Below, in pieces: positions 1 through 64,000 of a stretch of 64,000 bases of DNA. Within the stretch, counting starts at the first letter, position 1. Each line of letters starts with the position of its first letter. The position numbers were made by a program, and so were the translations under genes. The notes under the pieces were generated by a model. The model was not told where the DNA came from. It did not search any database and saw nothing but the letters and a program-made list of their open reading frames with translations. This DNA comes from Thermoplasmatota archaeon (GTDB lineage Archaea > Thermoplasmatota > Penumbrarchaeia > Penumbrarchaeales > Penumbrarchaeaceae), in contig JALOTP010000001.1 in NCBI GenBank assembly GCA_025457865.1, forward strand, positions 96,457-160,456, given 5' to 3'.

Positions 1-251
1 GTATCAGGGCATCCTTGACCAGCAGAACGGCCAGAGGGACCGTCAGAACGGATATTGTCAATGATGAGAATAGGAGGATGGGGACGAGTGGCGACCTCAT
101 GGTGGACCCTGCCCTGCCTTCTCTGACCCTCTTCCTTGAGGGAATGAGGACGAAAAGGACCAGAAGCAGGAGGAAAATGGACATTGCCATCACCTCGTAG
201 AGGATCACGAAGAGGTCAATCGCCATGGGGCTTTGTAGCACGAGCGGATAT

Positions 252-1535
252 TTAGGGGTTTTCCTTGAGCCTATCCCTGCGGTGTGGTTCGTGAACGAAC
301 GTAAAGACCATTACGGCCGCTAGGGCTAGAAGGACCGCGGATAAAAGGAAAGGGATGACATCGGCCGGGACCTCGAAGCCCCCGAGCATCATCATCTTGC
401 CGTCCAGCAGGTCCCAGAGGAACCCGCCAAGGACCGGTCCAACGACCCCCCCCAGGTTGTTGAACTGGTGGAGGGTCCCTATGAGCCGTCCGCGGACCTT
501 CTGGGGGACAAGGTCGGCCTGAAGGGCCCTCATGGCGGGAGCCGCGGACTGTATGCCCATCTCCCTGAGCGTGTAGGACCCCAGAGCGATGATCTTGCCC
601 CAAAGCAAGAGAGGCGTTGCTGAGAGGATGAGCGTGAAAAGAGCGGAGAAGAGGCTTCCGGAGACCATCACCGGTTTCCTTCCGTACCTGTCGGCCACCA
701 TCCCCGTCAGGAAGATCATCCCAAGGGCAAGGGCCTGGGCCGCCCCGACAAGGATCGAAAAGTCCCTTGCTTGCAGCCCGAAATGAACGGTCATGAAAAA
801 GACCATGACCACCCCCACCATGGAGAAGGAGAAGCCCTCGATGAAGGAATTGACATAGAGGAAGTCCAGAGACCTCCTGAGCCTCCCCTTGATGTTCGCC
901 ATGGCCTCTTTCTCGCCTGACCGGCGCTCCTTATCGGTGCCCTTCGGTAGGACGTTCTTCAGTAGGAAGAGCCCTAAAAAAGCACCCGCAAGAGAGATGG
1001 CGCTGGTGAAATAGAACGGGACCCTGTAGGATTCCAGAAGGTCAAGGTGGTGCACCTCCTGGGTATAGTAGAGGACGGCTCCCCCCAGGAGCGGGCCGGC
1101 GACCACGCCGGCATTGGTGAAAATCATATAGATGGAAATGGCCCTGCCCCTTTTGTCCTCCGGGGCGGAATCGACAACAAGGGCCTCTCCTGCAGGCCAG
1201 ACCATTGCAGAGGCCGTTCCCTGGAGGACCCTAACTATGAACAGGCCCCACCACTGGTCGGGGACCGTGAACAGGAAAGCAAGGAAGGCGTAGAGGAACA
1301 TCCCCGAGACAATGACCTTCTTCCTTCCGACACGGTCGGAGAGCCTGCCGAATGGAGTCGCAAGGAATGCCCTCGTGAGCATGAAAGAGGCCATCAGGGC
1401 TCCGACCGCGAGGCCGCCGCCGCTCAGCTCTTTGACGTAGAGGGGCAGGAGCGGGAGTATCATCCCGAAGCCCATGTAGATGCTGAAGGCAAGGAGGGAG
1501 GCCACGATGAGGTTTACGACCCACTTGGAAACCAT
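252..1535 (-). CDS. Major facilitator superfamily (MFS) transporter
   Basis: 427 aa. Multiple hydrophobic helices and the MFS-like motif GRLSDRVGRKKV between TM2 and TM3, with a 12-TM-like layout. Confidence 0.8.
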   Translation of the reverse strand: MVSKWVVNLIVASLLAFSIYMGFGMILPLLPLYVKELSGGGLAVGALMASFMLTRAFLATPFGRLSDRVGRKKVIVSGMFLYAFLAFLFTVPDQWWGLFIVRVLQGTASAMVWPAGEALVVDSAPEDKRGRAISIYMIFTNAGVVAGPLLGGAVLYYTQEVHHLDLLESYRVPFYFTSAISLAGAFLGLFLLKNVLPKGTDKERRSGEKEAMANIKGRLRRSLDFLYVNSFIEGFSFSMVGVVMVFFMTVHFGLQARDFSILVGAAQALALGMIFLTGMVADRYGRKPVMVSGSLFSALFTLILSATPLLLWGKIIALGSYTLREMGIQSAAPAMRALQADLVPQKVRGRLIGTLHQFNNLGGVVGPVLGGFLWDLLDGKMMMLGGFEVPADVIPFLLSAVLLALAAVMVFTFVHEPHRRDRLKENP

Positions 1536-1585
1536 TTACGGCCTCACCTGCGCACAGAGGGTTCAGAGCATGACGTCAAAGGGGA

Positions 1586-2413
1586 TCAAAGGTAGGCTAC
1601 CATGCCCTGGACGGACACTAGCGCCATTCCCCCAAGACAGCGTATCCTCAGGTCATATTTGCCGGCCACGGAGATATCCTCCTCGAAGAAGTCCCAGACG
1701 ATCTGCTGGGCCAGTACGACGCTCACCGTCTGGTTCTTGACCAACCTCTCGTAAGGGTCGAACAGGATGAGCTCGAGCTTGGAGGATTGCGTCTCCCTGA
1801 TGTTGGCACCGGTCAGGGTGATGGTGAGGTTCATCCCCTTTGCATCCTCCTTGATGGTCCAGCTAACGTTCGTGGAATTGGGCATGAGGCCAAGGAGCGG
1901 ATCAGCGAGGAGTATGGCGGATTCCGTCGATATCACCTCGTCCTGAGGGACCACCTTGACCGTGACGTTGTCGGAATCGCTCATACCATCCTCATCGTAG
2001 ACGGTCATAGTGATAGCGTAGATACCGGCCTCTGAATATGTCTGAACTATGGACCCGTTGACGGTGGATTCGGGGGCCGAACCGTCACCGAAGTCCCAGA
2101 GGTATGAGAAAATGCCCCTGTTCGATTGGTCCTTTGGAGCGTCAGGGTCGTAGGACCCGTTCCCGTCAAGATAGACGAAATCACCGACCTTGTAGAGGTT
2201 CTTGTCCGAAGAGAGATCGGCCACCGGTGGATTGTTCAGGCCGTCGTCATCGTCGTCCGTCTGGTTATCATTACCTGACGGTTTCCTCATAAGATTGTCC
2301 TGGACGAAGCCTATCACCTTGGGAACGAAGATGATCCCGGCGATCACCACCGCCACCAGCACCGCTATCCCCACATACATCAGGACCCTGTTCGATCCCT
2401 TGCCGGAAGCCAT
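1586..2413 (-). CDS. Membrane-anchored PKD-domain protein
   Basis: 275 aa. N-terminal TM helix (VLMYVGIAVLVAVVIAGIIFV), an acidic linker, then a PKD-like fold with the WDFGDGS motif. Confidence 0.65.
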   Translation of the reverse strand: MASGKGSNRVLMYVGIAVLVAVVIAGIIFVPKVIGFVQDNLMRKPSGNDNQTDDDDDGLNNPPVADLSSDKNLYKVGDFVYLDGNGSYDPDAPKDQSNRGIFSYLWDFGDGSAPESTVNGSIVQTYSEAGIYAITMTVYDEDGMSDSDNVTVKVVPQDEVISTESAILLADPLLGLMPNSTNVSWTIKEDAKGMNLTITLTGANIRETQSSKLELILFDPYERLVKNQTVSVVLAQQIVWDFFEEDISVAGKYDLRIRCLGGMALVSVQGMVAYL

Positions 2414-2508
2414 TTATCTCACCCGTTCTCCTGTAATGTCCGTCTAAGACCAGTAAGGTCATTGACCTATGGTATCTTAATGCTTTTTATGGACGGAGCC
2501 CAACCGTC

Positions 2509-3372
2509 CTAGGGCTTTCCCTTCTGGCGCTCCTCCTTCTGAGAGCGTCTCTGGACTATCCGGTCCATTATGAGCTTCATGTAAACGGCATCATGTTCGA
2601 GCAGCGGGGACTCGGAGATGACAGTGTAGTTGGTGTCCTCCCGGTCCAGCATCATCTCCGCAAGCGGGTCGAACCTGAGGTCCCCCTTCTTCACCGGTGT
2701 GTTCATTATCTTGTCCCCGTCCGAGTGCTCGACACCGGAGAAGTGGAGATAGTACTCGTCCTCTTTAGTGACAGCATGCACCTTCTCGAACAGCTCCTCG
2801 AACCTCTGCTTGTCTAGGAGCTCCCCCTTGGTCCTTGCATGGATGTTGGGAATGTTCAGAACTGGTATGGTCCTCTGGACCCTTTTTACTATGGATAGGA
2901 CCTCATCGACGGTCCCGAAGACCTTCTGCCGGCCGGATGTCTCGAGCCCGAGCCTCACATCGAGCTTCTCCTTCTTGAACCGGTCCCTTATGGCCCTGAC
3001 CTGTGTTACGGCCAGTTCGAGCGCCTTATTGTGGGAGAGATTATGGTACATGCCAATGTGGGTCACTACCAGGTCGCTCCCGAGCTTCTTTGCTATCTTC
3101 CCCGCCCAGATTATGTTCTCGAAGGACCGCTCCCTGTAGAACTTGTCCCCCAGGAGGTCCATGTAGTACGGGGCATGGATGGTCAGTCTGACATCCAGCT
3201 CCTCTCCGAGCTCCCTGATCAGGTCGAGGTCCTCCTGGACCTCCCTCTGAGGCCGCAGAAGCTGGACCTCCATAGCATCAAGCTGGAGGGCATGGATGTC
3301 CTCTATGCCGTCCTTCAATGTCCTGCCCTTGCAGGACAGTGGTATACCCGCAGGTCCGAACCTTATACCCAT
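2509..3372 (-). CDS. nfo: Endonuclease IV (Nfo)-family AP endonuclease / xylose-isomerase-like TIM barrel
   Basis: Blocks TIHAPYY, VTHIG, LGLETSG, NIPNIHA, YYLHFSG and TVISE align with the Nfo metal-binding motifs. The ORF 2509..3405 probably starts at internal Met 3372 (MGIRFGPAGIP, a typical archaeal Nfo N-terminus). Confidence 0.65.
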   Translation of the reverse strand: MGIRFGPAGIPLSCKGRTLKDGIEDIHALQLDAMEVQLLRPQREVQEDLDLIRELGEELDVRLTIHAPYYMDLLGDKFYRERSFENIIWAGKIAKKLGSDLVVTHIGMYHNLSHNKALELAVTQVRAIRDRFKKEKLDVRLGLETSGRQKVFGTVDEVLSIVKRVQRTIPVLNIPNIHARTKGELLDKQRFEELFEKVHAVTKEDEYYLHFSGVEHSDGDKIMNTPVKKGDLRFDPLAEMMLDREDTNYTVISESPLLEHDAVYMKLIMDRIVQRRSQKEERQKGKP

Positions 3373-3531
3373 CTTGCACCCAACTCCTTTGCTGTGAGAG
3401 GTCATGGACCACCGGCCTCTGGACCGTAGTCCCCAACCTTATTATTTGCACCTTGCTATTATTTATACCTTTCCCGTTTTTAACAGACATCCAAACCATT
3501 TTCTGCCTTATTGCCCGGTCCTCTGGTGGCA

Positions 3532-4413
3532 TCAGAGGGATACCTTACCCTTTTTGAGCAGCATTTCCACCGCCTTGTCCGCTGCATCTTCCAGCTTCTC
3601 TCCGTTATCAAGGGCCTCGTTGACAGCCTTGTTCTGTTCGTCCATCAGAGCCCTTGCGTCCCTTTTGAGCCTGTCCCTCTCTCCCCTAAGCTGCACGACC
3701 TTCTCCCGAAGCTCCAGGGACTTCTTGTGATATGAATCCGCCTGCTGCCTCAGCTCCAGGTACTCCTGGTGCTTCTTGTCCGCCTCGTTCCTCAGATGGT
3801 CCAGGGACGGTGTGACGGAATCGATCTCCTTCTGGAGGTCATCCAGTTTCTCCATGAGCTCCCGGACCTTCTTGTGCTCCTCATCGGAGAGCCTTCTCAG
3901 CTCCTCTATCTCCTCTTCCTTCGAGAGGAGCTCCGTCCTGTGGGTCTGGAACACCTCGCCCTTGCCCCTGAGCTCGTTCATCCTCTTCCTCTTCTCCTCT
4001 ATCTGGGAGACGAGCTCCCTCTCCTTGCCCATGGAGAGGGGCATGGTCTGATAACGGTGTTCGAGCTCGTTTAAGTCCTTTTCCAGGACCACTATGTCCT
4101 CGTAAGGGTCCTTGACGGCACCCTCTTTCTTCCTTTTGAAGCCGAGAAGTGCCCTGGCGCGCTCAGTGTACAGGTCCCTCCTTGCGCGGGCGGCCTTCAT
4201 CTCCTCTATCAGTGCCGACCTCTTGTCCCTGGTTGCCCTTAACTGCTCCAGGATCGCTTTGCGCTTGTTTTGCAGGTCGTCCCTTAGCTCCCTGACGACC
4301 TTGGCCTGATCGTTAAGGCCATCCCTCCTCTCATAGATGGACCTGAGCCGTTTCTCCCCGTCAGAGAGTTCCCTGACCAGTTCTTGGGGCACCTCATCCG
4401 GGTCCATACGCAA
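3532..4413 (-). CDS. Conserved archaeal coiled-coil protein (COG1340-like)
   Basis: 293 aa, almost entirely heptad-like and charged (E/K/R/L-rich). No enzymatic motifs. Confidence 0.55.
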   Translation of the reverse strand: MRMDPDEVPQELVRELSDGEKRLRSIYERRDGLNDQAKVVRELRDDLQNKRKAILEQLRATRDKRSALIEEMKAARARRDLYTERARALLGFKRKKEGAVKDPYEDIVVLEKDLNELEHRYQTMPLSMGKERELVSQIEEKRKRMNELRGKGEVFQTHRTELLSKEEEIEELRRLSDEEHKKVRELMEKLDDLQKEIDSVTPSLDHLRNEADKKHQEYLELRQQADSYHKKSLELREKVVQLRGERDRLKRDARALMDEQNKAVNEALDNGEKLEDAADKAVEMLLKKGKVSL

Positions 4414-4465
4414 TACCTCGAGAAAGGGATTTTTTGGTAATGGGGAACAGATACTTAAAGGACAC

Positions 4466-5242
4466 CTATGGTCGCGCCTTAGAATGGGAAGTGTTCGCTA
4501 TCTTGCCAGCCATTGCCCCGGCAACGAACCCGGCATCTATGTTGACGACTGCCAGTGGGGAGCAGCTCTGGAGCATGGCGAAGAGAGCGGTCTCACCCTT
4601 GCCGTGCAGGCCGTAGCCAGTGGAGACCGGCAGTCCTATCACCGGGACCTTGACCAGACCAGAGACCAGGGTTGGCAGGGCTCCTTCCCTTCCTGCCGAG
4701 ACTATGATGACGTCCGCCCCCCATTCCCTGAGCTGATGAAGGGGTCCCAGCAGCCTGTGGACACCTGCGACACCGACATCATGGAAGGCCATTGTGGCGC
4801 ACCCCATCTCCCTTGCCGTCAGCTCTGCTTCGAGGCTGACCGGTATGTCAGAGGTCCCAGCACTGAGCAGCCCTACCCTCCCACCTGTGGGGTGGAGGAT
4901 GGAACTGGCCGTCCTTGCGGTCAGGAAACCAGCCCTATCATCGTAGGTGTTCGTCAGGTCAGGGAAGCCCTCTTTGAGGGAACATAACAGCTCATCGCAT
5001 GCAGACCGCCCGAGCCTGGAGACTATCGCCCTTTGTGTCCTTCTCAGGAACTCCGAGGAGATCTCGAACAATTGTCCCTGCGTCTTTCCGTCGGCTATGA
5101 TGACCTCGGGTACCCCGGTCCTATATTCTCTGCCAGTGTCTATATTACATTCGAGCTCGCCGTAGAGCCTCCGTTCGAGCTCCTTAAGAGCATCATCGAC
5201 CGATGTCCTTTTCTCGGAGACCGCTCTCAGAAGGTCCTCCAT
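4466..5242 (-). CDS. larB: Nickel-pincer cofactor biosynthesis protein LarB (PurE-like AIR carboxylase family)
   Basis: GLLSAGTSDIPV, VGVAGVHRLLG, IIVSAGREGALP and VVNIDAGFVAGAMA match LarB/PurE-like motifs. The ORF extends to 5368, but the Met at 5242 (MEDLLRAV) gives the expected ~258 aa. Confidence 0.75.
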   Translation of the reverse strand: MEDLLRAVSEKRTSVDDALKELERRLYGELECNIDTGREYRTGVPEVIIADGKTQGQLFEISSEFLRRTQRAIVSRLGRSACDELLCSLKEGFPDLTNTYDDRAGFLTARTASSILHPTGGRVGLLSAGTSDIPVSLEAELTAREMGCATMAFHDVGVAGVHRLLGPLHQLREWGADVIIVSAGREGALPTLVSGLVKVPVIGLPVSTGYGLHGKGETALFAMLQSCSPLAVVNIDAGFVAGAMAGKIANTSHSKARP

Positions 5243-5310
5243 GACCGGTCCAAAGGTTCTGTCCTTATTATCATTACGGGTAGGGAAGGGCTTAATAGAG
5301 GCCTTACGGA

Positions 5311-7113
5311 TTGCCCAGCGGTCCAGCCTATGCTCTGGACCTGTCCAGGGATCGGCCCCGGGGTGCATGTTTGGTCAGGGAAACCGCTGTGGTCCAAGGC
5401 GACGGGAAGGCCCTCTCCGAAAGGGCCAGGGAAGCTGCCAGACAGCTTGGCCTCTCTTCCAGTGGTGCCGACCTCTTTTCTGTGGCCAGCATGTTCCCGA
5501 GGTTCGGAGGGTCCCATTTCCTGGTGATGAAAGGGCAGGACCCCCTCCATATTTGGGTGCCGGAAGGGGATGACTTCGTCTGGTCCCAACCGGCCCATGG
5601 ACCCCTGGGGAGGTTGGTATCGGACCAGCTGCGATGCCTGCAGGAAAGGCTCTCCATCGAAGGGATAGGGGGTCATAGATTGGTATATCAGCCGATGGGC
5701 CCCCTCCCCTCGTCAGTTGTTGATGTCCAGGAAGGTGCAGGGGTCATAGGTCTGGTCCTCGAAGAGGGGAACAGGGTCATCATAAGGAAAGAGAACGAAA
5801 ATAGCCGGACGGTCCTCGAATACCTCATCCGGCCCGAGACCGACCTGAGGCCGACGTTCATCCTGTCCCGATTGAGCTCAAAAGGGCTGAGGTCCGTCCC
5901 GGAGCTGCTCGGCACATCCTACTGGTCCCGTGGGGAGGAGCAAAGACCCTGGATGAGGATGGTCCGGTTCCCCCGCGGGACCGGTCCGGCCATGAGCCCC
6001 TTCCTCTCGGACCTCAGCGACCTGACATTGAGGTTCCTGGGCCTTGAGGGCGATAAGGCCAAACAGTACATGATGGGGCTTGCGAGCTCTGAGCAGTCTC
6101 CGTCCTTCAGTGCCGCCTTCAGACTGGGACTCTCCCTGGGCGAACTGCACGGGAAGGTCCTCTTCACACCGGAAGAAGCGTCGTCCGTCCGTGGGGACAG
6201 GAACCGTTCGGACCTGGCCGGTCTGTTCATGAACGGCAAGATGGGCATGGAACAGGTCGGGGCTTTGGTCGGGTGCTATTCCTCCTGTCAGGCTAGTGTT
6301 AGGAAGGGATTGACGAAGATACTCGGCGACCCCGAACCGGCCAGTCCATCCGGTCAGAGGAAGCTCAAGGTGGTCAGGAAGAAGGGAAGGGCTGTTCGAG
6401 GCGAAGGTCTGGAGCAGCTCTCGATGCTCAGATGGCATTTCCTCAGGGAGGCCGAGAGGCTAAGGTCACTGGTTATGGGGCTGAAGGCCCTCAGCGGGAC
6501 ACCGGCTGTGATGTCAGGTCTTGATGCTAGGTTGGATCGGATGGAGATGACAGGGGACGGGCAGTTCATCTTCAAGAGGTTCGATTTCGCTCTCCAGCGG
6601 GCCCAGGGGAGGACCGATGACAGGATGACAGGGCTCAAGGACCTCTCTTTGGTACTCAACTCCTTTATGAAGGTCCGCTACCTCTGCGCTTCCTCACTTC
6701 TGAGGAAGGCATCCCTTTCCCTGAGCGTACCTGCACAGGAGCTTGAGACGGTCTTCCTTGATTACAATATGGCAAAGAGAGGGCACCGTGCCATGCTCAC
6801 TGACCTACCGGTATGGCTGAGGATCGGTCATAAGGAAGCGGGCTTCAGGTACACGTTCGCCGCAGCCGTGGTCGGTTCCATCTGGTACGAAAAGGCCAGG
6901 AACCAGCTGGTCAGCGGTTACAACATGGGGGTCGGTCTTACAGGAAGGGATGAGCTCCTGGAATACCCGGAGAAGGTGGACACGGTCGAATGCATGCGGT
7001 CCATCCAGTGCCTTGCAGCGCTCTCATCCGCCTCTGATGCGCTCTCCCATCCCGAGGGCCCAAGGTCCTCCGTGGGGCTTTCCAATGACCTGTTCACCGC
7101 CCTACTGGTATGA
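5311..7113 (+). CDS. Hypothetical protein (600-aa ORF; possible phosphotransferase-like, unrecognised)
   Basis: Longest ORF in this region by far, whereas the antisense ORFs are 186 aa or shorter. I recognise no motif with confidence, and the true start may be an internal Met (e.g. MFPRFGG at ~5491). Confidence 0.4.
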   Translation: MPSGPAYALDLSRDRPRGACLVRETAVVQGDGKALSERAREAARQLGLSSSGADLFSVASMFPRFGGSHFLVMKGQDPLHIWVPEGDDFVWSQPAHGPLGRLVSDQLRCLQERLSIEGIGGHRLVYQPMGPLPSSVVDVQEGAGVIGLVLEEGNRVIIRKENENSRTVLEYLIRPETDLRPTFILSRLSSKGLRSVPELLGTSYWSRGEEQRPWMRMVRFPRGTGPAMSPFLSDLSDLTLRFLGLEGDKAKQYMMGLASSEQSPSFSAAFRLGLSLGELHGKVLFTPEEASSVRGDRNRSDLAGLFMNGKMGMEQVGALVGCYSSCQASVRKGLTKILGDPEPASPSGQRKLKVVRKKGRAVRGEGLEQLSMLRWHFLREAERLRSLVMGLKALSGTPAVMSGLDARLDRMEMTGDGQFIFKRFDFALQRAQGRTDDRMTGLKDLSLVLNSFMKVRYLCASSLLRKASLSLSVPAQELETVFLDYNMAKRGHRAMLTDLPVWLRIGHKEAGFRYTFAAAVVGSIWYEKARNQLVSGYNMGVGLTGRDELLEYPEKVDTVECMRSIQCLAALSSASDALSHPEGPRSSVGLSNDLFTALLV

Positions 7114-8952
7114 ACCAGAGTAATAGTACTCTCCGCTGGACTTCTGTTCGGTGTCAAGCCTGCTCCCGAGCTTGTTTATCCTCGGCCTCTTGGTGTCCAT
7201 GTCCCTTCTGAAGGTTATGCCCACGTCATTTAGGAAAAGGTTCATACCTTCCCGGAGGTCCAGCGGCCCGACGGCACGACCGTTCACCGAAGGGTCCCCG
7301 GAGAAGACCATCAGCGTGTCGGATACCAGGTCTATGAAATAGACATCATGGTCAACGATGAGGCCGGAGCGGGAGCTCTTCTCGATGACACGCCGAATCA
7401 CCTTTGCCGCCTCCATCCTCTGGTTGGCGTCAAGATAGGCCGAGGGCTCGTCGAGCATGTAGAGGTCCGCCTCCTGTGCAAGGCACATGGCTATGGCGAC
7501 CCTCTGCTGTTCACCGCCGGAGAGGCGCGACATCTCCTTGGGGTAGAGGTGCTTGAGATCGAGCGGCCCCTCTATCTCCGATGCGAAGAACCCTGCCGCG
7601 AACCGCTCCTTGAGGGAGATGATGAAGTACTCCTCCACGGTCCCATCGAAATCGTGCTTTATGTACTGGGGCTTGTACGAGATCTTGAAGTCCACCTTGA
7701 CGCTGCCCTTGTCCGGTGCGACCTCGCCTGCGAGCATCTTGACGAAGGTGGTCTTCCCTGTCGCATTGGGGCCCACGCAGCCCACGACCTCCCCCATGTG
7801 TATGACCCCTGCCTTGCTCTTGAAGTGGAAGCTGGGGAACCTCTTCTCTAGGGATGGGAAGATCAGGAGGTCGCCGCCCGACCATGAGGTTCGGGGCGGG
7901 TGGTCCAAGAACTCAACGGGCTTGTCCCTGAACCTCACGTTCTCCTCCCTCATGAAACCGTCCAGGAAGGTGTTTATGGCATGCTTGACGGTCTTTGGCT
8001 TGATCACGACACCATAGGACCCCGCCTCGCCGTACATCAGGCAGGCGTTATCGGCAAGGAAATCGAGTATGGCCAGGTCATGCTCCACGACAAGGACCTG
8101 TCTTCTCTCTCCCAGCTCCTTGATGACCTGGGAAGCGCGGAGCCTCTGTTTTATGTCCAGGTACGAGGAGGGTTCGTCGAAGAAATAGAGGTCCGCATCC
8201 TTCAGTATGGTCGCGGCAAGGGCGACCCTCTGCAGCTCGCCGCCAGAGAGCTTGTCAAGGGTCCTATCCAACACCCGCTCTATCTCGAACTTCGCGGCCA
8301 CCTCGGCAACGCCGTCGGGCCTCACCTTCGTGAGCATCTCCCTCACGGTGCCGCTGAAAGCCTTGGGAATCGAGTCCACGTACTGGGGTTTCAGCGCGCA
8401 GCGTATCTGGCCCTCAGATATCCTCTTGAAATGTTCGTAGAGCCCCGTCCCTGCGAAACGCTTCATCACATCCTGCCAGTTCTGCGGGGGGATGTCCATA
8501 TCTTCCTTCTCTAACCTTCTTGAACCGAAGGGCCTCGCCGCGTTCTTCTCATCCGGGTCTGGGTCCATGCCGAGGCCGAAATTGGGGAGGAGGCCTCCCG
8601 ATAGTATGTTGAGTATGGTGGACTTCCCTATGCCGTTCGACCCCAGCAGACCAAGGACCCTGCCCTCCTGAGGGTAAGGGATGCGGAAGAGCCTGAAGCC
8701 GTTGGGACCGAACTGGTGGATGAGGTCATATTCGAGCTCGGAGGGGAGGTTCGTTATTCGGATCGCATCGAAGGGGCATTTGTGGACGCATATGCCGCAC
8801 CCCACGCAGAGCTCCTCGTCTATGACGGGCTTGTTCTTGGGGTCCCAGGAGAATATCTCGTCCCCGGCCCTGACGCGGGGGCAGAAGTTGTAGCACTCCT
8901 TGGAGCACTTCTTGGGCTGGCATCTGTCGTATATGAGGGATGCGATGCGCAT
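7102..8952 (-). CDS. abce1: ABCE1 / RNase L inhibitor-type ribosome-recycling ATPase
   Basis: N-terminal 4Fe-4S ferredoxin cysteines (CQPKKCSKECYNFCP, CVGCGICVHKCP) followed by two ABC ATPase domains (GSNGIGKST, LSGGELQRVA; GPNATGKTT, LSGGEQQRVA). 616 aa. Confidence 0.95.
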   Translation of the reverse strand: MRIASLIYDRCQPKKCSKECYNFCPRVRAGDEIFSWDPKNKPVIDEELCVGCGICVHKCPFDAIRITNLPSELEYDLIHQFGPNGFRLFRIPYPQEGRVLGLLGSNGIGKSTILNILSGGLLPNFGLGMDPDPDEKNAARPFGSRRLEKEDMDIPPQNWQDVMKRFAGTGLYEHFKRISEGQIRCALKPQYVDSIPKAFSGTVREMLTKVRPDGVAEVAAKFEIERVLDRTLDKLSGGELQRVALAATILKDADLYFFDEPSSYLDIKQRLRASQVIKELGERRQVLVVEHDLAILDFLADNACLMYGEAGSYGVVIKPKTVKHAINTFLDGFMREENVRFRDKPVEFLDHPPRTSWSGGDLLIFPSLEKRFPSFHFKSKAGVIHMGEVVGCVGPNATGKTTFVKMLAGEVAPDKGSVKVDFKISYKPQYIKHDFDGTVEEYFIISLKERFAAGFFASEIEGPLDLKHLYPKEMSRLSGGEQQRVAIAMCLAQEADLYMLDEPSAYLDANQRMEAAKVIRRVIEKSSRSGLIVDHDVYFIDLVSDTLMVFSGDPSVNGRAVGPLDLREGMNLFLNDVGITFRRDMDTKRPRINKLGSRLDTEQKSSGEYYYSGSYQ

Positions 8953-9070
8953 CGTTATCCCGGGTCCATGGACGTATGGTAGATAAATGTTGGTCAGGGG
9001 GCGGGGAAGGAGCGGAGATCACGATAAGGTGCCATCGTCGATGGGAGGTCCGGATGGGTCATTGGTAAGG

Positions 9071-9099
9071 ATTATATATGTTTGAACATATGTTTAAAC
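9071..9099 (+). promoter_or_regulatory. TATA-like box (ATTATATAT) plus imperfect palindrome GTTTGAACATATGTTTAAAC directly upstream of the antitoxin start
   Basis: The AT-rich box at 9071-9079 lies about 25 nt before the ATG at 9104/9110, implying a near-leaderless transcript. The 20-bp inverted repeat at 9080-9099 sits between the box and the start codon, as expected for an autoregulatory operator. Confidence 0.45.
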
Positions 9100-9103
9100 T
9101 GAG

Positions 9104-10288
9104 ATGGAGATGGCAACTAAGACGATAACCGTGACCCAGGATGCATATGACGCGATGGCCCGGCAGAAGAGGGAGGGTGAGAGCTTCTCCGAGCTCTTCC
9201 TGAGATTGACCGGACGGGAATGCAACATCTCGGATTTCCTTGGACTATGGGAGATGGACGATGAGGACCAGAAGGTCTTTGATCAGATCAGGAGGTCCTG
9301 GTTGAATAATACCATTTATTATAACAATCGTCCACTTAATTACGGGACCTTAAATTCATTGTTATGGGATACAGATGGTGATAATATGTCCGACGGTTGG
9401 GAGATAAAATACGGATTCGATCCGTGCGATAACTCGAGCCCTAACAAGAATAATGATGGGGACCAGGACGGGATCAGTGATTACAATGAATATTGTCTTG
9501 AAGATACACCTGGAGCTTTCGTTGAGAACAATGTGACCATAAAGTACCATAACATGTCAAAATGGGGAGCGCAGCCAGACAGAAAAGATATCTTTGTAGA
9601 AGTTGATTGGATGGTCCGTGAATGGTTCGATGATTATTCATTTACTAAAAAAGAATTGAAATTAAACCAAGAAATGAAGGATAAATTGATATTATTATTT
9701 TTCAAACAAATAGAAAAGAACTATTCTTTCACTCTACATATTGATGATGGTTATATGGGTGGAGGTACTCAACTTGATTATCAACCAAGAATATATATAA
9801 ATAAAAAGAATGGAGGTTTTAATGATTTGCAGGATTTTTATTTAAATAATTTTTATTATATATTGAGACAGGGCGTTTTTCATTATTGTGTTATTGGAAA
9901 TGAAGTTTTTTCAAATGGGGAAAGCGAAGATACCGATTGGGTGCCTGGAGTTTCAACAAAAGGACATTTTATTATTGGAGGTGAGTTTCATACTCAAGAA
10001 AAAATGGCTAATGTATTTTTACATGAATTGGGACATACTTTTGGATTACTAAGAGAGGGGGGCAGCAATTTTACAGGGATTGACAATACTGATACTACAA
10101 GACCATGGAAATGTGAGTTTTGGAAATATTTAGAGTATAAAAGTGTTATGAATTATAATTTTATATACGACTTTTTGTTTAATTATTCTGATGGGTCAAA
10201 TGGAAATGATGATTTTGACGATTGGGACTGGATTAATAATAATCTATCATTTTCTCTTTATTTAAAAGGCCTGGGGGTGTGGGATTGA
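9104..10288 (+). CDS. Chimeric ORF: VapB-family (PF02697-like) antitoxin N-terminus (aa 1-~65, GC-rich) read through into an AT-rich metzincin-like zinc metallopeptidase (copy A)
   Basis: aa 1-66, MEMATKTITVTQDAYDAMARQKREGESFSELFLRL...FLGLWEMDDEDQKVFDQIRRSW, resembles archaeal putative antitoxins. GC content collapses at nt ~9300 inside the ORF. Downstream come a TSP3-like DTDGDNMSDGWE motif, then KWGAQPDRKDIFVEVDWMV, HELGHTFGLL (10022-10036) and an SVMNY Met-turn. The protease part may use its own internal start (e.g. the ATG at 9386). Confidence 0.6.
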   Translation: MEMATKTITVTQDAYDAMARQKREGESFSELFLRLTGRECNISDFLGLWEMDDEDQKVFDQIRRSWLNNTIYYNNRPLNYGTLNSLLWDTDGDNMSDGWEIKYGFDPCDNSSPNKNNDGDQDGISDYNEYCLEDTPGAFVENNVTIKYHNMSKWGAQPDRKDIFVEVDWMVREWFDDYSFTKKELKLNQEMKDKLILLFFKQIEKNYSFTLHIDDGYMGGGTQLDYQPRIYINKKNGGFNDLQDFYLNNFYYILRQGVFHYCVIGNEVFSNGESEDTDWVPGVSTKGHFIIGGEFHTQEKMANVFLHELGHTFGLLREGGSNFTGIDNTDTTRPWKCEFWKYLEYKSVMNYNFIYDFLFNYSDGSNGNDDFDDWDWINNNLSFSLYLKGLGVWD

Positions 10289-10860
10289 AATATCAAAAAA
10301 TTATTTCTTTAATAATAGTATTATTTTTATCTAGTGGGTGTTTTGATTTTTTTTCTGAGGAAGATTCCTATTTCAGGTTTAAATTTGAATTTAAAATTAA
10401 TGTATATTCTAATAATGACACGTATATGATTTATATACCTATACCAAAAAATGGTTCAAATAAGGGTGTTAATCCAATAATTAAGTATTTTATAAAAGAA
10501 GGAGATATTGAAACGAATATTTCGTTGGTAAAAATAAATGATCGTTTTGAATATGCACTTCAGATAGTTGGGAATGGAAATGCTCGTATTTGGTTAGATA
10601 ACAAAATGATATACAGTTTAGAATATTATTTAGGATACATGTGGTTATACTCAGATGCTAAACATTTATTTTTCTATTTTAATTCTTCGATGGAAGGTTG
10701 TGCGATTGATTATTATTTACAACAAGAAATATTTCACGATGATGGAGCCACTCACAAAATTTTTTATCGAACAGATTCAGATCATTCAGATACTGTTTTA
10801 GTTAATGGATGGAATAATGTAATTGTTTATCAATACGAATCACCAGTAGTAATGAGGTAA
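10279..10860 (+). CDS. Predicted lipoprotein (copy A partner)
   Basis: Signal peptide with lipobox (IISLIIVLFLSSGC). AT-rich and Y/N/K-rich. The start overlaps the stop of the upstream protease ORF by a few nt (GTG/TTG start). Confidence 0.55.
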   Translation: MGLKYQKIISLIIVLFLSSGCFDFFSEEDSYFRFKFEFKINVYSNNDTYMIYIPIPKNGSNKGVNPIIKYFIKEGDIETNISLVKINDRFEYALQIVGNGNARIWLDNKMIYSLEYYLGYMWLYSDAKHLFFYFNSSMEGCAIDYYLQQEIFHDDGATHKIFYRTDSDHSDTVLVNGWNNVIVYQYESPVVMR

Positions 10861-10864
10861 AATT

Positions 10865-11677
10865 ATGATTAAGACATGTTACAAAAATAATATTATGTGC
10901 CGAGTTCATGACATGTGCAGGTGGGGAGCACAGCCTGATAGGCAGGATATTTTCGTCGAGGTTGACTGGATGGTAGAGGAAAAGTTCCAATACAATTGGG
11001 AGATTGACAGATATGAAACTGAAATATCATATAAAATGTCAGATAAAGTAAAAGAGAAGGTAATAATAGCTTTTTATAAAGCATGCAAATACGGGAATCA
11101 TATCACATTGCACATAGATGACGGATGCATGGGTGGGGGAGGAGATAAAATTGATTATATCTATGAAATTTATGACACATGGAAAAACGATGATGGTGAC
11201 ATGTATGATTTTAAAGGTCATGATGCAAATAATAATTTCAAATTGGATAATAGTGAAGAGGTAACTAATCCATTAACAGGAAAACCATATTTTAGTAGTT
11301 CAAGATCAAAGATATTTCACTATTGTTTGATGGCTTATTATCTTAAAGGCTCTCATAAAACCCTTGGTTCATCAGATGGACCAAATGTTAAAGCCGGGTA
11401 TGATGTAGGGGATCTAGGAGGAGATGATATAACAATCTTTATGGGGGCTCTTGGAAGTGCAAACGATGCTGAAGTGGCTGATGTTTTTATGCATGAGTTA
11501 GGACATAATTTAGGATTGATTGATTATTATTCAAATCCTGATAAAGCAAAGACTATGTATGGTTGGGGACATAATAAATATTTGAATTATAATAATAATT
11601 TAAACGATGGATATGCGGGATGGCAAGAAATGGACTTAACTATATTTACTGATTCGACAAAAGACTTATGGGATTGA
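10865..11677 (+). CDS. Metzincin-like zinc metallopeptidase (copy B; lacks the TSP3-like N-region)
   Basis: Paralogous to copy A (RWGAQPDRQDIFVEVDWMV; TLHIDDGCMGGGG). HELGHNLGLID (11492-11524) fits HExxHxxGxxD, and TMYGW is a Met-turn-like motif. No signal peptide is visible. Confidence 0.6.
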   Translation: MIKTCYKNNIMCRVHDMCRWGAQPDRQDIFVEVDWMVEEKFQYNWEIDRYETEISYKMSDKVKEKVIIAFYKACKYGNHITLHIDDGCMGGGGDKIDYIYEIYDTWKNDDGDMYDFKGHDANNNFKLDNSEEVTNPLTGKPYFSSSRSKIFHYCLMAYYLKGSHKTLGSSDGPNVKAGYDVGDLGGDDITIFMGALGSANDAEVADVFMHELGHNLGLIDYYSNPDKAKTMYGWGHNKYLNYNNNLNDGYAGWQEMDLTIFTDSTKDLWD

Positions 11678-11689
11678 TGGAGGAATACT

Positions 11690-12190
11690 ATGAAAAATAT
11701 TATAATCTATATATTATCAATAACTTTCATATTAATTATTGGATGCCTTGACAATAATGAACCCAGTCAAGAAATGTATAATGGAAATATTGATTTATCT
11801 ATTCATATTTCAAATAATGATCTTAACCAAATTTTAGTAAATATCTTATTAGAAAATATTGATTCTCACAAAATAACGATTCAACCATTATACTTATGGG
11901 GAAATCTTCAAATTAATATTTCAGATGCAAATGGATTGAAGGTTTTTAGTGCGGATAAACCTAAGTTATTTTCTTTGACAAATGATGATTTGATAACGAT
12001 AAAAGAGAATCAAAATATCACGTTGACAATTAATTTATATGAGCATTTCAATTTTAATCGTAATTTCACACAACCATATTCAATATATGCACAATATAAA
12101 ACTTCAGATATTGGTGGAGGAAATGAAAAGCTTAATTCATGGAAAGGTGAACTAATTTCGAATATAATCGAATTCAAGATAACTTCATAA
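11690..12190 (+). CDS. Predicted lipoprotein (copy B partner)
   Basis: MKNIIIYILSITFILIIGC gives a signal peptide plus lipobox. A GGAGGAATACTATG RBS-like sequence precedes the start. 166 aa, N/I-rich. Confidence 0.55.
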   Translation: MKNIIIYILSITFILIIGCLDNNEPSQEMYNGNIDLSIHISNNDLNQILVNILLENIDSHKITIQPLYLWGNLQINISDANGLKVFSADKPKLFSLTNDDLITIKENQNITLTINLYEHFNFNRNFTQPYSIYAQYKTSDIGGGNEKLNSWKGELISNIIEFKITS

Positions 12191-12346
12191 AGTCGGAGTC
12201 ACAGATTACAGCCAAATTAATTGGCAATATACTGGACACGTCTTAGGCATAATTTGTGATGTTTAAAAATCAAGTAGCATAATTGATGTGCAAGAAATAT
12301 CATCAATCAGGAACGATGAATTGTTCCAGGTACGAGTGAATCTCAT

Positions 12347-12628
12347 CTACATCAACAGGAAGCTTAGAACAATCAACAATGATGATCTCATATCCTGGCA
12401 TCCTATACTGCTCGATCTTCCGGTTCCGGTACTTCTTGGAAACATGGAACTCAATTTCATACAAGGTCCTTGTTGTCTTGTCGCAAAGATCGACATATCC
12501 GTTTGGGACCTCCATTCGGATGATACATCATGTTTCATATCTCTTAGAATCCAGAACAGGATCGCTTTGGCAACGAAATGTTTGTAGGTTTCGTTCGATA
12601 ACTTCGTAAGATGGTTCGGCCCACTCAC
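12347..12628 (-). CDS. Hypothetical small protein (93 aa)
   Basis: GTG start preceded by a strong AGGAGG 7 nt upstream, in intermediate-GC sequence between the island and the AcnX gene. Overlapping ORFs (12303..12515 minus, 12288..12587 plus) cannot be excluded. No homology recognised. Confidence 0.3.
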   Translation of the reverse strand: MSGPNHLTKLSNETYKHFVAKAILFWILRDMKHDVSSEWRSQTDMSIFATRQQGPCMKLSSMFPRSTGTGRSSSIGCQDMRSSLLIVLSFLLM

Positions 12629-12731
12629 TGATTTGTTCCTCCTGAGGTCCTATCTTCGGAGGATTACGAGAAAGATATGACAGAGAGAAGAGACAACCAT
12701 ATCAAGAATTCTACCAACGATGACCCCGTCC

Positions 12732-13952
12732 TCATCCCATGCTCCTCTCCACCATCAGTTCCATCGGGAGCAGCTCCGTTTCGACCTTCGACATCTTGGG
12801 GATGTAATGCGCCGCCTTGCCGGAATCGGTACCTACGAGCCCTATGCCCATATCCCTCAAGGGCGTCACCACCATGCAGGTGTCGTCATATATCTCGACC
12901 CCCGCACCCACTATATCGTTCAGGACCCCGGACCCAAGCATGGACCTTACCGCCTTCGACGTGAAAACAATGATGCGCTTGCCCTCTTTGAGCTTCCGTC
13001 CCTTGATGGCGCCATGGAGCCTCCCGAACTCAGCAGGACCGAACTGAGGACAGCCCAGGACGTAGATGTCGGGCTCCTTTTGTGGGGCAGGGTAGAGGTC
13101 CTCCTGTGCTGCCTCGAGCTCCGAAGGTCCTATGACGAGCCTCTCACGGACGATGCCTTCCTTCCGTGACCTCTCCATCATCCTGTGCTCGGGGGTCACC
13201 CCTTCCATATGGAACATCGCATGCCCGCCCTTGGCGGCAAGGGATGCGCCCAGATGCTTGAGGTCTATGATGTCCGGTCTGCCTTTGATGCCAGAGAGAT
13301 GGGCGATCACGGAGTTCCAGTTCTTCCCTATGTAAGCCCCTAGCAGGTCGAAATGGAGATGTGAGAGATTGCCCCTTACCTCGACCTCGAAGGTGGGAAG
13401 CCTACCCCCGTCGAGGTGCAGTCCGTATTCCGGGGTCAGGCCCGTTATGGCCGAGGCAAGTGATGATATCCCGCCCTCCCGGTTGGTCCTTGCCCCCACG
13501 ACCGAGTTGGCATAGATCACGGCATTGGACTCGCCCCATGCCACATGCTCCCCCAGGCGGATAGGGTGGACCGTTCCCGATAATTCGTAGGGGATGCATG
13601 AGCAGGTGGTATCTATCCCCATCTGCGAGAATAGCTCGATTATCCTTGACTGCTTGGAGGCAAAGAAAGGGCCTATGCCCATCCTCTCCCAGCATGCAAG
13701 GTCCATCCCGGCAGGGTTCAGGGATGACGGGACCTTGGCCTTGGCCCCTTTCCGTGTGAACTCCTCAAGGAGCTTCAGCAGGGCCCCCCCGGCCGTGAGA
13801 TAGCTGACGCCGGAGACATGGGCGGACCCTATTGGAAGCATCCGCCCGGCCCCTTCGAGGTCGCCCAGATTGACCAGGACCTTCATGGCAAGGGCTGCGG
13901 CCTCGCCCTCCTCACCTTCAAGGGCCAGCTCCTCCTCCCTGGTCAGCTCCAT
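12732..13952 (-). CDS. Aconitase X-family (DUF521) large subunit, e.g. phosphomevalonate dehydratase large subunit of the archaeal alternative mevalonate pathway
   Basis: 406 aa with the AcnX catalytic-domain character (CxxC cluster TTCSCIPYEL, GESNAVIYANSVVGARTN, Gly-rich segments). Size and motifs fit DUF521. Confidence 0.65.
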   Translation of the reverse strand: MELTREEELALEGEEGEAAALAMKVLVNLGDLEGAGRMLPIGSAHVSGVSYLTAGGALLKLLEEFTRKGAKAKVPSSLNPAGMDLACWERMGIGPFFASKQSRIIELFSQMGIDTTCSCIPYELSGTVHPIRLGEHVAWGESNAVIYANSVVGARTNREGGISSLASAITGLTPEYGLHLDGGRLPTFEVEVRGNLSHLHFDLLGAYIGKNWNSVIAHLSGIKGRPDIIDLKHLGASLAAKGGHAMFHMEGVTPEHRMMERSRKEGIVRERLVIGPSELEAAQEDLYPAPQKEPDIYVLGCPQFGPAEFGRLHGAIKGRKLKEGKRIIVFTSKAVRSMLGSGVLNDIVGAGVEIYDDTCMVVTPLRDMGIGLVGTDSGKAAHYIPKMSKVETELLPMELMVERSMG

Positions 13953-14023
13953 GGCCAGGCCATGGACCCTGTATTGAAAAAACTTTCCAAGCCTTTCTAG
14001 CGTGGAGGAACAAGAGGGTGAAG

Positions 14024-14061
14024 AAATTATTTATATGAGGTAATGTAATGGCGTATTACAT
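14024..14061 (+). promoter_or_regulatory. TATA-like box (TTATTTATAT) plus inverted repeat ATGTAAT-GGCGT-ATTACAT upstream of the RHH gene
   Basis: AT-rich box at 14024-14033 and a 7-bp-arm palindrome at 14043-14061, about 40 nt before the ATG at 14100. Confidence 0.4.
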
Positions 14062-14099
14062 CCTTAATACAATGGTCCGGGATGCACGAGTGAGCAAGA

Positions 14100-14483
14100 A
14101 TGGCAGGAAAACCTCAGACCATATCCGCACGCTTTTCAAGCGAGCAGGTCGAGCTCCTCAACAGGCTCCAGGAGGAGCTGGCCATCTCAAAGACAGATGT
14201 ATTACAGATGGCCCTGGAAGCCCTCTCAAGGGGCAGGTCCACCGTTTCGGGCGGGACGGTAGCGGTCCCTGTCTCGGCGGACACCATGAGGAGGGCCATG
14301 AGGCTCCATCACGATTACGGCCTCAAGCATTCGCTCGAGGCGCTCCTGTCGGAGGCCCTTGACATAGGTGTCAGGGAGCTCAGGAGGACGATCGAGTCCG
14401 ACAGGAAGGGTGACCTCGACCTTGCAAGGTCCGACATGGACGCCGGGCTTGTCGAGGTCCAAAGAGGTGCAGTGAAGGGTTGA
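14100..14483 (+). CDS. Ribbon-helix-helix (CopG/Arc/ParG-like) DNA-binding protein
   Basis: The N-terminus TISARFSSEQVELLNRLQEELAISKTDVLQMALEAL has the beta-strand and two-helix pattern of RHH proteins, followed by a C-terminal extension. Confidence 0.5.
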   Translation: MAGKPQTISARFSSEQVELLNRLQEELAISKTDVLQMALEALSRGRSTVSGGTVAVPVSADTMRRAMRLHHDYGLKHSLEALLSEALDIGVRELRRTIESDRKGDLDLARSDMDAGLVEVQRGAVKG

Positions 14484-14601
14484 AGGTCCTAGGGCGGTAG
14501 GGATGCCCGCCCTCAGACGGTAACGGACGACCGCAGAGATGCAGGAACAGGAAAGCGGTCCTTGACCTTTCCGGGCGAACAAGAAAAAAGGGGGTATTAG
14601 A

Positions 14602-14790
14602 ATGGATGGGAGAGACCTTACCGAGAAAGCAAGGAGCGACCTGCTCTACCTTGAGCAGCTGAACGTGTATGCGGAGAACACAAGGAACACGCCCGAGTAC
14701 ATCAGGGCGATGGCGATGTACACCCAGGCCCTCCACGTCATAGACGAGAGGTACGGGAACCTGGAGCATATGATATACCGGTCCAAGTGA
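14602..14790 (+). CDS. Small helical hypothetical protein (62 aa)
   Basis: Lies between the RHH gene and the FtsZ-like gene on the same strand. Its stop is 1 nt before the RBS-like GTGAGGA of the next gene. Confidence 0.4.
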   Translation: MDGRDLTEKARSDLLYLEQLNVYAENTRNTPEYIRAMAMYTQALHVIDERYGNLEHMIYRSK

Positions 14791-14793
14791 GGA

Positions 14794-15852
14794 ATGCTTT
14801 TCATGAGGCCACTCGTACGCTCCCGCGGCAGGGAGGGCAGACTGCTTGTCGTGGGGGTAGGCAGCGGTTCGAGCAGGACCATGGAACTGGTCCAAACGGG
14901 CTCAGGAGGGCCCGTGGACACTCTGTTCGTGACCACCGACGAGTCGGACCTCCAGAGGACTTGTGCCGATGTCAAGTTCCTGATAGGGCGCAGGCTCTGC
15001 GGCGGAAAGGGCGCCATGGGCATAACCGAACTTGGTGAGAGGTCCGCAGAGGACGCAAGACGGGACCTTGAGCCGTACATGACCGGATATCCGTTGATCA
15101 TCATCGTCTCGACTCTAGGCAAGGGGACCGGCAGCGGCGCAGCACCAGTGCTGGCATCCATTGGAGAGGGTCTCGGGGCGTTGGTCCTGAACTTCGCCAT
15201 CATACCATCGGCGAACCTCGAGCCCATGCCAAGGACGGTGGCCAACCATTCAAGGAACAAGATGCTCAAACGGGGCTTCAACCTCGTCACCATAGACCAG
15301 GACAGGTTCATGGAGATGAACGGGAGCCAGCCCTTCGCCCAGACGATGGCCTCACTTGACGCATTGATATCATGGATAGTCATCTCCCTTGGCAATGTCG
15401 TCTTCGGCCAGTCAAAGAGATGCCTGACGGTATCGGACCTCCGTAGTGTGTTCCGGGAGGGCAACGAAGGCACCATCTTCATAGGCGGCAGCTTCACCGG
15501 CGACCCGAAGCACGCCGCGACCGAGTTCGTCACATGCGGACTTATGAAGAGGGACCCCAGGACCGGAAAGGGCTTCATGCTCAATCTCGTCACGCCCATG
15601 GGCGTCAAGGATGCCCAGACCAAGCCATTCATCGAAGCGGTCATGGATGAGGTTGACGGCAGGAACAAGACGGTCTTCGTCGGGAGCCTTGAGGACCCCC
15701 ACCGCAAGGAGATAGTGGACCTCATAGGCATAATAACGGGCATGGAGGACGGAAGCGTTAGGCTCTCGGACATAACGCAGAAGGCCAAAGCGGACAAGGG
15801 CCAGGTCCCCCAGGCCGTCCATGACCGATGGGACATACCTATGATCAGATGA
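14794..15852 (+). CDS. Divergent FtsZ/tubulin-superfamily GTPase (FtsZ-like/CetZ-like paralogue)
   Basis: T1-like [21 protein letters not shown] (cf. IAINTDAQAL), [18 protein letters not shown] (cf. GLGAGANPEIG..AEE), the tubulin signature variant [12 protein letters not shown] (15118-15147), and a T7-like [10 protein letters not shown]. 352 aa including a C-terminal domain. Confidence 0.8.
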
Positions 15853-16225
15853 TCCCATTGCTATTCCTTTTGAGCATCTCCCTTCCTTTTTCTATGAGCG
15901 GTAAGTATTCTTCCTGAGGGTAGGCAAGACCGTCAGGTAGCCGTTCGAAGAGGGCTACATCCGTTATCTCTCCTTCCCTTCGGATGCCTACCTTTGGACC
16001 TATGGTTCCGAAGAAGACCCGCCCAGTGCCCAGGTTCACGGACAGGTCATCGCTGGTATGGAGGATGCTACCCGTTTCCTCCATGAACTCCCTCTTTGCC
16101 GAGGCAACTGGCGTTTCGTCCGGTTCCATCCCGCCCCCCGGCATCTCCCAACCCCCCCTCTTTCGGGACCTGACCATAAGGAACCGGGTCCGGTCATCCG
16201 TGAAAGCTATGCAGTAGGTCCACAT
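15845..16225 (-). CDS. NUDIX hydrolase
   Basis: Nudix box [29 protein letters not shown]. 126 aa. Confidence 0.85.
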
Positions 16226-16228
16226 CCT

Positions 16229-16612
16229 TCACGCCTCGTAGCCCAGCGTCAGCATGGCAATGGGCCTCAATCCTTCCTTCAGACCGCATGCATCCTTGAC
16301 CTTTGCCTCATCGAAGGCACCGACCCAGCATGTCCCAAGGCCCAGTTCCGAAGCTTTGAGCATGGAATAGGTCGCCGCAATGGTGGCGTCCTGTACGCAG
16401 TAGAGGTCCTTGCCCCTGTCCCCGTAGGAGGCTATGGCCTCCAGGTCTGCGCAGAATATGAGGACGAAGGGCGCTTGGGCGACGAACTCCTGCCCGAAGG
16501 CGGCCTCCGAAAGCTCCTTTCTCTTCGATGCTGCCTTGATGAAGAAGACCTTCCTTGCCTTGAGGTCGCCGGCGGAAGGAGCTAGCTCCGCAGCCTTCAG
16601 GACCCTTTCCAC
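16229..16612 (-). CDS. Nitroreductase-family protein (the annotated ORF misses the N-terminus; homology continues upstream to ~16680)
   Basis: The C-terminal nitroreductase core (VLIFCAD..., GLGTCWVGAFDE) is present. Upstream in frame the sequence reads LDAVFNRRSVRSYTNFLPSDRDVER, a typical nitroreductase N-terminus, but the only in-frame start is a GTG. Confidence 0.65.
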   Translation of the reverse strand: MERVLKAAELAPSAGDLKARKVFFIKAASKRKELSEAAFGQEFVAQAPFVLIFCADLEAIASYGDRGKDLYCVQDATIAATYSMLKASELGLGTCWVGAFDEAKVKDACGLKEGLRPIAMLTLGYEA

Positions 16613-16689
16613 GTCCCTGTCCGAAGGCAGGAAATTGGTGTAAGACCTGACGGAATGCCTCCTGTTGAAGACCGCATCCAGGTCCAGGC

Positions 16690-17946
16690 TCAGTTTCCCA
16701 CCCCCTCTATGATGCTCTTACCACCAATGATGACCCTGTCAACATGGTTGGTCCCCATCTGATAGACGACATGGTCGAAGGAAGCTTCCTTGAGGACGAC
16801 CATATCTGCATCGTAGCCCGGTGAGAGCCTCCCCTTCCTGTGCGACAGACCAACGGCCTTTGCCGCGTTCACGGTGGAGGCGGCAAGGACCTGATGTGGC
16901 GTCATTCTAAGCCGGTAGCAGGCAAGGGCCATGACGAACTGCATGGAATGGCACATACAGTTGGGGTTTAGGTCCGTTGCCAGGGCAATGGGTAGGCCGA
17001 GAGAGAGCATCTCCTTGACGGGAGGTATCCTTTCCTCAAAGAGCGAAAGGATGGTGGCTGGGAGCAGGACCGGTACTGTTCCGGAAGCCTTCAGTGCTTC
17101 CAGGTCGCTCGCCGTCGAGACCAGCAGATGGTCAGCTGAGGCCGCCCCGAGGTTGGCACCGACGATGGTCCCTCCAAGGTTCTCTATCTCATCGGAATGG
17201 ACCTTGGTGCCGAGCCCTGCCGCCTTGGCAGCTGAAAGGAACCTCCGGGACTGCTCCGCAGAGAACACCCCCTTCTCGCAGAAGATGTCCGCAAAATCGG
17301 CTAGTCCCTCGCTCTTAACGGCTGGGAGGATGGAGATCATCAGGTCCAGGAACCCATCGCTCCTGCCTTTGTACTCGGGCGGGACCGTGTGGGGTCCCAT
17401 GAAGGTAGCGACCCTCTCGACAGGGTGGGAGGAACCCCTGACCGCTCTGAGGAGGTCCATTTCGGTCTCGGGGGTTAGACCGTATCCCGATTTCACCTCT
17501 GCGCAGGTGGTCCCGTGGACCATCATGATATCAAGGTGTCGGTCCAGTTCCCTTATGAGCGTGGGGACCCCCAAGGACCTTGTCTCCCTCACGGTCCTGA
17601 GTATGCCTCCGCCGCTTGCCAGGATATCCAAATAGGAAGCGCCTTTGAGCTTCATGACTAGCTCGTTCTCCCTTGTGCCGCCGAAGACCGCATGGGTATG
17701 CGGATCGACGAACCCAGGCACCACGGCCTTGCCCTTGCAATCTATGCAGAGCGCATCAGGGGCCAGTTCAGCATCCTTCCAGATATCCTTCTCCGGTCCG
17801 ACCCTGGTGATGGTCCTGCCTGACGCGGTGATGGCGGCATCCTCTATGATAACAGGGGTTTCCATGGCCTCGCCACCCACGGGTCCGGGGAAGCTGTAGA
17901 GCCTGCCTATGTTGTGAAGGATGAGGGTCTCATTGAGCTCGGTCAT
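16690..17946 (-). CDS. hutI: Imidazolonepropionase-like metal-dependent amidohydrolase
   Basis: VVPGFVDPHTHAVFGG, a HutI-like metal-binding motif, plus the other amidohydrolase H/D ligands (KVHSDE, ALATDLNP). 418 aa. Confidence 0.65.
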   Translation of the reverse strand: MTELNETLILHNIGRLYSFPGPVGGEAMETPVIIEDAAITASGRTITRVGPEKDIWKDAELAPDALCIDCKGKAVVPGFVDPHTHAVFGGTRENELVMKLKGASYLDILASGGGILRTVRETRSLGVPTLIRELDRHLDIMMVHGTTCAEVKSGYGLTPETEMDLLRAVRGSSHPVERVATFMGPHTVPPEYKGRSDGFLDLMISILPAVKSEGLADFADIFCEKGVFSAEQSRRFLSAAKAAGLGTKVHSDEIENLGGTIVGANLGAASADHLLVSTASDLEALKASGTVPVLLPATILSLFEERIPPVKEMLSLGLPIALATDLNPNCMCHSMQFVMALACYRLRMTPHQVLAASTVNAAKAVGLSHRKGRLSPGYDADMVVLKEASFDHVVYQMGTNHVDRVIIGGKSIIEGVGN

Positions 17947-18039
17947 GGAACCTACCCCTGATGTTCCTTAAAGGGGATAGACGATATTGGGATTAAACAG
18001 TAATGGGGAAAGGATGGGTGAGGAGGCCTTTTTCGGGAC

Positions 18040-21000
18040 CTATGTCCGGTGCCTTGGAAGCGTTATGGTGAACTTCGCTCCCTGTCCGGAGACACCCTCG
18101 ACCCTATCGCTGACGACAATGCTGCCCCCATAGCGGGTGACGAGCTCCTTGACGAGAGAGAGCCCTATCCCGCTGTAGGTATAGCTGGACCCCCTGATGT
18201 GCCTGTCGAAGATCTTGGTCTTCTGCTCATCGGCTATCCCCATGCCGTGATCGGATATCTCTATGACGACCTCATTCTGGGTCCCACCCAGTGAGATGTC
18301 CACCATAACTGGGTCCTGGTTCTGGAACTTCACAGCGTTGTGGAGCAGGTTGAAGAAGACCTCCTCGATGACAGGTTCGGCCGAGACCAGGGCCTTCCCT
18401 CTGGACGGTCCGAAGGATATTTTCATCTCCTTGTTCCCATAGAGCCCTTTGACCTCTTTTATGGACCTTGTTATGAACGGAACGAGGTCTATGGGTTTGA
18501 AGTCGCTTTTCATATCTTTCAACCTGGACAGAAGGAGTACGTTTCTGACGAGTTTGACGGACCTCTTCTCCAGCTCATCTATATGCTGGAGCGCGGTCTC
18601 TCTCATGACCGAGTTGGTAGAGCTCGACCTTGCAAGCGCCGTCCAGCCCTGGAGGCCTTGATGGATGTTTCCTATATCGTGGGATAGGAGGTCAAGGTAG
18701 AACTCGGCCCTGTTCTTCTCCGATTCGATCTGCTGTCTTGACAGGATGCGATCCGATACATCCCTCACGACGCCAACCAGGGAGACGCTCCCATCCTTAT
18801 TGTTCACCAACCTTGCCACGGTATTGACGTGGCGGATGCCCCCATCCTTATGGAGGGTCCTGACCTCGAAGTTGAAGATCTCTTTCTTGCGTACCATTAT
18901 CTCCAGCTGGCCCAATGCTATCTCCAGGTCATCGGGGTGGATGAAGTCGAGGAAGCTCTTGCCAAGGACCTCCTTGGGTTCGTAACCGAAGATGTCCTTG
19001 ATCTGAGGGGAGCAGTAGATCAGGGTCGAACCCATGTCAACCTCTATGACGGCGTCGGATAGGTTGTTCAGGAGGGTCCTGTACCTCTCCTCGCTCTCTT
19101 TCAAAGCCTCCTCCGCTCTTTTCTGGCCCGTGATGTCCCTTATTATGCTCAAGAACGAGGTGGGGTTGCCATTCACGTCGAAGAGGACCGATGAATTGAC
19201 CTGTATCCTTTGGTGTGAGCCGTCCTTAATGATTATATCATACTCCGTGCCTATGGAACTGCCGTCCTCAAGTGTCCTTCTAAAGTTCCCAAATGCGGAT
19301 CTCCTGTTCTCTTCGTTCATGAGGTCGCCTATGTTCTTTATGCATGCAAGGAACTCCTCCACAGTGGCGACACCATAGTTCTTGGCCGTACTTTCGCTGG
19401 CGTAGAGGATATTCCCGTTAAGATCATAGATGATTATAGGGTCGGGAGATGTAGAGATCAGCGTTCTGTAATATTCCTCACTCTGTGCCAACGCATCTTC
19501 TGCCCTTTTCCTGTCCGTAATATCGCTCATGAAATTGAGGGTGGCCGGCCTGCCCTCCCACTCGATGAGGACCGCATTGATCTCTACCCATCTTACGTCA
19601 CCGTTCTTGGTAACGAGCCTGAAGGAGTATTTGGGCAGGTCCTTCGAGCCCTGAAGCCTTTTCCTATGCCTTTCCGCGACAAGTGCCTTGTCTTCGGAAT
19701 GGATGAAATCCAGGAACGATCTGGAATAGAGCTCCGATTCCGTATGGCCCATTAGCCCCAAGCCCAATGGATTGATGTACTTCAATCTCCCATCCTGGGC
19801 GACGAGGATCATCTCGGATGCATTCTCCACGAGCAGTCTGTAGCGTGCCTCCGAGGACTTGAGCAGCTCTTCGGCCTTGATCCTATCCGTCAGGTCCGTT
19901 GCTATGCTCAGGATGACCTTCTGCCCGCTCCATTCCGCCAGCTTGGTGAGGACCTGCAGAGGGACGAAGGAGCCATCCTTCCTTCTATGTCTGACACCAA
20001 AGACCATCTCATGGCCTTTTTGAAGCTCGCCCATCCTCTCCTCTATCAGTGCCTCGCTCTCGGGGACGTCAAGTTGATGGAGGTTGAGCTCCAGGAACTC
20101 TTCCCGGGTGTACCCGTGGAGTTCGAGGTTCCTTCTGTTCGTGTAGAGGAAATTACCCATGAAATCATGGACCGATATTGCGGCCGGTGAGAGGTCCAAC
20201 AGCTCGTTGTCAACCATGATCCGCTCGAGCTGGGCCTCCCTCTCGGAGACATCGTTGAAGAGGACCGCGACCTTTCTGTGCTCCGTTCTGAAGACATGGA
20301 CCTCATATATGCCTTTGATGTCGCCATGTTCGTATGGAAGTCTGTCCACGAACCAAGGCTTCCCATCCTGGGCGACCTCCCTATACCTGACCGGGACATC
20401 GGTCCCTGCAAGTCCTGGAAAGGCCTCCTCCAGGGTCCTCCCGAGCAGGTCGGAGACCTTTATGTTCAGTATCCTGTCGGCAGCGGGATTGGAATCCCTC
20501 AGGATGAGCCTGTCATTCTCATCGAGCTCGTAGAGGAATATGCCAATGGGAGAAGCTTTGAGTATGTTCCTGAACCTCTCGTTGCTCTCCATCAGAGCCT
20601 CGTCCGATGACCTCATTTTTGTGATGTCCTCAAAGACGACGAATGACTCGATGGGCTTTGAAGTGACCTGATCGAAGACCGGAACGGCATCTATCTTGAC
20701 CCAGACCCTCATCTTTTTGATAGGGTTGAACAGGCCCATGACCGTATCGAGGACCTCCCTCCCCTCCGTGAGAGCGACCATCGATGGATGCTCGGCCCCG
20801 GGGAAAGGGCTGCCGTCCTCCCTGATGGCACCCCACTCCTCGTTCTCGGAGGTCCTCTGGAGCATATCCTCGAGGTCCACCCCCAATATCTCCGTAGCGG
20901 CCTTGTTGGCCATGATAATGCGTCCATCAAGGGCCTGGTGGACCACACCCTGTTTCATCGTGTCGAACAGTATCCTGAAACGGTCCTCCGGACCTATGAC

Positions 21001-21099
21001 GGACTCTGGGCCCTTGCGGTCCTTACCTAATCTGGACACAGAAGTTCTCTTGGGCATGGAAGGCTCCATCAAGGAGGGCAGAACAGAGGTCCCCCTCAT
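18040..21099 (-). CDS. Multi-PAS/PAC sensor histidine kinase
   Basis: 1019 aa with several PAS-like modules (repeated DITDRK/DVSDR PAC ends), an H-box (LSHDIGNIHQGL) and a C-terminal HATPase_c (NLLHNAVKF...DHGMGI...GIGLSLVK). Confidence 0.9.
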   Translation of the reverse strand: MRGTSVLPSLMEPSMPKRTSVSRLGKDRKGPESVIGPEDRFRILFDTMKQGVVHQALDGRIIMANKAATEILGVDLEDMLQRTSENEEWGAIREDGSPFPGAEHPSMVALTEGREVLDTVMGLFNPIKKMRVWVKIDAVPVFDQVTSKPIESFVVFEDITKMRSSDEALMESNERFRNILKASPIGIFLYELDENDRLILRDSNPAADRILNIKVSDLLGRTLEEAFPGLAGTDVPVRYREVAQDGKPWFVDRLPYEHGDIKGIYEVHVFRTEHRKVAVLFNDVSEREAQLERIMVDNELLDLSPAAISVHDFMGNFLYTNRRNLELHGYTREEFLELNLHQLDVPESEALIEERMGELQKGHEMVFGVRHRRKDGSFVPLQVLTKLAEWSGQKVILSIATDLTDRIKAEELLKSSEARYRLLVENASEMILVAQDGRLKYINPLGLGLMGHTESELYSRSFLDFIHSEDKALVAERHRKRLQGSKDLPKYSFRLVTKNGDVRWVEINAVLIEWEGRPATLNFMSDITDRKRAEDALAQSEEYYRTLISTSPDPIIIYDLNGNILYASESTAKNYGVATVEEFLACIKNIGDLMNEENRRSAFGNFRRTLEDGSSIGTEYDIIIKDGSHQRIQVNSSVLFDVNGNPTSFLSIIRDITGQKRAEEALKESEERYRTLLNNLSDAVIEVDMGSTLIYCSPQIKDIFGYEPKEVLGKSFLDFIHPDDLEIALGQLEIMVRKKEIFNFEVRTLHKDGGIRHVNTVARLVNNKDGSVSLVGVVRDVSDRILSRQQIESEKNRAEFYLDLLSHDIGNIHQGLQGWTALARSSSTNSVMRETALQHIDELEKRSVKLVRNVLLLSRLKDMKSDFKPIDLVPFITRSIKEVKGLYGNKEMKISFGPSRGKALVSAEPVIEEVFFNLLHNAVKFQNQDPVMVDISLGGTQNEVVIEISDHGMGIADEQKTKIFDRHIRGSSYTYSGIGLSLVKELVTRYGGSIVVSDRVEGVSGQGAKFTITLPRHRT

Positions 21100-21214
21100 T
21101 TCTTATACATTACTAACAGATTTCCTGTCTTACTACTAGTTTGCTCAGATTATATTAACCTTGAGATATCAGAATCAGCTCAGGTGATGGACGGAGCATG
21201 TCGTTGGATGACGG

Positions 21215-21559
21215 TCATCTTTCGTATTTATCATATTTCAGGTCCTTACCTTTGACGAGAGCGGCAGGATAACGCTTCTTATTCTTCTCCATCTTCCCGT
21301 TGAAGACCGTTGTCAGGTCCACTCCTTCCCTGATGGAGAGGTCAAGGAGGAAGAAGAGGACGTCCGCCATCTCGTCTCCGAGAGCTTCTCTGTCGGGCTT
21401 TCGGTCCCAAAGATAGAGCTCCTGCAGCTCGGCGGCCTCTATTGAGAGCGCCATGGCCACATCTTTGGGGCGGTGGAACCTCTCCCAGTCCCTTTCCTTG
21501 ATGAAAGGGTCTATGAGAGCTTTGAGAGCGTTCAGGGTAGTATCGGCATCGGCTGACAT
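21215..21559 (-). CDS. MazG-like nucleoside triphosphate pyrophosphohydrolase
   Basis: 114 aa with the EAAEL / EMADVLFFLLDL pattern of all-alpha NTP-PPases. Confidence 0.7.
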   Translation of the reverse strand: MSADADTTLNALKALIDPFIKERDWERFHRPKDVAMALSIEAAELQELYLWDRKPDREALGDEMADVLFFLLDLSIREGVDLTTVFNGKMEKNKKRYPAALVKGKDLKYDKYER

Positions 21560-21654
21560 GATGGGATGTAATTGTTAGGAACGGATAAATGTTGATGTTA
21601 AATGATATACGAAAACCTTTTAGGCTCCTCGTCCATGGGCTGTCTAGTGATATC

Positions 21655-22854
21655 ATGACCCAGATAGAGGACGTAGTCATCAGGAAGATACTTGACAGCA
21701 GGGGAAATCCGACCGTCGAGGTCGAGGTATGGGCCGAGGACGGCTTCGGGATGTTCGGGGCTCCGAGCGGTGCCAGCACCGGGAAGTATGAGGTGACGGC
21801 CTTCCCCAAGATAGGGGTGGACAAGGCGATATCCGTCTTCAGGGAAGAGATAGTACCACAGATGGTGGGTATGGACGTCCTCTTCCAGGAGGAGATGGAC
21901 GAGATGCTCCGCGAGACAGACGGGACAAAGGACCTATCCAGGATCGGAGGGAACCTGATAGTGGCCGCATCCATAGCCAATTCCAAGGCGGCGGCCGATT
22001 CTTTGGGTATGCCCTATTACCGGTACCTGGGGGGACTTATGAGCATGGAGCTTCCGTACCCCTTGAGCAACGTCCTTGGCGGTGGAAAGCATGCCATAGG
22101 CGGGACCGACATACAGGAGTTCCTTGTGGTACCTCAGGGCGAGACCTTCGTCGATTCCGTCTTCGCGGCCGCCGCCGTCCACAAGAAGGTGGGTTCCCTT
22201 TTAAAGAAGAAGTTCCCTGGTGCTGCCCTTGGCAGGGGGGACGAGGGCGCATGGGTCGCAAAGCTCGGCAATGTGGAGGCCCTTGAGCTCGTCTCCAAGG
22301 CATGCCAGGAGGTCTCCGATGAGGTCAAGTTCCCCGTCCAGCCCAGCATGGACGTCGCCGCTTCATCCTTCTTCGAAAAGGGGAAGTACAAATACTCCGA
22401 CAGGACCCTTGACAGGGATGGTCAGGTGGCTTTCATGGCAGAGCTTCACGATAAGTTCGGCCTTTTCATAATAGAGGACCCCTTCGACGAGGAGGATTAC
22501 GAAGGGTTCGCCATGCTCACCGACCAGATAGGGGATGACTGTCTGATAGTCGGGGACGATCTCTTCGTGACCAATGAGGAGAGGCTCGATAAGGGTATAG
22601 AGATGGGAGCCTGCAACGCTATCCTCATAAAACCCAACCAGATAGGGACCCTCACTTCGACCATAGAGACCGTGAAGCTCGCCCAGGAGGCCGGCTACCA
22701 GACGGTCCTGTCCCATCGCTCGGGAGAGACCGAGGACCCAACGATAGCCCATCTGGCCGTCGCCTTCCGCTCCATCTGCATAAAGACGGGTGCGGTCTCC
22801 GGAGAGAGGACAGCGAAGTTGAATGAGCTCATCAGGATAGAAGAGGACATCTGA
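21655..22854 (+). CDS. eno: Enolase (phosphopyruvate hydratase)
   Basis: IRKILDSRGNPTVEVEV; SHRSGETED; IKPNQIGTL. The ORF starts at 21589, but enolase begins at Met 21655. Confidence 0.95.
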   Translation: MTQIEDVVIRKILDSRGNPTVEVEVWAEDGFGMFGAPSGASTGKYEVTAFPKIGVDKAISVFREEIVPQMVGMDVLFQEEMDEMLRETDGTKDLSRIGGNLIVAASIANSKAAADSLGMPYYRYLGGLMSMELPYPLSNVLGGGKHAIGGTDIQEFLVVPQGETFVDSVFAAAAVHKKVGSLLKKKFPGAALGRGDEGAWVAKLGNVEALELVSKACQEVSDEVKFPVQPSMDVAASSFFEKGKYKYSDRTLDRDGQVAFMAELHDKFGLFIIEDPFDEEDYEGFAMLTDQIGDDCLIVGDDLFVTNEERLDKGIEMGACNAILIKPNQIGTLTSTIETVKLAQEAGYQTVLSHRSGETEDPTIAHLAVAFRSICIKTGAVSGERTAKLNELIRIEEDI

Positions 22855-22887
22855 GACTTTGTTCTATATGGTAGAAAGGGTCTATGA

Positions 22888-23463
22888 TCACATGGTCCCC
22901 TTCCTTTTTCTGTCGAGCAGTCCCTTCAATCTAAGGAAGGTCTCCCTGTCCAATTCCCCCTTCATGAACCTCTCAGCAAGCTCGATGAGCATCTCATCGA
23001 TGAGGTCCTCGTTCGAGACGTACTCATAGACCGTTCCAGAACCCTTCTCCACTTCCATGACCGCCCTGTGCTCCTTGAGTGAGCGGACGATCCGGTACAA
23101 TCGGGACTTAGATATGTCTGTCCGCTGGAGGAGCTGGTCCGGAGTTAAGCCAGGTTCGCTCCTTATCATTTCGAGGACCTTTCTCTGCTCGGGTAGGATC
23201 CCTTCCCAACCTACGGTTCTGGACGGGTCATGGGACGATGAGTAATAGGTCCTCATCCTACCGGTCTTCCTGGAGAAGACCTCACGCTTTTTCTCAAGGA
23301 ATCGCAGATGGTATTCCAGTGTACCCTTGTTCAGACCCAGGGACCTCTGTAGTGAGCTGAAGGAGATGCCTGGGAGCGAACGGATCCTCTCAAGCAGCAC
23401 TTGCCTGGTCCTGTGGATGTCCGCTTCCTCGGTAACGGCCATGGGATCGACCAGCCCCATCAC
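22888..23463 (-). CDS. Winged-helix transcriptional regulator (two wHTH-like halves)
   Basis: The SFSSLQRSLGLNKGTLEYHLRFLEKK and LTPDQLLQRTDISKSRLYRIVRSLKE helices give an ArsR/MarR-like fold. Confidence 0.55.
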   Translation of the reverse strand: MMGLVDPMAVTEEADIHRTRQVLLERIRSLPGISFSSLQRSLGLNKGTLEYHLRFLEKKREVFSRKTGRMRTYYSSSHDPSRTVGWEGILPEQRKVLEMIRSEPGLTPDQLLQRTDISKSRLYRIVRSLKEHRAVMEVEKGSGTVYEYVSNEDLIDEMLIELAERFMKGELDRETFLRLKGLLDRKRKGTM

Positions 23464-25688
23464 TCCTCATGGAGGATAGATCTGAGAGCTGAATAGATTT
23501 CCCCATCATAAGTGTCTCTCCTTGCTTTCAAGGCCTTCTTCAGTTCGGTCCTCCTTGAATCCCTTGGCAGTTTCACACCTTCGAAGGGGGCTGTCTCGAT
23601 CTCGGAATAAACTATCCTTTCTCTCAAAGTATCGAACTGGACGTCCATCGGTCCGTTCCGGGGCAATCCGTCAGGCGACAGGCGTTCGGACCATACCTGG
23701 GTAACCGATCCCCCTTCGAAGGTATGCGGGGTCATGCGGGGGGTAGGAACATCGATAAGGTCATCCACATGAGATGGCGCCTCTTCTTTCCTCTTCCTTT
23801 CCCTCTTATAAATGAAAAGGGAGATGATGCATAGGAACAATACGAGACCTGATGCGATCAGAACGAAGGGAAGGGAGCTCTTTTCATCGACACGATCCTT
23901 CCCGGCCACATCCAATACCACTATGATCTCGCATGTTCCATTGTAACTGTCGATCGCGCGCAGTCTGAGCGTATAGGTCCCTTTGTCCAGGGTAAGGTTC
24001 AGAAACTCTCCCTCCCCCACCAATCCGATACCGTCTATGTACCATTCGTACCTTACAGAGTCGCCATAGGTTAGGTCCAGGTCAAGCGATGAGGCCGAAA
24101 GGGTGAACGTTTCACCGCCCTTCACTTCCTTTTCGGGGGTCGATATCGATGCGTTGGTTGGCGGTCTGTTCGTTTCCGCGGTCCAAGAAAAGTCATCTGT
24201 CTTGTTATCTTCGGAAGGATCATCGGTGGTATTCCCATCATCGGTAGTACCATTATCTGGCGGTGTACTGTTGTCTATCGGTGTTGGAATGTAGTTCATG
24301 GTCACGTTCCAGACAGTTTCAAATCCGCTCTCATATACATGAGTGACAACAAAATAGCTCAGTCCGCTCCTATTGGAGTAATTGAAAATGAGGAGATCAG
24401 TATCTATAAGGAATGTCTCCTCATGACGGTCAAGCTTCCCTACCGTATAGTCAGAGGCAACCTTGTGGCTAGAAATACCAGCGGAATGGATCTTTTCATC
24501 GACGCCCTCATCATACGAGGAATAATAGAAAAGACATTCTCGGTATTCCTCGAGGAAATCGAACTCTAGAAGCCCAACAACGGGCACTTCCCGTATAGGT
24601 ATTGTGACGTTTGGATCGACCTTTGCAATGAATGGATAGCTACCACTTTCGTAGTCAATATCGCTGATGTTGATCCTATTGTCCTCACTTTCAGCATCGA
24701 ACCTACCGTTCCCCTGGACTATGTTCTTATAAAGGTTTGGGAAATGGCCGTTAAGGCTAAAGATGCCGCTACCAAGGTTGTTCCTTATAGAATTGTAGAA
24801 CAGGTTGCTGTTTGCCGTGGTAACGACTCCATTCTTTTTATTTCCCTCTATGAAATTATTGAAGATGAGGTCACCAGAGCTATCGACGACATAGCACAAT
24901 CCAAAGCCAAAATTATCGCAAAGCTGATTGCCAGCGATGAGGCTTTGTCTAGTATTGTTGAGGTAGAGCCCTCCGTTCGAGTTGTTATGACAGCTGTTGT
25001 TCCTGATTATTAGGTTGAACCCATGATGGATACGGATACCATATCCATAGGAGTCCACTTCATTTCCTACCAACCGGGTGCAATTGTTGCCCATACCCTC
25101 CAGGAAGATACCGGAACTACCCTGTAATCCATGTCCACGGATCTTATTGAACATGATATCGTTCCAATGGTTATCTTTGGCCAACCTTATCCCGCACAAT
25201 CGGTTACCGTTCATCTCATTATTTTGTATCAGGTTATTGTCCGACCGGTTGAGGAAAACATGACAATTGCTACTGTTCTCAAACAAATTCTCCCGAATGA
25301 CCACATTCTCGGCATTAAAGAGCGATGCTCCGAACGCTGCATAATTGAACCTACAGTTCTGGACAGTGATATATTTCGTGGTATTGGCGATGAAAATCCC
25401 GAAAAGGGGATTATGGTAAGGGCCCCCTCCATCGAAAAAGAATCCTTCTATGATGTAAGGATCGCTCTCTGTCCCGGTCCCCGAGACAACACCGTTGCCG
25501 GCCGTGAAGTCGGAATCGCCCTCTATGAGTATCGGCTCATGCAGCTCGTACTGTCCCCTTGTTCCATCGATGATCGGGCCGGTCGTTCCATCGGACGTAT
25601 CGACCGACAAGAGCACCGGCAGGACCAGAAGCAGGCACAGCAGGGTCGTTGCTTTTCCACAGGACATGGGTTTACGCTCCTTTTCCAT
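23460..25688 (-). CDS. Cell-surface right-handed parallel beta-helix (NosD/pectate-lyase-like) repeat protein with PKD-like domain, TM anchor and cytoplasmic tail
   Basis: Signal peptide, repeated N-x-x-x-N/G beta-helix rungs (NNSCHNNSNGGLYLNNT...) and a T/D/N-rich linker. A TM helix (LPFVLIASGLVLFLCIISLFIY) lies about 100 aa from the C-terminus. The gene is ~42% GC against ~60% around it. Confidence 0.65.
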   Translation of the reverse strand: MEKERKPMSCGKATTLLCLLLVLPVLLSVDTSDGTTGPIIDGTRGQYELHEPILIEGDSDFTAGNGVVSGTGTESDPYIIEGFFFDGGGPYHNPLFGIFIANTTKYITVQNCRFNYAAFGASLFNAENVVIRENLFENSSNCHVFLNRSDNNLIQNNEMNGNRLCGIRLAKDNHWNDIMFNKIRGHGLQGSSGIFLEGMGNNCTRLVGNEVDSYGYGIRIHHGFNLIIRNNSCHNNSNGGLYLNNTRQSLIAGNQLCDNFGFGLCYVVDSSGDLIFNNFIEGNKKNGVVTTANSNLFYNSIRNNLGSGIFSLNGHFPNLYKNIVQGNGRFDAESEDNRINISDIDYESGSYPFIAKVDPNVTIPIREVPVVGLLEFDFLEEYRECLFYYSSYDEGVDEKIHSAGISSHKVASDYTVGKLDRHEETFLIDTDLLIFNYSNRSGLSYFVVTHVYESGFETVWNVTMNYIPTPIDNSTPPDNGTTDDGNTTDDPSEDNKTDDFSWTAETNRPPTNASISTPEKEVKGGETFTLSASSLDLDLTYGDSVRYEWYIDGIGLVGEGEFLNLTLDKGTYTLRLRAIDSYNGTCEIIVVLDVAGKDRVDEKSSLPFVLIASGLVLFLCIISLFIYKRERKRKEEAPSHVDDLIDVPTPRMTPHTFEGGSVTQVWSERLSPDGLPRNGPMDVQFDTLRERIVYSEIETAPFEGVKLPRDSRRTELKKALKARRDTYDGEIYSALRSILHEE

Positions 25689-25875
25689 CGCTATGGCGTT
25701 GAGGCCGTTACCGGCTTATGAATGCATTATGAGCTTGGAAGAACAAGCTGGCCAAGAAGGGGTATTTCCCCTTTCTGTTCTTATCGCGTGATCATCCCCA
25801 TATCACTATCCCTCCCGACGGGCCCTTCAGAAACCCTTTTTAGCAGCCATGGGCTTGACCCGACGGCGAAACAAG

Positions 25876-26742
25876 ATGAAGCTCCTCTGCGGCTCTTCCA
25901 ACCCGGCCCTCTCAGCCAAGCTCGCAAATGCTCTGGGATGCCCTATCGTTCCTGCTGAGATCAAGCGGTTTCCAGACGGCGAGCTCTACACAAGGCTGCT
26001 GGAGCCTGTCAGGGGGGAGGACCTGGTCATCGTCCAATCCACATATCCGGACCATAACGCTATGGAGATGCTCATACTCTCATCCCTGGCAAGGGACCAA
26101 GGGGCCAAGAGTGTCATGGGGGTCATACCCTACTTCGGTTACGCCCGGCAGGACCGCGTGTTCAAAGAGGGCGAGTCCTTCACCGCAAGGACCATGCTTC
26201 GGCATCTGGAGCTCGCATTGGACCACATCATCTGTGTCAACCTCCACAAGGAGGCGACCCTGAGGGAGCTCTCGAGGCCCGGTTCGGGCACTAATGTATC
26301 GGTCATGGGGGAGATAGGCTCCTTCCTCAAGACCAAGGGGATAGACATGGTCCTATCCCCCGACAAGGGGGCCATAGCCTATGCAAGGGAGGCTGCCGTG
26401 ACGGCGGACTGCCCCTACGATAATCTCGAGAAGACCAGGCTCGACGGCATGAGCGTGGTCATGGCGCCCAAGGACCTTGACGTCAGAGGTAAGAGGGTCG
26501 CCATCGTGGATGATATTATAGCAACGGGCGGGACCATAGTGAAGGCCCAGGAGATGCTCAGGGCCCAGGGTGCCTCCCGTGTTGTGGCATGCTGCGCTCA
26601 CGGCCTCTTCACATCAGGAGGTCTGGAAAAGCTCAGGCCGGTCCTTGACGGCGTCCTCTCGAGCGATACCATAGAGGGAGCGACCAACGGCTATTCCGCC
26701 GCCGGTCCGATAGCCAGAGCGGTGAAGGATGTGGTCGTTTGA
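25876..26742 (+). CDS. prs: Ribose-phosphate pyrophosphokinase (PRPP synthetase)
   Basis: MKLLCGSSNPALSAKLANALG...FPDGE and the PRPP-binding VAIVDDIIATGGT. Start taken at Met 25876. Confidence 0.9.
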   Translation: MKLLCGSSNPALSAKLANALGCPIVPAEIKRFPDGELYTRLLEPVRGEDLVIVQSTYPDHNAMEMLILSSLARDQGAKSVMGVIPYFGYARQDRVFKEGESFTARTMLRHLELALDHIICVNLHKEATLRELSRPGSGTNVSVMGEIGSFLKTKGIDMVLSPDKGAIAYAREAAVTADCPYDNLEKTRLDGMSVVMAPKDLDVRGKRVAIVDDIIATGGTIVKAQEMLRAQGASRVVACCAHGLFTSGGLEKLRPVLDGVLSSDTIEGATNGYSAAGPIARAVKDVVV

Positions 26743-27713
26743 AGGCCAGGAAAGGCGACCTTGACGTCCAGGGCAGACCGCTCGAGGAAAGCTACATCCT
26801 CAGCCGCGTCGGCATCAAGGGGGTCAAACGCCCCATCACCATAATGAGACCGGGAAAAGCGGTGGCCCTCTCACCTACCATAGATGTATCAGTGGACCTA
26901 CCGGCCGAGCAGAAGGGCTCTCACATGTCCAGGCACATGGAGGTGCTCAAGGAGGCAATAGACCAAGCTCTCAAGGAGGAGAACGATTCCCTGGAGCGGT
27001 TCGTCGAGAGGGTCGCCTTCGCCCTTCTCCGCTCACATGACTATGCAAGGTATGCCGATGTGAGGCTCTCCACGGACTATTTCCTGGAGAGGACCTCCCC
27101 GGACGAGCGCAAGGTCATGGAGAACTACAGGCTGTTCGCCGAGGCAAGGCTCATAAGGGGCAGCAGTAAGGCATACAGGTCCATAGGCGTCGAGGTCTCT
27201 GGGATGTCGGCCTGCCCCTGCGCCATGGAGAACGTGAGGGAGCTCATCAGGGAGGAGATGTTGGAAAAAGGAGCGGACGTATCCCTGCTCTCGATGCTGG
27301 ACGAATACCCTGCTCCGACCCATAACCAGAAGAACGTCGTACAGCTCGAAATAGGGGCCTCCAGCGTCCTGAATGTGGATGCCGATGACCTGATAGGACT
27401 TGTCGAGTCGCAGTTCTCGGCCCCGACCTTTGAGATATTGAAGAGAAGGGGCGAGGCCAAGCTGGTCCTGGACGCTCACAGGAACCCCAAGTTCGTCGAG
27501 GATATCGTCCGGGACATGATCCATGCGTTCCTTGACCGGTACAGGGAGCTGCCTGACGATGCCATGCTCCACGTGAGCTCGGTCTCACTGGAGTCCATTC
27601 ACAAGCATGATGCATTCGCCGAGAGGACAGCGACCCTGGGCGAGCTAAGGGAGGGGACGGGCCACCAAGGGAAGGCCGGTTCCAAAACAATTATACGTAC
27701 CGACAAGCCTTAA
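26739..27713 (+). CDS. mptA: GTP cyclohydrolase MptA/FolE2 family (archaeal pterin biosynthesis)
   Basis: VQGRPLEESY...RVGIKGVKRPI... and later GVEVSGMSACPC, characteristic of GTP cyclohydrolase IB/MptA. TTG/GTG start overlapping the prs stop. Confidence 0.8.
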   Translation: MKARKGDLDVQGRPLEESYILSRVGIKGVKRPITIMRPGKAVALSPTIDVSVDLPAEQKGSHMSRHMEVLKEAIDQALKEENDSLERFVERVAFALLRSHDYARYADVRLSTDYFLERTSPDERKVMENYRLFAEARLIRGSSKAYRSIGVEVSGMSACPCAMENVRELIREEMLEKGADVSLLSMLDEYPAPTHNQKNVVQLEIGASSVLNVDADDLIGLVESQFSAPTFEILKRRGEAKLVLDAHRNPKFVEDIVRDMIHAFLDRYRELPDDAMLHVSSVSLESIHKHDAFAERTATLGELREGTGHQGKAGSKTIIRTDKP

Positions 27714-27724
27714 GGGAAGGGTCG

Positions 27725-28129
27725 ATGGAAATGAAGAAGATACTGGTCCCCACATCCGGATACATACCCGCCAAGGAGAGGGGCGATGCCATCATAGATG
27801 TGGCAAAGAGATTGGGGGCAGATGTGATCGTTGTACACATCAGGGACCCTGCGCATATCGCTCCCACGACAAAGGAATCGGAAGGATGGGCAGCCCTCAA
27901 GCTCTTCGAGGATAAGGGCAGGGCATCAGGCGTCAAGGTGAGCTCCTACTTCGCAACAGGCGAGCTCCTGCCGACCCTAAAGAGGTTCTCCGAGGAGCAC
28001 AGGCCAGACCTCATCTTGGTAGGGGCTTCCACGGACAGGTCAATAGCCCAGTGGGTCACATTCGAGCTGATATGCGACTGCGACGTGCCGGTCCTTGTGA
28101 TGCCCCAGGACATGAGCCACCTGATATGA
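27725..28129 (+). CDS. Universal stress protein (UspA family)
   Basis: KILVPTSGYIP...ADVIVVHI...LILVGASTDRS...VPVLVM. 134 aa. Confidence 0.85.
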   Translation: MEMKKILVPTSGYIPAKERGDAIIDVAKRLGADVIVVHIRDPAHIAPTTKESEGWAALKLFEDKGRASGVKVSSYFATGELLPTLKRFSEEHRPDLILVGASTDRSIAQWVTFELICDCDVPVLVMPQDMSHLI

Positions 28130-28244
28130 CCCGCCTGTCTCCGTCACCTTCACCCACCCCCCTATTTGAAGGCATTATAACCATACAGGTCTGGACCATT
28201 CTGCATTCATTTTCCAAAGGGATGGAGGGAAGGGTTGTCCATCG

Positions 28245-31200
28245 ATGGAAGGACAGGCTATGACCGGAAGCGATGTTGAGCTCATCAGGATGGCACGTGG
28301 GGACAGCGCCATGGACCTCGCTCGGGAGCTGTTCAAAGGGAAAGGGGGTCTAGATGGCGGTGCCCTGTTGGTCCTCCCTGACGAGAGGCTCTGCAGGGAG
28401 GTTAGGGCCAGGCTCGCGGGTGAAGGTGGGGCGGTGACGACCTGGGTCGTCACACCATGGGGCCTTGCAAGAGAGCTCTATACAAGGATGGGGCTCCCGG
28501 ACCCGGTCCTGGACAGGAAGGCAAGGCAGCTCCTTCTGCGCAGGGTCATGGAGAGGATCGGGAAGACCCCGCTGTCGCTCGATGAGGGTCCAAGGCCGGG
28601 GATGGTCCGGCACATCTCCGAAACCATTGAGGAGCTCATCCTGAACGGTGTGGCACCGGATGAGGTGAAAGGTGCGGCAAGGACGGAGAGGGCGAAGGCG
28701 CTATCACAGGTCCATACCGCCTACATGGCGGAACTGAGGGGGCTGGGGCTCATAGACACTGCAGAGGTCCCGGACCTCGTCCTCCAGGCACTGAAGGGGG
28801 GCAGTCCCCTGCCGCCATGGGACTCGGTAGGCTTCTACATGGTAGCGGACCAACCCGCACTGTTCTCCCAGCTCTTCTCGTTCATCATAGCATCCGCTCC
28901 ACGCACCCTGATAGTGGACACTGTTCACGGGAGCGCCCCGTCGTTCATCCCGCCCGGTGCAACGGTCCGGGAGCTCTCGGGCGGGGGACCGGCAAGGTTC
29001 GAGGTCCCCCTGGAGGGTTCGGGGATGAGGGGGGTCATCCGCTCCAGAGGGCCCATGGATAACATCATAGGACAGGACTGGAGCGAAGAGCTCCGGAGGG
29101 CGGCAAGGAGGATCAAGAGGACCATACTGGAAGATGGCTCGAGCCCCGCCACCATGGGCATCATGCTGCCTTCGGAGAGGAAGACGGACCCTTGGACCTT
29201 TTCGGTCCTCAGGGAATACGGGGTCCCTTTCGACCAGGGCAGCAGGTACAGGGTCCTTGACGTCCCGGTCGTAAGAGGGCTCCTTGACCTCTTCAGGTCC
29301 GCCGACCAGGGCTTCCCAAGGGAGGTCCTGCTTCCCGCTCTCTCCCTCCCCCAGTACGGTCTCAGGGACGATGAGGGAAGGTCATTCTCCCCGACCGAGC
29401 TGGAGCAGCTAACCAGGGAGGCTTTTGTGATAGGGGGCGGCATGGACCCAGTCAGGTCATGGACCGGCCCCATCTCCATGCTCTCCAAGGATGAGGGCAA
29501 GGGAGAGAGGCTCAGGGATGTCGCAGCAAGGGCCCTTGGCCCTCTGGAGAGATTGCTCACATCCATCTCCGACCTCAACAGGTCAAAGAGGAGCGTGGAG
29601 GAGCATCTCGAGGGGATGCTAAGGGTCTGGGGATCGCTGGGTGCTCTCAAGCTCGCTGAAAAGGATGATGATAGGTCTGACCCCATGGACGGGGCCAGTA
29701 TCGCATCCAGGGCGTTCTCGAAGCTTATGGATGCATTCTCGGCCGTGAGGGCCCATACGGTCCTCTCCGGAATGGAAAGGACCAATCTCAGGGACGTTCT
29801 GGAGCTGCTCGGTTCCGAGCTATCGGCATCCTGGCTCGAGGAAGGGCAGGGTCAGGGTGGCATAAGGGTCCTATCATATGACGAAGGGACCGGTATGGCC
29901 TTCAAGCACCTCTTCGTCCTGGGGTGCAACGAGGGGAGCATGCCGCCAAGGGAGGGCGGCTTCTCCCTGCTATCGGACATGGAGAGGAGGGACCTGGGCC
30001 TCCCCCCACTGAACAACAGGAGGCAGGCACTTGAACGGCTCTGCCTGGCATTATCATCGGCGGAGCACCCAGTCATCACCATGCATAGGACAGAGGGAGG
30101 CAGCCCAAGCCTTCCCTCTCCGTTCATAGAGGCTCTCCAGCTCGAACCCCTGCCGGATGACGGCCTTCCCATGTCCGAGCAGGAGGTTCAGAGGAGGTTC
30201 TCGGAGCTCAGGGACCCGCTTGCACTAGCTCTGAGCGGAGCGAATGGGAATACCGATCCCAGGCTCAGGGACGGTGAGGCGCTCCTCTCTCATCTGAATG
30301 AGATGACCGGAGGATATGTACGTGCCTCATCCGAGGGCCGGTCCAGGGACATGGTACTGGCCTCCGCAGGTCTGAAGGGTGTCATAGAGGACATCGCACT
30401 TCTCAAGGACCTGGGCGAACGCTTCGGCCCGTTGCACATCTGGTCCGCATCCAGGCTCGAGAGGTTGAGGATATGCCCGTATTCGTTCCTGGTCCGCTAT
30501 GTCATGGGAGTGCAGGAGCTGGACGAGGTCAGGCCTGAGGTGGGGCCCGACAAGCTCGGGACCATATTCCACTCTGCGGCGGAATCGTTCTACTCGAATT
30601 GGAGGGGCAGGACAGTAGGAAGGGTCCTTCCGGCCGAGACGGCCGCTGCGGAGGCGGCAATGAACGAAGCCGCCGCTTCCATCATGGCGGGCTACAGTTA
30701 TTCGGGACCTTACTGGGATGCCGTTAGGGAGAGGCTGCTGGGGGACGGCAGGAGGCCTGGTATGGTCCGGGGGTTCATAGAGAGCGAAGCCCTCTACAGA
30801 GGGGCCTTCGGCGTGTCCAGGACCGAGCTCAAGTTCGGCATGCCGGAGGATGTGGACGGCCACCCTGCGGTAAGATTGGGCGATATCGGCAGCTCGGTCG
30901 AGATGGCGTCCTTCCTTTTCAGGGGGTCCATAGACAGGGTCGATACCGTTGACCTGAGCACGTCCAAGGGTTTCTTCATCTGGGACTACAAGACGGGTTC
31001 CAACAAGGAGGACAACAAGAGCCTGCAGCTTCCCCTGTACCTCCTTGCGGCATCGAGGCTCCTCGAAGGCCAGACGCCTGCCGGCGGGGGCTACTATTAC
31101 GTGAGGAGGCCAGGCGACATCCAGCGGCAGATCATGCTCGGAGCCGAGGTATGGGACTCGCACGGGCCGACCAGGGAGATGCTCGGATCCGTCGCCAAGG

Positions 31201-31343
31201 GATCGTTGTCCAAGATGAAGGACGCCCTGGATACGGCCCTTGACCTCATAGCATCGGCAAGGAACGGCTCCTTCCCGCCCAAGGAGAGATGCAGCGACAG
31301 GTACTGCCGGTTCGGCGATGTCTGCAGGAGGGGGGACCTCTGA
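28245..31343 (+). CDS. addB: AddB/RexB-like helicase-nuclease subunit (degenerate helicase-like N-region, C-terminal PD-(D/E)xK nuclease with Fe-S staple cysteines)
   Basis: The C-terminus has RLRICPYSF (first Cys), the nuclease motif IDRVDTVD...FIWDYKTG, then CSDRYCRFGDVC (Cx3Cx5C), matching the AddB iron-sulfur/nuclease domain. 1032 aa. Confidence 0.7.
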   Translation: MEGQAMTGSDVELIRMARGDSAMDLARELFKGKGGLDGGALLVLPDERLCREVRARLAGEGGAVTTWVVTPWGLARELYTRMGLPDPVLDRKARQLLLRRVMERIGKTPLSLDEGPRPGMVRHISETIEELILNGVAPDEVKGAARTERAKALSQVHTAYMAELRGLGLIDTAEVPDLVLQALKGGSPLPPWDSVGFYMVADQPALFSQLFSFIIASAPRTLIVDTVHGSAPSFIPPGATVRELSGGGPARFEVPLEGSGMRGVIRSRGPMDNIIGQDWSEELRRAARRIKRTILEDGSSPATMGIMLPSERKTDPWTFSVLREYGVPFDQGSRYRVLDVPVVRGLLDLFRSADQGFPREVLLPALSLPQYGLRDDEGRSFSPTELEQLTREAFVIGGGMDPVRSWTGPISMLSKDEGKGERLRDVAARALGPLERLLTSISDLNRSKRSVEEHLEGMLRVWGSLGALKLAEKDDDRSDPMDGASIASRAFSKLMDAFSAVRAHTVLSGMERTNLRDVLELLGSELSASWLEEGQGQGGIRVLSYDEGTGMAFKHLFVLGCNEGSMPPREGGFSLLSDMERRDLGLPPLNNRRQALERLCLALSSAEHPVITMHRTEGGSPSLPSPFIEALQLEPLPDDGLPMSEQEVQRRFSELRDPLALALSGANGNTDPRLRDGEALLSHLNEMTGGYVRASSEGRSRDMVLASAGLKGVIEDIALLKDLGERFGPLHIWSASRLERLRICPYSFLVRYVMGVQELDEVRPEVGPDKLGTIFHSAAESFYSNWRGRTVGRVLPAETAAAEAAMNEAAASIMAGYSYSGPYWDAVRERLLGDGRRPGMVRGFIESEALYRGAFGVSRTELKFGMPEDVDGHPAVRLGDIGSSVEMASFLFRGSIDRVDTVDLSTSKGFFIWDYKTGSNKEDNKSLQLPLYLLAASRLLEGQTPAGGGYYYVRRPGDIQRQIMLGAEVWDSHGPTREMLGSVAKGSLSKMKDALDTALDLIASARNGSFPPKERCSDRYCRFGDVCRRGDL

Positions 31344-34300
31344 TGGACCTAACGCCAAGGCAGAAGGAGGCGCTGGTGACATCGCTTGACGTAAGCGTCA
31401 ATGCGGGGGCGGGGTCCGGGAAGACCAAGGTTCTCGTAGAGCGATATCTCAGGGTCCTTGAGGAGGACCCCTCGCTATCCCCCGGCTCCATCCTTGCCCT
31501 CACATTCACCGACAAGGCCGCCTCCGAGATGAGGGCCCGCGTGAGGAAGGGGATAAGGGAGCGGGCCGATGCAGCTGGCGGCAGGTGGGAGGCGATGCTC
31601 ACCGAGCTCGAGGGCGCCGACATATCCACCATCCATTCGTTCTGTATGAGGCTGCTCCGGGAGGACCCTGTGCCCCTTGGCCTCGACCCCGATATGGGCG
31701 TTGTGACGGACATGGGGGCGGAAGAGCTCCTGACCGAGACCATGTCCGAACTGCTCCTCAAGGACGGTCCGACCTCGAGCCCCCTCAAGCGTCTGATGAT
31801 GGATATGAACCACGGCAAGCTCTCTGATGCCATCAGGTCGCTCCTCAGGGACAGGGGCCGGCTCGTGGAGGATATCACAGGAAGGTCCTTCATCGAACGC
31901 TCACGGGAATTGCTCATAACGCTCCAGACCGAGGCCATGGACAAGGCCCGAAGGGAGCTCGCCGGCATCGTTCCCTCTCTGAAGAAGCTCTCTGTTGCCA
32001 GATACCACCCTAGCAAGAGCGACAGGATGATACCTGTAATGGAGGCCTTGAGGCCTGTTCTCGATATGTTCAAAGGCCCCGAAGGGGACATAGGCCAGCC
32101 CCTGGCAGAACGGACCATGGAAGGGCTCTACCTTGCCAGGGACGTCCTGCTGACCAAGGAAGGAGCGCCCAGGGCGTTCACCGGTACAGGCAGTTCCCAC
32201 GCTTGGGGGGACGACCTGTTCCCTGTAAGGCAGGCGATGATCTCCATCGCCACCTACGTCCATGACAATGTAACGGCGCTCAGGTTCGCAGGTAACGGGA
32301 AGCTCCTTGAGAGGGCCTTGGAGCGGCATGACGACCTGATGACGGTCCTTGGGGCTGTGGTCGAAGAGCTCTCGAGGCGCAAGCGGGAAAGGAACCTTGT
32401 CGATTTCGACGACCAGATCGCCATGGCCCTGAGGATGATGGAAGGGAACTTAAGCGGTGTGACGGACAGGCTCCGAAGGAGGTACCGCCAGATAATGGTG
32501 GACGAGTTCCAGGACACGGACCCAAGGCAGTGGAGGATGGTCTCACTGCTATGGGACGGCGGAAAGGGCGGCAAGCTGTTCATCGTAGGCGATCCCAAAC
32601 AGTCCATCTACGGTTTCAGGTCGGCCGACGTTAGGCTCTTCAGCAGGGCAAGGGAGGCCATCTCGGCGGGACCAGGCGGGAAGGATGTCATCCTGGACAG
32701 GAACTTCAGGTCCCGCAGGGAGCTCATGCATTTCGTCAATTCGCTTTTCGAACGTGTGTTCCCGTCCGGGGGCGGCCCCGGCGAATGGGGGGCAGCCTAT
32801 GACCCGCTCGATCCGGAGAGGGGGCCCGGTGGAAGCATCACGGTCGTAGGGGTCACCGGCACCAAGGATGCCGAGGCCAGGGAAGGAGCGTTCGCCGTCG
32901 AGGCCATAAGGAAGGCGGTGGGGAAGGAGATGGTGGAGGATGAGGAGGGCAAGCTGAGGCCCATGCGCTATTCGGACATTTCCATCCTCCTGCCCTACAG
33001 GACCCGGTCCAAGGCCTACGAGGACGCCCTGAGGTCCTCTTCCATACCCTATCAGATCAACAAGGGGAAGGGGTTTTTCGACAGGCAGGAGGTCAGGGAC
33101 GTATTGGAACTTGCGGCATTCATAGCGAACCCTAACGACGGTGTGGCCCTCCTCTCGGTGCTCAAGGGCCCATTCTTCTCCATGGGGGATGAGGAACTCA
33201 TCAGGATTGCCCTGAGCAGGGGGCAGACGCTTATGGAGAGGGTGCGGAGCTCGGGCCATGATGATATAGCCGCTTGTCTTGATGAGTGCACGGGCATTGT
33301 CCAGGCCTACCCTCATGTCCAGGCTCTGGAGATGGTCCTCAGTAGGGTCGGCGCTTTCGCCCTCTCGGGAGGGCGGAGGGGGCACAGGAACCTGGACAAG
33401 CTTCTCGAATGGGCGTCCGCACAGAGGACGGCTGAAGGGTGGTGCGGGCTTGTGAGGACCCTCAGGGCTGCGGTCGAGGACCCGCCCATGGAAGGGGAGC
33501 CGTCCTTCAATCCCGAGAGCGATGCGGTCTCCGTTCTCACGGTCCATGCGGCAAAGGGGCTCGAGTGGCCTTTCGTCATAGTGCTGGGACTGCACCATGA
33601 GCCGAATACGGACCGCGATGACCACCTCCTTGACCCGGACCGCGGCCTGGGCATAAAGGTCATGGACGACAGGGAAGGCCGGTTCTCCAGGACATCGGCC
33701 TACGAGCATGTCCTGGGCATACATGAGGAGAAGATGGCCCAGGAGAGGAAGAGGGTCCTGTATGTCGCCTGCACAAGGGCAAAGGACCATCTCCTCCTCA
33801 GCGGGGTCTCGTCCAGCGGTATGGACGGTTCAAAGGGCCCCACGGGCTCCATGGCCCTCTTGATGGAGGGCCTGGGCATAGAAGCGGGGGCTTTCAAGGA
33901 CGGGCATCTGAGGATGGGGGATGTCGATGTAAGACTAGTAGCCCTGGACCTATCCGAGGTCCGTCCATTGGAGGAAGGGGAGCTCGGAAATGCCGAGGCA
34001 GCAGGGGCAATATCGGACAAGGACCCTTTCAGGTTCATGAAGTCAGCGCTCCCGGAGATCGGTGCGAGATTGTTGAACCCCACATCAAGGGAGGTCCTTG
34101 ATGAGATAATGGCCGAGATGGGAATGGAAAAGGGTCGGTCCACCGGCGGACCGGAGGAGAGGATGCTCCTGGGCGGTCCGTCCCCCAGGACCATGGGGGA
34201 GATGGTCCATTCCGTGATGATGGGCGCACCCGTTGAAAGGGTAACCAGGGAGCAAGGGTATCCCGATGCCGCAGGCCTGGTGGAGGAAAGGGTCGGTTCC

Positions 34301-34567
34301 ATCAAAGGCCGTTTGGCGGGCAGACCGATAGCAAGGGAGTGGAGGGAGCTTGAGGTCTGCACCAGCGTCCAGATAGGGAAGCTCGGGAAGGTGAGGCTCA
34401 TGGGCAGGATGGACCTGGTGCTTAAGCTGGATGACGGTCGCTATCTTATCATCGATTTCAAGACCGGCCGTGACAGACCAGAGTATCGGGCACAGCTCGA
34501 GGTCTACAGGAGGATGCTCTCAACATTGGTGGATGCCACCGTCGATGTGGAAGTGCTCGCGGCATAG
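31343..34567 (+). CDS. addA: AddA/RexA-like UvrD-family helicase with C-terminal RecB-type nuclease
   Basis: Walker A (AGAGSGKTKVL), UvrD motifs (LTFTDKAASEM; QIMVDEFQDTD; FIVGDPKQSIYGFR; VLTVHAAKGLEWP) and a C-terminal nuclease (GRMDLVLKLDDGRYLIIDFKTG...YRAQLEVY). The start at ATG 31343 overlaps the addB TGA (TGATG). Confidence 0.85.
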   Translation: MDLTPRQKEALVTSLDVSVNAGAGSGKTKVLVERYLRVLEEDPSLSPGSILALTFTDKAASEMRARVRKGIRERADAAGGRWEAMLTELEGADISTIHSFCMRLLREDPVPLGLDPDMGVVTDMGAEELLTETMSELLLKDGPTSSPLKRLMMDMNHGKLSDAIRSLLRDRGRLVEDITGRSFIERSRELLITLQTEAMDKARRELAGIVPSLKKLSVARYHPSKSDRMIPVMEALRPVLDMFKGPEGDIGQPLAERTMEGLYLARDVLLTKEGAPRAFTGTGSSHAWGDDLFPVRQAMISIATYVHDNVTALRFAGNGKLLERALERHDDLMTVLGAVVEELSRRKRERNLVDFDDQIAMALRMMEGNLSGVTDRLRRRYRQIMVDEFQDTDPRQWRMVSLLWDGGKGGKLFIVGDPKQSIYGFRSADVRLFSRAREAISAGPGGKDVILDRNFRSRRELMHFVNSLFERVFPSGGGPGEWGAAYDPLDPERGPGGSITVVGVTGTKDAEAREGAFAVEAIRKAVGKEMVEDEEGKLRPMRYSDISILLPYRTRSKAYEDALRSSSIPYQINKGKGFFDRQEVRDVLELAAFIANPNDGVALLSVLKGPFFSMGDEELIRIALSRGQTLMERVRSSGHDDIAACLDECTGIVQAYPHVQALEMVLSRVGAFALSGGRRGHRNLDKLLEWASAQRTAEGWCGLVRTLRAAVEDPPMEGEPSFNPESDAVSVLTVHAAKGLEWPFVIVLGLHHEPNTDRDDHLLDPDRGLGIKVMDDREGRFSRTSAYEHVLGIHEEKMAQERKRVLYVACTRAKDHLLLSGVSSSGMDGSKGPTGSMALLMEGLGIEAGAFKDGHLRMGDVDVRLVALDLSEVRPLEEGELGNAEAAGAISDKDPFRFMKSALPEIGARLLNPTSREVLDEIMAEMGMEKGRSTGGPEERMLLGGPSPRTMGEMVHSVMMGAPVERVTREQGYPDAAGLVEERVGSIKGRLAGRPIAREWRELEVCTSVQIGKLGKVRLMGRMDLVLKLDDGRYLIIDFKTGRDRPEYRAQLEVYRRMLSTLVDATVDVEVLAA

Positions 34568-34573
34568 TTCCTA

Positions 34574-36655
34574 TCAACTTCCGGGCGGACCCTGCACGAA
34601 CATCTCTTTGCAGCTCGGACATGCAGAAGTGCCCTCGGCCACTTCGGACCCGCACTTCGAGCAGGTAAGTACCTCTTCGAAGATGGCCCCGCAGCCCTGG
34701 CACCTCATATCTCCCGGGGCCATACCGGTCCCGCACTCGGGGCAGGGCTCGGACCCTTCATCATCCTTATCCAGATCATCCTCATCATCTTCCGCTTCGT
34801 CCTCCTCATCTATGTCGTCCGCGGGAGGCTCCGCTCCATCCGAGCTCCCTTCACAGGACTGGCTGGATGCATCTTTGGCATCGGGGGCTGCCGATATTGG
34901 CGAAGTTCCCTGCTCCGCCTCCTCCTTGGAGCGCTCTTTCCTTGTCAAGAGCATGACGATGAGAGCGATAACTGCGAGGATGACGACCGCGATGATGATG
35001 ACCTCCCAGGGGAACCCCTCATCCTCCTCTTCTACCCTTATCTCAACGGTATCTGTGGATTCGAGGTCCCCGTCGGTCGCGTGGAGTGTGTAGGTGTACT
35101 TTCCGGAGGGGAGGTCGAAGACCTTGACAGAGGCCCCGTTTGCCCTCCATGAAGAGGCTTTGCTCCTTGTCCACCAGACTGTGACCTTGTCACCGTCGGG
35201 GTCGGTCGCGCTGGCCGACAGCGTGAACGCACCGCCCTCCTTGACCTTTTCCTGGTCGGATGCGGCCTTCGTTATGACAGGGGCCCTGTTGGCGTTCGAT
35301 GTGATGTTCTGGACGACCGTCCTTGTATTGCCCGCAGGGTCCTTGATGGTGACCGTTACGGTATGGCGGCCGGGAGCAAGGGACGGTATGGTAACGGTGC
35401 CGCCATGTGCGGTCCATTCGGGGTCGGTCGATATGGTCCATGTGAAGTTCAGTTCCTTTCCTTCGGGGTCCGATGCCTGGACGGTGAGCGTCACAGGCCG
35501 CCTCTCCCTCACTGTCAGGTCCTTGATTGCCCCAATGATGACGGGGCGCTTGTCATGTATTCGGGGGAGCGGGTCCTCGACATTGGGTATCTGGTCCCCG
35601 TCCATGTCGGGATCGAGCTCGTTCAATATGCCGTCGGAGTCCATGTCAAGGTCCAGCACCGTCGAGATGGATGACGGTCGCGCCTCATTGTAGTTCTCCG
35701 CCATCCTTTCAATGGTAGGCGCAGTGCCGGTGATGTCAGGGAAGCTGAGAATGGACATATCGAATGAGAACGTGCCTTCGAGACCGTCCTTCATTGCCCT
35801 GACCAGCGGTCTGACCACCGTTGTACCGGTCGGTGCCTCGAGAAGTGCAACGGAGTCCCCCTGCACCGTTCTGAACCGAAAGCCCCTGTCGGAAACGGAG
35901 AACTGCCCGGACCTGGTCTCGGGAGCGAAAAGGTGGTTAGACCCGTACATGACCTCGAGCTCGCAGTCGGGGGCTTCCTTCAGGACCATCAGAAGGAACC
36001 TGGTCCCGTTGCCTGCGACGGCATAGGGGTACGGGTACGGATCGATGAGCGTCCTGGGGGAACCGGGCTGTTCCGTTAAGAGGTCGGCGACCTCCAGCGT
36101 TATGGCCTCCTCTCCCATCCTTATCCCCGGGGAGGCCGGGGCATTGAAAAGGACCGAGATCTCAACGGTTTCGCTCTCGTTATCGACCATGTCCAGGGCA
36201 TCGTCAATGTTGCCGGCGACGTCGTACTGGGAGCTGCCTCCCGAGACCCTGCCGGGAAGGTCGTCCCTGGCGGCATATCGGATGGCGTCCCGGGCCGTTA
36301 TGGTCCAGTCCCATTCGTGTGGGATGGCGGGTTCGAACCAGGTGTGGCTGCCCGAGATCATGCTCGAACCCGGAACGGTGATGAACACTGTGTCAATATC
36401 GTTATCGGCATCATGGTTCTCGACCTTGAACGTCAGCTCTGCGCGTCTCCCGGCACCAAGTATGATGAGGCCCTCCGGGAGCGAAGGGTCGGACATGACG
36501 CCCTGGGTCCCTGATATGTCCGACATGACGTCCCCTCTCGAGATGGTGCTGCCGAAACCGCCATGGGACCTGTCAAGGAGCATGATGGCCCCCAACGAAC
36601 CAATGAGAACGACGAGCGCTATACTGACAGCTATCTTTTCGCTTGGAAGACCCAT
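34574..36655 (-). CDS. Surface protein with Ig-like/PKD-like domains, single TM anchor, acidic cytoplasmic linker and C-terminal zinc ribbon
   Basis: Signal/TM at the N-terminus and PKD-like beta domains (FTWTIS..., VTVWWTRS...). A TM helix (VIIIAVVILAVIALIVMLL) is followed by a D/E-rich stretch and CPECG...CQGCG...CSKCG...CPSC. Confidence 0.65.
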   Translation of the reverse strand: MGLPSEKIAVSIALVVLIGSLGAIMLLDRSHGGFGSTISRGDVMSDISGTQGVMSDPSLPEGLIILGAGRRAELTFKVENHDADNDIDTVFITVPGSSMISGSHTWFEPAIPHEWDWTITARDAIRYAARDDLPGRVSGGSSQYDVAGNIDDALDMVDNESETVEISVLFNAPASPGIRMGEEAITLEVADLLTEQPGSPRTLIDPYPYPYAVAGNGTRFLLMVLKEAPDCELEVMYGSNHLFAPETRSGQFSVSDRGFRFRTVQGDSVALLEAPTGTTVVRPLVRAMKDGLEGTFSFDMSILSFPDITGTAPTIERMAENYNEARPSSISTVLDLDMDSDGILNELDPDMDGDQIPNVEDPLPRIHDKRPVIIGAIKDLTVRERRPVTLTVQASDPEGKELNFTWTISTDPEWTAHGGTVTIPSLAPGRHTVTVTIKDPAGNTRTVVQNITSNANRAPVITKAASDQEKVKEGGAFTLSASATDPDGDKVTVWWTRSKASSWRANGASVKVFDLPSGKYTYTLHATDGDLESTDTVEIRVEEEDEGFPWEVIIIAVVILAVIALIVMLLTRKERSKEEAEQGTSPISAAPDAKDASSQSCEGSSDGAEPPADDIDEEDEAEDDEDDLDKDDEGSEPCPECGTGMAPGDMRCQGCGAIFEEVLTCSKCGSEVAEGTSACPSCKEMFVQGPPGS

Positions 36656-36850
36656 GATATCACTCCATTGCCATCTAAGGAATGAGTGCTAGGATGCTCA
36701 CATCATATATCCTTTTCTGAACGGTTCTACGAAATGTGGAAGTGTCCACTACCATGAATGTATCCAGATCCGATTAAGTTTCATTATTATTGATATTTAT
36801 AAAGTAAGATTAAAATATCTATATCGTTCGTGAAGCATCCTGGTGAGTTC

Positions 36851-37036
36851 ATGGAAAAGAAGTTCGAAGCCAAGGTCATATACCTGAGCGTAGGGGATGC
36901 CAAGAAGAGCGCCACGGGTAAGATAGAGCCTACCCAGAACTACATAAACGTGGAACTAAAACCCTCCAAGAGGAGGTCCAAGTTCGATACCATACTCATC
37001 CCCTGGAGCCGGGTCGTGAAGGTCATAGTCTATTGA
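36851..37036 (+). CDS. Small conserved hypothetical protein (61-68 aa)
   Basis: A TATA-like ATTTATAAAG lies ~55 nt upstream. Beta-rich basic protein (MEKKFEAKVIYLSVG...). The ORF can alternatively start at GTG 36830. Confidence 0.4.
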   Translation: MEKKFEAKVIYLSVGDAKKSATGKIEPTQNYINVELKPSKRRSKFDTILIPWSRVVKVIVY

Positions 37037-37068
37037 GACAGGACCTTACGGACGGAGCCTTAGGGCCA

Positions 37069-37797
37069 TCATTTCGAATGGGACAGTATCGAATCGAAAC
37101 CCCTGTTGACCCCCTCGAAGTACAGCCTTTCAGGTATCAACGGCCTCTTCAAGGCCTTTCTCGTCCTTTCCGTCAGTACTCCCTTTTCGCACATCTCCCT
37201 GCCCGCTCTCTTCATCGCTCTCAGGTACCTGTTCTTGAAGGGGGCTGCCAAGGGAGAAGGCATTGTCAGCATACCTCCCCCGCATAGATAGATCTCCTCA
37301 AGGACATCCGTATGCATGTTCCTGGCGATCCTCCTGAAGTGGTGGGAGACGACCTGGAAGTGGCTCCGCTCGGGGAAGCCGCAGTTGGAGATGATGACAA
37401 GGCGGGGGTAGCTCTCATACCTCCTCACATGCCTTGACTCGCCTTGGGGATCCCTTTCGAAGTGGGGGTCAAGTAGGGGTATGAGCCTGTCCAGGAAGTC
37501 CTTCATTAGTCCGGGGACATCGTCAACATAGAGCGGGAATGCCAAGACCGCAAGGTCTGCTGTGATGAGCTCCTTGGTCAGCTCCCGCATATCATCCTTT
37601 ATGACGCATCTGCCGGGGGTCCTCAACCAGCAGCCGAAGCATCCCTTGCAGTGGGAGATATCCTTCTCCGAGAGGACATGATGGACCACTTCCGCGTTCT
37701 TACCGGATGCTCCTTCCAGGAACGCTTCCACCAGGAGATATGTGGCAGAGCTACGGCCCTTTGGGCTACCGTTGAAGGCCGCTATCCTCATGGACAT
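37069..37797 (-). CDS. Flavodoxin-like NADPH-dependent FMN reductase / iron-sulfur flavoprotein family
   Basis: The N-terminal FNGSPKGRSS flavodoxin-like fold, the compact Cys cluster CKGCFGCW...C, and the FP(L/I)Y motif typical of Isf/NADPH-FMN reductases. Confidence 0.7.
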   Translation of the reverse strand: MSMRIAAFNGSPKGRSSATYLLVEAFLEGASGKNAEVVHHVLSEKDISHCKGCFGCWLRTPGRCVIKDDMRELTKELITADLAVLAFPLYVDDVPGLMKDFLDRLIPLLDPHFERDPQGESRHVRRYESYPRLVIISNCGFPERSHFQVVSHHFRRIARNMHTDVLEEIYLCGGGMLTMPSPLAAPFKNRYLRAMKRAGREMCEKGVLTERTRKALKRPLIPERLYFEGVNRGFDSILSHSK

Positions 37798-37910
37798 CTT
37801 TTCCCCATGGGCATCTATGGATTTACCTTTATCCGCTCCATATCGACATACCCCAGGGGATTCCCAAATGGCATGAATTATAACAACATTTTTTTATATA
37901 TTCACATAGG

Positions 37911-40898
37911 TTGGCCTTGTTCATGGTAGCTTGCAGGACACTTGCGATATGGACGATGGCCATCCCACTCATCATGACCGGTATTGCCATCGGCGTTTCC
38001 CAAGTAGCTCTTGCCGATGAGATGCCGACAAGGGATATCACTGGAAAGACCGCAATTTCAGGAGGTCTTCTCCAGAGCGGCTCCTTCACAACGGTAGAGG
38101 TCTGGGACCACGATAAGGATGGAAAGGACGAGATGTACCTGGGGGGTGCGGGCAGGTCGAACCCGAAGACCCAGGGCATCCTTGCCTACGAGTTCAACAA
38201 TGCCACGAAGACCTGGGCAGCCTATGGTTCAGGGCTCCCCACCACAGGTTATTACGGGGCGCTGGGCCTGGGCGATGTGAACAAGGATGGATATTTGGAC
38301 ATAGCCGCTCCAGTTCCTACCATGTGGTATTCAGTGTCCACCAACGCGGTCTATGTCTATACCAGCAATTCCGCCGGGGCCTTCTCGCTCTCCCATACCT
38401 TCTCCCCGGGCAAGTCCACCAACGAAGCGGAGATCGGCGATATTGATGCAGATGGGAACATGGACATCGCGTGGACGTACTACGGTGGCCTCACCGTTCA
38501 GTTCGGCTCGGGGAGCGCGACATCATGGACGGAGTCCAGCCCCACGGCCGCAGGGAACGAGCTTGATGGCCTGGCCCTGGGCGACCTCAACAGGGACGGT
38601 AAGCTCGACATACTCAGCACACCTTACAGTAACAGTGCGATAAGGCTCTATGTGCAGGGTAATTCAAGGTCTTGGACAGAGGTCACTTTCAAGACGGTAA
38701 ATGTTGGTTTCGGCATCAAGATAGCGGACATCAACAATGATGGGAAGAACGATGTGGTCTATGGTACACGCTCCTCTGGTATCAAGGTATGGACTGGTGA
38801 CGGAGCAAGCTCCGTGGGGGGCACGACCTTCACCTGGACCGATAACTCCTCAGGTCTGCCCACAGGGAGCGGTGACTGGTCCCAGCTGGAGCTCGGTGAT
38901 GTCAACGAGGACGGGAAGCTTGATATAATCGCTTCATCGAACGGTCAGAACAGGACAAGGATATACCTGAACAATCAGCCCAACAGCTGGACAGAGCTGT
39001 TCTCCGCCTCCGCAGAGGGGCTATACATAGGCGGAAGCGCCTACGGCGGTAATTTCGGCGACTGGGACGGTGACGGCAGGCTCGATTGCGCCGGGTGTTC
39101 GTGGGGAGGCGGGGTGGATGCATGGCTGATCAATAGGCCAGGAACACCACCACCGCCCCCTATCAACAAAGCCCCGGTCCCCAAAGCTTCGAACGATATC
39201 ACGCTGCTCGTCGGCCAGACGGCGAACCTAAACGGTCTGGCTTCGACAGACCCCGAGGACGCACCGACAGGGGACCCAGCAGGCACCGTTCTGTCCTATG
39301 ACTGGAACATCACTTCCGTCCCGGCAGGTTCGTCCATCACCGATGCTTCGCTGACCCCTTCCGATAAGACCGCTTCCGTAAGCTTCGTTCCGGACAGGGT
39401 CGGGACGTACAATATATCGCTTGCTGTGAAGGATAAAAAGGACAAATGGAGCGCCCCCGGAGCGGAGGACTGGGTCATCGTCAAGGCCCTCAAGCCCAAC
39501 GAGCTTCCAGTGGCGAACGCAGGTCAGGACAAGAGCGCTTACAGGGGTGCGATGGTCCAAATGGACGGTTCTGCCAGCTATGACCCTGACGGCACCATTG
39601 GCACCTGGGAGTGGGTCTGCACCTCCTTCAACGTGGCGTTCTCCAATCCGAACAGCGCGAAGCCAACATTCATCGCAACCCATCTGGGTGAGCATACCAT
39701 CACTCTGAAGGTGAGGGACAACAATCTAACATGGTCCCCAATTGACACGGTCCTTGTCAACATCAGGGACCTGGGTCAGGACCTGCCCCCTATAGCCAAC
39801 GCCGGGACCGATGTCCTGGTGACCTTGGGGGACACCGTGACGCTGGACGGTTCGGGTTCCTTCGACCCTGACGGGTCCATTGTGACGTGGGAATGGACCT
39901 CCCTATCCCATCCTTCGCTCGTACTGTCCTCACCCAACAGCTCATCCCCGTCCTTCGTTCCTGCTGAGGTATCGACCTACGTCCTCAGCCTGAGGGTGAG
40001 GGATACCAATGGAACGTGGTCCGCTCCTGACGATGTTGTGGTGACCGTCGAGGCGCCGTACTTCAACGAAAGGCCCATTGCCGATGCCGGGTCGGACCTG
40101 GACCTCAAAGTAGGGGAAAAGGCAACGCTCGATGGAAGGTCCTCAAGCGATCCCAACGGCCAGGTGACGGAATACAACTGGACCTGCACCTCCCATACGT
40201 TGACGCTCCAGGAACCAAGGACCGCTAGGCCCTATTTCGTTCCGTCAGCGGTCGGGAACTACATCTTCGAGCTCAGGGTGATGGACGATGAGGACGCATG
40301 GTCCGGTCCGGACACGGTGATGGTCAAGGTGACAGCTAGACCGGTCACCGCATTCGATGCCACAATAGGTCCTTTCCAGTACAACGATTCCACCCCACTT
40401 GTCGGCGCCATCGTCACCATTGCGATGGCATCCGCATCAAGGACGGCGACCGTGGGTTCATCGGGGACGGTATCTTTCACCGCCCTGCTCATAGGGACGT
40501 ATTCGGTGGATGTCGTCCTGAACGGGACCAAGGTGATATCAGGGAAGCGTTTCGTACTAGGGTCCGATGGTATAGTGAGCTATCCGGACGGTCCTTTCCC
40601 TGCTGTCGTCAAGGTGGTGGTGCCTCCGGTGGACGACGATGACGAGCCTCCTGCTGACGACGATGATGATGGCTCCCCTATGGTCGGGATCATAATAGGG
40701 GCCGCATTGTTCATTCTGGTCATGATAGTGATCGGTGCCATTGCGGCCTTATTGGTGATCTCCCGCAGGAAGGAGGCCGAAGATGGGCCTAAGGTCAGGG
40801 AGAAAGGCATGAAGGAATGCCCGAAATGCAAAATGCCCATGCAGTTCAAAAATGACTTTAATAGGTACTACTGCCCATCATGCAAGGGGTACCGCTGA
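37911..40898 (+). CDS. FG-GAP (integrin-alpha-like beta-propeller) plus PKD-domain surface protein with TM anchor and C-terminal zinc ribbon
   Basis: Repeated GDVNKDGYLDI / GDIDADGNMDI / GDLNRDGKLDI / ADINNDGKNDV / GDVNEDGKLDI / GDWDGDGRLD Ca-binding FG-GAP loops, then four or more PKD-like domains (YDWNITS, WEWVCTS, WEWTSLS, YNWTCTS). A TM helix (MVGIIIGAALFILVMIVIGAIAALLV) is followed by CPKC...CPSC. The start may be Met 37956. Confidence 0.75.
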   Translation: MALFMVACRTLAIWTMAIPLIMTGIAIGVSQVALADEMPTRDITGKTAISGGLLQSGSFTTVEVWDHDKDGKDEMYLGGAGRSNPKTQGILAYEFNNATKTWAAYGSGLPTTGYYGALGLGDVNKDGYLDIAAPVPTMWYSVSTNAVYVYTSNSAGAFSLSHTFSPGKSTNEAEIGDIDADGNMDIAWTYYGGLTVQFGSGSATSWTESSPTAAGNELDGLALGDLNRDGKLDILSTPYSNSAIRLYVQGNSRSWTEVTFKTVNVGFGIKIADINNDGKNDVVYGTRSSGIKVWTGDGASSVGGTTFTWTDNSSGLPTGSGDWSQLELGDVNEDGKLDIIASSNGQNRTRIYLNNQPNSWTELFSASAEGLYIGGSAYGGNFGDWDGDGRLDCAGCSWGGGVDAWLINRPGTPPPPPINKAPVPKASNDITLLVGQTANLNGLASTDPEDAPTGDPAGTVLSYDWNITSVPAGSSITDASLTPSDKTASVSFVPDRVGTYNISLAVKDKKDKWSAPGAEDWVIVKALKPNELPVANAGQDKSAYRGAMVQMDGSASYDPDGTIGTWEWVCTSFNVAFSNPNSAKPTFIATHLGEHTITLKVRDNNLTWSPIDTVLVNIRDLGQDLPPIANAGTDVLVTLGDTVTLDGSGSFDPDGSIVTWEWTSLSHPSLVLSSPNSSSPSFVPAEVSTYVLSLRVRDTNGTWSAPDDVVVTVEAPYFNERPIADAGSDLDLKVGEKATLDGRSSSDPNGQVTEYNWTCTSHTLTLQEPRTARPYFVPSAVGNYIFELRVMDDEDAWSGPDTVMVKVTARPVTAFDATIGPFQYNDSTPLVGAIVTIAMASASRTATVGSSGTVSFTALLIGTYSVDVVLNGTKVISGKRFVLGSDGIVSYPDGPFPAVVKVVVPPVDDDDEPPADDDDDGSPMVGIIIGAALFILVMIVIGAIAALLVISRRKEAEDGPKVREKGMKECPKCKMPMQFKNDFNRYYCPSCKGYR

Positions 40899-41390
40899 AT
40901 GGAAAGCCGATCATCCAAGGGTAACGACAGGACCGGCATCAAGTGGCTCTCGGACACCTTCCCTCATTTACTGACCCTTGTCCTAGGGACCATAGTTATG
41001 GGACTTTGCAGATGGTGGCTCGCCCCCATATACCTGCTCATCTCGTTCCTTGGCCTCCTGTGGTTCCTGACCCATATCTGCCCCTACTGCGGAGCCTACG
41101 ATTCACCATCCTGCCCGAGCGGGTACGGGCTGCTCTCGGCAAGGTTGGTGGCAAGGAAGAAAGGCAGCTTCAGGAAGGCCTTCCTCACGAACATCTGGTC
41201 CGTGGCACTGGAATGGTTCATCCCATTGATCACTGGTATCGTGTTCCTGGTCATCTCCTTCGATTTGGTCCTTCTCGTCCTTTTAGGCCTCTTCGTAATC
41301 GTATCCTTTGTCGTTCTGCCTTTGACCACGAGGAAGAAGGGATGCGCGAATTGCCCCCAGAGAAAGAACTGCCCATGGCAGGGAAAGTGA
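40899..41390 (+). CDS. Cys-rich integral membrane protein (hypothetical)
   Basis: Four TM-like segments with CPYCGAYDSPSCPSG and CANCPQRKNCPW motifs. It starts 1 nt after the preceding gene's stop. Confidence 0.45.
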   Translation: MESRSSKGNDRTGIKWLSDTFPHLLTLVLGTIVMGLCRWWLAPIYLLISFLGLLWFLTHICPYCGAYDSPSCPSGYGLLSARLVARKKGSFRKAFLTNIWSVALEWFIPLITGIVFLVISFDLVLLVLLGLFVIVSFVVLPLTTRKKGCANCPQRKNCPWQGK

Positions 41391-41392
41391 TC

Positions 41393-43039
41393 TCAATCGT
41401 CCATATCGGTTGACAGGTACAGCATATAGGCCATGATGCCCATGGCCGTGGCCGTTTCCAGTGAAATGTTGGACCCTGTGAGCTCAAGGTGATGGGGGAC
41501 GGAGCGGAGCAACGAGGGAGGGAGCCCTCTCTTACCCAGGCCCATGATGAGGCAGACCCTCCCAGAGGGATGGGAAAGCGCCCTGTTCACAGCTCCCTTC
41601 ATGTCCAGGGCCTTCAGGTTGTCCGGGTGGGGTGTGGTGGCCACGGGAAGTCCAAGACCGCTCCAGACCGAGGGCGGTGCGTCCTTGCTGCAGGGGACGA
41701 GGACCATCCTGCCCTTCTCCGCAAGCATCCTGATGTACTTGCCCTCCTCTCCCACAGATGTCTCGTTCACGGAGAGGTCAGCGAGCCTCTTCATGTCATT
41801 GGTGGGGAAACCGATGAGGGCGAGGTCAAGGGAATAGGCCCAGCAGAGGGGAGCGGCCCTTGCAAGGGCCCTTAAGTGGACAGGACCGAGCCTGCCTTCG
41901 TAGGTATCGCATAATGCCAGGACATGGTTCTTCCTTCCAACGCTTTTCGGAGCGTTCTCTCGGGGAGCCGCTCCGGGCCCTGTCCCCTTCTCGAGCCCAA
42001 GGACCCTTTTTACCTTCCTTGAGGCCGCATCATCGCTTTCGGCCATTTCCTGGGCCTTCTGCGAGAGCTCATCCGCCCTTTTCCCATCGCCAAGCCTCCT
42101 GAAGGCATTGGAGCACGATGCAAGGACCTCCCCCCTCCTTTCCATAGGGACAAGGGACGTTCTCTCTAGAGCGCTCATCAGGACAGTATGGGCTCTTTCT
42201 CCCTCCCCGAGCCTGTCCATGGAATCGGATATCACGGAGAGCATCTTCACGGATACATAGGGGTCACCTTCGGAGGAAGCGATCTCCAGCAGATGGTCCA
42301 AGCACTCGACCGACGAGGCCTTCCTTGCCAGGTCATTGAAGGCCTGGAGGAGCTCCTGGTCCTTCAGTTCGGAAAGGAGCGATACCGCGCTCCGAAAGGT
42401 CCTCTTTGCCTCCTCGCCCCTGGATGCCTGGTCCAGCTGAAGGAAGAGGTAGGAGAATAACAAGGTCCTTGTCAGATCCCCCCTCCTTCTCTCCAGGGTC
42501 CTTTCCATGGCTTCCACAGTTTCGGGCGAAGGCCCCTTATCACGGAAAATTGCCTTGATCACCGACTTGCCGTTCTCCAGTTCGAAGCCCCTGTTATCGA
42601 GCGCCAGGACCAGCAGTTCCATGCCGAGGACAGCATCCGCGCTCTTGGCGCAGGCCTTGATCCCCTCCGATAGGCCGTGGCCTGATGGTATGGCCCTTAA
42701 CAGGTCCAAAGACCCCCTGGTCAGCTGGGCGTTCTTCCTTGGGTCTTCCGACCTGTTCGCCTGGTGGAGAATCTCACCCAATAGCTCGCCCCGCCTCCAC
42801 TCGGATGTGACGGAGGAGGCCTCCTTCAACGCCTCCTCGAGGATGTGCCCCGCACGGTCCTCATGCATGCTGCCCTTGAGACCTATCTCAACGAGGGCAA
42901 TGGAGCGATAATAAGGGTCCTTCATGGACCTGGCACTGCCGAGCAGCTCTTCCCCCTTCCGGCCGCGCTTAAGTTCCCTTGATATCGATCTGCAGTTCTG
43001 AGGGTCCCCCACGGAATTAGGCATAGAGGCCCCTATCAC
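41393..43039 (-). CDS. Hypothetical alpha-helical repeat protein with possible C-terminal SPOUT-like domain
   Basis: 548 aa. The N-terminal ~350 aa are helical-repeat-like. The C-terminal ~170 aa (VLALCDTYEG...GLGKRGLP...HHLELTG...ATAMGIMAY) loosely resemble SPOUT/DUF531-type folds. Not confidently recognised. Confidence 0.35.
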   Translation of the reverse strand: MIGASMPNSVGDPQNCRSISRELKRGRKGEELLGSARSMKDPYYRSIALVEIGLKGSMHEDRAGHILEEALKEASSVTSEWRRGELLGEILHQANRSEDPRKNAQLTRGSLDLLRAIPSGHGLSEGIKACAKSADAVLGMELLVLALDNRGFELENGKSVIKAIFRDKGPSPETVEAMERTLERRRGDLTRTLLFSYLFLQLDQASRGEEAKRTFRSAVSLLSELKDQELLQAFNDLARKASSVECLDHLLEIASSEGDPYVSVKMLSVISDSMDRLGEGERAHTVLMSALERTSLVPMERRGEVLASCSNAFRRLGDGKRADELSQKAQEMAESDDAASRKVKRVLGLEKGTGPGAAPRENAPKSVGRKNHVLALCDTYEGRLGPVHLRALARAAPLCWAYSLDLALIGFPTNDMKRLADLSVNETSVGEEGKYIRMLAEKGRMVLVPCSKDAPPSVWSGLGLPVATTPHPDNLKALDMKGAVNRALSHPSGRVCLIMGLGKRGLPPSLLRSVPHHLELTGSNISLETATAMGIMAYMLYLSTDMDD

Positions 43040-43072
43040 CGTTCTCTCTATAAGCCTTGTGAGGGTGTAATC

Positions 43073-43774
43073 CTACACGTACATCGGACCAGGGCTGGGG
43101 CCGTTCTCTTTTTCGGCCTTTCCGTTCTTCTCAAGGAGGTCCATCATCTGCTTCAGGAATGTCTTTGCATCTGCCGGCTGGAGACCTGCCCTATCTGTCA
43201 GGAACTCGAGGATCTGCTCCTTGGACTCACCTGAGGCGAGCTTTTCCGCGACTATGGTCTTGTACTTGTTGACCATGAACTCCTCCATTTCCTTGGTCAG
43301 GTCCAGTATCTTTATGAGATTATGGGCACCCACGACAAGGAGGGTGAGGGCGTCGTTGAACTCCTGCTTGCTCAATGAATGGAGGTCGAGGTCCACCTGT
43401 ATGACGGGATTGTCATCGTAGCCGATCAGTCCTGCCTTCATGAGGTTCAGGTCGGTATTGAGGTGGAGGAGCTTCTTGTACAGCCTCATCCTCTCAGGTA
43501 CATCAAGGGCATCGGTCGGGATTATGGGGTTTATGACCAGGTTGGCATAGTGCTTGGTCACGACCACCTCTATGTTGAAAGGTATCTTCGGGTGGGTCGC
43601 CACTATAAGGTCGTTCTCGGTCCCCTCTACCTTCTTGACCTCCAGGTCCCATGGAATGTCCAGGAGGGATTCCGAATCTTCCTTCCCCTCCTTTAGCCAG
43701 TTGGAGAACATCTCCGTCCACTCGTTCATGGTCATCCGGTGCAAAACATGGTATTTATAGTTAAATGTATCCAC
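43073..43774 (-). CDS. Hypothetical protein (233 aa)
   Basis: Clean ORF with host-like codon usage. No motif recognised. Confidence 0.45.
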   Translation of the reverse strand: MDTFNYKYHVLHRMTMNEWTEMFSNWLKEGKEDSESLLDIPWDLEVKKVEGTENDLIVATHPKIPFNIEVVVTKHYANLVINPIIPTDALDVPERMRLYKKLLHLNTDLNLMKAGLIGYDDNPVIQVDLDLHSLSKQEFNDALTLLVVGAHNLIKILDLTKEMEEFMVNKYKTIVAEKLASGESKEQILEFLTDRAGLQPADAKTFLKQMMDLLEKNGKAEKENGPSPGPMYV

Positions 43775-43801
43775 GGAAATGATAGGATGGGAGAAAGAAC
43801 G

Positions 43802-44359
43802 TCATTTCGGGACCAGGTCCGTGCTCAGAAGTGAAAAGGCAAGGGCATCGAAGTACTGCCCATCCTTCAAGTAGTGGTCCCTCAGCCTACCCTCGTACCT
43901 GAAATGGGCCTTCTCCAGGACCCGTTTTGACCGGTGGTTTGGTTCGAAGATATGCGCTTCCAGTTTGTGGAGCCTCAGGGGGCCGAATGCATAGTCCGCC
44001 AGGGCCGACAGCCCCTCAACAACGTACCCCTTTCCCCACAGGTCCTTGGCGAGCCAGTATCCTACCTTGGCCTTGTTATGATTCGGTTCAAAGCCCATAA
44101 GCCCTATGACGCCCGAAAGGGTCAAGGTATCTTTCGGAACGATCGCGAGGTTCAATGCGGTCCCTTCCATGAAGGACCTCTTGCTGTTCACGATGAAGCT
44201 CAAGGCGTCGTCCAATGAATAGGGGAACGGTATCATAAGGGTGTACATGACCATCTCACGTGACGATATGAGGTTCACTATCTCGGGTGCATCCTTCATT
44301 TCGAGAGGCCTTAGGCTGAGCCTCTCGGTCGTTATCGGCAGTGCAGGCCATACCCTCAT
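43802..44359 (-). CDS. GNAT-family N-acetyltransferase (RimL/RimJ-like)
   Basis: TERLSLRPLEMKDAPEI...VIGLMGF...GYWLAKDLWGKGY, the acetyl-CoA-binding motif A. Confidence 0.8.
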   Translation of the reverse strand: MRVWPALPITTERLSLRPLEMKDAPEIVNLISSREMVMYTLMIPFPYSLDDALSFIVNSKRSFMEGTALNLAIVPKDTLTLSGVIGLMGFEPNHNKAKVGYWLAKDLWGKGYVVEGLSALADYAFGPLRLHKLEAHIFEPNHRSKRVLEKAHFRYEGRLRDHYLKDGQYFDALAFSLLSTDLVPK

Positions 44360-44514
44360 CCTTATCAGATGCTCCGGGGATCGAACGCATGTACACGAGG
44401 AGAGGTTCCATATTTAAGCCTTATATACTAACAACTGTTAAGGGGTGGCAAGACCTGTCTTCCCCAGGGTCCTTATGGAGACCTGGTGGGGACATCAGAA
44501 AATGGGGTGACCGT

Positions 44515-45057
44515 ATGGATATAAAAGTTGAGAACGTAGTTGCCTCCGGCTCCGCCGGTACAACGCTGGACCTTCAGAAGATATCGATGGCCCTTGATGA
44601 TGCCGAGTACGAACCCGAGAAGTTCCCTGGGCTCATCTACAAGCTCAAGGAGCCCAAGACCGCAATGCTCCTGTTCACGTCCGGGAAGCTCGTGTGCACC
44701 GGTGCCAAGAACATAGAGATGGTGAACGAAGCCGTCCGGATAGTCCTCAAGAACATAGAGAAGATAGGGATCAAGGTCGCAAAGAACCCTGAGATAAAGA
44801 TCCAGAACATTGTTGCCACAGCGGACCTGAAGAAGGAATTGAACCTCAACACCATAGCGATATCGCTGGGGCTCGAGAAGGTCGAGTACGAGCCCGAACA
44901 GTTCCCCGGACTCGTTTACAGGGTCGATAAGCCCAGGGTCGTCATGCTGCTCTTCGGTTCCGGCAAGATAGTCTGCACCGGCGCGAAGGAGATAAAGGAC
45001 ATAGACCTCGCGCTCCAGGAAGTCGTCAAAGAGCTTACCGATGCGAACCTGATATAA
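44515..45057 (+). CDS. tbp: TATA-box-binding protein
   Basis: Two direct repeats (IQNIVASGSAG.../IQNIVATADL... and LVCTGAKN/IVCTGAKE), ~180 aa from the Met at 44515. Confidence 0.95.
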   Translation: MDIKVENVVASGSAGTTLDLQKISMALDDAEYEPEKFPGLIYKLKEPKTAMLLFTSGKLVCTGAKNIEMVNEAVRIVLKNIEKIGIKVAKNPEIKIQNIVATADLKKELNLNTIAISLGLEKVEYEPEQFPGLVYRVDKPRVVMLLFGSGKIVCTGAKEIKDIDLALQEVVKELTDANLI

Positions 45058-45657
45058 CTAAATAATGACGTATTTATAAAAATATTATATTAATTTAATT
45101 ATTACCTTCTGGTTATTTCCATTCATATCTCACATGGGCAGTTCTTTGTCCAGCTCCGGCAAAGGTAAAATTGTAGTGGACTTACTAAAGGTTACTTGGA
45201 GTGATCACCTGACCGGCGCCCTGAGAACTCGTATCGTCGGGCGCTCGGTCTTTGATACCTAGTGTTGTGGCGATGGGGCTAGGAACCCCTTCCGGGTTCT
45301 TCTCTGGACCGAGGTGAGGCCTCGGACAGGACCGTGACCATAGCAGATCGATAAGGTCCTTGACGAAGGTCTCCAGGAGATGGTGGAGGAGGAAGAGGAG
45401 GAGAGCTGGGAAGATTGATAGGAATAGTGACATAAGGACCGATAGGATGGCCCCTTCTCTATGTATGTGTCTTAGGACGACCATGGATAAAATCTGCCTG
45501 ATAGGAAGTATTAAAGTCGCCTTCCTCCAATGAAGGGTATAGGACAGTCTATCCCGATCAGCAACTAGAGGCTCACGGATCTCATAGGTTTTGGTACGAC
45601 ATGAGGTTCCATTGAATGGGAATAGACAGTTCTTAAGGCGATTACCGGAGGGATACG

Positions 45658-48600
45658 ATGTTCAAGAGAGATCTACTGGTGGCAATAGCTATTCTTACTT
45701 TTTTGAGCGTACCATCTGTAACGTGTTACCCCCATTCATCTGGACCTGTAGGAACCCCTTGGACCATGGACGGTGACCTGGAGATGGACATGAACATCTC
45801 GGAAGCGTCTATGGCATCGTTCATTGGCGAAGGCGCTTGGGATTCTTCGGGTTTTTCCGTGTCAAGGGCAGGGGATGTGAACGGCGATGGGTTGGATGAT
45901 ATCATCATAGGTGCCCAACAGAATGGGGAGGGTGGCTCTGGTGCGGGTCAGACATACCTCTTCTTCGGAAGGGCGAGCGGTTGGGAGATGGATACGAACC
46001 TCAGCATGGCCGATGCCTCGTTCATTGGGGAGGATGATGGTGATGGTTCCGGCCATTGTGTGGTGGATGCCGGTGATGTGAACGATGATGGTTATGATGA
46101 TATCCTCATAGGTGCGAACCAGGATGAGGACGGCGGGAACGGGGCAGGTCAGACATACCTCGTTCTCGGTAGGGCGTCAGGATGGACAATGGACACCGAC
46201 CTGAGCTTGGCCGATGCCTCGTTCATAGGGGAGGATGATGGTGACAATTCCGGTCATACGGTGGATGGGGCGGGGGATGTGAACGGTGACGGGTTCGATG
46301 ACATACTCATAGGGGCCTATGGGGACGAAGATGGAGGCGGTGGAAACGCAGGTCAGACCTATTTGATATTGGGTAAAGCCTCGGGCTGGGCCATGGATAC
46401 TGACCTCAGCCAGTCCGATGCATCGTTCTGGGGTGAGGAAGGTGGGGATTGGTCGGCCTATTCGGTTGCGGGCGCCGGAGACGTGAACGGGGATGGTCTC
46501 GATGACATCCTTGCCGGAGCCTCCGACAATGATGCAGGAGGGAATGCCGCTGGCCAAGCCTATCTGATACTGGGAAAGGCCTCAGGTTGGGCGATGGATA
46601 CAGACCTATCAGCTTCCAGTGCATCCTTCTGGGGCGAGGAAAGCGTTGACTATTCAGGTATCACGGTATCAGGACCGGGAGATGTGAACGGTGATGGCTA
46701 TGACGATATCTTCATCGGGGGTTCGAACAATGATGAGGGGGGGGACAATTTCGGCCAATATTATCTGGTCCTGGGGAAGGCCTCTGGGTGGGCGATGGAC
46801 ACCGACCTGAGCCTCTCGGACGCTTCGTTCCGAGGAGAGTACAGTGGGAGTTGGACGGGGAGGCAGGTTTCCGGGGCAGGAGATGTGAACGGTGATGGGT
46901 TCTATGATATAATGGTAGCGGATTCCTATGCAAATGAGGGTAATTCCGGAGCAGGTCAGACCTATCTGATATATGGGAAGGCCTCAGGATGGTCGATGGA
47001 TCAAGACCTGAACGAGTCCGACGTCTCCTTCATAGGGGAGGACAACGGGGACCAATCTGGGTATTCCGCTCATGGTGCCGGAGACGTCAATGGGGATGGC
47101 AACGACGACATCCTTGTCGGGGCTCCCGGAGATGAGGAAGGCGGCCCGCAATCAGGTCAGACCTACCTAATCTCCATCGAAGGTTTCTCCGAACCATTGG
47201 CGGTCTATGACGTCACGGTCAGGAATGGAATGGGGGAATTGGTCCAGGCCGCCGATATAGGAGAATCAGTCATCATAGAGATTAAAGGTCTGGACAGGAA
47301 CGAATCACATATGGACAAGGCTAGGGTCAACGTTTCCTTCAGCTCCGGAAAACCCGCACAGATCACCGTTGGCCTGATAGAGACCGGTCTGGACACAGGA
47401 CTGTACCGCGGCATCTACAGGGTGAATGTGAACGCTGAATATTTCCAGAGTATCCATTTTTCGGCATATATAGCCCCATCTGAATACTACAATGTGAAGG
47501 TGGATTATCCCTATAGGCCCGATAATGTGGTATCACTGGGTGTCTATTCGAGCCTGACCAGTTCGACCTTGTTAGATAAGTTGGACCTGGGCCAGACAGT
47601 CTATATCAAATGCTCTGGAGAGGATTCGAACAAGTTGACCATAGATAAAGCGTTCGTTAACCTGACCTCGGACAAGAACACGACCTACCATTCCATGGTC
47701 GTCATGATGGAAACGGGGGCATCCACAGGAGTGTTCACCTCATCGTTCACCGTCCCTAGTACGATGGGTTATTTCGAGAACATAACAATGTCATCGGCAG
47801 AGACACCCTCTGTCACTGCGATGTTCATGGTCCATACGCCTGTCCAGCTAAGAGCTACAGGTCCGTTCCGAAAAGCCCAGGAAGATTTGGAGTACAGGGT
47901 GGGTTTCTACAATTTCGGTTATAGTACGGTGACCTGGACCCTGACCACTGATGCATATTGGCTGGAATGGGACGAGGTGGGACATGTGCTCGATGGAACA
48001 CCGAGGAACATCGACGTTGGGGCTGACATCTGGAAGGTCATGGTCCGAATATCGGACGATCAAAGCCGCAGTCATGAGCTGTTGTACAACATCACTGTGA
48101 AGAATACGGACCCGTCGATACTCACAGAGCCTATGACCGAATGCATAGAGTACGATCCGTACCACCTTGACCTGGATTCCAGCGATGATGAGGGCGGTGA
48201 GACCACCTGGTATCTCAACACTGATGCAGAGTTCCTGAGCATTGAGAAGGATACAGGTATCTTGAAAGGAAACCCGATAGGTGTGGATATCGGGGAATAT
48301 CTAGTCAATGTCCAGGTAAGGGACGGGAAAGGAGGGACCGGTAATCTGATCTATGACCTGACGGTGGTCGGGAGGAACGATGGACCCCAGATCACAACCA
48401 CCGACATCAAGCAGGTCGAACAGGACACACCCTTCCGAAGGGATTACGAGGTCTTCGACCCTGATGAGGGGGATTCCCATCACTGGACGCTTAGGACCGA
48501 TGCGGATTGGTTGAGCATGGAGAACGATACTGGAGTTTTGTTCGGGACACCAAATGGTTATGACGTTGGAGACTGCTTCATTAATATCACTGTCACTGAC

Positions 48601-49929
48601 GAGGGAGGGTTGAGCGACTATCGTCAGCTAACGTTCAAGGTCATCGATCTAAAGGATAGACCTGTGTTCGATTCATTGCCCGAGGATGTCGAACTGCTGC
48701 ATGGGAGACGATACAACTTCGATATGAACGCATCCGATCCGGATAAGGATACTATATTGGTATACTCTATCTCAACCGAACCCATCAGCGATATGGCAAT
48801 AGACTCAAGGACCGGAGAGGTCAATTGGATCGCATCCTTCAGGTCCATGCCAGTAACCGGGGATGGAATGGTGGTTCGGGTGAAGGTGTCCGATGGTGAA
48901 CTGTTCTCGGTCCATGAGTTCATGGTCAATGTCATACCGACAAGATCCCCCATCGCTCAGCTCTTATCCCCCGTCATAGGGACAAGGACCCTATCAGGAT
49001 ATTCATTGCTCGAATGGTCGGGGTCCGATCCCGAGAACGAACCTTTGACCTATACGCTCTACTTGGCGGACAGCAATGCCTACCTATCAGCCAGGAGGGT
49101 TGAGGATATCAAGGCTGAAAGGATCCAAGATGACCATATCAACCTGACCGGACTGATCCAGGGCAAGACCTATTACTGGTCGGTAGTCCCGGACGACGGA
49201 TGCACTCAGGGGACCTGCTCAAACGGTATCTTCAACTTCAGGGTCAACAGCAGGCCCGCTCTGATAGATGTGAAGGACCAGACTATTGAGGTCGATATGA
49301 TGTTCAGGTCCAAGCTATCAGGTAGTGATGACGACCAGGATGATGCCGTAAGGTACGAACTTGTCGATGGACCGTCCGGATTGACCGTAAAGGCCGAGAC
49401 CGGGATGATCGAATGGACCCCGGGGTCAGATCAGGTCGGGACCCATACGGTCACTATACGAGCGACAGATGGGTATGAGTGGACGAAGATAGACTTCGAA
49501 ATTAAAGTTGTGGAGAAATCTGGACCGAACCTTGGATTGATATTGGGCGCGTTAATAGTAATTCTGATAATTGTCATCATAGCTCTGGTCCTTTTCATCG
49601 TTGTTTTCAGGAAGCGACCCTCTGAGGAGGAAGTGGTGGTCGAGGAGGAAGATGAGGAATCGAAGAGGATACGCGAAGAATTGGTGCAGCTTCGTAGCGA
49701 GAAGGATTGGGAGTCGGCCCATTCAAAGCCGTCCGATCAGGTTGTGGCTTCGGTGCCCTCCTCTGTTACAGAGGCCCATGCCAATGATAGGACATTGAGG
49801 AAGATGAGCTATGAGGACCTCTATGGACAGCCCGCACCTGACAAGAGCGAGGAACTTACTACAGAGGAGCTGAAGGGAGAGCTCAAGAAGCTGACCGAAG
49901 AGCTGAAGGGCTCAATGGTCGAGGAATGA
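45658..49929 (+). CDS. Giant surface protein: signal peptide, ~8 FG-GAP repeats, Ig/cadherin-like domains, TM anchor and conserved coiled-coil cytoplasmic tail (paralogue 1)
   Basis: 1423 aa. Repeated GAGDVNGDG(F/Y/L)DDI(L/I)IGA modules, a TM helix LGLILGALIVILIIVIIALVLFIVVF, and a tail containing SVPSSVTEAHANDRTLRKMSYEDLYGQPAPDKSEELTTEELKGELKKL. Confidence 0.8.
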   Translation: MFKRDLLVAIAILTFLSVPSVTCYPHSSGPVGTPWTMDGDLEMDMNISEASMASFIGEGAWDSSGFSVSRAGDVNGDGLDDIIIGAQQNGEGGSGAGQTYLFFGRASGWEMDTNLSMADASFIGEDDGDGSGHCVVDAGDVNDDGYDDILIGANQDEDGGNGAGQTYLVLGRASGWTMDTDLSLADASFIGEDDGDNSGHTVDGAGDVNGDGFDDILIGAYGDEDGGGGNAGQTYLILGKASGWAMDTDLSQSDASFWGEEGGDWSAYSVAGAGDVNGDGLDDILAGASDNDAGGNAAGQAYLILGKASGWAMDTDLSASSASFWGEESVDYSGITVSGPGDVNGDGYDDIFIGGSNNDEGGDNFGQYYLVLGKASGWAMDTDLSLSDASFRGEYSGSWTGRQVSGAGDVNGDGFYDIMVADSYANEGNSGAGQTYLIYGKASGWSMDQDLNESDVSFIGEDNGDQSGYSAHGAGDVNGDGNDDILVGAPGDEEGGPQSGQTYLISIEGFSEPLAVYDVTVRNGMGELVQAADIGESVIIEIKGLDRNESHMDKARVNVSFSSGKPAQITVGLIETGLDTGLYRGIYRVNVNAEYFQSIHFSAYIAPSEYYNVKVDYPYRPDNVVSLGVYSSLTSSTLLDKLDLGQTVYIKCSGEDSNKLTIDKAFVNLTSDKNTTYHSMVVMMETGASTGVFTSSFTVPSTMGYFENITMSSAETPSVTAMFMVHTPVQLRATGPFRKAQEDLEYRVGFYNFGYSTVTWTLTTDAYWLEWDEVGHVLDGTPRNIDVGADIWKVMVRISDDQSRSHELLYNITVKNTDPSILTEPMTECIEYDPYHLDLDSSDDEGGETTWYLNTDAEFLSIEKDTGILKGNPIGVDIGEYLVNVQVRDGKGGTGNLIYDLTVVGRNDGPQITTTDIKQVEQDTPFRRDYEVFDPDEGDSHHWTLRTDADWLSMENDTGVLFGTPNGYDVGDCFINITVTDEGGLSDYRQLTFKVIDLKDRPVFDSLPEDVELLHGRRYNFDMNASDPDKDTILVYSISTEPISDMAIDSRTGEVNWIASFRSMPVTGDGMVVRVKVSDGELFSVHEFMVNVIPTRSPIAQLLSPVIGTRTLSGYSLLEWSGSDPENEPLTYTLYLADSNAYLSARRVEDIKAERIQDDHINLTGLIQGKTYYWSVVPDDGCTQGTCSNGIFNFRVNSRPALIDVKDQTIEVDMMFRSKLSGSDDDQDDAVRYELVDGPSGLTVKAETGMIEWTPGSDQVGTHTVTIRATDGYEWTKIDFEIKVVEKSGPNLGLILGALIVILIIVIIALVLFIVVFRKRPSEEEVVVEEEDEESKRIREELVQLRSEKDWESAHSKPSDQVVASVPSSVTEAHANDRTLRKMSYEDLYGQPAPDKSEELTTEELKGELKKLTEELKGSMVEE
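45850..47170 (+). repeat. Internal tandem FG-GAP coding repeats (~200-nt period) within giant gene 1
   Basis: Recurrent nucleotide blocks encoding GKASGWAMDTDLS...ASF.GE...GDVNGDG (e.g. near 46375, 46575, 46780). Confidence 0.55.
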
Positions 49930-50066
49930 CAGGACCTCGGGTCGACCTTAACAAGGGCGATTGGAATGGGGTCAGGACCAAATAGGTCGAAAAAACCCTC
50001 TCGAGAACTTTAAAAAAGGAAGCACACATCTAGGCTCTACCTAATAGTGCACGGGGTGTAGCTCAG

Positions 50067-53000
50067 ATGAGTTCGAAAGTGAACATGGTGCTAGTTGCCA
50101 GCGTGGTCCTTTTAATGGCCCTTTTCCCCACCGTCATCTCGGACGGCAGCGGACCAGGACCAGTTCCGGGCCCCAGGGGTGACCTTTCCAAGAACATGGA
50201 CCTCAAAGACGCTGCTTTCGCATCTTTCCTTGGAGAGAGGCCCAACAGCAGGTCCGGGACCTCGGTCGCAGGATTGGGTGATGTTAACGGTGACGGTATC
50301 GATGATATCATCATAGGCGCCAGTGACGACAATGAGTGGGGTATGCTATCTGGACAGGCTTACCTTTTCCTGGGAGGCCCTTTCGGATTGAAGAGAGGGT
50401 TGAGCCTATCAGAGGCAGATGCGTCCTTCTACGGCAATCAAGATGGATTGGCCGGGTTTTCGGTTGCCGGGGCAGGGGATGTCAACAATGACGGCTTGAA
50501 CGATATCCTAATCGGTTCTTACAACGACCCGGACGGAGCGTTGCAGGCAGGGAAGGCGTATCTCATCTTCGGTAAGAGGACAGGCTGGGAGATGGACACA
50601 TCCCTATCCAGCGCCAGTGCGAGCTTCATGGGGACCATGCCCCACATGCAGTGCGGTTTCTCCGTTGCGGGGGCAGGGGACGTAAATAAGGACGGGTTCG
50701 ATGATATCCTCATCGGAAGCAAGCTTGGCCGCGTCTATCTCTTCTTCGGAAAAGCGTCCGGTTGGACACAGAACAGGCAGCTCCCCACAGCCGATGTCAG
50801 TTTCACCGAGGAAGGACCTGTAGAAGGGATAGGGGATTCAGTGGCCGGAGCGGGCGATGTCAATGGGGATGGTTATGAAGATATTTTGCTGGGTGCCCCC
50901 CTTAACGATGAGAACGCTCCCGATTCAGGTCAGACCTATCTCATCCTTGGCAGGTCCGGACCATGGCTCCCGGACGTCCTGCTGACCAATGCCGACGCAT
51001 CGTTCCTGGGCGAGAGCGAGAACGACCGCTCCGGCATCAGCATCGCCGGGGGAGGCGACGTGGACGGCGACGGTTATGACGATATCGTCATAGGTGCCGA
51101 CGGCCACAGCCAGGTCGCGATGCATGGAGGGAAGTCCTACATCATATTCGGAAGGTCTAGCGGATGGTCCATGGACACAAGGCTCTCCGGTCCCGTTGTG
51201 TCGTTCATGGGAGATGACGAAGGGGACCAGATAGGGAACCCCCTCTCATCTGCCGGGGACCTCAACATGGACGGCCTGGACGATATATTGATATCCTCTC
51301 CCTTCAACGGGGAGAACGGGGTCCAATCCGGAAAGGTCCATCTTATCTTCGGTCGGAGGACCGGTTGGGGCGTAAACGTATCTATCTCAAAGGCCAATGC
51401 ATCGTTCATGGGGGAGACCGGAGGGGACAATGCGGGCTCATCCTTAGCGGCCGCTGGGGATGTCGATGGGGACGGATTGAACGAGATCGTACTGGGGGCC
51501 AAGCACCGTTCCGAGGGGGAGAACCTCGCCGGAAAGACATACCTTGTCAAGGGACCTGCGGGGACCGAACCATTGTCGGTCCAATCCATAAGCGTGTTCT
51601 CCGGAGGCTTCGGACTTAAAGCGGGCAGGTTCGACAAGGGTGACAGGGCATTCATAGAGATGAAGGGGGTCGATGGGAACCTGACGCATACTGACCATGT
51701 CAGGGTCATAGTGGGCTTCAGCAGGACCTATGCGGGGACCATCGATATCTTTCTCAAGGAGACGGGACCGAACACAGGTGTTTACAGGGGCTCCTTCCAT
51801 GTCCCGACAACGACCGAATATTTCGAGACCATAACGTTCTATGCGGCCAAGGACCCGTTGAAATATGCCAGGATAGTGGTGGACTATCCGTACAGACCCT
51901 CCAGCGTCACTGCGATAGGGGTCTACTCGAGCCCGACAGGTCTAACACCCCTTGACAAGCTCGACTACGGCCAGACGGTCTATTTCAGAAGCGTCGGGGT
52001 CGATTCGAACACGTCTCGGGTCGATAAGGCGTTCGTGAACATGAGTTCCGACAAGAACGCAAGCTACCTACCAATGCTGGTCCTGACCGAGACCGGTGCA
52101 TCGACAGGGACCTTCGTGGTGCAGTTCAAGGTCCCATCGACCATGCAGTGGTTCGAGAACATCACCCTCACCTCGGTCGAGACGGCGGCGAAGAAAGCGA
52201 AGTTCATGGTCCATACCCCCGTCCAGGTCAGGGCCGCTGGACCTTACAAGGACGCAGTGGAGGATTCTGAGTACAGGGTGTCATTCTATAACTTCGGATA
52301 CAATCCGGTCATATGGACCGCTACTAAGAACGCTTACTGGCTCAACTGGAACGATAAGAAGCTGGAGCTCTACGGTACCCCCCGCAACAACGACGTGGGG
52401 GACAGCGATTGGGAGGTCCTTGTGACCATAGAGGACGAGTTCGAGCACAGGAGCAGTCTCGAGTACGTCCTAAGGGTCATCAATACCCCACCCGAGATAC
52501 TCACACCACCGGTGACCGAATGGTACGAGAACAGGCCATATCTGGTGGATTTCAACTGCGATGACGACGGTCAGGGTTCCATGACCTGGACCTTGAGCAC
52601 CATTGCACCGTTCCTCAAGATCGACAAGACCTCCGGTGTCCTGAGCGGCACCCCTATTGTGGGGGATTCCGGGTCCTATGTTGTGACGGTACAGGTCCAC
52701 GACGGTCATGGCGGCATCGATGAGGTCCGTTACAACCTGACCATAGAGGATGAGAACGACCCGCCCCAGATAACGACCACGGACATCAAACAGGTGGAGC
52801 AGGACACCCCTTTCAGACGGGACTACGATGTCTATGACCCTGACCAGAACGACATCCATAACTGGACGCTAAGGACCGATGCGGAATGGTTGGGGATCGA
52901 GAACGGTACAGGCGTACTTTTCGGTACACCCGACGGGTACGACGTCGGCGACTGGATTGTGAACATCACCGTAACCGACCAGGGAGGTTTGAGCGACAGT

Positions 53001-54353
53001 CAGGAGTTCACGCTGAAGGTCCTGGATATAGAGGACGCACCGAAGTTCATAGATGTACCGAGGAACAAGGAGCTCCCCCACGGGACAGAACTCTACTTCG
53101 ATGTGAACGCAACCGACTATGACAAAGACGACAAGGTGGCCTACAGCGTCATGACCGAGCCTTCGAGCAATATGCTGATAGACCCAACGACCGGCGATCT
53201 GAGATGGACCGCGAGCTATCGCTCGATGCCGCAGAACGAGGTGGGTATGAAGGTCACATTGAGAGCTACCGACGGGCAGCTCACCACTTCTTACGAATTC
53301 TTCGTGAAGGTGACCCCGACGCTCTCCCCATACAGCCAGCTCGTGTCACCGGCCAAAGGGGCCAGGACAGCTCAGGATAAGACCATACTGCATTGGGGGG
53401 GGACCGACCCTGAGGACGACCCGCTGATCTACATACTCTACCTTGCGGACACGGAGGCCTATATAACATCGAAGAGCCCCGATAGTATGGTCTCATCCAC
53501 CATCACGGGAACGACCTATGAGTTAACAAGGCTCACGCCTGGCAAGACCTATTACTGGACCGTCATACCTGACGATACTTGCACCTACGGTACCTGTACG
53601 AACGGTGTGTTCAGCTTCAGGGTGAACAACAGGCCTGTCCTTGAGACCGTCAAGGACCAGTTCACTGCTGAAGGGGATGAGTTCCTCTACAAGCTGATGG
53701 GCAGCGATGGCGACCAGGACGACAAGTTGGTCTATGCCCTGGAGAAGGGTCCGTCGGGTATGACCCTGAGGGATTCCACGGGTATGCTCGTCTGGACACC
53801 AAAGAGCGGACAGGCCGGTACCCATACGGTGAAGGTCAATGTCACCGACGGATATGAGATAATGATGGTCCAGTTCAGGATCGTGGTTTCGGAGAAGGAA
53901 GGACCCAACATTGGCCTTCTGATAGGTATCGCGCTTGGGGTCATAGTTCTCATCATCGCCGCACTCCTCCTCTTTTTCCTCGTGATCAAAAAGAAGGGAG
54001 AGGAGGAAGGAGGGGAGGTCAAGGAGGAAGAGGACGAGGAGACCAAGCAGCTGAGGGAGGAGCTCGAGCAGAAGGAGAGAGAGACGGGGTGGACGGAAGG
54101 GGGAGCGAAGCCTCCCGGAGAACAGCGGACCATCACCTCTGTCCCATCATCCATCGCCGAGGCACATGCCCAGGACAAGACATTGAAGAAGATGGGCTAC
54201 GAGGAGCTCTACGGACAGCCTGCACCCGATAAGGACGAGGAGCTGACCACGGAGGAACTGAAGGACGAGCTCGAGAAGCTCGCAGAGCAGCTCCGGAACG
54301 CAGGGACCGAGGACGCATCCATAGACCTCGGTGAGGAAGAGAACGGGACTTGA
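50067..54353 (+). CDS. Giant surface protein paralogue 2 (FG-GAP repeats, Ig/cadherin-like domains, TM anchor, conserved cytoplasmic tail)
   Basis: 1428 aa, collinear with paralogue 1. Long near-identical blocks (NDPPQITTTDIKQVEQDTPFRRDYDVYDPD..., GKTYYWTVIPDDTCTYGTCTNGVFSFRVNNRP) and a matching tail (SVPSSIAEAHAQDKTLKKMGYEELYGQPAPDKDEELTTEELKDELEKL). Confidence 0.8.
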   Translation: MSSKVNMVLVASVVLLMALFPTVISDGSGPGPVPGPRGDLSKNMDLKDAAFASFLGERPNSRSGTSVAGLGDVNGDGIDDIIIGASDDNEWGMLSGQAYLFLGGPFGLKRGLSLSEADASFYGNQDGLAGFSVAGAGDVNNDGLNDILIGSYNDPDGALQAGKAYLIFGKRTGWEMDTSLSSASASFMGTMPHMQCGFSVAGAGDVNKDGFDDILIGSKLGRVYLFFGKASGWTQNRQLPTADVSFTEEGPVEGIGDSVAGAGDVNGDGYEDILLGAPLNDENAPDSGQTYLILGRSGPWLPDVLLTNADASFLGESENDRSGISIAGGGDVDGDGYDDIVIGADGHSQVAMHGGKSYIIFGRSSGWSMDTRLSGPVVSFMGDDEGDQIGNPLSSAGDLNMDGLDDILISSPFNGENGVQSGKVHLIFGRRTGWGVNVSISKANASFMGETGGDNAGSSLAAAGDVDGDGLNEIVLGAKHRSEGENLAGKTYLVKGPAGTEPLSVQSISVFSGGFGLKAGRFDKGDRAFIEMKGVDGNLTHTDHVRVIVGFSRTYAGTIDIFLKETGPNTGVYRGSFHVPTTTEYFETITFYAAKDPLKYARIVVDYPYRPSSVTAIGVYSSPTGLTPLDKLDYGQTVYFRSVGVDSNTSRVDKAFVNMSSDKNASYLPMLVLTETGASTGTFVVQFKVPSTMQWFENITLTSVETAAKKAKFMVHTPVQVRAAGPYKDAVEDSEYRVSFYNFGYNPVIWTATKNAYWLNWNDKKLELYGTPRNNDVGDSDWEVLVTIEDEFEHRSSLEYVLRVINTPPEILTPPVTEWYENRPYLVDFNCDDDGQGSMTWTLSTIAPFLKIDKTSGVLSGTPIVGDSGSYVVTVQVHDGHGGIDEVRYNLTIEDENDPPQITTTDIKQVEQDTPFRRDYDVYDPDQNDIHNWTLRTDAEWLGIENGTGVLFGTPDGYDVGDWIVNITVTDQGGLSDSQEFTLKVLDIEDAPKFIDVPRNKELPHGTELYFDVNATDYDKDDKVAYSVMTEPSSNMLIDPTTGDLRWTASYRSMPQNEVGMKVTLRATDGQLTTSYEFFVKVTPTLSPYSQLVSPAKGARTAQDKTILHWGGTDPEDDPLIYILYLADTEAYITSKSPDSMVSSTITGTTYELTRLTPGKTYYWTVIPDDTCTYGTCTNGVFSFRVNNRPVLETVKDQFTAEGDEFLYKLMGSDGDQDDKLVYALEKGPSGMTLRDSTGMLVWTPKSGQAGTHTVKVNVTDGYEIMMVQFRIVVSEKEGPNIGLLIGIALGVIVLIIAALLLFFLVIKKKGEEEGGEVKEEEDEETKQLREELEQKERETGWTEGGAKPPGEQRTITSVPSSIAEAHAQDKTLKKMGYEELYGQPAPDKDEELTTEELKDELEKLAEQLRNAGTEDASIDLGEEENGT

Positions 54354-54429
54354 GGTGATTTTTAAGGGTCAGGTGCCTTGGATGGCCATGTAAGAATAGC
54401 TACGATTATGATGACCACGATTATACATT

Positions 54430-56895
54430 CTATCCCATGCTCCTTTCCCTGATGACGTTCGCTATGTTTATCCTCGAAATGTACCTGAGGGTCATCAGCG
54501 AGACTAAGATGACCACACCGAGGATCATGATGGAGCCAAGGAAGAAACCCAGGTTCGAGAACCTTATGGTCAGGTTGAAGGCCTCATAGTCGTCCCCCGT
54601 CATCCTCAGCATCAGGTTCGCAAAGATGAAGCCGAACAGGACACCAAGGGTCATGCCTGAGACTATCACGAACAAGGCCTCCAGGGATATGAGCCTGGAT
54701 ACCTTCGTCATGGTCGCTCCGAGGGTCTTCATGGTAGCATAGTCCCTCTCCTTCTCCTCTGCGCTTATCTTGAACATCGTATATACTATCGCCCCGGCAA
54801 GGGCGGTACTGACGAGCCCGAGGATCGATATGGAGGAGACGAAGAGGTCGAAGTACTGGTCCAGCATGCCCTTCCTCTCATCGATGTTGGTCACGGAGGA
54901 GACGCCGCTCGTCGTTATCAATGCGTTCTCGAGGGGAACGTTCCTATCTTGCGGATCGGTCCTGATGTGGACCAGGTTCGCCATACCCTCTAGACCGGTG
55001 AGTGTCTGGATGGTCTGAAGGTCCGAGAAACAGTAGGGGCCGAAATGGTTCCCCTGGATTCCGGAGACCTCAAGCTGCATCCTCTCCATCCGGAGCCCTA
55101 TGACAGGGTCAACGACCGGGAGCATGACCTCAACACTATCGCCCACAGAGAGCGACAGCTTATCTGCTTGAAGGCTGGAGATGACGAGCTTTCCGGGTAT
55201 GAAGGAGCCTCTGTCCATCTCGAACTTGAAAGATAGCAGAGGGTCCCTCATGGCGTAGAGGACGCTGCCCTCCTCATCCCCCGAAGGCCCTAACTGGGTG
55301 GGGATGAACATCCCAGGGTTCACCGATGCTATGTCCCTGTGCTCCTCGGTCCATACCTCTGTGGAGTTCGCAGTAACGAACCTGTCCATCTGGACCTCGT
55401 AGGTCCAAAGGTTCCCCTCGGTCGTAGTATCCAGGACGACAGTGAAGACCTCAAGGACCATGATTATCGAGAGGAACAGTCCCAATGATATCCCGACACC
55501 GAGGGCTGTCGATATCGACCTGCCAGGTTTCCTTAAGATGTTCCTTGCCGTCAGTTTTATGGATACCGGTATGGTGCTCGATCTGCCTATGCTCCCAGAG
55601 AGCTTCCCGACCCGCTTCTTGGAGAGCCCCTCCCTAGATTGGATGACATCTATGGGTCTGACCCTCAGAGCGAAGAAGGCGGGAATGACCGTACAAGCCC
55701 AGCAGAGCAGCAGTGCTATGGCCAATCCGAGAACGTAGTAGGACCAGGTAGTACCGTATTCCATGAGGGGAAAGTCCAGGAGCGAATCAAGGAGCGATAT
55801 GAAAGCTCTGTTCAACGGGATCGACAGGAGCCATCCCATGAATGTCCCGAGGACCGCCACGATGGTGCCTATGGTCCCGAAATAGATGAGTACCGCCCTG
55901 TCCGGGATACCGAGCGCCTTGAACACACCTATCTGCGGTCTGTGCGTCCTTATCATCCTCCTTAGCGCCATGACCAATCCGAAGGCGGAGACGCCCCATA
56001 TGATGATGGGGAAGATGCCCATGCCCTGCTTGTCGTTCTCGTAATCGTTGATGAGGAAGTACCTGGAGGGGTTGTCGTCCCCCTTCGTTATCTTGACCGG
56101 GATGCCCTTGGACTCGAAAGCGGTCCTTAGGAGTTCCTTTACCCCGTCGATATCGCTCTTGTCCTTGAGGGTCAGGACCAGGTCATTGAAGAGAGGCTCG
56201 GTCCCGTTGTCGAAAAAAAGACCCATGGCCGTAACCAGGGGTACGCAGATGACCCCGAAGGAACGCTCCTCGGGCAAAATGGAACCTTCCCTCACGACAT
56301 AGAAATACTCCGGGACGGCCGTCTGCTCCAGGACCGTCAGCTCCATGGCCCTTAACCCCTTGATGACCGTTATCGAGCTCCCCTTGGTCAGATCGTATGC
56401 CTTTGAGTATTTCCTCTCGAGATAGCATTCGTTATTGACCTCATTTGAGAATGCGGGGACATCGTCGACGTAGTAGAGCGGTCTGTTGACCGTCTGACCG
56501 TTCAGATCGGTCCTGCCATCCTTCAGTTCATAGCCCATGATGAGGCCCTTTGTGGTCCTGGTGACATCTCCGTCCGTGTGGTTTATGAAGACCTCGAAGG
56601 AGAGCCTCGCCTCAAGGTCCTCTATCATACCGTTCAGGGACGGCGATCCCATCAGGTCCTCTATGAAGGACCGATTGACCGCTGCCCCGTACTGCAGCTG
56701 GACCTGCATGTCCATGAAAAGGCTCTCTGAATAGATGGCATCAAGGGAATCCCCCCTGAGCCTTGAGAAATCGTTGAAGGAGGAATATGCTGCCACGCCC
56801 AGGCCTATGACCAGGGCAAGGAGGAAGTACTGGACCTTGTGGGCCCAAACCTCCCGCAGCCCTTTCTTCAGGAAGGTCTTTTTCATGTTCACCAC
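54430..56895 (-). CDS. ABC transporter permease, MacB/FtsX-like (two FtsX domains)
   Basis: 821 aa with an N-terminal TM, a large extracytoplasmic domain, then three TMs, repeated twice. Confidence 0.8.
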   Translation of the reverse strand: MVNMKKTFLKKGLREVWAHKVQYFLLALVIGLGVAAYSSFNDFSRLRGDSLDAIYSESLFMDMQVQLQYGAAVNRSFIEDLMGSPSLNGMIEDLEARLSFEVFINHTDGDVTRTTKGLIMGYELKDGRTDLNGQTVNRPLYYVDDVPAFSNEVNNECYLERKYSKAYDLTKGSSITVIKGLRAMELTVLEQTAVPEYFYVVREGSILPEERSFGVICVPLVTAMGLFFDNGTEPLFNDLVLTLKDKSDIDGVKELLRTAFESKGIPVKITKGDDNPSRYFLINDYENDKQGMGIFPIIIWGVSAFGLVMALRRMIRTHRPQIGVFKALGIPDRAVLIYFGTIGTIVAVLGTFMGWLLSIPLNRAFISLLDSLLDFPLMEYGTTWSYYVLGLAIALLLCWACTVIPAFFALRVRPIDVIQSREGLSKKRVGKLSGSIGRSSTIPVSIKLTARNILRKPGRSISTALGVGISLGLFLSIIMVLEVFTVVLDTTTEGNLWTYEVQMDRFVTANSTEVWTEEHRDIASVNPGMFIPTQLGPSGDEEGSVLYAMRDPLLSFKFEMDRGSFIPGKLVISSLQADKLSLSVGDSVEVMLPVVDPVIGLRMERMQLEVSGIQGNHFGPYCFSDLQTIQTLTGLEGMANLVHIRTDPQDRNVPLENALITTSGVSSVTNIDERKGMLDQYFDLFVSSISILGLVSTALAGAIVYTMFKISAEEKERDYATMKTLGATMTKVSRLISLEALFVIVSGMTLGVLFGFIFANLMLRMTGDDYEAFNLTIRFSNLGFFLGSIMILGVVILVSLMTLRYISRINIANVIRERSMG

Positions 56896-57620
56896 TCCAG
56901 TCTCTCCACGGGGGTGGGGACCTGGTCCTTAACTTCCCTGACGACCCTGCCATCCTTCAGGTAGAGGACCCTGTTCCCTATCTTTGCCAGTTCCTTGTTG
57001 TGCGTGACTATCAGAACGGCCCTTCCATCGCAGGCGAAGGATGTGAGCAGGGACAGTATCATCTTTCCAGTGGTATAGTCCAGTTCACCTGTGGGCTCAT
57101 CGGCCAGGAGTATCTTCGGTTCCTTGGAAAGGGCCCTGGCTATGGAGACCCTCTGCTGCTCACCGCCGGACAGCTGATAGGGATAGTGGTCCCCCCTTTC
57201 TCCCAGTCCTACCTTGGTCAGGAGCTCCTGCGACCTCCTGTGGGCCTCCCTACCGCTGATGTCCATGATATATTCCAGTACGAACTCTATGTTCTCCCTG
57301 GCGGTAAGGTTCGGAATGAGATTGAAGAACTGGAAGATGAAACCTATGTTCTTCTGCCTGTACCTTGTCAGCTGGCGCTGGTTCAGGGATTGGACCTGAT
57401 GACCATCTACCCACAATCTCCCGCTGGTGGGAGTATCTATACCACCTATCTGATTGAGGAGAGTCGTCTTCCCGCAGCCCGAGGGTCCAAGTATTATGGT
57501 GACCTGGTCCGGGTAGAGCTCCAAAGAAACGTCCTTCAAAGCGGTGACCGTGACCTCGCCCATCCTGTAGACCTTCGACATGTTCTCTATCCTGATGACC
57601 GGTCCTATCGTTCCATTCAT
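56889..57620 (-). CDS. ABC transporter ATP-binding protein (MacB/LolD-like)
   Basis: GPSGCGKTT Walker A, LSGGEQQRVSIARAL signature, ILLADEPTGELD Walker B. Overlaps the permease start. Confidence 0.9.
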   Translation of the reverse strand: MNGTIGPVIRIENMSKVYRMGEVTVTALKDVSLELYPDQVTIILGPSGCGKTTLLNQIGGIDTPTSGRLWVDGHQVQSLNQRQLTRYRQKNIGFIFQFFNLIPNLTARENIEFVLEYIMDISGREAHRRSQELLTKVGLGERGDHYPYQLSGGEQQRVSIARALSKEPKILLADEPTGELDYTTGKMILSLLTSFACDGRAVLIVTHNKELAKIGNRVLYLKDGRVVREVKDQVPTPVERLEW

Positions 57621-58255
57621 CTTCCCAGCTCCTTGTAATGGTCCAAGAAGGTCCCCTTCTTGGCGCCCAGCACCCTTTCAATTATGTCAAGGATCCTTTC
57701 AAGCGACTCCATGACGATACTCTTCATCGTATGGTCAGACGTCCCCTCACCAAACTGTTGGGATATGCCAAGTACAGCTATGGCAGCTTCCCTCGGGTAA
57801 GGGACATCGAAAAGGCCTTCCCTGTTTCCCTGTTCAATGACCCTTGTAAAGGTGTTGATAAGCGAAGGCAGCATCCTCTTTTCGAGCTTGTAGTGGAGGA
57901 TTGCGTTCCTTTCCTCATGGATGAGGTCGGTCATCTTCTCCCTGCCGACCGTCAAGGACAGGGATGCCCTTGTTATGAGGACAAACTTTTCCATCGCATT
58001 CCTCCCGGGGTCATCCTCAATTTCTCTCATCTTAACTGTGAACTCGTTCACCAGTCTGTCCGCGAAGGCTTCAAGGACCTCCTCCTTGGACCTGAAGTAG
58101 AGATAGAACGTCCCCTGGGCGACCCCGACCTTCCTTACGATATCCGAGACGGCCGTATCGTCATACCCCTTCTCTTCGAAGAGGGCCTCTGCCGCATCTA
58201 TGAGCTCCTCCTTTCTGACCTCAGGGTCCTTGGATATGCGTGGTCCGGGGTTCAA
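57617..58255 (-). CDS. TetR/AcrR-family transcriptional regulator
   Basis: N-terminal HTH FEEKGYDDTAVSDIVRKVGVAQGTFYLYF. 212 aa, overlapping the ABC ATPase start. Confidence 0.85.
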   Translation of the reverse strand: MNPGPRISKDPEVRKEELIDAAEALFEEKGYDDTAVSDIVRKVGVAQGTFYLYFRSKEEVLEAFADRLVNEFTVKMREIEDDPGRNAMEKFVLITRASLSLTVGREKMTDLIHEERNAILHYKLEKRMLPSLINTFTRVIEQGNREGLFDVPYPREAAIAVLGISQQFGEGTSDHTMKSIVMESLERILDIIERVLGAKKGTFLDHYKELGR

Positions 58256-58278
58256 AGCTATGACACCTTCATAATCAC

Positions 58279-58310
58279 TGACTGACTATCAGTCATAATA
58301 AATATTTATG
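58279..58310 (-). promoter_or_regulatory. Perfect 7-bp-arm palindrome TGACTGA-CTA-TCAGTCA between an AT-rich box and the tetR start (candidate TetR operator)
   Basis: Palindrome at 58279-58295 and AT-rich ATAATAAATATTTAT at 58296-58310. The tetR start codon is at 58255. Confidence 0.45.
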
Positions 58311-58362
58311 TTTTACTGGGGAAATCCCTCAAATGGGACAGAGATGCATGGATGTTCCAAGG

Positions 58363-59043
58363 TCAGATATGGCCTTTTGAGGTCCTTATGAAACCATTAA
58401 TGACCTTGGTCCCGAAAGCAAGGACGCTCTCTGGAGCGTTATCATAGGCCTCTGGATGGAACTGGACCGCATGGACGTGTCTGGTCCTGTGCTTTGCATA
58501 TTGAACGTAGGAGGATCCCCCATCCCTGCTAACAGAACGGACCGAGAAGTCCCGTATGAGTACAGGGTCGTCCGGAGGGACGTAGTCCCTGTGGCTAACA
58601 TTGACTGGATGCTCACCGTTCCCCATGATCCCGCCCTCATCCCCATCCACATGGACCGTGATATCCCTCCCGTTCGGGAGCAGGAACTCGGTGGAATCCG
58701 GGTTCCGCATCACTTTGCAGCCAAAGGCATAGAGGACCAGATGGAAGCCGAAGCAGATCCCGAGGATAGGAAGGGGCGAGTCCCTGACCAGGTCGATCTC
58801 CATCCCTACCTTCCCCCGGTCCATAGGGTCCGAGATGTTCATGCCGGAACCGGAAAGGACCATCCGGTCGAATCCTTTCTCGATCGTCCTTATCCCGGGA
58901 AGGTCCTCGTAGCGTATGGTCACCACTTTGACCGGATATGAACGGAGGGTGTCCTCAAGCCTCTTTATCCGATGGTTCTTCTTCCCCTCCTCCTTGACTG
59001 TATTGTCGATGAGGAGGACTTTTGGTCTGGACCGTTCTATCAT
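58363..59043 (-). CDS. Class I glutamine amidotransferase-like protein
   Basis: The GICFGFHL nucleophile elbow and the HVHAVQFHPE His/Glu motif. 226 aa. Confidence 0.75.
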   Translation of the reverse strand: MIERSRPKVLLIDNTVKEEGKKNHRIKRLEDTLRSYPVKVVTIRYEDLPGIRTIEKGFDRMVLSGSGMNISDPMDRGKVGMEIDLVRDSPLPILGICFGFHLVLYAFGCKVMRNPDSTEFLLPNGRDITVHVDGDEGGIMGNGEHPVNVSHRDYVPPDDPVLIRDFSVRSVSRDGGSSYVQYAKHRTRHVHAVQFHPEAYDNAPESVLAFGTKVINGFIRTSKGHI

Positions 59044-59273
59044 CCGTGATCATCCAGTAACTTAGAGATAGAACAGGAGAAGGCTCTTCAATCTTTCCTA
59101 TGCATAACGTTCGGTCCATCACTCTGGCCCACAACGGATAATAATTAATCGAATGAAGGTCATTCCCTATATCGTGGGGGAACTAGTTCTGGAGCGGCCC
59201 ATCCTTGGCCCCTCTCCATGTAGGTTCCTGGTTTAGGGCATGATATGCCCTTCTATGACGTGAGGTGGTCAGT

Positions 59274-62200
59274 ATGGGTCGAACAAAGATAGTACTGATT
59301 TCGGTGATCTGTTTTGTACTTGTGGTGGGACCGATCTTAGACCCGGTCATCACTGGCTGGGTCAAGGGGCTGGGAGATGGCATGGACCTGGACACCAGGG
59401 CAGCCGTAATACCAGGGCCTTACAGGAACCTCAAGAAACTGGTGGACGATCTCCTTGCCGTTACAACGGATTGGACGGATTCGGATGAGGATGGCCTACC
59501 CGATGCGGTGGAAAGGATAATCGGGACCGAGTACGAAAATGCCGATAGCGACTACGACACATTGAACGATTCATATGAGGTGTCGCTGAACATCGACCCG
59601 TTGAAGGCCGACTCCAACGATGACGGATTGGTGGACCCTCGCGAGGTCTTGGATGTCCCATTGGACGTCGATGGAGATGGCGCACCCAACGGATGGGATC
59701 GGGACAATGACAATGACGGCTTCGAAGATGGTACGGACAAGTCACCCAGTGCCTGTACCGATCTTATAGATACCTTCCATCTGGACCTGAACACTACGGG
59801 AAAGCCCCTTTACATTTCCATGCAGCTCAGGCCCAAGAACCCGGAAAAGATGAAATTGATGCTCGGGACACTGGATTGGCCTTACGATGATAAGGGAGTG
59901 ATGAAGGACCTGGACAATTCGACCGGGGACGTCCTGGTATCGCCGATATTGAAATTGAAGGGGAATGTTTTACCAGCCCAGGATGAAGTGGTCGAATACG
60001 GCATGAAGGTCGGGGAAGATGGGGTAAAAGCACCGCTTTCCGCCGAGTGGGAATACGGACGCGTCGTTGGCTTAGGCGCCAAGATATTCTACCCGGGATC
60101 GGCAGAACCCATGAATCTGAGCCTGGATATGAGCATAGAATGGGTGGTGACGGGTATCACCGATACCGAGGTAAGGACGATCAAGGCCAATGATCAGAAA
60201 TACCTGACATCGATGGGCTCAGGATCGGTGAAGGCCAACTCCACCGAGAGGACCGAGCCCCAGCGGTTCGGTTGGGAGAGGATCGGCGAAGACAAGGTAT
60301 CTCTCAGGACAGCTGGCGGATATTATATCGGGGTGGACATGGACGGAAAGGTAAGATCCGGATTCGAAACGCGCGATGATCAATGTATATTCACGATAAA
60401 AAAAGAGACCGGCTACCAATATCTCACCGATGAAAACGGAAATTACTTAGTCCTGCTGGATGACGGCTCGATCGGAACGACAAAGGACAGGTCGGAAAAG
60501 GCAAGATTCGTCATTGAGAATGATGGTGTGCGGAAGAACAGCATCACACTCATGACCTATACGGATGAGTTCGTGATAGCGAGTCTAACGATTTCGGAGA
60601 ATTACGGGACCGATATCGGCCTGGTCTATTCCGAGGACGCGGAGGAGATGATCGCAGCGAACATGGTCCTTACAAGCAGTTACATGAGGAACTATTCTCT
60701 CAAATTGGATGAGATTCCCGAATTCCTCCAGGCGAGGAACATCACGATCCGCAATTCAACAGGAAGTTACCAGCATTCCGACCTGGCCGTCAAGGCTGCC
60801 CTGGGAACGATGGTTATTGAGGCTTTCGAGACCCTACCTGAGGGAGAGTTGTGTTCCATCACCACCTTAATGGAGGACAGTGCATCCATCGCCGACCTGA
60901 CGGGTATATCTTCCTTGAACGGCAGCTCTTTTTCTGTGGATATGTCGGATGTTCCAATTATCACGACAAGGCTCATGAAATCGACATGGTACGAACCCCC
61001 GTCGAAGGAACCGTTGGGACCCAGTGAATTCCTTTTACGGATCGATCCTTTGCTGGACCCGCTCAAGGATGAGGACAAGAAGTCGATGATCGGTATGGTC
61101 CTGTTCTGGAACGTGGGCGAGATACGGGTCATGAAGATAGGTGATGATGTAAAGGGTAACGGGACCGATGAATGGATGGAGGAAGCCTCGAGATGGAGCG
61201 GGGCAATAGTAGGAAGCATAAGTTTCGTCATCAATTTCGTGAAGGATTTCGTATTGCCGGTCCTTGAGTTCCTTACGTTCATGTATAAGCAATTCACGAC
61301 GAGCAGCCAGTTCCTGATCGCGATCATAAAAGGCACTGGCGCATCTGTACTGTACATCCTTAAATCCTTCAAGGACTGGGGCGCCTGGGGTTCGTCTGTC
61401 GCTAAGGTCCTTTTCGGGGTGGGGATCGTGATAAGCATCATCGGTTACGTCATAGATGTGGCGCTCCTCATATTCAATCTTGTGGCAATGTACGGCGCTG
61501 CTGCTTGCGACCCGTTCCAGATCACATTGACCACGATCTATGCTGTCATGGCTTTTTCATGGATAACAGCCCTGTTCGGAGTAGGCCTCTTCTTCTCGAT
61601 CCTAACCTTCATACTGAGCCTTCAAGCGATACCGGTAGGTGGCCAGATCGCAGGTTTCATAATCGGAGTGGTAGTGGCCATCGTCGGTTTGCTCTATGCG
61701 CTCGAGGAGCTGGTAGTCTCACTAATAACAGGTAAGAGCGGATCCGAATGGGTTATATCCTGGATCATAGGACTGATCTCAGGTGTGTGGGTGCTTACGA
61801 GCGTGGACATGGACCTGTTCAGTTCGGAGATATCGATAGATGATGTGACGGGTAACGGTCTCGATTCAAATGACAGGATCGAATTCAAGAACATCTGGGA
61901 CACTACTGTTACAAGGGATGATAAAGGAACGGCTGACCAGCTCAAGAACTCGTATATCCGACCCGATTACAGGATCTCGGTCCCCATGAACACTTCGGCC
62001 GGTCGGGTGTACTTCGAAACCGGCAATTACTCCAAAGTGATATCAAGCCAGGTCACGGACAATGAGAAGAAAGTACGATACGAATCGGGTGCATGGATCA
62101 AACCCGGCACCGGGATGGTGAACTATCCTGTGGTCGTTGACCTATTGATGAGCTACTCAAGGTACTATCAGGAATACCTTTTCTGGGGACTCATCCCGTT

Positions 62201-64000
62201 CGATCCCAAGACCGATTCCTCTGTTTCGGTCCTGGACACCTCGACCCATTATTTCGATATCTTGCCAGCCACAATCGATGAGTTCAACACCTGGAGATAT
62301 CTGATACATGCTGATGCGGACGGTGACGGGATCAACAATACGGATGAGGTCGGAACGGACCCGATGAGATGGGACACCGACGGGGATGGGCTCGGGGACA
62401 AGTACGAGCTGGACATCGGTTATGTGCCAAATGCCTCGGATTCGGATGGAGACGGATTGGTGGACAAGAGGGAGTTGTTCGCACGGATCGATCCGATGGA
62501 TGAGGATTCGGATGACGACGGTCTGACGGACATGGAAGAGCTCGAGGGATGGGTGATCAATTTCAGCTATTGTGGGAAGGATTTCGAGTGGCACATCATA
62601 TCGAACCCGGGGTACTCTGACACCGATGGGGACGGGCTCAACGATACCATGGAGTACCTCTGCCTCCTGAATCCAATGTCATACGATACGAACGGCGACG
62701 GGATGGACGACGAGCTGCAGGATTATACGACGACAGAGATCGAGCACGTCGAGACGATCGGCGATGATGACGGATACGCTCTCAAATCCTGCTATGGAGT
62801 AACTGTCCTGGAGGATGGAGGCTTGATCATGATCGGCACCAAGGATTTTAAAGATGATACCCTTGTGAAGATCGGTCCAGAAGGTGCGATCGTTTGGAAT
62901 TATACCGATCCGTATTCGCCCTTCGACGGGTTCGTGGATGTGGATTGCGGACCGGACGGGCGGATCTATGCATCCAATTATTATAACTATGACCCAACGG
63001 ATTCGATCGGGGTATGGGTCCTGAATCCCAATGGGACATATAATTCGACATTGCTGTTCCCGGACTTTGTTGTGGGTGTGCCAAATGCATTTTGGGTAAA
63101 AAGTCTGGCATTGGATGACGAAGGAAATCTCTATACATTGAGCACGTCCGATAGGGGCTTTGAACACATAGGATATCCAATTCAAGCCGGAGTGCATCTC
63201 GTCAAATTCTATCCGAACGGAACGGTCGCGGACATGTATTCGTTCCCTTCAGGGTCCACTAATCCTTTCCCGGGAGGGATCGAGTCCTTCCCGGACGGGA
63301 ACTGGCGCGGCACTCTGGACATCGACAGCAAAGGCAACATGTTCATCACGGATCCTTCCAGGGACCGGGTCCTGATCTTCGACCGTGAATATAATTTGCA
63401 GTTGGTCTGGGATATGACCCAGTTCGGTGAAGTGAAGGATCTCCAGATCGATGATGATGATAATGTCTACATCTGCGGATACGATGGTAGCCACGACCTG
63501 ATGCAGAAGTTCGATAGATACCGCAGGGTGATCGCGGAATGGTCCACTGATCTTTACGAGAACTCGGTGTGCCCCGATGGATCGGGTTTCGTCTATGTCG
63601 GCGGAGATGCGGCGACCGAACCTTACAGGGGTAGGATAATGAGGTTCTGGGAGAACGTCACTTTCCATCGGGTCTCGGAGAATTTCACTTACACTGATAC
63701 CGATGGGGAGGGGTTGACCGATGTTTTGGAGGAAACGGGGTGGAACGTGACCGTATCGTTGAAACATGCCTCCATTTCGTACCATATCAATTCGAGCATT
63801 AATTTAGTAGATACGGACATGGACGGATTGGATGACCTGGAAGAGTTCGAACTGGGATCGGATCCAAGGAATATAGATTCCGATATGGACTCTGTCCCGG
63901 ACCCGACAGAAGCACAGACCGGGACAAATCTGACATCATGGGACACGGATGGGGACGGACTAGGGGACGGACAGGAGGAGACGTTCAATAGCGATCCGTT
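59274..64000 (+). CDS. Very large protein (at least 1575 aa, 3' end outside the window): TSP3-like Ca-binding repeats, multi-TM core, NHL-like beta-propeller repeats
   Basis: I translated this myself because it has no stop before the window end. N-terminal TM, then DSDEDGLPD / DSNDDGLVD / DVDGDGAPNGWD repeats. About five TM helices fall in aa ~640-800, then DADGDGINNTDE / DTDGDGLGDKYE / DSDGDGLVDKRE repeats, then NHL-like blades (DDEGNLYTL, DSKGNMFITD). GC is ~48%. Confidence 0.7.
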   Translation, partial: MGRTKIVLISVICFVLVVGPILDPVITGWVKGLGDGMDLDTRAAVIPGPYRNLKKLVDDLLAVTTDWTDSDEDGLPDAVERIIGTEYENADSDYDTLNDSYEVSLNIDPLKADSNDDGLVDPREVLDVPLDVDGDGAPNGWDRDNDNDGFEDGTDKSPSACTDLIDTFHLDLNTTGKPLYISMQLRPKNPEKMKLMLGTLDWPYDDKGVMKDLDNSTGDVLVSPILKLKGNVLPAQDEVVEYGMKVGEDGVKAPLSAEWEYGRVVGLGAKIFYPGSAEPMNLSLDMSIEWVVTGITDTEVRTIKANDQKYLTSMGSGSVKANSTERTEPQRFGWERIGEDKVSLRTAGGYYIGVDMDGKVRSGFETRDDQCIFTIKKETGYQYLTDENGNYLVLLDDGSIGTTKDRSEKARFVIENDGVRKNSITLMTYTDEFVIASLTISENYGTDIGLVYSEDAEEMIAANMVLTSSYMRNYSLKLDEIPEFLQARNITIRNSTGSYQHSDLAVKAALGTMVIEAFETLPEGELCSITTLMEDSASIADLTGISSLNGSSFSVDMSDVPIITTRLMKSTWYEPPSKEPLGPSEFLLRIDPLLDPLKDEDKKSMIGMVLFWNVGEIRVMKIGDDVKGNGTDEWMEEASRWSGAIVGSISFVINFVKDFVLPVLEFLTFMYKQFTTSSQFLIAIIKGTGASVLYILKSFKDWGAWGSSVAKVLFGVGIVISIIGYVIDVALLIFNLVAMYGAAACDPFQITLTTIYAVMAFSWITALFGVGLFFSILTFILSLQAIPVGGQIAGFIIGVVVAIVGLLYALEELVVSLITGKSGSEWVISWIIGLISGVWVLTSVDMDLFSSEISIDDVTGNGLDSNDRIEFKNIWDTTVTRDDKGTADQLKNSYIRPDYRISVPMNTSAGRVYFETGNYSKVISSQVTDNEKKVRYESGAWIKPGTGMVNYPVVVDLLMSYSRYYQEYLFWGLIPFDPKTDSSVSVLDTSTHYFDILPATIDEFNTWRYLIHADADGDGINNTDEVGTDPMRWDTDGDGLGDKYELDIGYVPNASDSDGDGLVDKRELFARIDPMDEDSDDDGLTDMEELEGWVINFSYCGKDFEWHIISNPGYSDTDGDGLNDTMEYLCLLNPMSYDTNGDGMDDELQDYTTTEIEHVETIGDDDGYALKSCYGVTVLEDGGLIMIGTKDFKDDTLVKIGPEGAIVWNYTDPYSPFDGFVDVDCGPDGRIYASNYYNYDPTDSIGVWVLNPNGTYNSTLLFPDFVVGVPNAFWVKSLALDDEGNLYTLSTSDRGFEHIGYPIQAGVHLVKFYPNGTVADMYSFPSGSTNPFPGGIESFPDGNWRGTLDIDSKGNMFITDPSRDRVLIFDREYNLQLVWDMTQFGEVKDLQIDDDDNVYICGYDGSHDLMQKFDRYRRVIAEWSTDLYENSVCPDGSGFVYVGGDAATEPYRGRIMRFWENVTFHRVSENFTYTDTDGEGLTDVLEETGWNVTVSLKHASISYHINSSINLVDTDMDGLDDLEEFELGSDPRNIDSDMDSVPDPTEAQTGTNLTSWDTDGDGLGDGQEETFNSDP

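Follow-up and report, generated by a model that had tools for sequence, protein, structure and literature searches.

Introduction

Polymorphic toxin systems, such as cdiA-CT/cdiI and rhs-CT/rhsI, are built on giant secreted repeat proteins whose C-terminal enzymatic domain is the most diverged part, followed by a small downstream gene that is unrelated between modules (PMC3482391, PMC4927057). They also include tandem 5'-truncated modules that retain a conserved stretch of the full-length gene, displaced gene fragments, and an anomalous composition that suggests lateral transfer. Classical systems of this kind are reported to be rare in the Archaea (PMC3482391). An archaeal arrangement with a similar organization is that of the VARTIG modules of the Thermococcales, in which a large secreted protein has a C-terminus made hypervariable by recombination and is accompanied by variable downstream genes (PMC8416519). 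In the potempin/KLIKK-peptidase pairs of Tannerella forsythia, the peptidase genes are preceded by the potempin genes (PMC9890683).

Here, we describe a locus in a 64-kb stretch of a Thermoplasmatota genome (hereafter, the window) that resembles several of these systems in part. It shares with the polymorphic toxins every feature listed above, the small downstream gene being here a lipoprotein gene, and it shares with VARTIG an archaeal host, a large secreted protein, and C-terminal and downstream variability. The differences are as follows. A single fold (metzincin) is found at all C-termini, whereas polymorphic toxins use many toxin families; the orphan modules lie in an unrelated locus and not 3' of the main gene; and the candidate immunity proteins are exported lipoproteins, toxicity and immunity both being putative here. 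VARTIG proteins carry Ig domains, in contrast to the TSP3 repeats and metzincin domain seen here, and belong to another phylum, and their description includes neither an orphan peptidase nor a 108 aa gene (PMC8416519). The partner gene is located downstream of the peptidase, unlike the potempins, and neither the potempins nor the Acinetobacter CpaA chaperone-substrate complex (PDB 6o38) showed detectable sequence or fold similarity. Finally, the first 66 residues of one ORF and its promoter/palindrome are those of a vapB gene of a VapBC type II operon, whereas the VapB C-terminal tail and the whole of vapC are missing, and the window therefore has nothing that could function as a toxin-antitoxin system.

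We propose, with a probability of about 0.72, that a cassette array overwrote the end of vapB and the whole of vapC in the gap between the ABCE1 and AcnX genes and left a chance fusion of VapB(1-66) to a peptidase. All the sequences are metagenome assemblies, from which composition, breakpoints, the ancestral vapBC, truncations, paralogous loci, fold, and gene order are taken as observed.

Composition and gene content of the island

An earlier note on this DNA had placed a fall in GC content at about 9300, in the middle of ORF 9104-10288 (394 aa), and the breakpoint is indeed found at 9301/9302, where GC drops from ~56% to ~30%. In 500-nt windows, the mean GC is 0.300 within 9302-12300 (maximum 0.338) and 0.557 outside the island (sd 0.041, minimum 0.436), a z of about -6. 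Windows with GC <0.43 are seen nowhere else across all 64 kb, and the sole other windows below 0.45 lie at 24251-25250 (0.436-0.444). Tetranucleotide profiles likewise set the island apart from its host: the L1 distance between the island and the rest of the window is 0.886, whereas host segments matched in length give 0.285 +/- 0.040 (a difference of ~15 sd). GC3 is 0.19-0.29 in the island genes and 0.73-0.80 in the flanking genes, and the flanking DNA has ~56-60% GC.

The same note had ended the island at ~12300, with intermediate composition up to ~12700. The intermediate tail is real (GC 0.43 over 12300-12730), but it carries a separate, fifth gene on the minus strand, and the island extends from 9302 to ~12731, making up ~3.4 kb of compositionally alien cassettes. 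The ORF coordinates bear out the four co-directional, abutting or overlapping genes that had been proposed (10279 overlaps 10288, 10860 is followed by 10865, and 11677 by 11690). In all, the island contains two 5'-truncated peptidase modules, each with its own lipoprotein gene, and a convergent gene of a 108 aa family (Table 1). The foreign operon of the earlier reading needs changing: the array is not an intact operon but two truncated C-terminal modules of a cassette family.

Table 1. Features of the interval between the ABCE1 and AcnX genes, in window coordinates.
Feature	Position	Strand	Remarks
ABCE1/RLI gene	7102..8952	-	Fer4_RLI and ABC_tran (Pfam); conserved left flank of the hotspot
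Spacer, 107 bp	8960..9066	.	No blastn match in relatives or in any fetched locus
Putative vapB promoter/operator	9067..9103	+	Near-identical block in L083
vapB head, 66 codons	9104..9301	+	PF02697, E 1.2e-11; lacks the last ~14-15 codons (C-terminal tail)
Fusion joint, TGG (Trp)	9299..9301	+	Trp at the same place in both parents
Orphan module 1, 5'-truncated peptidase	9302..10288	+	TSP3-like Ca-binding linker and metzincin catalytic domain; HELGH, SVMNY
Small lipoprotein 1	10279..10860	+	Lipobox LSSGC; likely TTG start at 10285 (sequence reading)
Orphan module 2, catalytic domain only	10865..11677	+	HELGH present; paralogue of module 1
Small lipoprotein 2	11690..12190	+	Lipobox IIGC; GC 0.25
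Frameshifted 108 aa PD-(D/E)XK-like gene (below-threshold similarity)	12303..12676	-	Plus ~48 nt of upstream flank
AcnX gene	12732..13952	-	PF04412, E 5e-127; conserved right flank of the hotspot

Searches with Pfam, NCBIfam, and PADLOC detected no integrase or transposase, in agreement with the earlier reading, and no defence-system model of these collections matched either. The island has no tRNA gene as a target, no flanking direct repeats, no target-site duplications, and no terminal inverted repeats. A classical integrative mobile element or genomic island is not supported by these results. A viral source for the peptidase family or for the 108 aa gene was set aside, since no relatives of either turned up on the viral contigs searched. 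A 34-nt att-like repeat in L092, a locus from another metagenome, was dropped as an integration site because neither the window nor any of the other fetched loci has it.

The ABCE1-AcnX gap in related genomes

The comparison covered L083, a contig of a sister lineage; L003 and L004, the closest genomes; and L005. In L083, the gene order is dodecin (minus strand), vapB (82 aa), vapC (PIN domain, 128 aa), and AcnX (minus strand). Its DNA matches the window up to 9301 (L083 408-642 with window 9067-9301, 82.6% identity) and then again only from 12745 (L083 1095-1741 with window 12745-13391, 83.9%), so the island replaced the tail of vapB and all of vapC. By these alignments, L083 retains the true pre-event, ancestral vapBC state. 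The vapB gene had been described as split by the island; instead, ~450 bp were replaced by ~3.4 kb, and there is no vapB 3' remnant and no vapC beyond the island.

The ABCE1 protein shares 96% and 92% aa identity with those of L003 and L004, and the nucleotide homology to both stops at 8959 (blastn). On the right, homology resumes at 12729 in L003 and at 12745 in L004 and L083. The gap in L003 and L004 is only ~390 bp long and contains dodecin, with neither vapBC nor the island, and that in L005 contains ~5 kb of other accessory genes. The 8960-9066 spacer sits where L003, L004, and L083 have the dodecin gene, and no dodecin was found anywhere in the window by tblastn. The gap is a variable hotspot, and vapBC is flexible cargo of that hotspot rather than a fixed host gene. 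An empty site joining ~9295 to ~12305, which the earlier note had suggested looking for, was found in none of the relatives examined and was ruled out, since the closest genomes also lack vapB and carry dodecin in its place.

The VapB head and the lost toxin

PF02697 (VAPB_antitox) matches residues 6-57 of the ORF (E 3.7e-10, 40.9 bits, cutoff 27.9), and the head searched alone, whose antitoxin likeness had been noticed before, scores 45.6 bits against the same cutoff. It covers profile positions 1-56 of 69, positions 57-69 being missing, is 76% identical in amino acids (82.6% in nucleotides) to the intact VapB of L083, and ends exactly at 9301. By these matches, the first 66 residues are a true VapB head. 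After the shared Trp, the L083 protein runs on as EDGDRMLKRRLRGL, which is absent from the window ORF.

Upstream, homology to L083 begins at 9067. A TATA-like sequence, ATTATATAT, lies at 9071-9079, 25-33 nt 5' of the ATG, and a palindrome, TTTGAACATATGTTTAAA, lies at 9081-9098; its counterpart in L083, TTTAAACATATGTTTAAA, is perfect. The antitoxin promoter and operator previously placed at 9071-9099 would correspond to this pair of elements (9071-9098), which is almost unchanged in L083, and the whole block up to 9103 is a putative vapB promoter and operator, which may drive the island genes as the earlier note had suggested. As for the toxin, suspected to be missing or displaced, the PIN protein of L083 had no match in the 64-kb window by tblastn (best E 0.11). 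The intermediate-GC tail was considered as a vapC remnant and ruled out, as it is a minus-strand copy of the unrelated, conserved 108 aa family.

Peptidase modules and giant proteins

Beyond the head, the frame continues into a zinc-metallopeptidase-like protein, as had been supposed, and the catalytic domain, with its HExxH motif and Met-turn, has a metzincin fold: the downstream part of ORF 9104-10288 is a zinc peptidase of that fold. Every peptidase match from Pfam and NCBIfam falls below the curated cutoffs, including weak M66/Reprolysin HExxH matches in module 2. Across 56 sequences, H242, E243, and H246 are invariant, and M284, N285, and Y286 are nearly so. Metzincins supply a third zinc ligand in the motif HExxHxxGxx[H/D]; by sequence reading, this position is occupied by Arg in module 1 (HELGHTFGLLR), a departure from the usual, by Asp in module 2, and by His in some relatives.

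Family members are 478-545 aa long and consist of a signal/TM segment, an N-domain, a TSP3 linker, and the HExxH domain. Module 1 has neither the signal peptide nor the N-domain of ~190 aa, its alignment starting at residue 186 of protein P0016 and residue 4003 of protein P0134. The two modules share 32% aa identity and an 81-nt repeat (73% identity), and a 37-nt block of module 2 (11107-11143) is 100% identical to two copies in L092.

Full peptidase modules form the C-termini of giant secreted proteins with Ca-binding repeats, both in the same MAG and in a related one. P0134 (MUC62_04280, 4351 aa) bears the same locus-tag prefix as the fused ORF (MUC62_00485) and is a large secreted protein with a hydrophobic N-terminus for export and many DxDxDG-type repeats; TSP3_bac matches occur in the L084 gene of 1625 aa and in L094. 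Orphan C-terminal cassettes are represented by the AT-rich part of ORF 9104-10288, by module 2, and by two fragments in L092, which start at an LHIDDGCMGGG block. L092 also has the order peptidase, lipoprotein, and convergent 108 aa gene twice. L084, a paralogue in the same MAG, matches window 9303-9613 with its positions 1-311 at 86.5% identity, a level that counts against it as an established direct donor. The end of JGI contig 0001851, which carries L084, falls within 2 nt of the counterpart of the window junction and could be an assembly-graph branch.

The family has a mosaic pattern. Identity is ~90% (aa) over the first 104 residues and 10-50% thereafter; between two MAGs, the giant-protein body is 55-75% identical, the catalytic end is 15-30% identical, and the lipoproteins bear no relation to each other. 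In both L084 and L094, displaced pieces of giant genes are present downstream. More distant members of the peptidase family are single genes in ordinary core contexts.

Lipoproteins and the 108 aa gene

A lipobox gene follows the peptidase in all eight AT-rich subfamily modules (8/8). Universal pairing was ruled out, as two of the three distant members have no partner gene. Lipoproteins 1 and 2 are unrelated in sequence (all-against-all blastp), and a predicted model of lipoprotein 1 matched no known immunity or inhibitor fold. Lipoprotein 1 is a candidate cognate binder of peptidase 1, and the lipoproteins may bind or neutralize their cognate peptidases at the cell surface as immunity proteins, inhibitors, or chaperones.

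The minus-strand gene is the third component of the cassette unit. The copy in the window is inactivated by a 1-nt deletion near 12515, a frameshift located by the consensus SSEWKVPNGY. The reconstructed protein matches 71 proteins (60-90% identical, mostly 108 aa). Residues D47, D50, and E60 are invariant, and E58 nearly so. Sub-threshold matches to PDDEXK_9 (17/34 members, best E 0.006) and CoiA_nuc (7/34, best E 0.0017), and a best PDB match to 3r3p, a "mobile intron protein" (E 0.17), suggest at below-threshold level a PD-(D/E)XK-like nuclease.

Origin of the fusion and alternative explanations

In the event that we propose, an AT-rich cassette array would have replaced the final ~15 codons of vapB together with all of vapC, the cassettes spreading by recombination at conserved nucleotide blocks. 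The joint reads IRRSW/EDG in L083 VapB, TEKFW/LNN in P0134, and IRRSW/LNN in the window, and the frame was kept because the joint falls on a Trp codon common to vapB and the peptidase gene. VapB(1-66) would thereby have been joined to a peptidase 3' of the intact TATA box and palindromic operator. Since a Trp codon occupies the joint position in both parents, the in-frame chimera is probably accidental, a by-product that could not act as a secreted enzyme because it has no export signal. Because that event also removed the toxin, loss of the antitoxin tail may have been tolerated.

Selection might instead have favoured the fusion as a functional new gene, such as a DNA-binding regulator coupled to a cytoplasmic protease, by analogy with antitoxin/ImmA-type peptidase pairings. 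The frame is open, the HExxH motif and Met-turn are intact, the promoter/operator is conserved, and the part of PF02697 that is retained includes what we take, from antitoxins in general, to be the DNA-binding region. We nevertheless give this explanation very little credence: the fusion is known from one cluster with one member, an in-frame outcome has a chance of 1 in 3 and follows from the shared codon, the peptidase is of a truncated, extracellular type that carries Ca-binding TSP3 repeats but no signal peptide or N-domain, the unameliorated composition implies a recent event, and the 108 aa gene nearby already has a frameshift. Very little credence is due to an assembly chimera, in which AT-rich DNA of another organism or locus was misjoined between the vapB head and AcnX. 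The junction does come from a single metagenome source (sample 3300037461), with no second independent sample found; a metagenome-wide scan for junction copies, in a set evidently without the source sample, gave only one distant locus, L086. The composition contrast is extreme, and another contig from that assembly stops within 2 nt of the homologous boundary. However, a chimera needs two misjoins 3.4 kb apart, both leading back into perfectly syntenic host DNA, and the parents share only ~3-5 nt at the junction, far under an assembler k-mer. The identical 394 aa fusion is recorded in the JGI data on a contig of 138 kb and in the NCBI MAG on one of 178 kb, the vapB tail and vapC are missing from the entire window, and three further assemblies (L084, L094, and L092) have cassettes rich in AT next to GC-rich host DNA.

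Accepting the replacement of vapBC, the cargo itself can be read in two ways. It may consist of nutritional or surface-remodelling secreted proteases with a membrane-anchored inhibitor or chaperone, the orphans being decaying pseudogene debris, with no conflict between cells; we consider this a real possibility, though below an even chance. Against it, the two orphan peptidases retain their catalytic motifs and an open frame, and hypervariable partners, a steep C-terminal divergence gradient, displaced remnants, and orphan units recurring in several genomes are seen more typically in cassettes for conflict or self-recognition (PMC3482391, PMC4927057, PMC8416519). The architecture resembles polymorphic-toxin or protease-inhibitor cassettes, and a corresponding function is suggested by that analogy. 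We speculate, quite tentatively and as a somewhat unlikely case, that the Thermoplasmatota carry an undescribed polymorphic-toxin-like system, in which giant Ca-binding surface proteins end in a fast-diversifying metzincin domain, each with a private protective lipoprotein, and the three-gene units of peptidase C-terminus, lipoprotein, and small PD-(D/E)XK nuclease are moved and reassorted by recombination where nucleotide blocks are perfectly conserved. We found no earlier description in the literature of giant TSP3/peptidase proteins in the Thermoplasmatota, nor of this cassette family.

Biological meaning

The event itself is ordinary genome plasticity, yet it is resolved to the base, and its ancestral state is kept in a sister lineage. 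The recurring AT-rich unit on giant surface proteins in GC-rich archaea carries the typical features of recombining cassettes for conflict or self-recognition. If the polymorphic-toxin-like reading is true, the orphan arrays would be immunity stores or a reserve of alternative C-termini, and the contig end at the W/LNN boundary would reflect cassette switching at the population level. The Thermoplasmatota concerned are uncultured, and a testable protease-binder pair would offer an experimental handle on their interaction with neighbours or the protection of their surface.

Composition and Source of the Island

The window lies on contig Ga0392394_0000025 (138 kb) of the JGI metagenome sample 3300037461, from an uncultured member of the Thermoplasmatota whose ABCE1 protein shares 96% and 92% identity with its counterparts in two Thermoplasmatales MAGs (loci L003 and L004, respectively). 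In 500-nt windows, the mean GC content is 0.557 (sd 0.041) outside the segment and 0.300 (z ~ -6) between 9302 and 12300. In tetranucleotide profile, the island lies at a distance of 0.886 from the remainder of the window, compared with 0.285 +/- 0.040 for equally long pieces of host DNA. The fall in GC that the earlier note placed inside ORF1 is real and large in both profiles, and the ORF does cross the break. The island genes have a GC3 of 0.19-0.29 and the flanking genes one of 0.73-0.80, and the amino-acid composition of the island genes is also shifted; these genes therefore have a long evolutionary history against an AT-rich background. The one further stretch with GC below 0.45 falls within the gene of a 742 aa secreted surface protein of the beta-helix type (NosD/Beta_helix), anchored in the membrane at its C-terminus.

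Positions of the features discussed, in the window and in the comparison loci
Locus	Feature	Position	Strand	Remark
Window	ABCE1/RLI gene	7102-8952	-	
Window	Stretch without match	8960-9066		107 bp
Window	vapB match	9067-9301		82.6% nt match to L083 408-642
Window	ORF1, fused ORF	9104-10288		
Window	Island	9302 to ~12731		
Window	Match to nearest island relative	9303-9613		L084 1-311, 86.5%
Window	ORF2, lipoprotein 1	10279-10860	+	
Window	ORF3, orphan peptidase module	10865-11677	+	
Window	HIDDGCMGGG-coding block	11107-11143		37 nt
Window	ORF4, lipoprotein 2	11690-12190	+	
Window	108 aa-family copy	12303-12676	-	Intermediate GC; 71 hits
Window	AcnX gene	12732-13952	-	
Window	AcnX-side match	12745-13391		83.9% nt match to L083 1095-1741
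Window	Beta-helix protein gene	23460-25688	-	
Window	Second low-GC stretch	24251-25250		GC ~0.44
L005	ABCE1-AcnX gap	4933-9795		
L084	HIDDGCMGGG-coding block	6202-6235		34 nt identical
L087-L089	Peptidase gene beside ABCE1	4001-7309		
L092	34-nt motif	3690-3723, 5260-5293, 7110-7143, 10206-10239		4 copies
L092	92 aa and 117 aa genes	7151-7779	-	Overlapping
L092	HIDDGCMGGG-coding block	9579-9615, 11817-11853		100% identical to window
L094	Giant-protein gene with stop	476-3262		MAG M17C-73-04

Replacement within a vapBC Operon

The antitoxin-like character proposed for the first ~65 residues of ORF1 is borne out by a match of residues 6-57 to positions 1-56 of 69 of the VapB antitoxin profile PF02697, above threshold; searched alone, the head gives an E value of 1.2e-11. 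The closest intact VapB in our protein collection (P0001, 82 aa, 76% identical) is encoded on L083, a short contig from a different metagenome with the gene order dodecin(-), vapB(+), PIN-domain vapC(+, 128 aa), AcnX(-). On the vapB side, the nucleotide match between the window and L083 begins 31 nt upstream of the start codon and extends as far as the Trp codon of residue 66, so that the vapB homology ends at the exact point of the GC fall. Upstream, a TATA-like ATTATATAT is nearly unchanged between the two loci, and an 18-nt palindrome is perfect in L083 and carries one mismatch in the window. The vapB tail and a PIN gene left no trace in the whole 64 kb. The idea of a disrupted vapBC operon that has lost its toxin is thus correct, given the intact pair in L083, but the antitoxin gene was not split by an insertion, as the earlier note had it: the alignments point to a replacement, in which ~3.4 kb took the place of ~450 bp and both the vapB tail and vapC were lost. 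The event is an ordinary genome rearrangement.

The nearest relative of the island is L084, on another contig of the same metagenome, where AT-rich DNA (0.17-0.38 GC) adjoins host-like DNA of 0.55-0.62 GC. An NCBI MAG contains the identical fused ORF (MUC62_00485, 178 kb contig), and its second locus, of the L084 type, is the C-terminus of P0134 (MUC62_04280), a secreted giant protein of 4351 aa. At the joint, intact VapB from L083 reads ...IRRSW/EDG..., P0134 reads ...TEKFW/LNNTILFNNRPL... and ORF1 reads ...IRRSW/LNNTIYYNNRPL..., and the crossover therefore fell on a Trp codon that is in frame at that position in both parents. The frame stayed open for this reason, and selection is not needed to account for it; only one of the three frames is open at the joint, which gives an open fusion a prior chance of 1 in 3.

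An assembly chimera is unlikely. It would need two misjoins, each returning to syntenic DNA, and the parents have just 3-5 nt in common at the joint; the same fusion occurs in the JGI and NCBI assemblies, and AT-rich cassettes adjoin GC-rich DNA in three further assemblies. Position 1 of L084, the end of JGI contig Ga0392394_0001851, is equivalent to window 9303, within 2 nt of the joint-homologous position. The NCBI assembly continues through this contig end as the 4351 aa protein, and the two copies have no long k-mers in common at the joint position; the end of contig 0001851 may be an assembly-graph branch, arising from alternative cassettes or from another near-identical copy.

The ABCE1-AcnX Gap

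The earlier note envisaged an empty site joining ~9295 to ~12305, but the two closest genomes (L003 and L004) lack both vapBC and the island and have dodecin there instead. Homology to L003 ends at 8959, 7 nt from the ABCE1 start codon, and restarts at 12729, at the AcnX stop codon; between these breakpoints, L003 and L004 have only ~390 bp with the dodecin gene. In the more distant L005 (76% ABCE1 identity), the gap holds ~5 kb of unrelated accessory genes, among them those for an ATPase, a membrane protein, a flavodoxin-like protein and an AlbA_2/HATPase_c_4 protein. Genes of these kinds also accompany the 108 aa gene in L092, a locus from a third metagenome. Among the fetched loci, 80 ABCE1 loci included, L083 alone carries a relative of the window VapB. 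With such differing contents, the gap is a hotspot, and vapBC itself is flexible cargo.

The dodecin gene, a neighbour of ABCE1 in L003 and L004 and of vapB in L083, is absent at window 8953-9066, having been lost from this lineage as well. The 107 bp without match stand in place of the ABCE1 upstream sequence from -8 onward, and ABCE1 and the vapB promoter therefore now have a common divergent intergenic region of 151 bp. In another Thermoplasmatota lineage (L087-L089), a 478 aa full-length peptidase-family member is convergent to ABCE1, 6 nt from its 3' end; that these two genes adjoin each other there as they do here is probably a coincidence.

Peptidase Modules and the Fused Product

In its AT-rich part, ORF1 is a member of a family for which 388 proteins were detected; most have 478-545 aa, and the named ones come nearly all from the Thermoplasmatota. 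Full-length members consist of a signal or transmembrane segment, an N-domain of ~190 aa, a Ca-binding TSP3-like linker, and an HExxH catalytic domain with a conserved SxMNY turn. On the basis of an AlphaFold model (mean pLDDT 77), the fold matches that of metzincin-type peptidases: archaemetzincin and 3lmc (9.7), atrolysin (9.6), ADAM8 and ADAM17 (about 9.4), ulilysin (8.9), CpaA (8.1) and mirolysin (7.6). The foreign part of ORF1 begins at the equivalent of residue 186 of the family member P0016, and therefore lacks the export signal and N-domain; of the paralogue ORF3, only the catalytic domain is present.

The predicted product would join VapB(1-66) to a peptidase without export signal or N-domain, which its exported partner would be unable to reach. 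Just one protein cluster, of a single member, contains the fusion; its composition is unameliorated, and the adjacent 108 aa gene is already frameshifted. In our judgement, the fusion arose by accident, as a by-product, and could be tolerated because the same event removed the toxin. The conserved vapB promoter may plausibly drive transcription into the cassettes.

The 108 aa Gene and the Right End of the Island

The hits to the reconstructed window protein, in a well-conserved family, show 60-90% identity and are mostly 108 aa long; a single-base deletion near 12515 disrupts the window copy. Family members give consistent hits to PD-(D/E)XK nuclease families, all of them sub-threshold. L092 has three copies within 6 kb, two of which are each convergent to a truncated peptidase fragment paired with a lipobox protein, in the order and orientation that ORF3, ORF4 and the 108 aa gene have in the window; its lipoproteins are weakly related to ORF2 (E ~3e-4). 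Because this unit recurs with the 108 aa gene, the island takes up all of the replaced interval, the intermediate-GC tail included. Of the limits 9300-12303 given earlier, the left edge holds, at 9301/9302, and the right end moves to ~12731. The absence of an integrase or transposase is correct by annotation, but a conserved putative nuclease still travels with the cassettes.

It should be mentioned that the 34-nt motif of L092, TTCGAAGGTGCTTGAAGAGACCAGGGAAATTATT, lies at apparent cassette boundaries within a ~40% GC block that adjoins 59% GC DNA, and looks att-like; it is absent from the window and every other fetched locus. The 92 aa and 117 aa genes between the 108 aa gene copies are laid out like a toxin-antitoxin pair and have no Pfam hits.

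A Family of Putatively Exchangeable Cassettes

The initial 104 residues, which form the linker, are ~90% identical between ORF1 and P0134, and those that follow 10-50%. P0134 and the giant gene of L094, a related MAG (ABCE1 70% identical), share 55-75% identity in the body, 40-68% in the N-domain and a declining 15-30% towards the catalytic end, and the lipoproteins downstream of the two are unrelated. L094 has the same series as L084: a TSP3-rich gene body (GC 0.44-0.47), an AT-rich N-domain and peptidase (0.32), an AT-rich lipoprotein (0.27), a GC-rich remnant of 82 aa similar to the middle part of P0134, and host DNA. In L084, a second giant gene (1625 aa) ends in a peptidase module followed by a lipobox gene and a giant-protein gene fragment. 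The L094 giant gene has a stop between ...HYESYGSNHII and VVQDLPRNHY..., where P0016 is continuous; the gene is then a pseudogene, or the sequence is in error at this point.

P0015 combines segments like ORF1 with segments like ORF3 in a single hybrid. Peptidases with the HIDDGCMGGG block are otherwise ~30% identical in protein, and the orphan fragments of L092 start exactly at this block, so that it may be a recombination block.

This layout matches that of polymorphic toxin systems with orphan toxin/immunity modules (PMC3482391, PMC4927057) and that of the archaeal VARTIG module (PMC8416519). The features in common are giant secreted proteins, C-terminal hypervariability (here, a gradient of divergence), a downstream gene private to each module, orphan modules that are truncated but have a conserved homology arm, and displaced remnants. 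In contrast to these systems, the cassettes use one fold for all C-termini, their partners are exported lipoproteins, their orphans lie in an unrelated locus, and distant family members occur singly in core contexts, with the partner gene absent in two of three. There are also precedents for a protease with an inhibitor or chaperone, in the potempins (PMC9890683) and the CpaA chaperone-substrate complex (PDB 6o38), and by analogy such a role would be a reading equally as concrete as a toxin-like one. No earlier description of this cassette family was found in the literature searched. In every reading the lipoprotein would bind its cognate peptidase, with conflict, self-protection or secretion as the candidate purposes. 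The cargo of the island defines a cassette family composed of a peptidase C-terminus, a lipoprotein and a 108 aa gene.

Follow-up and report, generated by a model that had tools for sequence, protein, structure and literature searches.

We use the term polymorphic toxin system as it is defined in PMC3482391. In CdiA-CT/CdiI and Rhs-CT/RhsI (Zhang et al. 2012, PMC3482391), the secreted protein is long, contains repeats and ends in a variable C-terminal effector, a small cognate gene lies immediately downstream, and 5′-truncated downstream cassettes keep a conserved junction. HExxH zincin-type domains stand at the C-terminus of polymorphic toxins in the Tox-MPTase1-5, HopH1-like and ALF-MPTase families, and the Tox-MPTase families are described as small, Wss1-like, RHS-associated and bacterial, most of them without a listed immunity protein (PMC3482391). 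Archaeal polymorphic toxins have already been predicted as a class (Makarova et al. 2019 mBio, as cited in PMC8416519); PMC8416519 presents them as experimentally uncharacterised, with nucleases (DNases and RNases) as the commonest toxin moieties. Metzincin genes also sit beside genes for small exported or membrane-anchored proteins in the serralysin AprA/AprI (Inh), Acinetobacter CpaA/CpaB and snapalysin/sermetstatin pairs, in which the small protein binds the protease.

Here we describe a block of ~3 kb in a Thermoplasmatota archaeon, lying within a window of 64,000 nucleotides (64 kb) that was analysed as a whole. The block is an AT-rich insert of foreign DNA. Its four genes have a GC content of 22-43% versus ~57% for the genome, a point missed by the initial annotation, and the flanks of the island have GC values of 0.575 and 0.562. 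The left junction between native DNA and the island falls at 9302/9303, where the GC content drops and where nucleotide homology to a related locus, L001, begins (from 9303); the L001 contig ends at this same point. The right edge probably lies in a spacer of intermediate GC content (0.41; 12191-12731) between the cassettes and the native AcnX gene. This spacer contains a small, frameshifted ORF on the minus strand (12303-12628), which matches Pfam PDDEXK_9 at only E = 0.05. The native neighbours are contiguous on both sides, with ABCE1-vapB on the left and AcnX-CetZ on the right. No flanking direct repeats were found around the island, and no tRNA genes were found at it. The island's coding frame contains 21 stops and an open stretch of 327 codons, while the other five frames have 58-115 stops and at most 205 open codons, and thus its ORFs exceed chance expectation.

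The first gene, ORF A (9104-10288, plus strand), is an in-frame chimera of the 5′ part of a vapB gene and a peptidase cassette, which the initial annotation had also overlooked. Its first 66 codons (9104-9301, plus strand, 54% GC) are native, supply the start codon and encode a VapB-type antitoxin: residues 6-57 match Pfam PF02697 (E = 3.7e-10, 40.9 bits, cut-off 27.9), and the start of the ORF aligns with positions 1-67 of 72 in NCBIfam PRK13696, below the model cut-off. These codons define the chimeric junction at about 9302/9303, and about five C-terminal codons of the ancestral ~72-aa vapB gene have been replaced by the island. The in-frame fusion of cassette A to the 3′ end of the resident vapB is probably an accident. 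No PIN-like ORF that could encode a VapC partner was found on either strand from 9302 to the AcnX gene. The cassette opens with a segment common to other loci, which we call the handle (9303-9613, plus strand), comprising thrombospondin-type-3 (TSP3)-like Ca-binding repeats and the stretch ahead of the domain as far as the VEVDWM codons. The handle carries DTDGDNMSDGWE (9368-9403) and DIFVEVDWM (9587-9613), matches TSP3_bac in Pfam at a sub-threshold E = 0.064, and is 86.5% identical in nucleotides to positions 1-311 of L001, the identity stopping at the DWM codons. The peptidase domain (9554-10288, plus strand) contains LHIDDGYMGGG (9734-9766), the zinc-binding motif HELGHTFGLLR (10022-10054) and the Met-turn SVMNY (10142-10156).

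Cassette B (10865-11677, plus strand) consists of a short handle, WGAQPDRQDIFVEVDWM, and a second peptidase domain, with DIFVEVDWM at 10946-10972, LHIDDGCMGGG at 11108-11140, HELGHNLGLID at 11492-11524 and the Met-turn KTMYGW at 11549-11566. Its product, P0001, is annotated as a 'metallopeptidase family protein'. The two peptidases are paralogues (BLASTP, 32% identity over 215 aa, E = 1e-24), as the initial annotation had proposed, and the Ca-binding, HExxHxxG, Met-turn and lipobox motifs that it quoted are all present in the window. Its view of the region as duplicated cassettes stands, with the difference that they are 5′-truncated orphan modules in a foreign island, one of them fused to vapB; its start of the region, 9386, lies inside ORF A. 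Neither window peptidase ORF has an export signal, and for cassette B no signal peptide was found from any candidate start. This absence had been recorded before, whereas the lack of the 5′ part present in longer family members had been missed, and it is this truncation that accounts for the missing signal peptides. No full-length gene with the domain was found in the 64-kb window, which contains only these two domain ORFs.

Both domains have a metzincin fold. The AlphaFold2 model of cassette B (pLDDT 65) has metzincins as its best Foldseek matches, and CpaA and snapalysin structures are among the fold matches of the domain. In profile alignments against the PDB, the matched region runs from the zinc helix through the Met-turn region of adamalysins, and the family's (S/T)CMNY motif, whose Met is nearly invariant, aligns with SVMNY in A and with KTMYGW in B. 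The earlier suggestion of metzincin-like peptidases is therefore borne out, since no search placed the HExxH proteins in a non-peptidase fold. A and B match curated peptidase models (Pfam Reprolysin_3/5, M66, M10, M54 and Astacin; NCBIfam) only below the cut-offs and only over the HExxH helix; among 33 members searched against Pfam, no single family is matched by more than 13 at E ≤ 0.01, an E-value criterion and not a curated cut-off. The Tox-MPTase1-5, HopH1 and ALF models are absent from the Pfam matches at E ≤ 1 for A and B and at E ≤ 0.01 for the 33 members. Sequence identity to archaemetzincin (M54), adamalysin/ADAM (M12B), pappalysin/ulilysin (M43) and fragilysin is 12-17%, and compared with these families of solved structure the present one has its own motifs, DIFVEVDWM, LHIDDGCMGGG and FHYC, and an unconserved third zinc ligand in its C-terminal type. 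Protein library searches gave 6732 clusters at E ≤ 1e-3 and 3841 at E ≤ 1e-10. Together, these results delineate a large metzincin family not covered by any curated model.

Both copies retain HExxHxxG, followed at the third-ligand position by Asp in B and Arg in A. The initial annotation suggested from the Arg that copy A may be degenerate or use a different ligand; as a sign of degeneracy the Arg is not specific, His being present in only 20 of 87 C-terminal-type members versus 90 of 93 internal-type members, and the 67 replacements include W, E, S, R and others. An acidic residue often follows one or two positions past the replaced ligand (for example LLREG and FRSD), and the two His and the catalytic Glu of HExxH and the Met of the Met-turn vary little or not at all even among very divergent sequences. 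Judged from the third-ligand position, some C-terminal-type members may be inactive.

Each peptidase gene is followed by a gene for a lipobox protein. LipoA (10279-10860, plus strand; 193 aa, lipobox LSSGC) starts 10 nt before the end of ORF A, and lipoB (11690-12190, plus strand; 166 aa, LIIGC) starts 12 nt past the stop of cassette B. No similarity was detected between the two, in agreement with the initial annotation. LipoB found only itself among 5.8 billion proteins. LipoA belongs to a weakly conserved partner family with the motifs Y.YIPIP.N and NGWQ.I, and its relatives lie downstream of peptidases in L007, L042, L052, L068, L096 and other loci. Neither protein matches Pfam or NCBIfam, inhibitor families included, nor is either homologous by sequence profile to the AprI/Inh, CpaB or sermetstatin families; four partners from other loci likewise have no Pfam match. 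The partners are therefore not common substrate-binding proteins, and their pairing with the peptidases recurs elsewhere. A small transmembrane or lipobox protein is encoded directly downstream of 40 of 79 C-terminal-type peptidase ORFs versus 7 of 81 internal-type ORFs (Fisher p = 3e-9); for lipobox partners alone the counts are 27/79 and 1/81 (Fisher p = 6e-9). All eight new matches to an HMM of the lipoA family (8/8) fall directly after a family peptidase ORF. Partners also co-vary with their peptidases and diverge faster: between L001a and L022, identity is 52% for the peptidases and 35% for the partners (E = 2e-19); between the two L035 pairs, it is 57% for the peptidases and 30% for the partners; and within L096, it is 45-49% for peptidases and 20-26% for partners. 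As regards the cognate downstream gene expected of a polymorphic toxin, position and co-variation are thus observed, and an immunity role is predicted.

The system occurs chiefly in Thermoplasmatota. Loci from other Thermoplasmatota and from Asgard archaea have a full-length gene and its lipoprotein gene followed by truncated cassettes. The longer members combine a signal peptide or membrane anchor and thrombospondin-type-3 repeats with a metzincin domain at the extreme C-terminus, a position that the domain occupies in proteins of up to 5967 aa in a 1.84-billion-protein library. In L001, a 1648-aa TSP3-repeat ORF ends in the domain and precedes a 127-aa lipoprotein; L024 encodes a 905-aa protein with a hydrophobic N-terminus, L106 one of 1895 aa, and L022 a pair of 1064 and 1217 aa. 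A hydrophobic N-terminal segment is present in most intact C-terminal-type ORFs that are 400 aa or longer, and no signal peptide was detected from the ORF starts of the longest partnered parents (L001, L022 and L138). The L024 array runs from a full gene with lipoprotein through a 218-aa cassette with lipoprotein to fragments with lipoprotein, the L096 array has five truncated cassettes, each with its own partner, and tandem truncated cassettes also occur in L001, L007, L009, L095 and L118. Across cassettes, the handle is 90-100% identical up to VEVDWM, past which identity is 42-53%: cassette A and L001a share 90% of residues in the handle versus 42% in the C-terminal domain, and the L096 cassettes 97-100% versus 46-53%. 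Such arrays, whose truncated cassettes keep a conserved handle at the 5′ end, strengthen the earlier analogy to polymorphic toxins, in which the toxin and immunity roles are predicted ones. The base composition changes in the same modular fashion. Handles have a GC content of ~0.40-0.43 (0.395 in A, 0.426 in B), domains and partners 0.25-0.33 (0.299 and 0.265 in A, 0.329 and 0.248 in B), and the host ~0.57, a gradient that indicates exchange of domain-plus-partner modules.

The likeness to CDI and Rhs systems extends to the long repeat protein with a variable C-terminus, the adjacent small gene, the truncated cassettes that keep the junction, the lower GC content of the variable modules relative to the conserved part, and the mosaic relation of cassettes between loci. 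DIFVEVDWM presumably plays the part of the VENN or PxxxxDPxGL junction motifs, and the GC gradient resembles that of E. coli Rhs elements, which have a GC-rich core and AT-rich tips. Unlike the bacterial systems, the present one has archaeal hosts, a TSP3 stalk in place of Rhs/YD or filamentous haemagglutinin repeats, no evident dedicated secretion system beyond a Sec-type signal or anchor, an effector that is almost always one metzincin fold rather than one of many, and presumed immunity proteins that are lipoproteins, implying action outside the membrane. Every cassette found carries the metzincin fold, and the only alternative C-terminal domain seen is a caspase-like H...C domain after the stalk in a mosaic ORF of L007 (3002-4411). 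With the predicted archaeal systems of Makarova et al. 2019, as cited in PMC8416519, it shares the domain of life, the lack of experimental characterisation and the general locus logic, in which the first gene is long, C-terminal homologues lie downstream of it and immunity genes are adjacent. DNases and RNases are described as the commonest toxin moieties there, and the effector here is a metzincin. An earlier statement that no archaeal system of this layout was known thus needs qualification, the class having already been predicted there. Compared with the Tox-MPTase families, the present domain is a metzincin of ~200-230 aa with a Met-turn and a linked lipoprotein. The AprA/AprI, CpaA/CpaB and snapalysin/sermetstatin pairs are single stable operons, whereas here arrays of truncated, rapidly diverging cassettes are found, with partners that lack sequence similarity to known inhibitor families and whose binding to the protease is presumed.

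We lean towards a reading in which the island genes represent orphan cassettes from a system akin to polymorphic toxins, whose effector is a secreted metzincin and whose immunity protein is a surface lipoprotein inhibitor. In complete loci, the long protein would consist of a hydrophobic N-terminal signal or anchor, a Ca-binding TSP3 stalk and the C-terminal metzincin domain, and the next gene would encode a small lipoprotein specific to that domain. The protease would be exported and attack surface proteins of neighbouring cells; as the targets would have no outer membrane, an import step would be unnecessary. The producer would be protected by the membrane-anchored lipoprotein, which would bind and inhibit its cognate protease at the outer face of the membrane. 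Homologous recombination at the near-identical handle (...DIFVEVDWM) could exchange the protease/lipoprotein pair of the expressed gene for a new one, and the lipoprotein genes of truncated cassettes may also confer immunity to the toxins of neighbours.

Several observations stand against this polymorphic-toxin-like reading. Toxicity, secretion and inhibition are predictions for every member. One fold is found at nearly all C-termini, versus the many folds typical of polymorphic toxins; the third ligand is His in just the minority of C-terminal-type members given above; the window holds no full-length domain gene, and the longest partnered parents lack a signal peptide; and most bacterial metallopeptidase toxin families have no listed immunity protein (PMC3482391). 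Many archaeal members are solo: L002-L005, L013 and L016-L019 have no partner and ordinary neighbourhoods, and fit plain secreted proteases. We regard it as rather unlikely that the family as a whole consists of such housekeeping proteases, secreted for nutrition, with a dedicated inhibitor or secretion chaperone as in AprA/AprI-Inh or CpaA/CpaB. The partner would then keep the protease inactive or guide its export, and the window copies would be decaying, horizontally transferred operon fragments without a conflict role. Sediment Thermoplasmatota are known for extracellular peptidases. Many solo archaeal members are of 460-830 aa, carry a signal or anchor and lie beside ordinary genes, including those for peptidases C15, M24 and C25; the bacterial members, which lack a partner, are large and multidomain, and a group of ~500-aa proteins with a conserved ~315-aa lipoprotein at host GC content resembles a stable operon. 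However, a nutritional role leaves unexplained the arrays of up to five truncated cassettes with a near-identical handle and diverging domain and partner, the low-GC, mosaic and patchy nature of the cassettes, and the faster divergence of partners than enzymes, and the partners match none of the inhibitor families in Pfam or NCBIfam.

The replacement of the third zinc ligand in the C-terminal type, against its retention in the internal type, could instead mean that the C-terminal-type domains are largely pseudo-enzymes that bind their cognate lipoprotein as part of a surface module for recognition or adhesion that is not toxic. Its role would then be to tell self from non-self or to hold cells together, and recognition specificity rather than killing would drive diversification. 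Sub-threshold NCBIfam matches do give the TSP3 stalks a weak resemblance to MtsD, a myxobacterial cohesion protein, and to the gliding protein CglD, and PMC8416519 reports hypervariable archaeal surface modules of unknown function (VARTIG). We find this improbable: the near-invariant HExxH, catalytic Glu and Met-turn Met argue for retained catalysis, and the acidic residue that often follows the replaced ligand points the same way. Still less credible, and in our judgement very improbable, is an assembly artefact in which the island or the vapB-peptidase junction reflects DNA of a low-GC organism joined into a high-GC contig. The GC change at 9302/9303 is sharp, L001, another contig from this metagenome, ends no more than 1 nt away from the homologous position, and the JGI contigs, being 100% identical to the window, provide no independent check. 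Yet the insert is internal, with native genes on both sides, so that two precise misjoins would be needed; the same structure is present in the 138 kb JGI and 178 kb NCBI contigs, and similar low-GC cassettes lie within higher-GC contigs of other samples (L009, L015 and L052).

For the archaeon itself, the biology of the window is modest, as it holds silent or orphan copies only, of which the lipoprotein genes are most likely the functional parts. For the wider family, it is tempting to speculate, as a tentative possibility, that strains of Thermoplasmatota, and of some Asgard archaea, fight one another with secreted metzincins that act from outside on the naked cell surface, lipoproteins that confer immunity, and cassettes exchanged at DIFVEVDWM. 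If true, archaea would have a counterpart of CDI/Rhs systems that acts outside the cell and draws on a large protease family with thousands of library clusters. It would be a widespread conflict system among archaea, in which the effector is a protease and the cell surface its site of action. The pairing of protease domain and lipoprotein inhibitor would then be concrete and testable, with natural sets of cognate and non-cognate pairs for studying specificity, and with a defined recombination junction.

Four co-directional genes occupy the AT-rich island: A (9104-10288, 394 aa), lipoA (10279-10860, 193 aa; lipobox LSSGC), B (10865-11677, 270 aa) and lipoB (11690-12190, 166 aa; lipobox LIIGC). 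The motifs quoted in the initial annotation were all found in the sequence, and the proposed paralogy of the peptidase ORFs A and B was confirmed (32% identity over 215 aa, E=1e-24), as was the absence of any relationship between the two lipobox proteins. GC content at ~9300-12300 is 22-43%, compared with ~57-58% for the genome, and falls stepwise from ~0.57 in host DNA to 0.40-0.43 in the handles (the conserved 5' part of each cassette, ending at (DIF)VEVDWM) and 0.25-0.33 in the C-terminal domains and lipoprotein partners. The island coding frame contains 21 stops and a 327-codon open stretch, against 58-115 stops in each of the other five frames; by these counts the island ORFs are maintained coding sequences. 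We rejected viral or mobile-element cargo as an account of the island, having found no relative among 2.9 million viral contigs, and an anti-phage defence system, having found no PADLOC match. There are no tRNA genes in the whole window and no flanking direct repeats around the island, and no integrase-like ORF was noted within it. A search through the AcnX protein for an "empty site" or alternative alleles recovered the same contig alone. Two overlapping minus-strand ORFs (12303-12628, GC ~0.41) that separate the cassettes from the native AcnX gene read as one frameshift-broken small gene; once joined, its product shows a D...E.E pattern and matches PD-(D/E)XK nucleases weakly (Pfam PDDEXK_9, E=0.05, sub-threshold).

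The first 66 codons of A are native in composition (54% GC) and encode a VapB-type antitoxin, not a peptidase. They match PF02697 at 40.9 bits (Pfam cut-off 27.9) and cover positions 1-67 of a 72-position NCBIfam model, with a score below that model's cut-off. The AT-rich DNA begins at 9302/9303 and the reading frame is unbroken. Thus, A is a chimera of 66 vapB codons and AT-rich DNA that continues the same frame, the last few vapB codons having been replaced by the island. No PIN toxin gene follows vapB. No VapB-like gene lies beside any other fetched array, and the idea that vapB regularly belongs to the arrays or regulates them was therefore rejected; since an in-frame join also has a one-in-three chance, the simplest account of the fusion is that it arose by accident during insertion. 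A 20-nt near-perfect palindrome, GTTTGAACATATGTTTAAAC (9080-9099), sits just before the vapB start codon (9104) and could serve as an operator for the antitoxin-type repressor.

An assembly artefact at the island or its junction is unlikely, as it would need two exact misjoins within an otherwise syntenic stretch (ABCE1-vapB / island / AcnX-CetZ). The structure is confirmed by JGI contigs of sample 3300037461 that show 100% identity to the window, although they are not an independent assembly. Another contig from the same metagenome, Ga0392394_0001851 (locus L001), stops, to within 1 nt, at the counterpart of the 9302/9303 junction, and its first 40 nt are too divergent from the window for an assembler to confuse both loci. 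These two observations suggest that the 5' end of the handle is a real boundary of a segment found in several contexts.

No Pfam or NCBIfam family matches the peptidase domain at its cut-off; reprolysin, M66, M10, astacin and M54 models give sub-threshold matches at the HExxH helix alone. A profile of 33 homologues searched against the PDB matched snake-venom adamalysins and serralysins from the zinc helix through the Met-turn (E=2.7e-5), and a shallower structure model of copy B (pLDDT 65) pointed to the same families. Both results assign the domain to the metzincin fold, in support of the initial assignment. Family-specific motifs are DIFVEVDWM, LHIDDGCMGGG, FHYC, FMHELGHNLGL and (S/T)CMNY. 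In a library of 1.84 billion proteins the family comprises 6732 clusters at E<=1e-3 and 3841 at E<=1e-10, with hosts among Thermoplasmatota, Asgard archaea and many bacteria (Kitasatospora, Streptomyces, Chloroflexota, Planctomycetota etc.). In HExxH, both His residues and the Glu are invariant or nearly so, as is the Met of the Met-turn. Across loci L012-L171, the third zinc ligand (HExxHxxGxxH) is His in 90/93 members of the internal type, which carry the domain inside a longer protein and are mostly bacterial, but in just 20/87 of the C-terminal type, which carry it at the extreme C-terminus and come for the most part from archaea, with W, E, S, R and D as the substitutes. In the C-terminal type, either the ligand may have moved or many members may be pseudo-enzymes. 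Five short family proteins, P0013 (L009 6001-6651), P0012, P0016, P0017 and P0027, are without the DIFVEVDWM strand and start with a common basic leader (...VESMRDKGAKR...) joined directly to LHIDDGCMGGG, which may mark another junction used in recombination, or else a variant produced by a frameshift.

Longer family members take two forms. One has a signal or anchor, an N-terminal domain, thrombospondin-type-3 (TSP3)-like repeats and an extreme C-terminal metzincin (460-505 or ~830 aa), and the other has long TSP3 stalks, with protein lengths of 900-1900 aa among the fetched loci and as much as ~6000 aa in the library. A hydrophobic N-terminus is present in most intact ORFs of 400 aa or more; neither this nor a signal peptide was detected in the partnered giants of L001, L022 and L138. 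Copy A keeps just the last TSP3-like repeat, and copy B about 27 residues ahead of DIFVEVDWM and no more. The missing signal peptide of both copies, correctly noted at the outset, is explained by this 5' truncation. No full-length gene with the peptidase domain lies within the 64-kb window. The TSP3-repeat ORF that starts at 59257 was rejected as a "main" gene: the product of this very large surface-protein gene (59257-64000, plus strand, running off the window end), 2167 aa long in the matching JGI contig L006, combines a signal peptide with TSP3-like repeats, what is probably a propeller region and, at the C-terminus, a transmembrane anchor. It lacks a peptidase domain, and the gene does not belong to the cassette system. 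A pair of neighbouring plus-strand ORFs (45658-49929 and 50067-54353; 1423 and 1428 aa) seems to encode paralogous surface proteins, given the FG-GAP, He_PIG and Big_9 domains that they carry in the matching JGI contig.

Other loci contain arrays of such genes. In L001, a truncated copy (L001a) that shares 86% identity with window 9303-9613 over its first 311 nt is followed by a 188-aa lipoprotein; a 1648-aa TSP3-repeat ORF with the same domain at its end is followed by a 127-aa lipoprotein, and a fragment repeats the 5' end of the long gene. In L024, a 905-aa full gene is followed by a 218-aa cassette and then by fragments, all three accompanied by a lipoprotein. L096 has five short cassettes in succession, each with a ~200-aa membrane or lipobox partner. 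L007, L009, L022, L035, L095 and L118 hold similar arrays. The cassettes share a near-identical 5' handle up to VEVDWM and diverge beyond it: amino acid identity drops at this junction from 90% to 42% between A and L001a, and from 97-100% to 46-53% among the L096 cassettes. Nucleotide similarity between the window and L001 ends at the DWM codons. A second patch, 84% identical between copy B and L001a across the LHIDDGCMGGG region, indicates mosaicism. An exact-DNA scan of a metagenome collection with the conserved handle gave no match, the collection evidently lacking the source sample. In L007, a mosaic 469-aa ORF (3002-4411) opens with the first ~90 peptidase-domain residues, up to and including a degenerate LHID...DDGCMHG, and continues with a domain of the N-terminal type, then TSP3 repeats, and lastly a caspase-like H-G...C domain; a 169-aa membrane protein comes next. 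Its architecture shows shuffling with a different effector type.

To survey the partners, we assessed family ORFs, 160 in all, taken from 160 loci of genomes and metagenomes together with the previously fetched loci, counting as a partner any 100-330-aa protein with an N-terminal transmembrane segment or lipobox that starts within 60 nt downstream. The pairing suspected from the window recurs elsewhere, with a partner behind 40/79 C-terminal-type ORFs compared with 7/81 of the internal type (Fisher p=3e-9); for lipobox partners alone the counts are 27/79 and 1/81 (p=6e-9). Short ORFs (<360 aa, uncut by a contig end) have a partner in 17 of 25 cases. Partners track the peptidase domain: identity between the L001a and L022 peptidases is 52%, and between the lipoproteins that go with them 35% (E=2e-19), the two L035 pairs share 57% in the peptidases and 30% in the partners, and the L096 domains are 45-49% identical with partners at just 20-26%. 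The lipoA family is weak, with motifs Y.YIPIP.N and NGWQ.I. A nine-member HMM found eight more members, all directly after a family peptidase ORF, a result that speaks for position and orientation, not exclusivity, since the fetched loci were chosen for containing the peptidase. Among 5.8 billion proteins lipoA and lipoB matched only themselves, and Pfam has no family for them or for four other partners. In a distinct orthologous group (L038, L055, L059, L063, L066, L070 and L159), a ~500-aa signal-bearing peptidase (domain 85-91% identical) is accompanied by a ~315-aa lipoprotein, also conserved (44-72% identical) and with TSP3 repeats at its own N-terminus; the GC of the group matches the host, and the arrangement has the look of a stable operon, not of a mobile cassette.

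Polymorphic toxin systems, an already known kind, are defined by a long exported protein with repeats that ends in a variable enzymatic domain, a small cognate gene directly after it, and further downstream truncated cassettes in which a recombination handle persists (PMC3482391). Judged from sequence, the layout seen across these loci matches this definition, with export and immunity as putative roles, and it strengthens the toxin/immunity likeness drawn in the initial annotation. Bacterial metallopeptidase toxin domains are known, most without a listed immunity protein (PMC3482391). According to PMC8416519, archaeal polymorphic toxin systems are predicted and experimentally untested, with nucleases as the usual toxins. 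We found no description of TSP3-stalked C-terminal metzincins with lipoprotein partners across Thermoplasmatota in a search that did not cover the key 2019 survey (Makarova et al.).

In the main alternative, the partner serves the protease as its inhibitor or chaperone, as in AprA/AprI or CpaA/CpaB, and the window copies are decaying fragments. This would account for the gene pairing but leaves the handle-bearing arrays unexplained, and we consider it rather improbable. On balance, we lean towards reading the window cassettes as orphans of a polymorphic-toxin-like system, with a metzincin effector and a lipoprotein inhibitor as putative immunity protein. Our confidence is tempered because the effector is nearly always one fold, the L007 caspase-like mosaic being the sole exception seen, and because many archaeal members stand solo in ordinary neighbourhoods and could be nutritional proteases. 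The operon-like subgroup with the ~315-aa lipoprotein, the infrequent third-ligand His in the C-terminal type, the longest partnered parents without a detectable signal peptide and the lack of a full-length gene in the window weigh in the same direction.

We then propose a model for the orphan-cassette reading. By their lipobox, the partners would sit on the membrane's outer face, the compartment open to an exported protease, as would suit immunity by inhibition. Comparable immunity proteins, located in the periplasm or lipid-anchored, exist for T6SS effectors that act in the periplasm. The exported metzincin would damage surface proteins of neighbours that are without the cognate lipoprotein, while the producer's own lipoprotein would block it. 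Orphan cassettes, such as the two in the window, may be a stock from which switching draws, and may supply additional immunity genes.

Follow-up and report, generated by a model that had tools for sequence, protein, structure and literature searches.

A highly derived FtsZ-family gene and its ribbon-helix-helix neighbour form a conserved chromosomal cassette in Thermoplasmatota, a probable variant of the archaeal regulator-plus-FtsZ layout

Does a ribbon-helix-helix (RHH) protein gene that lies upstream of a divergent tubulin/FtsZ-type GTPase gene in an archaeal genome belong to a DNA-partition module or to a regulated FtsZ operon? We examined this question for a three-gene cassette in a 64,000-nucleotide stretch of contig JALOTP010000001.1 (hereafter the window) from a Thermoplasmatota archaeon of the family Penumbrarchaeaceae, for which an earlier note had proposed partition logic of the ParR/ParM or TubR/TubZ kind. 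The cassette is chromosomal, is very probably not a DNA-partition machine of a new kind and is probably a variant of the known archaeal regulator-plus-FtsZ layout. Its three open reading frames, located as the earlier note had placed them, lie on the same strand downstream of a TATA box:

14100 to 14483, + strand: gene A, 127-aa RHH protein, putatively DNA-binding, with a profile match to CopG
14602 to 14790, + strand: gene B, 62-aa helical-hairpin protein, helices at residues 8-26 and 32-52
14794 to 15852, + strand: gene C, divergent FtsZ-family GTPase, 352 aa from ATG 14794

Their description as a tight operon fits genes B and C, which are 3 nt apart, but not genes A and B, which are separated by 118 nt. 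The A-B-C order is intact in all 21 related species-level Thermoplasmatota genomes that have sufficient flanking sequence, a set that includes class EX4484-6 (Ca. Penumbrarchaeia) and in which the identity of C falls to 46%; the linkage of C with an RHH gene and with the gene of a small helical protein is stable, in a unit that recurs in other genomes. The flanks are syntenic and of a housekeeping character (AcnX, NUDIX, nitroreductase, amidohydrolase, enolase, PRPP synthetase and ABCE1). No relatives of the cassette were found in the viral contigs, plasmids and phages searched, the plasmids and phages yielding canonical FtsZ only, at ~24% identity. Mean column identity is 79% for B, 67% for C and 61% for A, making gene B the most conserved of the three.

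The assignment of C to the tubulin/FtsZ fold is borne out by a match to Pfam Tubulin/FtsZ PF00091 (58.8 bits against a cutoff of 33). HMMER aligns residues 14-329 of C with residues 37-351 of M. jannaschii FtsZ, spanning the FtsZ C-terminal domain, and a PDB profile search aligns C across both domains to solved FtsZ structures with 78-126 bits, the two-domain fold of canonical FtsZ (M. jannaschii FtsZ1, 1fsz/1w5e; bacterial FtsZ) being aligned end to end at 126 bits. That C is non-canonical, as had been suspected, is evident from its score against the TIGR00065 ftsZ equivalog (111.6 bits, below the cutoff of 295.2) and from the altered loops described below. Identity to canonical FtsZ is 22-29%, and PF12327 (FtsZ_C) is matched neither by C of the window nor in the Pfam lists of 27 close relatives. 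C is not nearer to CetZ than to FtsZ (30.9 bits for 4b45 and 18.9 bits for 4b46, against 126 bits for FtsZ). The PDB profile search with C gave no TubZ or PhuZ at E≤1 and no TubZ or tubulin at E≤0.4, and Tubulin_2 PF13809 (FtsZl1/FtsZl2; Makarova & Koonin, 2010) was not matched, PF00091 being the only family recovered for C at E≤1.

Bacterial and archaeal FtsZs score alike against C (120-142 bits), with no subgroup measurably closer. A nearest relationship to other Thermoplasmatota FtsZs of the GKGTGSG type was considered and rejected, since the full-length L029 gave 97 bits and the truncated 259-aa ORF of L056 gave 89 bits, two scores that are only roughly comparable because of the truncation. 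In a neighbour-joining tree of FtsZs, for which the comparison set included no certified FtsZ2, the C family occupies its own long branch. On these alignments we regard C as a true FtsZ-type protein that is highly derived and non-canonical; a role in 'division' and an 'FtsZ2-derived' origin are suggested by synteny logic. Translation of C probably starts at ATG 14803 rather than 14794, because the GAGG Shine-Dalgarno sequence overlaps the stop codon of gene B, and the orthologue P0001 has its start at the MRP that corresponds to 14803. Three segments of C are needed for comparison with canonical FtsZ:

15118 to 15138, + strand: T4 'tubulin signature' GKGTGSG, residues 109-115
15418 to 15450, + strand: true T7 loop region, residues 209-219, aligned to GLINVDFADVKAV
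15823 to 15849, + strand: conserved C-terminal peptide DRWDIPMIR, following a variable linker

Like canonical FtsZ, C combines T1 and T4 loops rich in G with an Asp in T7 that corresponds to the catalytic one, and its flexible linker leads to a short conserved C-terminal peptide, but the motifs themselves are changed. The T1 and T4 sequences are as originally described and are conserved across the family: T1, GVGSGSS, follows the pattern GxGSG..R rather than GGGGxN, and T4 has the family consensus GKGT[AG]SG, in contrast to GGGTG[ST]G in all of the 90-odd canonical FtsZ sequences retrieved. The sequence GKGTGSG is also found outside the C family, in the FtsZ of Cuniculiplasmataceae and Methanoprimaticola. 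T5 reads PSxxxE[SP] instead of PFxxEG, and T6 has Gln for Asn. The segment TIDQDRF (residues 166-172), previously taken to be a shortened T7 loop, pairs with the FtsZ motif 'V[IV]PN[DE]KL' in both HMMER and MAFFT alignments and is the T6 region. In the real T7 loop, [SGC]-x-[TS]-x-S-D stands in place of NxDxxD; the Asn and the first Asp are missing, only the last Asp (D215) is retained, and S214-D215-L216 is invariant in the C family. By established FtsZ numbering we take D215 to correspond to D212 of E. coli FtsZ; its homologue is the residue mutated in H. volcanii FtsZ1 D250A and FtsZ2 D231A. The C-terminal peptide has the consensus DRW[DE]IPM[IV]R, in which W346, P349 and M350 never vary and R345 and I348 hardly ever do, and it resembles the Pro-containing tail of bacterial FtsZ (e.g. 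LEIPAFIRRK). The archaeal FtsZ tail consensus, which is centred on 'GID' and binds SepF (PMC8178401), is not matched.

Gene A consists of the strand TISAR, helices at residues 14-27 and 31-46, a strand-helix-helix-like second half (about residues 55-100) and an acidic C-terminal tail at the end. A profile of 20 A orthologues matches CopG (2cpg, E=0.0016, residues 7-45), in agreement with the RHH N-terminus first proposed, and by this N-terminal beta-alpha-alpha unit we assign A to the RHH superfamily. Pfam gave no match to A above threshold, individual RHH matches all falling below it. The AF2 model of A, built from only 3 sequences, is of moderate quality (pLDDT 67); Foldseek superposed it on CopG with a TMt of 0.88 and an rmsd of 1.7 over 45 residues at a non-significant E-value, and also matched single-chain Arc and relaxosome chains, none significantly. 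The second half weakly matches the centromere-binding RHH ParB of pCXC100 (3no7, E=0.1), and an internal-repeat test of the N-terminal against the C-terminal half (hhalign) was in register but not significant (E=0.045). A shares its N-terminal strand T-I-S-A-R, with alternating polar residues, and two following helices with CopG/Arc/Mnt-type repressors and single-chain tandem RHH proteins (TraY), but it differs from them in its length of 127 aa, its second, degenerate strand-helix-helix unit and its acidic tail, and a TraY-type tandem arrangement is at most tentative, given the non-significant internal-repeat test and the moderate model. The region upstream of gene A and its coding sequence contain the following elements:

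14030 to 14037, + strand: TATA box TTTATATG, preceded by a purine-rich BRE-like stretch (putative promoter)
14043 to 14061, no strand: inverted repeat ATGTAAT-GGCGT-ATTACAT, the right arm of which overlaps O1
14053 to 14059, no strand: operator box O1, GTATTAC (consensus GTAWTAC, a 7-bp palindrome)
14064 to 14070, no strand: operator box O2, TTAATAC, 11 bp (one helical turn) after O1
14199 to 14205, no strand: intragenic operator box O3, GTATTAC, within gene A codons D-V-L-Q, 146 bp from O1

The TATA-like box reported earlier is present, and an A/T-rich octamer lies at a fixed distance 5' of the operator boxes in 22 of 22 loci, the remaining spacer being variable. O1 begins 23 bp past the TATA start, where transcription would be expected to begin, and in 21 of the 22 loci the O1/O2 pair keeps a fixed position relative to the TATA box and an invariant start-to-start spacing of 11 bp. 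A scan for box-N4-box pairs, with at most 1 mismatch per box, covered the window and L001-L026 (27 sequences, 271 kb); 24 of these sequences have the pair at the promoter of gene A, a single time in each locus. Exceptions are L018, which is without the upstream region, and L019, which has one promoter box; the sole other matches in the 271 kb are extra intragenic pairs inside gene A, in L019 and in L001/L002/L011 (one contig). The inverted repeat that had been put forward as the operator does exist, but it was seen only in the window and in the 96%-identical L006, and is broken in L007. We consider it a lineage-specific elaboration, the conserved element and putative protein-binding operator at the promoter being the paired GTAWTAC boxes. 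No iteron or repeat arrays were found at the locus, which has 2+1 short boxes only.

In 19 of 20 loci the third box occurs within gene A, at +96 to +99, and it is maintained by rare codons. Its Val codon is GTA in 20 of 20 cases (12.8% of Val codons elsewhere), its Leu codon is TTA in seven of eight (1.5% elsewhere) and its Ile codon is ATA in 12 of 12 (39.5% elsewhere), and synonymous sites flanking the box vary. CopG/Arc/Mnt-type and tandem RHH proteins likewise bind, in a cooperative manner, to short palindromic sub-sites that lie one helical turn apart, and they autoregulate at their own promoters; these features would extend to A if it binds the boxes described here, and the box within its own coding sequence sets A apart from them. 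Between genes A and B there are two further elements:

14488 to 14576, + strand: conserved intercistronic RNA element, covariance model
14590 to 14594, + strand: putative Shine-Dalgarno-like GGGGG for gene B

The RNA element comprises hairpin 1 (stem 14491-14497/14507-14513), with the invariant loop motif GGGAUGC, hairpin 2 (GACCGC at 14529-14534 with GCGGUC at 14555-14560) and, 3' of hairpin 2, the motif CCUUUCCGGGC at 14566-14576. Its covariance model matches 18 of 18 main-clade loci (24-105 bits); the three loci that diverge most lack the element, and Rfam 15 covariance models gave no match to 14484-14601 even at E≤10. Hairpin 1, which was found only after anchoring on the loop motif and covariance-model alignment, has compensatory changes in seven of eight pairs with 96.8% of cells paired, counts that lean toward the model because of the way the alignment was made; the observed covariation was reached by 0 of 500 shuffles. 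RNAalifold on a plain MAFFT alignment recovered the invariant hairpin 2 only, and single-sequence folding of the window sequence gave a z-score of +0.75. Since hairpin 2 is invariant it has no covariation support, and both this hairpin and the motif 3' of it could equally be DNA-level signals. Other readings of the region were tried and rejected, namely sequestration of CCUUUCC in an SD/anti-SD hairpin (limited to about 4 bp, not conserved), a C/D-box or K-turn reading of GGGAUGC (box D and the second GA are absent) and a small ORF (frames not conserved).

A GGGGG(A/T) run is found 5-12 nt 5' of the gene B start codon in nearly all loci. Differences at the three codon positions of gene B (0.15/0.10/0.43) indicate purifying selection on a real protein, and the AF2 model (pLDDT 83) shows a helical hairpin that lacks a strand. 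The first 7 residues of B vary and do not resemble a strand, and the two helices, joined by an N-T-P-E loop, have 19 and 21 residues, which is longer than in RHH proteins. A PDB search with B gave no sequence or fold match, Foldseek returning generic helical hairpins at E>2, and among 1.84 billion representatives the B family amounts to 4 clusters, the other matches being weak, repeat-wise ones to TPR proteins. No match to RHH_1 or any other RHH family was obtained for B in Pfam or the PDB, even at permissive thresholds; B is not an RHH protein and therefore is not CdrS. Six Tyr residues are invariant and conservation spans the whole surface, which suggests a protein-protein or protein-RNA interface.

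The closest published parallel concerns ftsZ2. In the cited sections of the literature, cdrS-ftsZ2 is co-transcribed and the RHH protein CdrL binds that promoter (Darnell et al., 2020, PMC7439475), and RHH_1 genes are the usual ftsZ2 neighbours (Santana-Molina et al., 2023, PMC9871819); RHH proteins beside ftsZ2 are transcription regulators in the published cases. Because an RHH gene beside ftsZ2 had thus already been described, the partition reading fails, as does the claim that a chromosomal RHH partner for an archaeal tubulin-superfamily gene is new. As in cdrS-ftsZ2 and cdrL-cdrS-ftsZ2 of Euryarchaeota, a chromosomal RHH gene lies upstream of an FtsZ-family gene on the same strand, here in all 21 species. 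Further likenesses to cdrL-cdrS-ftsZ2 are a ~60-aa gene directly 5' of ftsZ and presumably co-transcribed with it, a longer RHH gene further upstream, and an RHH protein that acts on the promoter of its own locus, which those sections report for CdrL and which we would expect of A. The components differ, however: B is not an RHH protein, unlike CdrS; A has a helical second-RHH-like C-terminal half where CdrL has a double zinc ribbon; and C falls far below the FtsZ equivalog score, with altered T4 and T7 loops and a Pro-containing rather than a GID tail. This locus also has a structured RNA between its first two genes and an operator box within gene A, neither of which is mentioned for cdrS-ftsZ2 in the sections cited (PMC7439475, PMC9871819).

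The reading we consider probable is that of a vertically inherited Thermoplasmatota operon, comprising a derived FtsZ (C), an obligate partner (B) and an RHH autoregulator (A), as a lineage variant of the cdrS/cdrL-ftsZ2 locus. The N-terminal ribbon of A would bind the two GTAWTAC palindromes that span the transcription start some 25 bp past the TATA box, and also the third box, about 140-185 bp downstream in its own coding sequence, so that the three boxes would serve to repress or fine-tune the operon through occlusion of its promoter and possibly through looping or a roadblock. A, B and C would be expressed from one transcript, in which the structured RNA between A and B may set B-C output apart from A by processing, by stability or as a protein-binding site. 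Translation of B and C would be coupled and the two proteins would work as a complex, in which B most likely binds C, plausibly at the invariant tail DRWDIPMIR. C would bind GTP and polymerise head to tail like FtsZ, with slow hydrolysis predicted from its weakened T7 loop, and would work in cell division or membrane constriction.

A partition module would instead make A a ParR/ParG/TubR-like adaptor, GTAWTAC a minimal centromere, C a TubZ-like cytomotive filament protein that transports the chromosome and B a modulator of the TubY kind. The gene logic fits, in that a DNA-binding protein and a small modulator accompany an NTPase of the tubulin superfamily, and TubZRC and ParMRC (type II-III) systems also pair an adaptor gene with that of a cytomotive NTPase ending in a C-terminal tail, which in TubZ contacts the TubR-DNA complex; the weakly ParB-like second half of A and the three dispersed boxes could be read in the same sense. 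TubR is a winged HTH protein, whereas the adaptor here would be an RHH protein placed on the promoter. We consider a partition module very improbable, since the 2+1 boxes sit on the transcription start and form no iteron or centromere repeat array, the C profile finds FtsZ and neither TubZ nor PhuZ in the PDB, the neighbourhood is one of syntenic housekeeping genes with no relatives on viral contigs, plasmids or phages, and the RHH-ftsZ2 pairing is known, from the sections cited, to be regulatory. The view of B as a second regulator in the cdrS position, either a degenerate CdrS that has lost its beta-strand or an MciZ/SulA-like antagonist or chaperone of C polymerisation, is prompted by its cdrS-like place and size directly 5' of the ftsZ gene, by the longer RHH gene upstream that recalls cdrL, and by an N-T-P-E loop between its two helices that resembles an RHH helix-2 N-cap. 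This too seems quite unlikely, given the lack of any RHH match at permissive thresholds, the variable N-terminus, the long helices and a whole-surface conservation with invariant Tyr residues that points to an interface.

C could also be a third, non-division FtsZ paralogue beside FtsZ1 and FtsZ2, with a CetZ-like role in shape, envelope or organelle-like remodelling and with B as its assembly factor. Its separate long branch, altered T1, T4, T5, T6 and T7 loops and non-archaeal tail speak for such a paralogue, as do the orphan partner B, found nowhere else, and the presence of both FtsZ1 and FtsZ2 in most archaea according to the cited part of PMC9871819; the RHH linkage, a hallmark there of ftsZ2 and not of CetZ, argues against it, and we hold it to be unlikely. 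No canonical FtsZ was seen within the 64-kb window, which is uninformative for the whole genome, and the Ca. Penumbrarchaeia paper and its supplements yielded no FtsZ or SepF inventory. A self-contained, previously undescribed system, with a third archaeal FtsZ family whose bacterial-like tail is read by B (found nowhere else among about 15 billion proteins), and two levels of expression control by a three-box RHH operator with one box in the regulator's codons and by a new class of cis-regulatory RNA, is possible but doubtful; it would imply a division or remodelling machine with a membrane-anchoring or assembly logic unlike the SepF-FtsZ1/FtsZ2 scheme.

Archaeal FtsZ-based division is known mainly from haloarchaea, through FtsZ1, FtsZ2, SepF, CdrS and Cdp proteins. 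On the favoured reading of a vertically inherited operon, an uncultured, class-level sediment lineage of Thermoplasmatota would have kept the ancestral 'RHH regulator + ftsZ' wiring with every component remodelled: the FtsZ nucleotide signature is changed, the synergy loop appears crippled and the tail is of bacterial type, and an ultra-conserved 62-aa protein coupled to C, a covarying RNA and a rare-codon operator box accompany it. The locus leaves the general picture of archaeal division unchanged, the RHH-FtsZ pairing itself not being new, but it bears on how far the catalytic and anchoring motifs of FtsZ can drift. It also offers testable handles, as its operator is defined and it supplies candidates for a tail-binding partner and for an archaeal cis-regulatory RNA, and an enrichment culture of the class Ca. 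Penumbrarchaeia exists (PMC12220078).

Methanocella FtsZ is in an FtsZ1 context, with secE-nusG downstream, and the FtsZ gene on a Natronorubrum replicon follows a D-aminoacyl-tRNA deacylase gene, the same preceding gene as in Methanocella, for which reason we read it as FtsZ1. The FtsZ gene of a Halanaeroarchaeum plasmid lies next to genes for an integrase and a RelE/ParE toxin, none of its annotated neighbours being an RHH gene, and the Njordarchaeial FtsZ has no RHH neighbour. In keeping with the favoured reading, at the Methanomassiliicoccales locus L056 a 120-aa two-repeat RHH gene lies directly upstream of a GKGTGSG-type FtsZ gene.

Genes A (a ribbon-helix-helix, RHH, protein), B (a 62-aa helical hairpin) and C (a divergent FtsZ-family GTPase) are arranged as follows.

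Layout of the cassette and its neighbours
14100-14483, same strand as B and C: gene A, ORF of 127 aa
14602-14790, same strand as A and C: gene B, ORF of 62 aa
14794-15852, same strand as A and B: gene C, ORF of 352 aa
Upstream of A, opposite strand: aconitase X gene
Downstream, convergent to C: genes for NUDIX, nitroreductase and imidazolonepropionase-like amidohydrolase proteins

The gap between A and B is 118 nt and that between B and C 3 nt, with the GAGG Shine-Dalgarno sequence of C overlapping the stop codon of B. Because of this overlap, the second ATG (14803) is the likelier start of C; an orthologue that is 95% identical to C (P0001) begins at the equivalent position. The 3' end of C overlaps that of the convergent NUDIX gene by 8 nt (15845-15852), and T-rich runs that are candidate terminators of the operon lie within the NUDIX coding sequence. 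Farther neighbours encode ABCE1, enolase, PRPP synthetase and FolE2, and the context of the cassette is chromosomal and housekeeping. Next to the aconitase X gene, on its upstream side, lies a ~3.2-kb island (~9400-12600) of 26-39% G+C, compared with 53-61% around it, which was probably acquired horizontally. Its ORFs include one for a 394-aa protein whose N-terminus resembles a VapB antitoxin, and several that lack a Pfam match, one of these with a lipoprotein-like signal.

The Tubulin/FtsZ GTPase domain is the sole Pfam report for C (58.8 bits), and its score against the NCBIfam ftsZ equivalog model (111.6 bits) falls below the cutoff of 295. Database searches returned ~27 close relatives at 44-95% identity, labelled either 'hypothetical' or, by JGI automatic annotation, 'cell division protein FtsZ'. 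Several have no organism assigned; each of the others comes from a Thermoplasmatota MAG. Beyond this group identity falls sharply to canonical FtsZs at 22-29%. When compared with solved structures, a profile of the C family matched FtsZs end to end (78-126 bits, with M. jannaschii FtsZ1 at the top), CetZ at just 31 and 19 bits and OdinTubulin at E ~0.5; TubZ and PhuZ gave no match. In a neighbour-joining tree with ~90 bacterial and archaeal FtsZs, none of them a certified FtsZ2, the C family forms a separate long branch, and C is no nearer to two other Thermoplasmatota FtsZs that have a Lys-containing T4 loop. By these comparisons, C is an FtsZ-type protein far from canonical.

The alignments bear out the unusual T1 and T4 loops described in the earlier note and place the segment that it had assigned to T7 in the T6 region.

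Loop motifs of the C family and of canonical FtsZ
T1: C family, G[VI]G[SG]G..R; canonical, GGGGxN
T4: C family, GKGT[AG]SG; canonical, GGGTG[ST]G
T5: C family, PSxxxE[SP]; canonical, PFxxEG
T6 region: C family, IDQDRF; canonical, [IV]PN[DE]KL
T7: C family, the last Asp alone kept (D215, invariant); canonical, GLINVDFADVKAV

The position matching D215 is the one altered in the H. volcanii mutants FtsZ1 D250A and FtsZ2 D231A. Every member of the family ends, after a variable linker, in DRW[DE]IPM[IV]R, which is like the Pro-containing tail of bacterial FtsZs (LEIPAFIRRK in CPR FtsZs) and unlike the archaeal 'GID' SepF-binding consensus (PMC8178401). The DIPxxIR pattern of the tail hints that C may have been transferred horizontally from a bacterial or CPR source. 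From these motifs we infer that C would bind GTP, polymerise and hydrolyse GTP at a reduced rate, its tail serving to dock a partner.

When each GTDB species was represented by a single genome, the C family was located in 21 species-level MAGs, all Thermoplasmatota, including 'ex4484_6' and an enrichment MAG (CBDDUX01) of class EX4484-6, now named Ca. Penumbrarchaeia (PMC12220078). No relative of C was found on viral contigs, and plasmids and phages yielded canonical FtsZ alone, with no C-family member. As to whether the cassette occurs elsewhere as a unit, a question raised in the earlier note, A and B lie upstream of C at all loci whose upstream sequence is long enough to show them. The NUDIX-nitroreductase-amidohydrolase flank is likewise conserved, and the three genes are kept together even at loci where the upstream neighbour has changed. 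Two clearly different copies of the cassette were observed in a single MAG, Zod_Metabat.266 (JAFGJI010000273.1 and JAFGJI010000249.1); either the cassette is genuinely duplicated there or the bin mixes two related populations.

A profile of A built from 20 orthologues matches CopG over residues 7-45 (E=0.0016), and residues T7, S9 and R11, within the predicted ribbon, are invariant. The second half of the protein (~49-106) weakly resembles ParB of pCXC100, an RHH protein that binds a centromere (E=0.1). Single-chain Arc, relaxosome chains and CopG come up as matches to a low-confidence model of A, and an internal repeat test was in register, although not significant. Taken together, these make it possible that A is a two-repeat, single-chain RHH protein.

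Phylogenetic footprinting of the A promoter identified a TATA box followed by two 7-bp palindromic GTAWTAC boxes, 23-31 bp from the TATA start (14053-14059 and 14064-14070 in the window), which keep an exact 11-bp spacing at 21 of the 22 loci while the surrounding spacer varies. Across the 271 kb examined, the box-N4-box arrangement occurs once per locus, at the A promoter, in addition to two intragenic near-matches. The 7+5+7 palindrome that had been reported as the operator (ATGTAAT-GGCGT-ATTACAT) overlaps box 1, is confined to the window and its nearest relative, and is not the conserved operator. A third exact box lies within A in 19 of 20 loci (14199-14205 in the window), at +96 to +99 of A and at the helix-2 cap, where it covers codons for D-V-[I/L]-[Q/H]; the alternation of Ile and Leu falls on the W position of GTAWTAC. 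Codons at this site are GTA (20/20), TTA (7/8) and ATA (12/12), whereas elsewhere in these genes GTA makes up 12.8% of Val, TTA 1.5% of Leu and ATA 39.5% of Ile codons. This usage, together with variation at adjacent synonymous sites, indicates that the third box is under selection as DNA sequence. The layout of the boxes is that of a putative operator through which an RHH protein regulates its own gene, with two boxes at the predicted transcription start (~14059-14061, at box 1) and an auxiliary site farther downstream.

The spacer between A and B contains a further conserved feature.

14488-14576, A-B spacer: structured element comprising a hairpin with the invariant loop GGGAUGC (hairpin 1), a hairpin GACCGC...GCGGUC (hairpin 2) and, ahead of the B Shine-Dalgarno sequence, CCUUUCCGGGC

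Four loci were used to build a covariance model, which matches all 18 main-clade loci (24-105 bits); the three loci that diverge most lack the element. Compensatory changes occur in seven of the eight pairs of hairpin 1 and 96.8% of cells are paired, counts that are favoured by an alignment fitted to the covariance model; none of 500 shuffles and no slid register came near the observed signal, and independent single-sequence folds also give this stem. Hairpin 2 never varies and may thus equally act at the DNA level. The element as a whole has no match in Rfam and may represent a new archaeal cis-regulatory element, and the most economical reading is that it controls the output of B and C intercistronically. 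The motif GGGAU(G) recurs in the 5' leader of A (~14074-14082), in the loop of hairpin 1 (14500-14506) and in the ribosome-binding region of B (14590-14596), with equivalents in other loci; it looks a poor complement to the anti-Shine-Dalgarno sequence and may act as a shared site for protein binding or standby.

B is the most conserved of the three genes, with a mean column identity of 79% and 25 residues that never vary, including six Tyr, and its differences by codon position (0.15, 0.10 and 0.43) are those of a real, strongly constrained protein. An AlphaFold model gives a helical hairpin (pLDDT 83) that has no significant fold match, and no sequence match was found in Pfam, NCBIfam or the PDB. 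A HMMER profile searched against 1.84 billion representatives retrieved four clusters, all from its own family, along with TPR proteins that matched weakly and repeat by repeat. B is translationally coupled to C and extremely conserved, and on these grounds we propose it as a putative stoichiometric partner of C, possibly one that binds the invariant C tail.

An RHH gene adjoining ftsZ2 is already established in archaea. In haloarchaea, CdrL, a longer RHH protein encoded upstream, binds the cdrS-ftsZ2 promoter (PMC7439475). Within Thermoplasmatota, a contig of Candidatus Methanoprimaticola hominis (positions 3329-3367 and 3425-4585) has a GKGTGSG-type FtsZ gene immediately preceded by a gene for a 120-aa, two-repeat RHH protein (RHH_8, E=4e-4), and the promoter of this RHH gene carries inverted GTCTTAC ... 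GTAAGAC boxes around the TATA box. Their resemblance to the GTAWTAC boxes hints that the regulator-operator pair may predate the A-B-C family. Given these precedents, the gene logic of an RHH protein with an FtsZ-type protein, which had been deemed new, is therefore known and regulatory. B occupies the cdrS position yet failed the RHH test.

The earlier note likened the cassette, with its RHH protein and cytomotive NTPase, to partition or filament-positioning modules. Its observation is largely real, apart from the one motif and the operator; the partition interpretation itself we consider very improbable. A centromere reading of the GTAWTAC boxes has the wrong anatomy, as two of them lie at the predicted transcription start and no iteron array was found at the cassette locus. 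The cassette is probably a form of the RHH-regulated ftsZ operon peculiar to this lineage, encoding a derived FtsZ filament system and a small protein dedicated to it as partner; C may stand in for FtsZ2 or be an additional paralogue. The new features are how far the FtsZ has diverged, an orphan outside the RHH family where cdrS would be, an operator with three boxes, and the RNA element.

Two further observations were made in passing. The 124-kb plasmid pHSR2-01 of Halanaeroarchaeum sulfurireducens carries an annotated 459-aa FtsZ (25339-26718), a paralogue unrelated to the C family, whose neighbours encode an integrase and a RelE/ParE toxin. Elsewhere in the window, two adjacent same-strand ORFs (45658-49929 and 50067-54353) encode proteins of 1423 and 1428 aa.
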